From an uncultured virus (IMG/VR IMGVR_UViG_2061766007_000763) (taxonomy: Duplodnaviria > Heunggongvirae > Uroviricota > Caudoviricetes): a DNA stretch of 20,000 bases. The stretch lies in IMG/VR virus record IMGVR_UViG_2061766007_000763; one strand, 5' to 3'. Both the position numbers and the translations under genes were made by a program. Below are positions 1 to 20,000 of this stretch, piece by piece. The notes below the pieces were generated by a model. It was not told the origin of the DNA. It worked only from the letters and a program-made list of their open reading frames with translations, and searched no databases. How positions within the stretch are numbered: position 1 is the first letter of the stretch; the number at the start of each line of letters is the position of its first letter.

Positions 1-146
1 GCCATATTGTTGAGTCGAAGATTGAAATCCCTCTCTACGTCGTTCAACCGCATCTGAAGGTTTATGATACGAGTGATTATGACAAGGCTTGCTGCCGAAA
101 ATGCAACAACTATCGCGATAACGAATATAATAAGTGCTGTAATCAT
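1..146 (-). CDS. Small membrane-anchored hypothetical protein, runs off the window edge
   Basis: Manual translation from ATG at 146: MITALIIFVIAIVAFSAASLVIITRIINLQMRLNDVERDFNLRLNNM; hydrophobic N-terminus; AT-rich leader. Confidence 0.6.
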   Translation of the reverse strand, partial: MITALIIFVIAIVVAFSAASLVIITRIINLQMRLNDVERDFNLRLNNM

Positions 147-161
147 AACTATTTTATTTAT

Positions 162-400
162 TTATTTATCAATATCTTCTCTGTTCACAGAGGGAAGCAT
201 AGGCTGTAAGGGATGGCCGAAATTCATTACGCCAATCCAAAGCTGCCTTGTCTGCTTCAGCACCTCAATATCTTGGTCCGATAGCTGCCAACACGTAAGT
301 ATTGTGTTATCATCAACCTTCTTGGCCGGTAGCGGCAGATACTCCGGCTGATTCTCTGCGTAGGTTATGTCTGCTCNNNNNNNNNNNNNNNNNNNNNNNN
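162..400 (-). CDS. Conserved phage hypothetical protein (start lies in N gap)
   Basis: Manual translation ADITYAENQPEYLPLPAKKVDDNTILTCWQLSDQDIEVLKQTRQLWIGVMNFGHPLQPMLPSVNREDIDK*; QPEYLPLPA...CW...LQP pattern recalled from phage proteins; absent from the ORF track. Confidence 0.7.
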
Positions 401-407
401 NNNNNTA

Positions 408-656
408 TTACTCCTCTATTTTGTTAATACTCTTCATTACGTTATCGTGTATATCCTTCAGCATCTCTTTTGTAGAGCCGGGAGTGAACGCGGCTTTACG
501 AGCAAGGTAAACACCGAACTCGATAGTGCAGAATTTGAAGCCTATAGTGGTCAGCACATTCCGGTTATTGTTGTAAACTGCAGAAAGAAAGAGCGTAGGT
601 ATAAAATAGAACGCCGGGAAATCGTTGTCTTGCTTTTTTGAATAGAATAATACCAT
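408..656 (-). CDS. Hypothetical protein
   Basis: 82-aa ORF with AT-rich leader, downstream of a TATATTTG promoter element. Confidence 0.6.
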   Translation of the reverse strand: MVLFYSKKQDNDFPAFYFIPTLFLSAVYNNNRNVLTTIGFKFCTIEFGVYLARKAAFTPGSTKEMLKDIHDNVMKSINKIEE

Positions 657-684
657 AATCGTTAGTTTTTAATAGTTCATGTCG

Positions 685-692
685 CAAATATA
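685..692 (-). promoter_or_regulatory. Bacteroidetes -7 promoter element
   Basis: TATATTTG on minus strand matches TAnnTTTG; intergenic; no clear -33 TTTG. Confidence 0.45.
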
Positions 693-733
693 ATACTTAA
701 TATGAAATGTTGTTCATATTGATGGGATTTTTT

Positions 734-2089
734 TTAGAAGGGAGCTGAATCGTTCTCGTCATTCCTTCGTTCAGGTATGCTGGCCATGTCATAGAACAGT
801 GTCCGGCGGGCATCGAATCCCATGATAAACTTGGTGGTTCCTATATTGCGGCCCTTGGCGAGATTAATCAAAGCCGTGCCTTTCGTCGATACAGTGTTGT
901 ATGGGTCTGAATATTGTCTGCCATATATCTCTGGGCGATAAATCAGTATAACCAAATCTGCTGCCTCAACAATCTGTCCGGAATCTCTTAGTCTGTTGAG
1001 TGTTGGCTCCGGGTTTTCCGGATTCCTATTCAACTGAGAAAGGGCTATAATCCAGATGCCGAGTTCCTTGGCTGCATTCTTCAGCTTTCTTGCGGCCTCA
1101 GCAATAGCTTGTTCCTTGTTAAGCTTTTTGGTGTTCATGTTGAGAATCTGGAGATAATCAATTATGGCACCTTTGATTTTGTACTTGGCAACAAGCTTAT
1201 GAAGGGATACAAGTATGTTATCTATGTTAGACGTACTTTTTTCATCGAGGTATAAGTTCTGGGCCTTCATCTCGGTCATAGTATTCTTAATCTCCTCATA
1301 TTTGTATGTACTGATATTCGGAGAATAGAGAAGGTCACTGGAAGATATGTCCACATTGAAAGAAACGAGCCTTGCAGATAATTGTTTCTTGGTCATCTCC
1401 ATAGAATAGAAGGCTATCGGTTCGTTATTCTGGATAGCACTATAAGCAATCTTCAAAGAGAGGGCTGTTTTACCCATTGAGCTTTCTCCGGCGATAATAA
1501 TCAAATCAGAAGGCTGAAGTCCTCCCTTCTTGTCAAGTGCGGATATGCCGGTAGGAGTACCGGTAAGCTTTCCGTCATTCTTCTGATTGTCGCTAATTGT
1601 CTGAAGCAGCTCGGTAAAACCATCTGCAAGAGTCTCCTCTTTGGAGCCGTTCACCTCAAAGAGCTGCTGGACCTTATCCAGCGCATATTGCCGCACTTCA
1701 TCCAAATCTCGGACCTCTTGTGTGCCGGCAGTGATAAGTTCTTGGCCGAGGACCAACAAATCTCTTCTGATAACAAGCTCTTTCAGTCTGATTGCGTAAG
1801 GCACAATGTTGTTTGTCATCATCGGTTCACGATTGATAGCCGTGATTACATCAAACTTCACATTGGCATCTATCTTACAAAGTTCGGCGTAAACAGTGAC
1901 GACATTCAAATCCAAACCTTTTGCTGCTGCATTCTCAATCGCCTGCCAAACCTTCTTGTGAACATCAAAGTAAAAGCAATCTGCATCAATATATTCCTTT
2001 GCGTCAAGAAAAGACTGGTAATATGTCATGCAGTTCTGCAGAACCTGACGTTCGCACTGTTCATCCCATCTTGCTGCTACGTTCTCCAT
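734..2089 (-). CDS. dnaB: Replicative DNA helicase, DnaB family (phage type)
   Basis: 451 aa; Walker A IAGESSMGKT, YSMEM, Walker B IIDYLQ, ALSQLNR, LRDSGQI, KGRN; N-terminal DnaB domain; follows the replication initiator. Confidence 0.95.
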   Translation of the reverse strand: MENVAARWDEQCERQVLQNCMTYYQSFLDAKEYIDADCFYFDVHKKVWQAIENAAAKGLDLNVVTVYAELCKIDANVKFDVITAINREPMMTNNIVPYAIRLKELVIRRDLLVLGQELITAGTQEVRDLDEVRQYALDKVQQLFEVNGSKEETLADGFTELLQTISDNQKNDGKLTGTPTGISALDKKGGLQPSDLIIIAGESSMGKTALSLKIAYSAIQNNEPIAFYSMEMTKKQLSARLVSFNVDISSSDLLYSPNISTYKYEEIKNTMTEMKAQNLYLDEKSTSNIDNILVSLHKLVAKYKIKGAIIDYLQILNMNTKKLNKEQAIAEAARKLKNAAKELGIWIIALSQLNRNPENPEPTLNRLRDSGQIVEAADLVILIYRPEIYGRQYSDPYNTVSTKGTALINLAKGRNIGTTKFIMGFDARRTLFYDMASIPERRNDENDSAPF

Positions 2090-2848
2090 ATGGATTCTTT
2101 AGTTTTTCGAGTAAACTTAAATAAACCGAAATTCTTTTTTTGTGAAAATCTGGCCAGTTACCAAGTTGTAATAAAGCACTTACAATATCATCGCTGGTAT
2201 ATTGGCTCTTTAGTTTTTTAAATTGTTCTAAGGTTAATTGTTGCTGTACTCTGAGTATATTAGGGCAATTATCACTTACATACTTTTGAAACTTTTTGAA
2301 ATTAACCTCCATTTCAGTTGGTTCTCTTTGAGGAATTTCTCCTTCTGCAAATNNNNNNNNNNNNNNNNNNNNNNNNNNNNNNNNNNNNNNNNNNNNNNNN
2401 NNNNNNNNNNNNNNNNNNNNNNNNNNNNNNNNNNNNNNNNNNNNNNNNNNNNNNNNNNNNNNNNNNNNNNNNNNNNNNNNNNNNNNNNNNNATTTAGCCT
2501 AACGTTTGACTGTCTTTTTGTTTGTTGTTGTTTACTTCCTACACTTTGGTAACTCTCATAGTTACAGATAGTTATTATGCTAAATTTGTTTGTTGTTTTG
2601 ATTGCTATTTCACCGGTGTTTTTTAGTTTATTAAGAGAAATGCGCACTTGCGCTGGAGTAAGATTTATTTCTCCGGCAATAGATGAAACAGTGGCTTCAA
2701 ACTGCCCGCGCTCAATAAGCATTCCTCGCCATTCTTTTTCCTCGAAGTTAGCCTTCAGCAAACAATGCAGGAACACCACCTTCGTATTGGTATCGGTGTA
2801 CCATTCCCATTTGAGCATCTTGCTATAAATTTTAACCCAGCTTTCCAT
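2061..2848 (-). CDS. Phage replication initiator / replisome organizer
   Basis: MESWVKIYSKMLKWEWYTD..VFLHCLLKAN..ERGQF..KFSIITICNYESYQ is a typical phage initiator N-terminus; the frame of ORF 2061..2312 is open up to the N gap (FAEGEIPQREPTEMEVNF), so probably one gene; overlaps dnaB start. Confidence 0.8.
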
Positions 2849-3110
2849 CTTGTTCACAATATTTATTAANNNNNNNNNNNNNNNNNNNNNNNNNNNNNNN
2901 NNNNNNNNNNTTGAACCATTCCCCACGATGATGAAGTCCTTTTTCCTTTAACTCCTGATGTATATTATACTCAAGTTCTCCACACCCTTTGTAAATTTTA
3001 AATAAAGTCAAACTTATATTATTGGACGTTTGCAANNNNNNNNNNNNNNNNNNNNNNNNNNNNNNNNNNNNNNNNNNNNNNNNNNNNNNNNNNNNNNNNN
3101 NNNNNNNNNN
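2832..3110 (-). CDS. GIY-YIG superfamily protein, T5orf172/MUG113-like (ends uncertain, gaps)
   Basis: LQTSN...ELEYNIHQEL...HRGEWF matches the LQT..E..H..GEWF signature; N-terminus in N gap. Confidence 0.65.
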   Translation of the reverse strand, partial: XXXXXXXXXXXXXXXXXXXXXXXXXLQTSNNISLTLFKIYKGCGELEYNIHQELKEKGLHHRGEWFXXXXXXXXXXXXXXXNKYCEQDGKLG

Positions 3111-3385
3111 NNTTTGAGTTTGTTTATAGAAAGAACTTTCGGCCACGATTGCATTATATTACCATTTTCAGAACGATATGTTTGGGATATAAATTCTACT
3201 TTTAAATTTTGCCCTACATATAATTTGAAAAAATCTATATTCTCTTGCTCCCAGACTGTGAAAGCGTAAGTAGAACGACCATCTTTATAGTCTTTCGCAA
3301 TAAAACGTTGGTAAATACAACATTTGCCGTCTTTTTCCAATCGTCTTACGTTGTCTACTTCTATTACTTGGCAAAATACCTTCAT
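3110..3385 (-). CDS. DUF3127-like OB-fold protein, putative ssDNA-binding (stop in N gap)
   Basis: AFTVWEQENIDFFKLYVGQNLKVEFISQTYRSENG resembles the Bacteroidetes DUF3127 pattern; located in the replication module. Confidence 0.55.
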
Positions 3386-3392
3386 AATTGAA

Positions 3393-3671
3393 TCAATCGA
3401 CTCCTTCAAACACGTGGTAGTTTAGTTCACCATCATCAAGAGAGATAGTGCCTATATAACCATCATTCTTTATACTGCCGGAATCAAAGGCCCGGTTGGT
3501 GTCATAGAGACGGAAAATACGTTCCTCTTTCTCTTCCTGCTTTATATCAGCAAGAACAAAGACACATGGTTTACCTTGGACCATTTTCACTGAGAGAATC
3601 TTAGCTCCCTTTGGCATAAGGATAGACTCCTTGTCTATTATCCTTAGCCTGTACTGCATTACTTTCAACAT
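3393..3671 (-). CDS. Conserved phage hypothetical protein
   Basis: MPKGAKILSV...YIGTI...YHVFE pattern recalled from a widespread phage family. Confidence 0.75.
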   Translation of the reverse strand: MLKVMQYRLRIIDKESILMPKGAKILSVKMVQGKPCVFVLADIKQEEKEERIFRLYDTNRAFDSGSIKNDGYIGTISLDDGELNYHVFEGVD

Positions 3672-3699
3672 ACTCGTATATTTTAATTATTACAATCAA

Positions 3700-3857
3700 A
3701 AAACAAATGCGTAAACACAAACAACCTCGCAACCGGATTGGGAGCGAGGTTACAAGGTCATTTGTGCTTACGCAATTTTATGTGGTTGGATAGAATGGGT
3801 ATCTAAACCAGATAAAGCCGATATGTCTGTAATCCGCTCCCATTTGATTACACCGGC
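3700..3857 (-). promoter_or_regulatory. Structured 5' leader / putative attenuator of the replication operon
   Basis: Hairpin 3828-3852 and long hairpin 3708-3774 followed by UUUGUUUUUU; 8-nt complementarity between them (UGGGAGCG/CGCUCCCA). Confidence 0.55.
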
Positions 3858-3864
3858 AAAAATA
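3857..3864 (-). promoter_or_regulatory. Bacteroidetes -7 promoter element for the replication operon
   Basis: TATTTTTG with TTG about 20 nt upstream, just after a terminator. Confidence 0.6.
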
Positions 3865-3907
3865 TGTGATATATTTTATACTCGCAAGAAAACGAGCAAA
3901 TTTTTGC

Positions 3908-3948
3908 AAAAAAAATAAAGGGCCGTGACTCTCACGAGGTGGGCCCTT
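3908..3948 (-). terminator. Intrinsic terminator ending the tRNA/tmRNA transcript
   Basis: AAGGGCC...GGCCCTT stem followed by TATTTTTTTT on minus strand. Confidence 0.75.
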
Positions 3949-4118
3949 CTTGTTAACCTAAAAATCCAAAACCTTAGTTATGAAACAAAACTGCGTCTGT
4001 GGCTTGCCTAAACTTCACGTTCCGTAACAGCCTTAATGAGTTTATCGATGTCATACTGCCTGATGGCACCGGAGTTCCTCACTAAATCGCAGTTTACATT
4101 GTGCATATCAGTTGATAG

Positions 4119-4451
4119 TGGAGGTAGTGGGAGTCGAACCCACGTCCATACAATCTATCCTCGAAGCTTAAATTACAGGCTTTACTCATTTCTGAGATTG
4201 GGAGAAGTCAAACTTATAAGTTCTTCCTCCAGTTCCACCACTCTGTTATATGACACAGAGAAACAACTGTAACTATTATGTTCCTTCGTTAGTCACCAAC
4301 GAGGTGCCTCATGCTGCTGCACGAGTTGAGAAAGCAATCTCTGCACGGGGAGTCATATTAACTACCTTAGCATTTATTGTTTTGCTGTTTTAAGGCACAA
4401 CTGCCTGCCTGAGCTTCTTACTTTCAATCGCTGTCAAAGCCAAATACCCCC
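4119..4451 (-). ncRNA. ssrA: tmRNA (phage-encoded)
   Basis: 5' GGGGGTATTTGGCTTTGAC pairs with 3' TACCTCC-A including G3.U; T arm GTGGG-TTCGACT-CCCAC; tag frame 4371-4309 after ATAAAT reads AKVVNMTPRAEIAFSTRAAA*; followed by CTA, so CCA is not encoded. Confidence 0.93.
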
Positions 4452-4456
4452 TTAAC

Positions 4457-4678
4457 CTATTTTACCTGAGAAGAATCCTCTTCTTTCTTTTCCATCGGCG
4501 GGTCCCATATATCTATGGAACGTTTGCAACTGGAACAAGTAAAGAATGATACGATAGCGGGGTCATCCTCGGAATAAGCGTCGCTTACCTCGTTAGCGTT
4601 AGCGTCACTTCCCCATATAAGTTGACCGCCGCAAATCGGACATATAAATCCTTCAGGTTTGTCTTTTGGTTTACTCAT
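4457..4678 (-). CDS. Small zinc-ribbon protein
   Basis: 73 aa with CPIC and CSSC pairs; lies between tRNA-Met and tmRNA. Confidence 0.7.
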   Translation of the reverse strand: MSKPKDKPEGFICPICGGQLIWGSDANANEVSDAYSEDDPAIVSFFTCSSCKRSIDIWDPPMEKKEEDSSQVK

Positions 4679-4711
4679 ACGCTTATGTGTTTGTAATAAT
4701 CCAAATAGTAG

Positions 4712-4783
4712 TTGCGGGAGAGGGAGTCGAACCCCCGACCTTTGGGTTATGAACCCAACGCGCTACCACTGCGCTACCCCGCG
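4712..4783 (-). tRNA. tRNA-Met(CAT), initiator type
   Basis: CGCGGGG acceptor with C1:A72 mismatch; anticodon arm TTGGG-TTCATAA-CCCAA with three G-C pairs; T loop TTCGACT; followed by CTA. Confidence 0.92.
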
Positions 4784-4930
4784 GTATTGGGACGAATCCC
4801 ACGCCCCTGCCGTTACCTGTTTATTGGGGAGTTTGCAGAACGGCTAAACGCTCTCTCTTGGTTGCACCTCATTTTATCTTCTCAGACTCGTGAGGCTTCT
4901 GATATTTATAAAAAGGACAAAAAAGCATAA

Positions 4931-5001
4931 TGGTGTGCTGGCAGGATTCAAACCTGCGACCTCCGGTACTACCCGGTGCTCTCTCGCTGAGCTACAACAC
5001 A
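4931..5001 (-). pseudogene. Degenerate tRNA / tRNA-like element, anticodon unassignable
   Basis: TGTGTTG/CAGCACA acceptor, GCTC/GAGC D stem, GCAGG-TTTGAAT-CCTGC T arm, ends CCA; D loop lacks GG and anticodon arm is CCGG-GTAGTA-CCGG. Confidence 0.7.
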
Positions 5002-5021
5002 CTTAGAGACAGAACCTTTGC

Positions 5022-5231
5022 TTATCTCTTTTTCTTTGCTGAAGATGTAGTCTTTGTGCTGGCTACCTTCTTCATTGCCTTTGCTTGTGCCTCAAGGCCC
5101 TTAGCTTGCTGCTGGGCCACCTTGACCGCCCGGAACATACGAGCTTTGTCGGCCTTAATCTCTTGGTAACGCGCCATCGTGTAAGCGTCATCTTGCGCTT
5201 GCCACTTCTGCTGTTCACTTATTTTACTCAT
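5022..5231 (-). CDS. Small basic hypothetical protein
   Basis: 69 aa, Lys/Ala-rich, directly downstream of a canonical promoter. Confidence 0.75.
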   Translation of the reverse strand: MSKISEQQKWQAQDDAYTMARYQEIKADKARMFRAVKVAQQQAKGLEAQAKAMKKVASTKTTSSAKKKR

Positions 5232-5250
5232 ATTTCATTTTATTTGCAGG

Positions 5251-5282
5251 CAAAAATATGAAAGTATTTTCATCTATGCAAA
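5251..5282 (-). promoter_or_regulatory. Bacteroidetes sigma-70 promoter for the tRNA/tmRNA cluster
   Basis: TTTG (5282-5279), 20 nt spacer, TATTTTTG (5258-5251). Confidence 0.8.
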
Positions 5283-5409
5283 TTCCGGAGTAAAAATCAG
5301 TCTTTCAGCTTACCGGAACCACCACACATCCAAGTAATAACCTCGCTGAGAACGAAGAGAAATGATAATATACCCATATTGTTTATGTTTTAAGTTATAC
5401 AATTCGTTT

Positions 5410-5591
5410 TTATAATCCGAGAGCCGTTTTAGCTCTATTCCAGATGACGAGAAGACTACTTGCTTTTTCACCGTCATTTACGTAGTCTCCGTTNNNNNNN
5501 NNNNNNCCCACTCGTCAAAGGTAAGCATACCATCTGACATCTGCAATGCCTCAAGAGCATCGTTGTAAATTTCTTCGACTTTTTGTTCCAT
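5410..5591 (-). CDS. Hypothetical protein (joined across N gap)
   Basis: MEQKVEEIYNDALEALQMSDGMLTFDEW, gap, NGDYVNDGEKASSLLVIWNRAKTALGL*. Confidence 0.5.
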
Positions 5592-5596
5592 AGTTA

Positions 5597-6355
5597 TTAT
5601 GTAAATAGTTTCTTGATTTTTGAATACATAGCTCTCGCTCTCTGCTCGGTGTAAGGCATGCCAGATGCGGTAGTCTGACCAAGCTGGTTNNNNNNNNNNN
5701 NNNNNNNNNNNNNNNNNNNNNNNGATAACACCATGAGTTCTGGAGGTATAGGCATCGACATATTTCTTGAAGAAAATATTTGCCGGATTCCTGCGTGCCT
5801 CCTCAGCTTTCTTTTCTGCAGCCGCACTGAGCGCATTCCTGCTGATGGAATTGGGAGAACCGAGTTTGGATATCTTCCGTCCTTTTTTCGAGACATGGAA
5901 TCCATTCTCGGCAATATTCTTTTTAATGGCAGACATAGCTTCTTGGGTTCGGCCCTGTATGAGTTCCTTTTCGCATTGAGCGGCGAAACTAAAAGCAAAG
6001 ATAATCATTTCGTCAATAGCTTTCATGTGGGCAATGTCAAGGTCGAGGTTCATCTTAACTACCACAAGGCGAATTTTGCGAGGTTGGAGCTCGTCGTGCA
6101 AGAGCTTATTAACATCGAAAATGTTTCTGCCTAAGCGCGACAATTCCGATACAATAAGAGTGTCGCCCTCCTTGAGAATTTTAACAAGTTCAAAAAGTTT
6201 ACGTTTTTTGTAAGTAACAGAGCCACTTATTCCTTCGTCGCTTACAACAATATCCGCTTTCATATTGTGAAAGCGCAACCAGTCATCAACAGCGTTCCTT
6301 TGCTGCATAAAGGTCTGGTCTTGAGTCGAAACTCTTTCGTAAANNNNNNNNNNNN
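5597..6355 (-). CDS. Serine recombinase, resolvase/invertase family (start in N gap)
   Basis: In-frame upstream of the tracked ATG reads YERVSTQDQ (catalytic Ser); DEGISG, GDTLIVSELSRLGRN, AQCEKELIQGRT; C-terminus NQLGQTTASGMPY..KLFT* in the frame after the gap. Confidence 0.9.
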
Positions 6356-7332
6356 NNNNNNNNNNNNNNNNNNNNNNNNNNNNNNATCAAATATTTCGCA
6401 TCTGTATGTCCATTGTGATAAGCGTATAAAACGGTGTCATATCTCATATTGTATATGCTGCATAATTCCTTTAGGGAGATATTCTTGCCTTCGTGTTCTA
6501 AGAACAATCGACATGGAGATTTATATGTCTTTACTTTATAAGCTTGGTTTTTATATGTTTCAATAAGAGTACCCAAATCTTTTGTCTGCAAGTAGTACGC
6601 GCTATGAACTCTTTTATAGTTCATATTGTAAACTTCACACCATTCTTTTAATGTTTTTCTTTCTCCGTTATATTCTATAAAAACTTGATACTCTTTTTTC
6701 TTTTGGCGATTTTTGAATGTTCTTATAAGATACCCCATATTTTTATGACCACTATACCAAGCGTTTTGAACGTTTGCATAAATCATATCGTATTTTTCGC
6801 ACCATTGTTTAAGAGTCATTGTTTTTCCTCGATACGTAATATAGATATTGGTTCTCCTGTTATTGTTNNNNNNNNNNNNNNNNNNNNNNNNNNNNNNNNN
6901 NNNNNNNNTGTTATCAATCCTATCCAGACTCATTTTTTCAGGTTTTTCACCCATATCTGCGTAAAAATTCTCAAAAGAGTGAAGCCATCTATCGCAAACC
7001 TTTATACCTCTTCCGCCGTATCTTGGATAGTATNNNNNNNNNNNNNNNNTGGCCTTAATGCCGGCCCACACTCGGTGCGTTGCCGTTAAAGACATTCCAT
7101 GCTTAAATGTTTTTTCTTTGGTTAATTCCTTTCTCCAACATCCGCACGATTTATGGGGTGTCTTTTTGGATGTAAAATAGCTAACATTTCTCACAACGTG
7201 GTTTCCGCAATCACAAACGCAGTTATAACAATAAAGGCCCTGACTGTCTTTGTGAGAAAAACTCAATACGAGTAAACGCCCGATTTTCTTACCTATCAGG
7301 TTCTTGTTTGTTTTTAACTCGAATTTTTCCAT
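6350..7332 (-). CDS. Phage HNH homing-endonuclease-like protein with three C-terminal repeats (stop probably in N gap)
   Basis: [52 protein letters not shown]; repeats [36 protein letters not shown]. Confidence 0.88.
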
Positions 7333-7335
7333 AAT

Positions 7336-7472
7336 AAAAAACGAAGGGTAACTTTCAAGAAGCGGCCTCCTACCTCCGCGACTTTACTCATTACCCTTGT
7401 TATATTGCACTTGCTCAGTAGGAGTTGAGCATAGTTTATGCAAAAATAAAAAAACGTTTTTAATTATCCAAA
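7336..7472 (-). promoter_or_regulatory. Promoter plus structured leader of the HNH gene
   Basis: TTTG (7472-7469), 20 nt, TATTTTTG (7448-7441); hairpin 7412-7431; hairpin 7344-7398 followed by a U tract. Confidence 0.7.
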
Positions 7473-7517
7473 ATAAAGTATATTTGGCTGCACCGGTACG
7501 TATCACCGATACCGATG

Positions 7518-7525
7518 CAAAGATA
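7518..7525 (-). promoter_or_regulatory. Bacteroidetes -7 promoter element
   Basis: TATCTTTG with CTTG 20 nt upstream. Confidence 0.55.
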
Positions 7526-7553
7526 GTGATATGAATTATAATTCACAAGCAAA

Positions 7554-7910
7554 TCACGGATTTTTTCTCCAATCCCTATCCGGTATCGGATAATTATAAT
7601 CATGCTTATAATCTTCCGGGAACTTCCATGAATCTCTTCCAAGAAAATCCTTGACTATTTTTGTTCCATAAGGAACTATTATTACTTCAGGAGGGAGAGT
7701 TATCCTATCATTGGTTGGCATACCATATTTCATAATAGTCTCATACCTTTCATGCAAAGGAACATCGTCAAGGTTGTTGTAGATTTTGCCGTCATAAATT
7801 ATGGCAGNNNNNNNNNNNNNNNNNNNNNNNNNNNNNNNNNNNNNNNNNNNNNNNNNNNNNNNNNNGCCGAATCCTTGCAGTCTGGAATCTACATAAATAC
7901 ACTCCCACAT
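7554..7910 (-). CDS. Hypothetical protein
   Basis: Likely start MWECIYV just after the previous stop; spans an N gap. Confidence 0.6.
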   Translation of the reverse strand: MWECIYVDSRLQGFGXXXXXXXXXXXXXXXXXXXXAIIYDGKIYNNLDDVPLHERYETIMKYGMPTNDRITLPPEVIIVPYGTKIVKDFLGRDSWKFPEDYKHDYNYPIPDRDWRKNP

Positions 7911-7914
7911 AATG

Positions 7915-8385
7915 CTAAGATTTTTTTTCGTTACACTTTCTTTTGGGTACGGGAAAAGCGGAGCCATCAGCATTGCATTTCTTGATGAAATCTTCCATCT
8001 CATGCCATATCCAATCTCCGCACTCCACTATCTGACCGACTGAGAATGTTTTCGTGTGGTCATATTTGGTTTTGAAAAAAGAGCAAAGGTCCTCAAGCGT
8101 TGGAGTGTTGATTGTGAAAAGCTCAAAAGAATCAACGCAAATCTCGTCCGAATTGCGGTGCTCATAAACGGCATAATTCATCTGCTTGATTCCGTAGTGA
8201 AGAGAGAACACATATCCTTGCTCTCGGCAGTTCTCAAGTCGGCCTACCTCAATATTCGCCATGTAGCGTTCTTTTTCTTTGTCCCAAGAATTATCAATGA
8301 TATTCTCTTTAAAATATCTCAGATAAGCTAATACACACTGCGCCTGCCAGTTTGCGCCATCATCTAAATAGTTTTTAATTTCCAT
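7915..8385 (-). CDS. Hypothetical protein
   Basis: 156-aa ORF with AT-rich leader. Confidence 0.8.
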   Translation of the reverse strand: MEIKNYLDDGANWQAQCVLAYLRYFKENIIDNSWDKEKERYMANIEVGRLENCREQGYVFSLHYGIKQMNYAVYEHRNSDEICVDSFELFTINTPTLEDLCSFFKTKYDHTKTFSVGQIVECGDWIWHEMEDFIKKCNADGSAFPVPKRKCNEKKS

Positions 8386-8401
8386 AATTTTATTGATTTA
8401 G

Positions 8402-8674
8402 TTAAAACATTCTATCTGCATAAACAAGCCCGTTTTTATCGCGAACCTGATAGGATGACATTTCATACTCCATACCATAGCTCTTGCAGACCTCTTTTTG
8501 ATGGTTAGCAATATGAGTTATCTGTACGAAAGCATTAATTACCCCGTTAAGGCTGTAAATAAACTCGGCCTTCATTACGTTCTGCAACCGATAATCAATC
8601 GGATGATACTTTTTATCGCCCGGCCTCTTGCGGTAAATGCAGAGAAACAAATCAACTCGTTTTTCGTTTGCCAT
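8402..8674 (-). CDS. Hypothetical protein
   Basis: Start MANEKRV placed by the junction motif. Confidence 0.7.
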   Translation of the reverse strand: MANEKRVDLFLCIYRKRPGDKKYHPIDYRLQNVMKAEFIYSLNGVINAFVQITHIANHQKEVCKSYGMEYEMSSYQVRDKNGLVYADRMF

Positions 8675-8731
8675 AATTGTAGTTTTTATGTGAAACATTT
8701 GTGGATAGGGCGATGTCACTCGCCCGTGTCC

Positions 8732-8992
8732 TCAGCATTCGCCCAGCGGCTTTAATCCTACATACTGATATTCAGCGTCACCGGTGCCGTTTTTCTTGAA
8801 CGTTTGATAGAGTGCACAACCACGTTCGGTATCATGCGAATATGCCTCGCCCGGCTGGAAGATTCCTCTCTCCCAAGTTGCAGGCGGTAAAGAACCGCAC
8901 AAATCCCAAAAGACTTCATTTGAGATAAACTGACCGACTTGAACCTTGAGTTCTCCGTCCTTGTTCCATTGCTCCATTGTGTAAACTTCCAT
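8732..8992 (-). CDS. Hypothetical protein
   Basis: 86 aa bounded by hairpin elements; LPP..FQPGEAYSH..YQTF. Confidence 0.8.
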   Translation of the reverse strand: MEVYTMEQWNKDGELKVQVGQFISNEVFWDLCGSLPPATWERGIFQPGEAYSHDTERGCALYQTFKKNGTGDAEYQYVGLKPLGEC

Positions 8993-9170
8993 AATCGTAA
9001 AAATTCAGTGAATAATTCGTTTGGCCGCACGCAACTTGTTCAGCAGTTGCGTGCGTAGAGGATAAATCGCCCTATTTGCTCGTTCTTTTTCGCTACAATC
9101 AAATATCTTCTTTTTGACGTAGGATTTACCGACTGAGAAAAGAAATGCGATTGTGCGTCAATTTTCGAGG

Positions 9171-9338
9171 TCATTCGTTGCCGGTGTAATTCGGAGTGAT
9201 TTTGTAACTGAAGGCGTAGTCGTTTTTTACGTACCATCTTCCTTCGCTTATGGCCTCCGTTTTCGTAGGATAAATCTTACGGAAATAGACGGCTCCATCT
9301 TTGTTCTTGCATTCGAGCAAGGTTCGGATTGGTTTCAT
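9171..9338 (-). CDS. Hypothetical protein, 55 aa
   Basis: Manual translation MKPIRTLLECKNKDGAVYFRKIYPTKTEAISEGRWYVKNDYAFSYKITPNYTGNE*; preceded by TTAACC motif. Confidence 0.65.
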   Translation of the reverse strand: MKPIRTLLECKNKDGAVYFRKIYPTKTEAISEGRWYVKNDYAFSYKITPNYTGNE

Positions 9339-9359
9339 ATCAAAAGTAAGGTTAAGTTA

Positions 9360-9927
9360 TTAAAAATCGAAATACTCCTTTGCTATATCAATAACTCGTC
9401 TTAAACCGTCATAGCGACCTTGTGTGTAAAAGGTCGGTGCGACATCCCATTCATGCTTTGCCAGCTCANNNNNNNNNNACATTGTCTGTATCGACTTCAT
9501 AATCGCCGGTCAAATCGTACTGATTATTTTCATGCCAAATATAACCGCATTCATGGTAGGTATAATAGACCTCCAAATCGGCATCCCAATCAAACTGGGC
9601 ACCCTCATAATAACCAGACTTGGTGTTAGCCTCGATTGCTATCTCTAAATCAATGCCACAAAATCTTAATGATTTTGACTTGCGTGCAAGGACCTTCCAA
9701 TCATCTCGCCATTCCTCGTCAACCGAGTGGTAGCCTTTTTCCTTTAAAAGTTCGATGCAGTTTTCCTGACTCCATTCGAAGTCAAATTCGGTCTGACTTT
9801 CGTCATACTGACCGATGAGGCTTTCATCAAGGTCATTATCCTTAATGGTTTCCTCATCATAATACTTGTTGAATCCGTAAGCAAATATCTTGCTCGAATT
9901 ACAACGGCTAAAATTTGGTGTACTCAT
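9360..9927 (-). CDS. Acidic hypothetical protein with SGYYEG motif (the part after the gap may be a different gene)
   Basis: ORF from 9927 to the gap at 9469-9478; open frame ELAKHEW..KEYFDF* after the gap. Confidence 0.7.
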
Positions 9928-9987
9928 AACTAATGAATTAAAGGTTGTGGGCCCCGAAAAACCATCACGTTTTCCGGAGTCAAATTG

Positions 9988-10284
9988 TCAGTCCTCGTCA
10001 TAGCAATCTCCATCGCAGATATTTCCAGCCGCAATCCAAACGATATACATGTTCAACTTTTTGCGGTCAAAACTCTTAACATTTTCGATGCCGTAATCCT
10101 TCAGCACTTTCTTAATTTGTTCGGAGCTAATTTTATCAAGTTGTTCCTTGATGTAATCTTCTTCGATTAATTCCTCGACATCTGCGTCACAACTTCCCAT
10201 GTGACAACCGCGCTGGGCATCCTCTTCTTTCATTTTGATTTCAAAGGTCCCTAAATGCCACGCATCAAATTCCGTTACTTTCAT
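9988..10284 (-). CDS. Acidic hypothetical protein, paralog of 13684..14157
   Basis: Shared FDAWxxGTFxIKM, LIEEDYI, VLKDYGIE, MYIVWxAAG. Confidence 0.85.
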   Translation of the reverse strand: MKVTEFDAWHLGTFEIKMKEEDAQRGCHMGSCDADVEELIEEDYIKEQLDKISSEQIKKVLKDYGIENVKSFDRKKLNMYIVWIAAGNICDGDCYDED

Positions 10285-10357
10285 AAGCCATAATATTTAG
10301 TGAATTAATGATGGTGAAAACAGATGACATTCAGCCATCCGTTTTCCTGCAGGTTTC

Positions 10358-10580
10358 TCACGAGTTTACCGCAAAGGCATTTCTGAGGTTTCCATGAGCC
10401 GAAATAAGATATTCAATATGCCCGTCAATTACTTCCTTGAAATACTCCGGAGAATCGAACGTTGTTCGGTCCATTGAAAATTCATCGTTGTCAGGCAGAT
10501 TAGTAACATTGCAATTTTTGCGGATGTATTTGTCGGTATGCCAAGCCNNNNNNNNNNAGAAAGTCTTCCATATTCGCCAT
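10358..10580 (-). CDS. Hypothetical protein (start 10580 or 10571)
   Basis: Bounded by hairpin elements; joined across a short N gap. Confidence 0.65.
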
Positions 10581-10631
10581 ATTTTAGTGAAACAATTTGT
10601 GCAAGAGGGAGAACCAAATCTCCCTCTCGTT

Positions 10632-11087
10632 TTAGCCGTAGATAACCTCGCCGAAAACGATAATCTGCATGAGGTTGTCTGCATCGTTAAGGTCGAAGTC
10701 CACGCAATCGTTCTCTGCAAAATTGCTGAAACTTTTACGGCAATAAGGCTCCGTGCTTGAGGCAGCTTTTGCAAGGCCATTTTCTATGTCCTTCAGAGTG
10801 ATTGTATAATCCATCCGTTCACAATCCTCATCCCACATGTGCTCGATTTTGCCGTAATAATCGCCTGCTTCTTCAGCATACATATCGGAGACGGTAATCT
10901 TACCTCCGTTTAAGAGTATTTTTGCGAGCTTATCCTCAAAGCAGTCATTCTGAGCTGCAAAAGGCTTACCATCATAATCATCGTAGTTGTAGTCAACTGC
11001 GAAGATAGAACTGCCGTAAAAAGCGGTACTAAAGAGATTCACCAAATCTGCATGGGTAATCTCAGTGATTTTTGTTTCAATTTTCAT
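10632..11087 (-). CDS. Acidic hypothetical protein
   Basis: 151 aa ending DADNLMQIIVFGEVIYG; bounded by hairpin elements. Confidence 0.85.
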   Translation of the reverse strand: MKIETKITEITHADLVNLFSTAFYGSSIFAVDYNYDDYDGKPFAAQNDCFEDKLAKILLNGGKITVSDMYAEEAGDYYGKIEHMWDEDCERMDYTITLKDIENGLAKAASSTEPYCRKSFSNFAENDCVDFDLNDADNLMQIIVFGEVIYG

Positions 11088-11147
11088 AGCCGTTGTTGTT
11101 AGTGAATAAAAATAGTCAGAAAGCGGAGAACAAACTCCGCTTTCCGT

Positions 11148-11546
11148 TCAGTCGATAAACTCGGTAAAATCTATCTTTTCCGCAGGTATGTTTCCTCTCA
11201 TGGGTTTTTTGGAGAAAACATAGGTCACAACATTGGTCGTAACATTCTTGCTGCCATAGATGAAATACCCAGCATTTTGGAGAACTTCAAATGCAGTTTT
11301 CATTTCCTCAGTTCTGATTCTAATGGGGTCTGAATANNNNNNNNNNCATTTGCCATCTTTATAAAAGTTAATATATAATTGGTAAAAACCCGAAGTAGGT
11401 TTCAATTTTATATCGAAACCTCGCTCTTTAAAAACTTCATACCCCATGTTCTTTACGATTTCTTCGCAGATTGACTGCACTACTTCTTGTCTTACTTCGG
11501 TCGGCTGTACGTAATCGTTTGCCGGAATGTTGATTTTAATCTCCAT
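11148..11546 (-). CDS. Hypothetical protein
   Basis: 132 aa bounded by hairpin elements. Confidence 0.8.
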   Translation of the reverse strand: MEIKINIPANDYVQPTEVRQEVVQSICEEIVKNMGYEVFKERGFDIKLKPTSGFYQLYINFYKDGKXXXXYSDPIRIRTEEMKTAFEVLQNAGYFIYGSKNVTTNVVTYVFSKKPMRGNIPAEKIDFTEFID

Positions 11547-11610
11547 AACTAAACTGATTTAGGTTAAACAAAATTGGTGACGAAAGCGGAACCTAATCCG
11601 CTCTCGTTTT

Positions 11611-12234
11611 TTAAGACACGTAGTACATGAAATCTATTAGTGCTTTTTTGAGGTGCAATGAATCTGTTTTGTAATCACATTGACCAGCCAGCGGAACTCT
11701 TCTCGAAATATCCCATCTATCTCCATATCGCTCAATTACAAGGCTTCCGGCATAGAAATTATTCTTACCATATCTCACCACTATTGCATTGTAGCATGGA
11801 TAGTTTGATTCCAAAATCCTTTTTCCGTATTCAACTTTGATGCTGGTTATTGAAGTGAAAAACTTCTTGTAACGTTCATACTCAACCGAATGGGTCTCTT
11901 TATTCTCCCACGACTGAGCAAATTTTATCATTGGTTCAATGCACAAATTTAGGGCCTCTTCAGTCGTTTTGCAGGCATCTATCTTTGTAGCAAAATCTTC
12001 AACTTTTTTTATTCTCCTTTCAGCGATAGAAATCATTAGGTCCTCACTTTCCTTACTAAAGCAACCTTGATATTTATTCCTTCCTTCACCTTCAGAAAAG
12101 CAAACCCATCCGGGGTATGCAAAGTCAATCTTTTTACCAAACCACTTTTCGAGCTCTTTCAACTCTTCTTCGTTATACATGGTTTCTTCGCCCAAATCTT
12201 CGAGCCGATTGCACATCTCTTTTAATCTACACAT
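11611..12234 (-). CDS. Hypothetical protein
   Basis: 207 aa from ATG 12234; bounded by hairpin elements. Confidence 0.8.
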   Translation of the reverse strand: MCRLKEMCNRLEDLGEETMYNEEELKELEKWFGKKIDFAYPGWVCFSEGEGRNKYQGCFSKESEDLMISIAERRIKKVEDFATKIDACKTTEEALNLCIEPMIKFAQSWENKETHSVEYERYKKFFTSITSIKVEYGKRILESNYPCYNAIVVRYGKNNFYAGSLVIERYGDRWDISRRVPLAGQCDYKTDSLHLKKALIDFMYYVS

Positions 12235-12298
12235 AATCAATTTTATTTTAGGTTAACAAATTGTGAGTGCATCTTCGTTCAAAAAGATGCACCCGAAA

Positions 12299-12619
12299 TC
12301 ACTCTTTCCAATAGAACTTCTGAACGAGCCCGTGTTCATCTCCCGTTATGAGGGAATAAAGATTGGAATTTGGGTCCTCTTTTTCGGCCAGCCTTCTCCT
12401 CAGCACTTTTATAGAGTCTTGGCGGTCCAGCCATGCCTCCTCATAAAAGGACCAAATTATTACGTTATCATGCCATGATGCCATAGCCGGAGAATGGTCT
12501 ATGAAACCAAGGATTCTTTTGCGGTCCTTGGTGCCATTCCCATAGTCAAATACTTCTACAATCCAATCCTCCATGACGTTTTTGTCGTCAATCGGAGCAG
12601 GTTTCAAATTCTTGCTCAT
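12299..12619 (-). CDS. Hypothetical protein
   Basis: Start MSKNLK shortly after the previous stop. Confidence 0.75.
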   Translation of the reverse strand: MSKNLKPAPIDDKNVMEDWIVEVFDYGNGTKDRKRILGFIDHSPAMASWHDNVIIWSFYEEAWLDRQDSIKVLRRRLAEKEDPNSNLYSLITGDEHGLVQKFYWKE

Positions 12620-12630
12620 ATCGTTCAGTT

Positions 12631-12873
12631 TTAAAGTTTGAAAAATACATCTTCTTCGGTTCCGAAATCCAACCACCATTCTTCGGCGAGGTTGTTCTCT
12701 TCTCCGTACTCGTTCAAAAGGTCGCGAATTTTATCGCAAATTCCAGTACCGGTAGATGTCATGTTCAAAGGGCATCTCATTCGGTCTATCATATCCAATG
12801 CGACTTCTTCCTCCGCATCGGTCCACGTCTTTTTCTCTCTGACGTAGTCAATAGCTTTTTTCCAATGATTCAT
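12631..12873 (-). CDS. Acidic hypothetical protein
   Basis: 80 aa following a junction element. Confidence 0.8.
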   Translation of the reverse strand: MNHWKKAIDYVREKKTWTDAEEEVALDMIDRMRCPLNMTSTGTGICDKIRDLLNEYGEENNLAEEWWLDFGTEEDVFFKL

Positions 12874-12932
12874 AACTTTTTTTTAGGTTAAATTTGTTGC
12901 AGTGGCCCGGGCCCACCGAACCACTGCATTTT

Positions 12933-13613
12933 TCACTTCTTGTCTGCGTCCACGATTATCCAATCCATTCCTTCGTCATAAAGGAGAGGCATAATTAGAG
13001 CCCAACTTCCGTCCTCGCATTCGGTCATTGCTGCATGGTTGTAATCCTCAAAACTGATTTTGAAGTTGTTTTTCATCTCCAAGAAACCGCAGAACTTCTT
13101 GAAGTTGTCAAGGTCAAAATAGCACTGGTTTCCAATTCTGATAACGCAGCGCGGAACGTATCCCTTGCCAGCCGCTTTCTTGCGTGCCTTGTGCTCGCGT
13201 AAAGCGTCATACACTTTCTCGGTGTCAACCTCGACCTCATTCTTGTTGTTCTTTGGCTTGCAGACTTTGTAATTCGGATAACGGCCATCAACTGACTCTC
13301 CGAATTTGTCGATGATTTTGCCTTCAAGTTCAGGCTCATAATCGGACTTCAAACATACGAGTATGTGTCCGTCACTTGCAACGTCATATCCATTATCATG
13401 GAAAACGCCGTTCATGACGGGGCGCAAAGCATCATCGGAAACCCAATCATAAATATTGAACTTACCGACACTACGCGGAGTCTCCAAAAAGATGACTCGG
13501 TTTATGCAAGCTCTAACGAGCTCTGCATTCTTCTTCAGAATATCGGCATTCTCCTCGCTGGGATTCAACCAATTCAGTGCACTACGCAATTCGCTTAAAG
13601 ATTCATTCTTCAT
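12933..13613 (-). CDS. Protein with a DNA polymerase III beta-clamp-like domain
   Basis: SDDALRPVMNGVF..VASDGHIL..VDGRYPNY resembles the DnaN central-domain motifs RP.L.G, VATDGHRL, G.YP.Y; 226 aa, shorter than a full clamp. Confidence 0.65.
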   Translation of the reverse strand: MKNESLSELRSALNWLNPSEENADILKKNAELVRACINRVIFLETPRSVGKFNIYDWVSDDALRPVMNGVFHDNGYDVASDGHILVCLKSDYEPELEGKIIDKFGESVDGRYPNYKVCKPKNNKNEVEVDTEKVYDALREHKARKKAAGKGYVPRCVIRIGNQCYFDLDNFKKFCGFLEMKNNFKISFEDYNHAAMTECEDGSWALIMPLLYDEGMDWIIVDADKK

Positions 13614-13683
13614 AACTACTTTAATTTTAAGTTAAACAATAAGTTGTGATTTGAGGGCCGTTCAAAGCCCTCAAACCTTTGCA

Positions 13684-14157
13684 TTATCCGACCTTGTAAT
13701 AAATGGCCTCTCCGTTACTAAAAATCCCACCGCAAACCAGCTCATGTTCGCAGCACTGCTCAAAGACATCTTCGACCTCCCTGATGAGTTCGTCACGAAC
13801 CTCGCGTATTTTCTTTATCAGTTTTTCGGCATGGATTTTGCTCAGTCCTTTGTTGTCCAACCAATTATCGTCAATATCGTCACAATTTCCGTCAATAATA
13901 TCTCCGGCTGCAAGCCATACGATATACATCTCTAATTCGTGACGTGTTTTTGAATCGGCATCCTCTATGCCGTAATCCTTCAAAACCTCGGCCATTTGTT
14001 CATCGCTGATTTCATCCAATTGTTTGCGGATGTAATCTTCTTCGATAAGCTGCTCGCAATCGTAGTCACAANNNNNNNNNNNNNNNNNNNNNNNNNNNNN
14101 NGTCATCTTAATTGAAAACGTACCGAATTTCCATGCGTCAAATACCACTAATTTCAT
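13684..14157 (-). CDS. Acidic hypothetical protein, paralog of 9988..10284 with C-terminal extension
   Basis: Aligned by eye; extension ends GIFSNGEAIYYKVG. Confidence 0.85.
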   Translation of the reverse strand: MKLVVFDAWKFGTFSIKMXXXXXXXXXXXCDYDCEQLIEEDYIRKQLDEISDEQMAEVLKDYGIEDADSKTRHELEMYIVWLAAGDIIDGNCDDIDDNWLDNKGLSKIHAEKLIKKIREVRDELIREVEDVFEQCCEHELVCGGIFSNGEAIYYKVG

Positions 14158-14220
14158 AGTCATTTTTGTTAAGTGAATAAATTGTGGCCCGAAAAACATT
14201 CACGTTTATCGGACCTGTTT

Positions 14221-14956
14221 TTAGTCATCCGCCCACCGCACTGATTTGTACGGGCCACCATCGATATTTTCGGAGCCTGAAATCCAGTGCGNNNNNNNNN
14301 NNNNNNNNNNNNNNNNNNNNNNNNNNNNNNNNNNNNNNNNNNNNNNNNNNNNNNNNNNNNNNNNNNNNNNNNNNNNNNNNNNNNNNNNNNNNNNNNNNNN
14401 NNNNNNNNNNNNNNNNNNNNNNNNNNNNNNNNNNNNNNNNNNNNNNNNNNNNNNNNNNNNNNNNNNNNNNNNNNNNNNNNNNNNNNNNNNNNNNNNNNNN
14501 NNNNNNNNNNNNNNNNNNNNNNNNNNNNNNNNNNNNNNNNNNNNNNNNNNNNNNNNNNNNNNNNNNNNNNNNNNNNNNNNNNNNNNNNNNNNNNNNNNNN
14601 NNNNNNNNNNNNNNNNNNNNNNNNNNNNNNNNNNNNNNNNNNNNNNNNNNNNNNNNNNNNNNNNNNNNNNNNNNNNNNNNNNNNNNNNNNNNNNNNNNNN
14701 NNNNNNNNNNNNNNNNNNNNNNNNNNNNNNNNNNNNNNNNNNNNNNNNNNNNNNNNNNNNNNNNNNNNNNNNNNNNNNNNNNNNNNNNNNNNNNNNNNNN
14801 NNNNNNNNNNNNNNNNNNNNNNNNNNNNNNNNNNNNNNNNNNNNNNNNNNNNNNNNNNNNNNNNNNNNNNNNNNNNNNNNNNNNNNNNNNNNAGGTCTTA
14901 GGCTCATGGCCTTTTTCGCGTGAATAATTCAGAGGGATGATTCTTACTTTTGCCAT
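14221..14956 (-). CDS. One or more hypothetical genes, mostly hidden by a ~600-nt N gap
   Basis: Start MAKVRIIPLNYSREKGHEPKT after a junction element; stops just before the next hairpin. Confidence 0.45.
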
Positions 14957-15016
14957 AGTGATAAAATTTGGTGAATAAATATAGCTCGTAGCGGACTATC
15001 AAATCCGCTACGATTT

Positions 15017-15408
15017 TTACTTAATAGTNNNNNNNNNNNNNNNNNNNNNNNNNNNNNNNNNNNNNNNTCTTTATAGTAGCACGTAACCTTATATCCGTCT
15101 TTGGTCAGATATTTGGCTAAGGTTATCATCTCTTTGTAGTAGATGTTCAAGCGTATGTTTTTCAGCTTGCCCCAAAAGATGCTCTCGAAGTCTCCGTCTT
15201 TCAAGCATCTTTTCAGATGCGGTTCGTCAACGAAAAAGCACAGCAGATTATGTCTCCAAGGCAGCTCCGGATTTTCGGGATTTTCTTCCTTGTAAATGTG
15301 GAGGAATGCTGCGAGACAATTACTCTGTCTGATTTGGATAGGAAATTTGTTCCCGTTTTGTACTAACGTCAATCGTCCGATTGTTGTTCCTGAATAACGT
15401 AATGCCAT
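15017..15408 (-). CDS. Hypothetical protein (3' end approximate)
   Basis: ORF from 15408 into the N gap; expected to stop before the hairpin at 14986-15013. Confidence 0.75.
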
Positions 15409-15475
15409 AATAGTTTGAATTTAGGTGAATAAATATGGTCCCATTACGGATATTCAAATCCGCAATGGTTTTTGG

Positions 15476-15595
15476 TCAGCAAGGAGGATTGGGTTCACAC
15501 TCCTCTATTTCACATACAACTAAGTAATCCCCATAGGTATATTCTCCTTTCAGGTACCTTTCCCATGCAATTTCGTCTGCCGTTTTATCGTCCAT
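15476..15595 (-). CDS. Acidic microprotein, 39 aa
   Basis: MDDKTADEIAWERYLKGEYTYGDYLVVCEIEECEPNPPC* exactly fills the space between two junction elements. Confidence 0.7.
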   Translation of the reverse strand: MDDKTADEIAWERYLKGEYTYGDYLVVCEIEECEPNPPC

Positions 15596-15663
15596 AACAT
15601 TTGATGTTTAATAGGTTAAATAATGCTCCGGAATGGTCTATTAAAACCATTCCGAATTGTTGC

Positions 15664-15828
15664 TCAGATTTGAATCCAAGGAGCGTCTATCAAATCGCCC
15701 AGACAAGTTTGGTAGTTTTGTTTTGCCGAATCCATGTGGTCATGTTGGCAGTCATTTATCATCTGTCTTAAAGCGTTACACACAAGTTCATAATTGAACT
15801 CATCAAGTAAGATTCTTTTTGCTTTCAT
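15664..15828 (-). CDS. Hypothetical protein, 54 aa
   Basis: MKAKRILLDEFNYELVCNALRQMINDCQHDHMDSAKQNYQTCLGDLIDAPWIQI*; stop precedes a hairpin. Confidence 0.7.
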   Translation of the reverse strand: MKAKRILLDEFNYELVCNALRQMINDCQHDHMDSAKQNYQTCLGDLIDAPWIQI

Positions 15829-15832
15829 AATT

Positions 15833-16182
15833 TTAATCGTTTACGCAGGCATAATATGCCTCGTTAATCATCTCGACCAAATTGGTCAGGCCAGCCAGCC
15901 TATCATCCGAGTCGAAATAATAGGGGTAAAATTCGGTGCGTGAAACGGAGGTGTTTCCGCGATTGCAGTTCGATACCGAAACAAAGCCCTTGTNNNNNNN
16001 NNNNNNNAAAATCTGCCGCATGAAGTCGATACTTGTTTGCCTATCGAAATGACAGCCTTTGCAGGGTCATAAAGTTGGTCAACCAACTGCTTCACGATTT
16101 TGACCACTTTCTCTTCGCCCAAATCGTCCACGATGTCATAGCACTCATTCGAGAGCACTTCCTTGATGTCATTTACGTCCAT
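15833..16182 (-). CDS. Hypothetical protein (joined across N gap)
   Basis: MDVNDIKEV..CGRF, gap, KGFVSVS..YACVND*. Confidence 0.7.
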
Positions 16183-16248
16183 AATCTCAAATTGTTTTAG
16201 TGAATAAATAATTGTGAGCGAATGCCGGCCAAAGCATTCGCCCTATGT

Positions 16249-16509
16249 TCAGTCCTCAAAATAGGAGTCAAGAAGGCAGAGAGAAAACTTCTCGTCTTTT
16301 GTGTCTGTGGAAGTGGGCACATTTCCTTCGTAGAAATACACCGGAATACCCTTCTCTTTATTGTAGTAGTCTCTATGCCTCGTCACCCTACCTCCTTTTT
16401 CCTTAATCCAATAGAGGTCATCTTTCAGTGCGTTTTTCGCGTTATCCAAGTCTTGAAAATATCGGTCAGTTTTTCGACCGCCGATGTTTTTGCGGTAAAC
16501 CCAAAACAT
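16249..16509 (-). CDS. Hypothetical protein
   Basis: 86 aa; stop precedes a hairpin. Confidence 0.75.
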   Translation of the reverse strand: MFWVYRKNIGGRKTDRYFQDLDNAKNALKDDLYWIKEKGGRVTRHRDYYNKEKGIPVYFYEGNVPTSTDTKDEKFSLCLLDSYFED

Positions 16510-16512
16510 AAT

Positions 16513-16801
16513 TCAACCGATTTTATAGAGATAAATCAAGTCATCACCCTGCTCTATTTCTGNNNNNNNNNNNNNNNNNNNNNNNNNNNNNNNNNNNNNN
16601 NNNNNNNNNNNNNNNNNNNNNNNNNNNNNNNNNNNNNNNNNNNNNNNNNNNNNNNNNNNNNNNNNNNNTCCACCACTCTTCGGTTTGCTGGCCTAATTCC
16701 TCGTTGAACTCAGGCACATCTTTTATGCCCAAAAACTCTCCGTTGATACTCTTCTGGACTATCCAGTCGAGAATCACAAGTCTTTTTGCTTTAATTTCCA
16801 T
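16513..16801 (-). CDS. Hypothetical protein (joined across N gap)
   Basis: MEIKAKRL..EEWW, gap, EIEQGDDLIYLYKIG*. Confidence 0.65.
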
Positions 16802-16869
16802 AATCAAATTTGTTAGTGAATTAATGGTGTGATTCCGGAGTATTTCGCAACTCCGGAACCGAGGCTGAT

Positions 16870-17507
16870 TTAGATACGAATCGGATAGCCTGAGATAATG
16901 CCGTGTTCTTGGATGAAATCTCTGACGTATAAATTCGTCTCTTTTTTGTACTGCTCGATTATCTCCTTCATCTTAATGGCTCTCTTGTAGTCCCTGACGT
17001 AGCATTTCTTGGCGGCTTTTCTCTCCTCGATTCTTTTGTCGAGTATTCCGTCCAATCCGTTTTCCTCACGATACCGCTTGGTTTCGGACCAAGAAACACG
17101 CTGGTCAGAACTAAGAGAAAACTTTACCTCAAGTTCATCATCGAAAATGCGGCCAAAATAATGCTGGATTCTCAGCTTAATTACACCCATGTATTTTTTG
17201 GTCGGATAATCAGTCTCAAAAGTGAGGGTTGAAAAAACGTTGAGTTTAGTGTCCTTCAAGTAACCCTTGATTCTCTCATTGATTTTGTTCGCANNNNNNN
17301 NNNNNNNNNNNNNNNNNNNNNNNNNNNNNNNNNNNNNNNNNNNNNNNNNNNNNNNNNNNNNNNNNNNNNNNNNNNNNNNNNNNNNNNNNNNNNNNTTTCT
17401 TCGCGCTCTCTTTGCTCTTTTCGTTCGGCCAGCATTTGCGCTTGCTCTTCTTCGCTCGCATTCAGAAACTTTTTCTTCCATGCGACATAGTCAAATTTTT
17501 GTTCCAT
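16870..17507 (-). CDS. Hypothetical protein with coiled-coil N-terminus (joined across N gap)
   Basis: MEQKFDYVAW..EQREREE, gap, ANKINERIK..GYPIRI*. Confidence 0.75.
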
Positions 17508-17599
17508 AATCTGATTAAATTAAGTGAGTTAATATTTGCTCCCTCGGAACNNNNNNNNNNNNNNNNNNNNNNNNNNNNNNNNNNNNNNNNNNNNNNNNN

Positions 17600-17786
17600 N
17601 NNNNNNNNNNNNNNNNNNNNNNNNNNNNNNNNNNNNNNNNNNNNNNNNNNNNNNNNNNNNNNNNNNNNNNNNNNNNNNNNNNNNNNNNNNNNNNNNNNNN
17701 GTCGATAATTCAGATTGCGAAATGTTGCGCTGGGCCTTGTTGAAAAACTGCTCGAGAGTTTCGTTCCCGTCAATGCGCATTTTCAT
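17600..17786 (-). CDS. Hypothetical protein, 3' end in N gap
   Basis: MKMRIDGNETLEQFFNKAQRNISQSELS; ATGA overlap with the upstream gene. Confidence 0.55.
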
Positions 17787-18105
17787 CTGGTAAGAATCAC
17801 CCTGACAAATCCNNNNNNNNNNNNNNNNNNNNNNNNNNNNNNNNNNNNNNNNNCGGAACGGAGGCGATATTTATGGAAGGTATCACCCTTCGGATTCATT
17901 GCGCTTGCATCGAGTGCAATTTCGGTGTCGGCTGGGAACTCATTCAAGAGTCGTTTTGCGAGGTCCAAATCGGCCTCGTTACTCGGGTAGATTCTCATAC
18001 CGGATTCCTTCCATCGGTCGAGGGCGAAAAATTCAACGCCGAATCTCGACTCCATTTCGTNNNNNNNNNNNNNNNNNNNNNNNNNNNNNNNNNNNNNNNN
18101 NNNNN
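17783..18105 (-). CDS. Hypothetical protein (start probably in N gap)
   Basis: Open frame MESRFGVEF..; junction motif at 18109-18172 predicts an ATG near 18105. Confidence 0.6.
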
Positions 18106-18176
18106 NNNGTGATAATTGATTAAGTTAAACAATAAAAATAGCTGGCGCGAAATCATTCAAGAAAACGCGCCATAAT

Positions 18177-18443
18177 TCAGCACTCAATAAAGTAATGTAA
18201 ATATCGCCCCATTTGTGCGTTGCAATTATAGTAAACCAAACTGTTACAAATTTGGTCGAAGGTTTCGCCTTCAGCATCCGGCTCGTTTTTCTGCAAGCAA
18301 TATGGACCGCTCCACATGTTATCAAATCTCATCTTACAAGTTTGGAACCAAATCTTGACTCCTTTTTCGTACAGGTTTCTTGCTCTCGTTTTGTTTACCT
18401 GCTGAACTTGCTTTTTCAGCCGTTCGGAATAAAATCTTTTCAT
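18177..18443 (-). CDS. Hypothetical protein
   Basis: 88 aa, YYNCNAQMGRYLHYF; bounded by hairpin elements. Confidence 0.8.
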   Translation of the reverse strand: MKRFYSERLKKQVQQVNKTRARNLYEKGVKIWFQTCKMRFDNMWSGPYCLQKNEPDAEGETFDQICNSLVYYNCNAQMGRYLHYFIEC

Positions 18444-18515
18444 AGAATAAAAGTGTTTTAGTTAATGAATCAATTTTGTAGGCCCGAAAACATTCACGTT
18501 ATTCGGACCATGATT

Positions 18516-18839
18516 TTACGCTGCTGAATCGAGGTCTTCATCCTCAATGAAATCCTCGTTGTATTTCACCCACGAGAAATCATCGAAACAATAGAACCAT
18601 TCTTCGAGGTATTCTTTGTTGTCATATTTGGCCCAAAATTCGGTCCATTCCTCATCGGGTATTCCGGCCTCTCTTCCGAGCTCGGTTATATAGCTCATAA
18701 AGCCGTCAAAAAATTCACATACTGAGTTCTCGTCAATTCCCATGTTATTCCGATAGTCGGCAATGAACAAAGAATTGAGCACAATTTGCTGGCGCAGATT
18801 CCAGAGGTCATCCGCGTTGAAATTCTCGAATCGTTTCAT
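18516..18839 (-). CDS. Highly acidic hypothetical protein
   Basis: 107 aa, about 27 D/E versus 8 K/R by hand count; bounded by hairpin elements. Confidence 0.85.
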   Translation of the reverse strand: MKRFENFNADDLWNLRQQIVLNSLFIADYRNNMGIDENSVCEFFDGFMSYITELGREAGIPDEEWTEFWAKYDNKEYLEEWFYCFDDFSWVKYNEDFIEDEDLDSAA

Positions 18840-18911
18840 AAATTAAGTTTTTAAGTGAATAAATAAGTGAATTTGTTCGTGCATATCCAGCCAAGAATAT
18901 GCACGATGTTT

Positions 18912-19219
18912 TCAGGCTCGCATCCGCAGCCGTTCGGCCGCTCGTTTTTCCCTATCGAAAAACCGCTCGCAAACCTCAACCATTTCTTTCGCATGAAACT
19001 CACGGAAATATTCGGTTATCAATTTGCGTCTGTTTGGTTTCTTGATTTCAGCACCGAACCGCTCACGCAAATTAGCCTCATAATTCGCCCAAAAATCCTT
19101 GTCNNNNNNNNNNNNNNNNNNNNNNNNNNNNNNNNNNNNNNNNNNNNNNNNNNNNNNNNNNNNNNNNNNNNNNNNNNNNNNNNNNNNNNNNNNNNNNNNN
19201 NNNNNNNNNNNNNNNTCAT
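18912..19219 (-). CDS. Hypothetical protein (joined across N gap)
   Basis: ATG at 19219; after the gap DKDFWANYEANLRERFG..AERLRMRA*. Confidence 0.65.
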
Positions 19220-19281
19220 CTCTTTTTATTGTTTGAATTTGTGAGCCGAAAACCGGTCAGAGTTTCCGGCCCTGATGTGGG

Positions 19282-19499
19282 CTATAATTTCGGGTCATTG
19301 ACTATGTCCGAAATTTCACGCTCCAAAGAGAGGTAGTATTCGAGGCCGGAATTTAGGTCCAATCCTTCAGCTCTCTTTTTGCGCAGTTTTCTTATAGCTC
19401 GTTCGGTCGCGTTAAAACGGCCACAAATCGGCCATTTGNNNNNNNNNNNNNNNNNNNNNNTCGGATGCTCATTTCGTTCACGTTTTTAGGTTCATCCAT
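19282..19499 (-). CDS. Hypothetical protein (joined across N gap)
   Basis: MDEPKNVNEMSIR, gap, KWPICGRFNATERAIRKL..VNDPKL*. Confidence 0.65.
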
Positions 19500-19562
19500 G
19501 TCGTTCGTTTTTTAGGTTAATTTGTGAGCATGGAACCGGTCAGGATTCCATGCCCTATTTGT

Positions 19563-19670
19563 TCATCCGAAAATGCTGAACACAAACCAGATGATAAACC
19601 AGCCTATTATTGCAACCACAAAACAGGGCGCATAATATATAATACTATTCAGTATATTTTTCAGTCTCAT
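19563..19670 (-). CDS. Small membrane peptide, 35 aa
   Basis: MRLKNILNSIIYYAPCFVVAIIGWFIIWFVFSIFG*; ATGA overlap; stop precedes a hairpin. Confidence 0.6.
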   Translation of the reverse strand: MRLKNILNSIIYYAPCFVVAIIGWFIIWFVFSIFG

Positions 19671-19913
19671 ATTGCTATTGATGTTATAGGGTTATTTATT
19701 GACTCTGTTTTATCTATAATATCTATATAGATAATTTCACCTCCATAAGTGCTCACCAAAAGGTCNNNNNNNNNNNNNNNNNNNNNNNNNNNNNNNGGCA
19801 TTGAATGTGGCGATGTTTTCAGTCACCTTTCTGCCGTTCGCATAATGTTTCACAAACTGAAACTTTCTGAGCTTCAATGTTCGGCTCAGTTTTCTCATAA
19901 TTCTTTGTCTCAT
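19667..19913 (-). CDS. Hypothetical protein (joined across N gap)
   Basis: MRQRIMRKLSRTLKL.., gap, DLLVSTYGGEII..TSIAI*. Confidence 0.6.
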
Positions 19914-20000
19914 AATCTGATTATAATTTTTAGTGAATAAAAGTGGTTCGGCTGGGACCGGTCAAAATCCCAACCGATATTTGTCATAGTTTTACGGCTA

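Follow-up and report, generated by a model that had tools for sequence, protein, structure and literature searches.

Can the transcript of a phage tRNA/tmRNA unit end in an RNA that is antisense to the phage's own translation start sites? An earlier note proposed this for the interval between a tmRNA gene and its terminator in an uncultured phage fragment. We analyzed this interval within the window, a stretch of 20,000 nucleotides (IMG/VR record IMGVR_UViG_2061766007_000763). The fragment was detected in bovine, sheep, and goat gut metagenomes, and parts of positions 3113-5493 are present in at least 20 runs from 13 studies; the two runs with the largest share of this interval come from what may be the source sample. 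Nearly all open reading frames (ORFs) of the window are carried by the minus strand, and 25 stretches are masked with N. No Shine-Dalgarno sequences were seen upstream of the ATGs of the minus-strand genes. Together with promoters of the Bacteroidota type, this absence suggests that the host of the phage belongs to the Bacteroidota.

The phage belongs to a lineage without a close isolate relative. A DNA query with positions 3660-4700 gave no match in the isolate phage collection, where the best DnaB match was 31% identical. IMG/VR queries with an exact 38-mer, the 73-aa protein, the DnaB protein, and a 21-mer of the neighbouring leader detected no relatives, and the DUF7352 protein detected only two unrelated contigs (L001 and L002), which are tRNA-free and differ in content. 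Two sequence patterns gave no match in GTDB genomes. Five near-identical IMG/VR contigs (L005-L009) matched a degenerate 21-mer of the element described below; they were rejected as chance matches because the 21-mer lies inside an unrelated, GC-richer coding region without tRNAs. Comparisons were therefore made with two metagenome contigs identified by a DnaB scan (L003 and L004; 92% amino-acid identity) and with variant sets X3 and X4, contigs of two further DNA runs that are about 96% identical over 3113-4451.

The tRNA/tmRNA unit and its trailer

The features of the unit are listed below in the order of the minus strand.

5251..5282, minus strand: putative promoter of the Bacteroidota sigma-ABfr type, TTTG-N20-TATTTTTG (pattern match)
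4933..5001, minus strand: tRNA with an unusual anticodon loop (ARAGORN tRNA-???, anticodon 'ag'; Rfam 49.1 bits)
4712..4783, minus strand: tRNA-Met (CAT) (ARAGORN and Rfam), also present in L003 and L004
4116..4451, minus strand: tmRNA, the variable cargo of the unit (ARAGORN; Rfam RF00023, 83.1 bits)
3991..4115, minus strand: variable non-coding part of the trailer, 88% identical in L003 and missing from L004
3949..3990, minus strand: mirror (anti-start-site) element, reverse complement of TTGTTAACCTAAAA...TTAGTTATGAAACAAAA (sequence and conservation)
3921..3948, minus strand: intrinsic terminator hairpin (core 3937-3923, extended in the fold), followed by U8
3909..3920, minus strand: terminator U-tract TTTATTTTTTTT (sequence)

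The unit consists of the promoter, a 69-aa ORF, two tRNAs, a 73-aa ORF, the tmRNA, the trailer, and the terminator. The promoter follows the sigma-ABfr consensus as quoted in PMC7366714, and it recurs at the syntenic place in L003 (7213) and L004 (2410). The trailer extends about 165 nt 3' of the tmRNA on the minus strand and is followed by the hairpin 3948-3921, which is identical at 28/28 bases in L003 and 27/28 in L004. No other terminator-like site was found between 5251-5282 and 3921-3948. A second -7 box (TATTTTTG at 3857-3864) is located past the terminator and heads the next unit. From the positions of this promoter and terminator, the mirror, which directly precedes a canonical terminator, is expected to be transcribed with the tRNA/tmRNA unit.

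Several other candidates in the trailer were rejected. A promoter belonging to the mirror itself, matching TAnnTTTG with one mismatch over 3986-3993 on the minus strand, loses its TA in L004; perfect TAnnTTTG matches number 23 compared with 17.4 expected, and near-matches are common. The 32-aa minus-strand ORF 4008-4106 was dismissed because of a frameshift in X4, a missing ATG in L003, and substitutions that show no third-position bias. The whole trailer folded no better than shuffled sequences (z = -1.39), and a special structure of the entire trailer was dismissed. No Rfam family was found in 3908-4117, either at the gathering threshold or at E values up to 1. RNA contigs of two runs (X17 and X19), which convey neither strand nor transcript ends, contained tmRNA and tRNA parts only, mostly those of other organisms; most differ from the window sequence, and none covered 3908-4117.

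The relatives keep the same order of promoter, tRNAs, cargo, mirror, and terminator. The tRNA at 4933-5001 is kept in L003. The tmRNA is missing from both, and its place is taken by an HNH endonuclease gene in L004 and by tRNA-like remnants in L003. As L003 and L004 keep the mirror without a tmRNA, the link to the tmRNA is incidental. The origin of the RNA in a tRNA/tmRNA transcript, as the earlier note had it, is supported by the position of the mirror within the unit before the terminator.

Some observations on the contents of the unit are recorded here. ARAGORN could not name the tRNA at 4933-5001 or its counterpart at L003 7487-7556, giving a two-letter 'anticodon' ag at position 32 (Rfam 49-50 bits). 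Between tRNA-Met and the trailer, L003 7780-7990 contains several pieces resembling T-arm and acceptor sequences, one with matching acceptor ends, and none was called by ARAGORN or Rfam. The tmRNA at 4116-4451, missing from both relatives, has the ARAGORN tag AKVVNMTPRAEIAFSTRAAA. A 351-nt contig from two rumen metatranscriptome runs is identical to the window over 4118-4241 and differs in the middle and 5' part, indicating that a related tmRNA, of the host or of another phage, is expressed; the phage copy may be a mosaic. In X3 and X4, 222 other letters take the place of the zinc-ribbon-like 73-aa ORF (4457-4678) that separates tRNA-Met from the tmRNA.

The mirror element and the start-region modules

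Positions 3949-3990 contain an inverted copy of the start-region module TTGTTAACCTAAAA ... TTAGTTATG, which is found ahead of some of the minus-strand genes. Forward modules precede about 20 minus-strand genes and consist of a GC-rich hairpin, usually CACAA, a box, about 10 nt, and the ATG. The hairpin loop often starts with TTTG, and the box is TTATTCACTAAAA or TTGTTTAACCTAAA. The plus strand of 3950-3985 copies the second box type (TTGTTTAACCTAAA) through the ATG in inverted orientation, and our minus-strand reading of 3985-3950, between the tmRNA and the terminator, was identical to the string given in the earlier note. The match is real, arising from homology between the module and its inverted copy and not from AT-richness alone. 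The mirror also contains a spacer that is common to no forward module. In the predicted fold of the conserved 80 nt, a weak AU hairpin leaves CAUAAC unpaired and is followed by the terminator; as predicted, this is an sRNA-like shape.

The array box has no consistent match to the sigma-ABfr -7 element and fails the TAnnTTTG consensus, and it was rejected as such an element. Hairpins before the array modules (for example, 12270-12300, 13655-13680, and 16215-16245) often have loops starting with TTTG, located 16-23 nt before a TATTTATT-like stretch, and this arrangement may represent a compact terminator-plus-promoter design. In L003 (1250-1400), the start region of a gene of the 12873 type is joined to the middle of a gene of the 11087 type (window 10632-11087), out of frame with the ATG. 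L003 does not contain the genes lying between these two types, which indicates array shuffling with the junction just after the module.

The strand on which the mirror would function was examined from its neighbourhood and from the ORF on the plus strand. A conserved block adjacent to the terminator (3690-3856) folds with -69 kcal/mol on the minus strand versus -48 kcal/mol on the plus strand, and its G-U pairs and substitutions keep pairing on the minus strand only. Similarly, the single L003 substitution in the closing stem of the mirror keeps the minus-strand pair as U-G. The block itself appears to be a structured leader RNA (3690-3856, minus strand; L003 8190-8420; L004 3590-3815), bounded by the -7 box at 3857-3864 on one side and by the DUF7352 gene (start 3671) on the other, and it had no Rfam match. 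It forms a hairpin of about 27 bp with G-U pairs consistent with the minus strand only. A likely covarying loop-loop contact changes from GGGAG/CUCCC in the window to GGGCA/UGCCC in L003 and L004, and substitutions of X3 fall at the same loop-loop positions.

It is highly improbable that the plus strand serves as an active start region or promoter, giving a micropeptide or an RNA complementary to the tRNA/tmRNA cargo. In favor of such a function, the order of hairpin, motif, and ATG copies the array layout, A's are located at -9 to -12 before the ATG, and the window, L003, and L004 share the first four codons (MKQN). Against it, the ORF at 3980-4027 (MKQNCVCGLPKLHVP) changes from 15 aa in the window to 18 aa in L003, where the stop is lost, to an unrelated sequence after codon 4 in L004, and to 3 codons in X3, the CACAA box and TTTG-loop hairpin of the forward modules are absent from the mirror copy, the module lies in a 5'UTR and not at a promoter in L003 and L004, and no plus-strand genes are nearby. 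Because this ORF is not conserved, the 15-aa peptide that the earlier note offered as its alternative was rejected as a small protein gene.

Predicted pairing with start regions

The pairings proposed earlier all exist as exact complementary blocks: 14 nt at 12246-12259, 10 and 9 nt at 11558-11567 and 11544-11552, and 12 and 9 nt at 12880-12891 and 12869-12877. Further exact blocks were found at 19509-19520 (12 nt) and at 9924-9933 and 13609-13618 (10 nt each). With up to three mismatches, the 14-mer occurs 16 times compared with 3.79 expected, and none of 200 shuffled sequences reached 16.

We calculated duplex energies of the 36-nt core with 31 start regions, 35 having been chosen and four dropped for masked N. 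The best duplex had -22.8 kcal/mol, a value reached by 3 of 500 dinucleotide shuffles, and the sum of the top five was -98.4 kcal/mol, reached by none of the 500. Pairing thus exceeds the shuffled controls, which addresses the chance matching that the earlier note asked to have excluded. When natural minus-strand 36-mers of the window were used instead, 54/500 reached the best energy and 18/500 the top-five sum, and the pairing energies are therefore not extreme. A level of -17 kcal/mol or better was attained by six of the 31 start regions versus 3% of 300 internal segments. The proposal that many array genes are targeted is overstated, since only these six window start sites pair strongly.

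Strong pairing was limited to the TAACCTAAA subclass; the commoner TTATTCAC class does not pair well. Once internal structure was subtracted, members of the TAACCTAAA subclass had a net cofold gain of -12 to -22 kcal/mol, compared with -3 to -12 kcal/mol for six other starts. The predicted duplexes comprise 23-32 pairs with -19 to -24 kcal/mol and span from about -27 to between +5 and +14. The seed itself is partly paired in the prediction (mean unpaired probability 0.52). On these calculations, the mirror is a real element that is specific to one subclass of start sites. The predicted targets in the window are as follows.

11541..11572, minus strand: predicted target at the 132-aa gene (start 11546); duplex -22.8 to -23.6 kcal/mol, -26 to +6; net cofold -19.9
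12220..12260, minus strand: predicted target at the 207-aa gene (start 12234); the only other exact 14-mer
13607..13640, minus strand: predicted target at the 226-aa gene (start 13613); duplex and cofold
12865..12892, minus strand: predicted target at the 80-aa gene (start 12873); exact blocks, duplex and cofold
9918..9947, minus strand: predicted target at the 153-aa gene (start 9927); exact block and duplex
19495..19525, minus strand: predicted target at a start region with AAATTAACCTAAAAAA (start 19501); exact block and cofold

In the relatives, the best predicted target was not an array gene but the start site of a serine recombinase gene.

5478..6400, minus strand: serine recombinase gene (Pfam Resolvase PF00239); its start site is masked in the window (N at 6344-6385)

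PF00239 was detected with E = 4.8e-18 in the window and 2.8e-23 in L004. The recombinase start site ranked first for the mirror of its own contig, with -22.6 kcal/mol in L003 (1/42) and -19.5 kcal/mol in L004 (1/15). The full 42-nt mirror paired with this start at -23.1 kcal/mol in both, forming 29-30 pairs from about -27 to between +5 and +10. In L003, the similarity between the recombinase leader and the mirror extends through the spacer. The spacer differs between the L003 and L004 recombinase leaders, and a strict one-to-one partnership of mirror and target is thus not supported.

The arrangement upstream of the recombinase also bears on what the module is. In L003 and L004, a TTTG/CTTG-N20-TAnnTTTG promoter and a hairpin are followed by TTGTTTAACCTATAA...AGTTATG, the start of the recombinase. 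The box is located about 40 nt downstream of this promoter, within the 5'UTR. Thus, for at least one gene (the recombinase of L003 and L004), the module lies in the predicted mRNA leader, which makes it less likely that the box is a promoter and renders antisense masking feasible. Should array genes instead be transcribed from promoters within their modules, their mRNAs would lack much of the target sequence. The AAAA of the module is located at about -11 to -15, and start sites of Bacteroidota are reported to be A-enriched at those positions in PMC7366714. As a separate observation, a 348-aa gene without a known family and with its own promoter match (7441-7472) is inserted in the window between the promoter hairpin of the recombinase and the recombinase gene (5478-6400 and 6286-7548); this insertion is not present in L003 (4700-5560) or L004 (990-1845).

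Conservation of the mirror and alternative readings

The mirror is strongly conserved in the related contigs, conservation being one of the checks that the earlier note proposed, with 41/42 bases identical in L004 and 39/42 in L003. Terminator and mirror together are identical to L004 at 68/70 positions, compared with 203/249 for the leader and promoter (leader 82%, promoter region 80%) and 186/279 (67%) for the adjacent DUF7352 coding sequence. By Fisher's test, the excess over the non-coding flank (p = 5e-4) and over the coding sequence (p = 9e-9) was significant in the comparison with L004; it was not significant for the closer L003 (p = 0.11). X3 has no differences within 3902-3984 versus 45 over 3113-4273. 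X4, for which 14 of 44 variants were listed and which adds little, has a one-base deletion in the A-run at 3960.

The mirror has been kept despite replacement of the upstream cargo, and window sequence homologous to L004 extends no farther than 3990, ten bases past the ATG of the mirror. The mirror is better conserved than any single target leader. Because the shared core does not vary among the window, L003, and L004, they offered no informative changes in seed and target. The strong conservation could also reflect a recently exchanged mosaic block.

An alternative is that the mirror is a relic at the DNA level, namely a PeSL-type cassette that was once inserted in the other orientation and now marks a recombination junction beside variable cargo, without an RNA function. 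PeSL cassettes of T4-type phages are described as mediating shuffling of this kind (PMC2839356 and PMC4122927), and in the window the repetition of a stem-loop and box between small variable genes was found for the forward modules, although not for the inverted copy. These hairpin-plus-motif modules recur before about 20 small genes, the rearrangement junction of L003 (12873-type start to 11087-type gene) lies at or just after a module, the window gene is inserted directly after the recombinase promoter hairpin, and the L004 homology ends 10 nt past the ATG of the mirror. However, a relic would be expected to decay, yet the mirror is the best-conserved stretch of the region (41/42 with L004 versus 67% for the coding sequence). 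The conserved part moreover includes the spacer that no forward module shares, which leaves gene conversion from other copies inadequate as an explanation. We consider a relic without function unlikely.

The proximity of the recombinase raises the question of whether the mirror is a crossover or binding site of this enzyme. The recombinase start and the mirror would then be inverted repeats flanking a segment of 2.4-3.3 kb, comprising the recombinase gene and the tRNA unit, that is inverted in a Hin/Gin-like manner, or they would be bound for autoregulation. The window, L003, and L004 each carry a gene with a Resolvase domain about 1.5-2.4 kb upstream, and in the two relatives no forward copy resembles the mirror more closely than the start region of this gene. 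The mirror has partial dyad symmetry in the predicted fold, and its spacer may resemble a half-site of Hin/Gin-type sites. An adjacent serine recombinase is thus present, but inverted sites of equal length and geometry were not found: the repeats differ by indels (1, 1, 3, and 1 nt in L003, and a 6-nt length difference in L004), and L003 has a 1-nt deletion in the would-be core. Such indels count against a recombination site, because sites of equal geometry do not tolerate them, whereas RNA pairing does. Only one orientation was found in 5/5 assemblies (window, L003, L004, X3, and X4), with no strand-change joint, contigs being prone to drop minority forms, and Pfam detected no HTH domain in the recombinase. 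A site for the recombinase is accordingly very improbable.

A candidate antisense RNA and its relation to known systems

We tentatively favor a 3'-trailer antisense RNA that would block the start sites of the TAACCTAAA subclass, a reading that we hold to be a serious possibility rather than a probability. In this reading, the mirror (3949-3990), the hairpin, and the U-tract would form the conserved 3' end of a tRNA operon transcript. The host-type promoter at 5251-5282 would drive the small ORF, two tRNAs, and variable cargo, and the transcript would end at the intrinsic terminator 3921-3948. Its last approximately 80 nt would be freed when the tRNA and tmRNA are cut out, or would remain as a 3'UTR. 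This tail, the reverse complement of a phage translation-initiation region, would pair with start sites of the TAACCTAAA subclass from about -27 to between +6 and +14, the best paired site in the relatives being that of the serine recombinase gene. The duplex would extend over the AUG and the A-rich block at -11 to -15. Because Shine-Dalgarno-less ribosomes of Bacteroidota use both, initiation would be blocked, either in trans or, on read-through transcripts, in cis. This model presumes that the RNA is made, that its tail is released as a separate molecule, that the tail pairs with its targets in vivo, and that pairing represses them.

Two properties of sRNAs derived from 3' ends were found here. 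The candidate shares the terminator of its parent transcript (3921-3948 with U8), which is kept in L003 and L004, and its seed complementarity is conserved (41/42 and 39/42) and exceeds chance (0/500 shuffles, 18/500 natural 36-mers).

The closest parallel for its origin is 3'ETS-leuZ of the E. coli glyW-cysT-leuZ tRNA operon, which is described as sponging RyhB and RybB, both sRNAs (PMC9514646, citing Lalaouna et al. 2015). Both would be base-pairing RNAs that derive from a tRNA-type transcript, namely from its 3' external transcribed spacer, and end at the operon terminator. In contrast to this sponge, the candidate is predicted to pair with mRNA start sites belonging to the phage, and in L004 it would occupy the 3'UTR of a protein gene and not a tRNA spacer.

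With respect to its action, the candidate resembles the c4 RNA of P1 and P7 (PMC5320573), a processed phage RNA whose exposed stretches occlude the ribosome-binding region of a phage gene on the same strand, as is proposed here. However, the mirror is related to c4 neither in sequence nor in structure, and no match to the Rfam C4 covariance model was found in 3908-4117. According to PMC5320573, RNase P excises c4 RNA, which contains three stem-loops; the host considered here would initiate translation without Shine-Dalgarno pairing.

The forward modules resemble the PeSL cassettes of T4-type phages in that they repeat through a plastic array and coincide with its junctions (PMC2839356 and PMC4122927). 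PeSLs are described there as containing a strong sigma-70-like early promoter, whereas in the sole case with a placeable promoter here the box is in the transcribed leader. Unlike a cassette between genes, the mirror is a single inverted copy.

Among sRNAs of the same inferred phylum, the 3'UTR-derived and intergenic base-pairing sRNAs of Bacteroides thetaiotaomicron such as GibS (PMC7366714) likewise belong to a host that does not use Shine-Dalgarno sequences and combine a single-stranded seed with an intrinsic terminator, and 21 UTR-derived sRNA candidates are reported there. GibS-type sRNAs are chromosomal and validated by Northern blotting, whereas the mirror is phage-borne, putative, and mirrors the start sites of the phage itself. 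A literature search, which was not exhaustive, found no phage antisense RNA directed against start sites in Bacteroides among the matches listed.

More broadly, phages of Shine-Dalgarno-less Bacteroidota might build antisense regulators by placing an inverted copy of their own start site before an operon terminator, so that expression of the tRNA unit silences the recombinase and a handful of array genes as an RNA timing switch. We regard this generalization as possible but doubtful. Even with an inert mirror, the locus would remain a record of module-based gene shuffling in a lineage of uncultured rumen phages. Translation control without Shine-Dalgarno pairing is poorly understood in Bacteroidota and their phages. 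If the antisense reading is true, a phage RNA covering the AUG and the A-rich start region would offer a simple mechanism and a compact off-switch for phage or Bacteroides genes; the trailers of phage tRNA operons would gain a function, and tRNA expression would be tied to control of the recombinase.

Follow-up and report, generated by a model that had tools for sequence, protein, structure and literature searches.

In T4-type phages, the element termed PeSL consists of a stem-loop followed by an early promoter and then a start codon, and insertions and deletions occur at these elements, as described in two reports (PMC2839356, PMC4122927). Here, we analyzed a window of 20,000 nucleotides from an uncultured virus, in which a minus-strand gene array carrying hairpins spans positions 7488-19977. 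The array is best read as a series of cassettes, each holding one gene or two, from an uncultured cattle-gut phage, with a Bacteroidota-type organism as the best reading of its host; the small genes set apart by the hairpins are probably early genes. The order within a cassette is start motif, ATG, small ORF, stop codon, hairpin and A-C-N-A tail, and typical hairpins occupy ~22 of ~32 gene junctions, as counted from ORF lists. Resembling the situation at PeSL elements in T4-type phages, relatives of this phage differ by whole cassettes that start and end at the junctions. On balance, we slightly favor the view that each junction is a composite cassette junction of the PeSL kind, combining a 3' RNA hairpin, which would terminate weakly or protect 3' ends, with a start signal that is not of the host type.

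Hairpins punctuate the gene array

A scan restricted to perfect stems with 11 bp or more (G.U allowed, loops of 4-8 nt) returned 20 hairpins on the coding (minus) strand of positions 7401-20000 and 2 on the opposite strand, with none on either strand of positions 1-7400; dinucleotide shuffles (n=100) gave a mean of 1.17 and a maximum of 6. A sequence-only reading of this DNA had described an array punctuated by 24 hairpins, and these proved to be real: the total is the same, made up of 21 typical copies plus a degenerate, a short and an atypical one, and the five hairpins it had given as examples all lie at the coordinates it named. Further copies may be hidden in the 25 N-masked stretches.

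Across the copies, stem length was 12 bp in 14 of 36, 11 bp in eight, 13 bp in eight and 14 bp in two, with four irregular stems; the loop had 6 nt in 16/36 and included UGA in 23/35. The stem begins 1-11 nt behind the stop codon in 33 of 35 copies. It is flanked by a conserved A at -1 and by the A-C-N-A tail (A at +1 in 24/35, C at +2 in 30/35 and A at +4 in 28/35), followed by a U-rich run. The next ATG lies 22-37 nt from the hairpin, never closer than 22. As had been proposed, no U tract adjoins the stem, a lax test being passed by only 5 of 22 hairpins, and the T-rich run behind the hairpins begins only at +6.

The hairpins and motifs of the array listed below all lie on the minus strand. 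The hairpin at 19977-19948 (12 bp, loop TTGACC, tail ACCA, 46.3 bits) precedes a motif at 19940-19929 and an ATG at 19913; its orthologue in L119, a related metagenomic phage contig with at least 14 hairpin copies, lies at 890-919 and carries a U.G to C-G change and an ACAA tail. Further 12-bp hairpins with ACAA tails are found at 19555-19526 (loop CTGACC, 52.4 bits; motif 19523-19512, ATG 19499), at 19272-19243 (loop CTGACC, 49.2 bits; without a good motif, ATG 19219), whose L119 orthologue (1302-1331) displays G.U/G-C switches, and at 18906-18877 (loop TTGGCT; motif 18862-18851, ATG 18839), where a related L119 hairpin (1684-1713) shows two changes on both sides of a pair. The copy at 18509-18481 has 11 bp plus one unpaired A (loop GTGAAT, tail TACA, 20.3 bits; motif 18468-18457, ATG 18443), while the degenerate one at 18172-18143 has 7+2 bp, three U.U and the loop TTGAAT (25 bits with the covariance model), with a motif at 18131-18120 ahead of an N-masked gene start. 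A motif at 17531-17520 (ATG 17507) has no visible hairpin. Next come hairpins at 16860-16831 (11 bp, 8-nt loop, tail ACAC; motif 16823-16812, ATG 16801), 16243-16216 (11 bp, loop TTGGCC, tail ACAA, 30.4 bits; motif 16207-16196, ATG 16182), 15656-15627 (12-13 bp, tail GCAT; motif 15622-15611, ATG 15595), 15468-15441 (11 bp, loop TTGAAT, tail GACC; motif 15432-15421, ATG 15408) and 15013-14986 (12 bp, loop TGAT, tail GCTA; motif 14978-14967, ATG 14956).

The hairpin at 14215-14186 (12 bp with one mismatch, loop GTGAAT, tail ACAA, 45.4 bits; motif 14180-14169, ATG 14163) marks with its 3' edge the exact point at which L119 homology begins. Those at 13677-13648 (12 bp, loop TTGAAC, tail ACAA, 50.8 bits; motif 13638-13627, ATG 13613) and 12928-12898 (13 bp, loop TGGGC, tail ACAA; motif 12894-12883, ATG 12873) have L119 orthologues at 5642-5671 and 6403-6433, respectively, each differing at three pairs that all remain paired. 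The series continues with 12294-12265 (12 bp, loop TTGAAC, tail ACAA, 46.5 bits; motif 12259-12248, ATG 12234), 11607-11580 (11 bp, loop TTAGGT, tail CACC; motif 11570-11559, ATG 11546), 11146-11117 (12 bp, loop TTTGTT, tail ACTA; motif 11109-11098, ATG 11087), 10629-10602 (11 bp, loop TTTGGT, tail CACA; motif 10594-10583) and 10346-10316 (13 bp, loop TGAAT, tail ACCA; motif 10307-10296, ATG 10284). At 9979-9952 (11 bp, loop GTGATG), the junction (9981-9930) holds a motif-like stretch before the ATG at 9927, and a different stem precedes the orthologous gene in L119. A motif without a hairpin occurs at 9363-9352 (ATG 9338) and another at 8408-8397 (ATG 8385). Between them lie the hairpin at 9055-9026 (11 bp, tail GCCA; motif 9015-9004, ATG 8992), whose 8-nt loop includes the TGA of the upstream gene, and the short one at 8725-8708, predicted to fold with 6 bp and the loop GTGACA, 6 nt past the stop codon at 8734-8732; the stretch directly upstream of its ATG at 8698 is identical in L119 (8702). 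The last, atypical hairpin (7520-7488; 10-12 bp, 9-nt loop) is conserved in L119 around 9879-9917 and may lie at a transcript's 5' end, since a TAnnTTTG box at 7525-7518 overlaps the 5' arm of its stem.

The hairpins work in coding-strand RNA

A covariance model gave 32 matches (E <=1) in the window, L118 and L119 together, all on the coding strand. In an alignment fitted to this model, with its seven training sequences included, 97.6% of 368 stem cells were paired and both sides changed in 12 of 12 pairs; slid-alignment controls were 36-50% paired. The covariation check that the sequence-only reading had suggested thus came out strongly, with a score of 1.19 vs 0.28 in shuffles, none of 500 of which reached it. 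Its remark that imperfect pairs are mostly G.U on the coding strand also held, with 63 G.U vs 0 A.C at symmetric stem positions. Sense RNA was predicted to fold more stably than antisense in 35 of 36 copies (mean energies of -17.5 and -12.7 kcal/mol), and the orthologous L119 hairpins combine G.U/G-C/A-U switches with two changes on both sides of a pair. Given the covariation, the wobble bias and the greater stability of the sense RNA, the hairpin works in coding-strand RNA. The Rfam comparison matched it to no family, in line with the earlier impression that it belongs to none described.

A start motif confined to the array

The 12-nt start motif, TTATT(C/A)AC(Y)(W)AA, ends ~9-16 nt upstream of the next ATG. 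Searching with up to 3 mismatches yielded 16 matches (4.8 expected), of which the minus strand held 15, and among 33 gene starts scoring at least 5.5 the motif ended 9-16 nt before the ATG in 29. In the same gene-start scoring, the genes for DnaB, the DnaD-like loader and HNH had no such motif in front of them. Sites of the host type, TTTG-N19-21-TAnnTTTG, are intergenic and outside the array (~7448, 5258, 3864 and 692), with none at typical array junctions; the motif is thus not a host-type promoter and is confined to array genes. Against this separation, host-type box and start motif occur together before an L119 gene with its ATG at 9945. Another host-type signal outside the array is a hairpin with a T run at 3937-3923, which follows the tmRNA gene of the phage.

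Function of the junctions

If the junctions are composite elements of the PeSL kind, the hairpin would both mark each cistron's 3' end and protect it, working as an attenuator or weak terminator while also blocking 3' exonucleases and nuclease scanning; the A/U-rich single-stranded linker behind it would be a likely site of transcript ending or cutting, and the start motif would restart expression of the following gene. Within this frame, protecting 3' ends at a site of processing or attenuation is the somewhat likelier role of the hairpin, and that of an efficient terminator for whichever polymerase reads the array a less probable though serious one; a bacterial polymerase would be unlikely to undergo efficient intrinsic termination here, because no U tract adjoins the stem and the T-rich run starts late. 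A plain stabilizer would not need the conserved A at -1, the A-C-N-A tail or the UGA-rich loop, features that point to a specific factor. For the start motif, a phage-specific promoter is marginally preferred, with a translation-initiation element close behind. The motif stops a mere ~11-13 nt short of the ATG and, as a -10-like box, would leave a leader of only ~5 nt; its 3' half overlaps the A-rich box expected at -12 to -14 of Bacteroidota start sites (PMC7366714).

The headline of the sequence-only reading was that the hairpins mimic tRNA acceptor/T-arm minihelices, with RNase P or RNase Z as the cutting enzyme. What stands of it is that stems most often have 12 bp and that the A-C-N-A tail recurs in the phage's own genes for tRNA-fMet and tmRNA; as it had observed, these two genes end in A-CTA, and the T loop of an odd tRNA reads TTTGAAT. 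Against this, a 7-nt loop occurs in only 1 of 36 hairpins; the T-arm word GGTTCRANYCC, found with 0-1 mismatch in the three tRNA-like genes, is matched by no coding-strand hairpin even when 2 mismatches are allowed; the pair that closes the loop is Y-G instead of G53-C61; and NCCA tails number 3 of 36, the ACCA at 19977 being ACAA in its L119 orthologue. Membership in the tRNA family is therefore not supported, although the functional idea is kept alive, and the earlier interpretation as a whole is partly supported. Cassette shuffling of the PeSL type, one of the alternatives it had listed, is the one with comparative support, namely from joints and from differences in L118 and L119.

Gene exchange at the junctions

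Returning to the composite, PeSL-like junction, cassette deletions and replacements were seen in four other gut metagenomes and in L118 and L119, with break points at hairpin junctions. In the four other metagenome runs, 17 joint end points were informative and 10 of these fell in junction zones, although such zones account for just 15.9% of the array outside its masked stretches (binomial P ~7e-5). One joint, 15433 to 15623, spans exactly the interval from one start motif to another and removes a single ORF of 39 codons; a further one runs from 15656 to 15837, and the junction of the 15468-15441 hairpin has joints at 15424 and 15433. Others lie at 10630, 9981, 9358 and 9007. L118 retains the hairpin of 12294, and the tail, motif and gene behind it differ; many homology blocks between L119 and the window stop at hairpin edges. 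The clustering of break points may partly reflect that junctions are the only letters conserved between diverged cassettes. The junctions have ~20-25 nt of sequence in common, which would allow them to serve as seams for recombination—and, as judged from these sequence comparisons, they appear to be sites of gene gain, loss and swapping among related phages.

A hairpin family at the junctions of the gene array

The gene array at 7488–19977 on the minus strand contains a real and strongly supported family of RNA hairpins that sits inside cassette junctions, each running from the stop codon of the upstream gene through a hairpin, an A-C-N-A tail directly after the stem and a 12-nt start motif, TTATT(C/A)AC(Y)(W)AA, to the ATG of the next gene. 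A scan of the array for perfect stems with a minimum length of 11 bp (G·U allowed, loop of 4–8 nt) returned 20 hairpins on the coding strand vs. 2 on the opposite strand; the same scan of window positions 1–7400 returned none, and 100 shuffles gave a mean of 1.17 and a maximum of 6. With one mismatch allowed and a covariance model added, 21 typical copies were counted in the window, accompanied by three deviant ones on the minus strand: a degenerate hairpin (18172–18143), a short hairpin of 6 bp (8725–8708) and an atypical last hairpin (7520–7488). The regular hairpins that the sequence-only reading had described at the array junctions are therefore real, their number lying far above that in shuffles.

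The stem begins 1–11 nt after the upstream stop codon in 33 of 35 copies, and the hairpins, with an overall size of about 30 nt, lie 22–37 nt from the next ATG. Among 36 copies, the stem comprises 12 bp in 14, 11 bp in 8, 13 bp in 8 and 14 bp in 2, with 4 being irregular, and the loop is mostly of 6 or 4 nt (4 nt in 8/36, two of these being GAAA). Conservation extends to the flanks (n = 35), where −1 is A in 28 copies, +1 is A in 24, +2 is C in 30 and +4 is A in 28, and T occupies positions +6 to +9 in 20–26 copies. The tail reads ACAA in 15 of the 36 copies, ACTA in four, ACCA in two and GCCA in one. The loop contains UGA in 23/35 cases, and of 31 stems, 12 are closed by U·G and 10 by C-G. 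Use of the loop UGA as an in-frame back-up stop was ruled out by the frame counts (6, 10 and 9). At stem position 2, G·U is the commonest pair (13/31; columns 6/45 of alignment A5), which yields a recurrent 5'-GG...UC-3' stem base followed by ACAA.

On the 5' side, the flanks are rich in A (positions −1, −4 and −5 in 20–28 of 35 copies), so that several hairpins, read on the opposite strand, resemble ordinary terminators followed by a T run, as at 14986–15013, 11585–11602, 13650–13675 and 15629–15654 (plus strand). These plus-strand versions might act as a stop to antisense transcription too. Extended pairing between the A-rich 5' flank and the T-rich 3' flank, inspected by eye in three copies only, gave nothing general. 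An Rfam cmscan of the whole window at E ≤ 1 picked up nothing but the tmRNA and two tRNAs, plus three weak matches attributable to chance, and no hairpin—in line with the sequence-only reading, which did not recognize a described family in them—and a literature search found no description of these elements.

Selection for RNA structure on the coding strand

The structure of the hairpins is selected in the RNA of the coding strand. A covariance model built from 7 copies gave 19 matches in the window at E below 1, all on the minus strand, and a best score of 10.3 bits on the plus strand. Across the window and two relatives, L118 and the metagenomic phage contig L119, 32 matches were obtained at E ≤ 1, again all on the coding strand, and in their alignment 97.6% of 368 cells were paired, with changes on both sides in 12 of 12 pairs. 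The covariance-model check suggested by the sequence-only reading thus returned conserved pairs and strong covariation—1.19 vs. 0.28 in shuffles, with none of 500 reaching the observed score—in an alignment that was fitted to the model and contains its 7 training rows. Controls with a slid register were 36–50% paired.

The same preference is apparent at symmetric stem positions of the 36 hairpins, which comprise 366 Watson-Crick pairs, 63 G·U pairs and no A·C pair. The mean RNA folding energy was −17.5 kcal/mol for the sense vs. −12.7 kcal/mol for the antisense strand, with the sense strand more stable in 35/36 copies, and this strand gap amounted to 1.0 kcal/mol with DNA parameters vs. 4.7 kcal/mol with RNA parameters. 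L119 has no fewer than 14 hairpins built in the same way, and perfect ones number 16 on its coding strand vs. 3 on the other. Comparison of orthologous hairpins (window coordinate/L119 position) revealed only G·U, G-C and A-U switches in 19977/L890, 19272/L1302, 13677/L5642 and 12928/L6403, two pairs changed on both sides in 18906/L1684, and a retained outer stem with differing inner stems and loops in 15656/L4573. The model matched none of 52 loci retrieved with a 17-mer.

Genomic context, host type and relatives

Every gene in the window is carried by the minus strand. The part comprising positions 1–7400 holds replication genes, including those for a DnaB helicase (734–2089) and a DnaD-like loader, together with three tRNA-like genes in 4116–5001: a tmRNA gene (4116–4451), an initiator-type tRNA-Met with C1 opposite A72, and an odd third tRNA (4933–5001) with the T loop TTTGAAT and an anticodon that ARAGORN could not name. 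None of the three encodes CCA, their trailers being CTA, CTA and CAT. A serine recombinase gene (5478–6308) adjoins the array, and the region 7400–20000 contains about 35 small ORFs, nearly all without a family. In total, 1816 bases in 25 stretches of the window are N-masked.

The public runs in which this DNA occurs come from gut metagenomes of cattle and goats, none of them recorded as RNA, and we infer a host of the Bacteroidota type from the start-site composition, the scarcity of Shine-Dalgarno sites and the presence of promoter-form sites. Of 37 starts, just two have a Shine-Dalgarno-like core, and positions −12 to −14 and −3 show an enrichment of A; A-enriched starts poor in Shine-Dalgarno sites are described for Bacteroidota in the relevant part of PMC7366714. 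A phage collection contained no near DNA match, and protein searches of it gave distant matches only (at most 31% for DnaB), including Caulobacter phages for the 7915–8385 product and Vibrio and Janthinobacterium phages for the 3393–3671 product. Scans of IMG/VR found no relative. L119, which covers the initial 16.4 kb of the 76.5-kb metagenome contig JAEEGL012293114.1, was reached via a 58%-identical protein and is syntenic with the window.

The two differ at the HNH endonuclease gene (7332–6286, minus strand), which, together with the first third of the recombinase gene, lacks a counterpart in L119 (window 6023–7487), where only about 360 nt lie between the flanking homologous blocks. The HNH gene has its own promoter-like site, plus a long hairpin with a T run directly upstream of its ATG, and the region looks like an inserted homing-type gene.

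A start motif specific to one gene class

The start motif scored at least 5.5 before 33 ORF starts in the window and L119, ending 9–16 nt from the ATG in 29 of them, and a 14-mer form with up to three mismatches gave 16 matches where 4.8 would be expected, with 15 falling on the minus strand; a wider scan with this 14-mer returned single chance matches only. It is present at 19–20 of the 21 typical hairpin junctions according to our tally, and also occurs without a hairpin at 8397–8408, 9352–9363 and 17520–17531 (minus strand). Its spacing is constant relative to the ATG, not to the hairpin, and its last bases overlap the A-rich box at −12 to −14. The motif is absent before the DnaB, loader and HNH genes, and this absence indicates that it is specific to one gene class. 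The motif may act either as a promoter read by a polymerase that the phage specifies or as an element in translation.

Signals of known type were sought as well. Sites of the form TTTG-N19-21-TAnnTTTG, which we take to be the Bacteroidetes promoter form, lie in intergenic DNA outside the array at approximately 7448, 5258, 3864 and 692 (minus strand), and in L119 at 11046–11061, 12388 and 13379; some are only 6–19 nt from an ATG, implying very short leaders. A host-type promoter at each junction was ruled out, given that no TTTG...TAnnTTTG site was found at the typical array junctions, as was an excess of sigma-70-like promoters (34 sites vs. 41.7 in shuffles). The 5' arm of the last hairpin shares bases with a TAnnTTTG box both in the window (7518–7525) and in L119 (9879–9886). 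In L119, the start motif and a recombinase gene come after that hairpin, and this copy of the motif would be part of a transcript made by the host. The early-promoter consensus of the crAss-like phage phi14:2 was dropped as a comparator, since the relevant part of the preprint (10.1101/2020.03.07.982082) reports no common motif upstream of the early transcripts.

Cassette exchange at the junctions

Contigs from four other gut runs, compared with the window at a likeness of at least 80% and with joints (break points) abutting N masks dropped, proved to be mosaic relative to it. Junction zones, which make up 15.9% of the unmasked array, contained ten of the 17 joint end points (P ~7e-5, a rough value because the joint ends are paired). 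A joint from 15433 to 15623 removes one 39-codon ORF between two start motifs; at a joint from 9981 to 15424, 319 other letters stand in place of the stretch bounded by a motif and a hairpin edge; and a third, from 9358 to 10630, leads from a motif to a hairpin edge. In L118, the hairpin of 12294 is retained and then followed by a different tail, motif and gene, and blocks of homology between L119 and the window end at 15660, 14186, 10602 and other junction positions. Break points thus occur at either edge of the hairpin, 5' or 3', and within the start motif—a scatter more in keeping with recombination between short sequences that the junctions share than with a single site-specific crossover.

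In all four runs compared, 13876 is joined directly to 9479, and the order is the same in L119, which marks 9479–13876 as an extra block of about 4.4 kb in the window. This block probably arose through recombination between the paralogous genes 14199–13684 and 10284–9988, both of which match phrog_14450.

Interpretation of the junctions

By their sequence organization, the junctions most likely belong with PeSL-like regulatory cassettes, here in a Bacteroidota-type phage. In the descriptions drawn from Arbiol et al. 2010 (PMC2839356) and Comeau et al. 2014 (PMC4122927), PeSLs (promoter-early stem-loops) combine a stem-loop, a shared expression signal and a start codon, with insertions and deletions occurring at the elements. 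The order of stop codon, stem-loop, conserved signal and start codon is the same in the PeSLs of T4-type phages, as outlined there, and in the array; in both, the elements recur among small genes of unassigned function in a variable region, and insertion, deletion and replacement take place at them, including the loss of one ORF between neighboring elements. PeSL-like cassette shuffling had been listed as an alternative in the sequence-only reading, and it gains from the matching build and from the relatives' indels falling at junctions. The differences are also clear. PeSLs, in the same descriptions, carry sigma-70-like −35/−10 boxes, whereas the array signal is of a non-host type and its junctions lack a Shine-Dalgarno site; the array stems are longer (11–14 bp), perfect and without an adjoining U tract; and the flanks (A at −1, A-C-N-A) and a UGA-rich loop are conserved. 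Moreover, the array belongs to an uncultured phage of the Bacteroidota type that is not a relative of T4.

As to the role of the hairpin within such a PeSL-like junction, the sequence-only reading had noted that no U tract follows directly on the stem, and this is correct: positions +1 to +4 read A-C-N-A, and a T-rich run starts from +6. Only 5 of 22 hairpins passed a U-tract test (at least five T in 8 nt, 0–2 nt past the stem), and because the same window holds a hairpin with a T run after the tmRNA gene (3937–3923), the array hairpins read as poor terminators for the host polymerase. We favor a mechanism in which the hairpin would protect a 3' end at a processing or attenuation site. RNase E-type enzymes prefer to cut between RN and WUU, and the linker A-C-A-A-W-U-U-U, as a sequence, would fit this preference. 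G+C-rich stem-loops located after stop codons also bound cistrons in intrinsic terminators and in intercistronic stabilizing hairpins, examples being the REP elements of E. coli operons and the sites for RNase III in early mRNA of T7. The array hairpins share with these a stable stem-loop just past the stop, on the transcript strand, where it would be expected to block 3' exonucleases. They differ from intrinsic terminators in having no U tract next to the stem, from REP elements in that the stems are not copies of a single sequence, and from classical RNase III sites in that perfect 12-bp stems are too short and regular.

The sequence-only reading had proposed a different function, in which the hairpins mimic a minihelix of acceptor stem and T arm and serve to cut one long early transcript into single-gene mRNAs. 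On this model, host RNase Z would cut after the unpaired +1 A, or RNase P at the 5' base of the stem, with CCA possibly added to the hairpin end. The modal stem of 12 bp (14/36) in a hairpin of about 30 nt, the helix ends fixed by an unpaired A at −1 and +1, and the A-C-N-A tail speak for this account. Its remarks that the tRNA-fMet and tmRNA genes of this phage end in A-CTA past their acceptor stems, sharing the tail, and that the odd tRNA has the T loop TTTGAAT, which the commonest hairpin loops with their U·G closing pair resemble, proved accurate. Against these likenesses, only 1 of 36 hairpins has a 7-nt loop, and the T-arm word GGTTCRANYCC—exact in the tmRNA and tRNA-fMet genes and with one mismatch in the odd tRNA—is found in no coding-strand hairpin at up to two mismatches. 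In addition, the closing pair (U·G or C-G) has the polarity opposite to G53-C61, stem length varies between 11 and 14 bp, only 3/36 copies have ACCA or GCCA as their tail, the ACCA at 19948 being ACAA in the L119 orthologue, orthologous hairpins differ in loop length and sequence (e.g., 15656 vs. L119 4573), and no hairpin has a tRNA-clan match in Rfam at E ≤ 1. Taken together, these results imply that the hairpins, judged by sequence, do not belong to a tRNA-like class. Enzymes that act on tRNA might still cut them, since in plant mitochondria t-elements, and even simple acceptor-like stem-loops, direct cuts by RNase P and RNase Z, according to the relevant part of Forner et al. 2007 (PMC1920247), where t-elements were found via the conserved T-arm word. 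In both settings, structures between or beside coding regions could bring RNase P or RNase Z to form mRNA ends, and a helix roughly as long as acceptor plus T arm is followed by an unpaired base; the array hairpins differ in lacking the T-arm word, the 7-nt loop and NCCA. We regard tRNA punctuation of this kind as unlikely, and the narrower proposal that stripped-down tRNA mimics would let the host tRNA 3'-end machinery (RNase Z, perhaps also RNase P and the CCA-adding enzyme) cut the early transcript and protect its ends as quite unlikely.

A translational role of the hairpin deserves about as little credence: it would insulate the start region from upstream structure or terminating ribosomes, or couple stop to start for re-initiation, with the start motif being purely a ribosome-loading site for a non-Shine-Dalgarno host. 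Such a device is consistent with a hairpin at least 22 nt from the ATG and as little as 1 nt from the stop, with the set distance of the motif from the ATG irrespective of the hairpin, and with the paucity of Shine-Dalgarno-like cores (2/37 starts) and the A-rich −12 to −14 positions, as in the Bacteroidota starts described in PMC7366714. However, the motif is missing from this phage's replication genes, although these must be translated too, the stop-to-stem spacing varies (1–11 nt), the loop UGA has no frame preference (6, 10 and 9), and the conserved tail is left without a reason. Less probable still is that the hairpins act as folded single-stranded DNA, be it as attC-like recombination sites or as N4-like hairpin promoters of an injected polymerase. 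Same-strand cassettes do end in hairpins of conserved shape and free sequence at which content differs between relatives, the serine recombinase gene adjoins the array, and the strand bias is compatible with one folded DNA strand. Yet G·T wobble pairs are weak in DNA, as reflected in the strand gap of 1.0 (DNA) vs. 4.7 (RNA) kcal/mol, G·U is preferred at stem position 2 (13/31), and the break points, at both hairpin edges and in the motif, define no single crossover point. In integron attC sites, the stem base carries conserved core sites, some bases are extrahelical, the length is at least 57 nt and a tyrosine integrase is encoded beside the array; the hairpins, at about 30 nt, have neither core sites nor extrahelical bases, and the window encodes only the serine recombinase and no tyrosine integrase. 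Identity with attC was accordingly ruled out, considering the perfect stems of about 30 nt, the free base sequence and the variable break position. N4 promoters, in turn, have stems of 5–7 bp and 3-nt loops on the template strand, whereas pairing here favors the coding strand and the hairpin-to-motif distance varies.

Significance

To our knowledge, almost nothing is known about early-gene expression in Bacteroidota phages, whose hosts do without both Shine-Dalgarno sites and promoters of the sigma-70 type. The array offers two short signals in this regard—a covarying hairpin without a U tract and with fixed flanks, and a 12-nt start motif that is unlike the host promoter and limited to one gene class—and the combination of the two could reveal a phage-specific promoter or mRNA processing route. 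Were the tRNA-mimic account true, it would amount to tRNA punctuation in a bacterial virus. For the engineering of Bacteroides or Prevotella, the junctions may prove useful as portable parts for expression. Finally, the array shows that the shuffling of cassettes at regulatory junctions, described for T4-type phages, also takes place in an unrelated lineage of gut phages.
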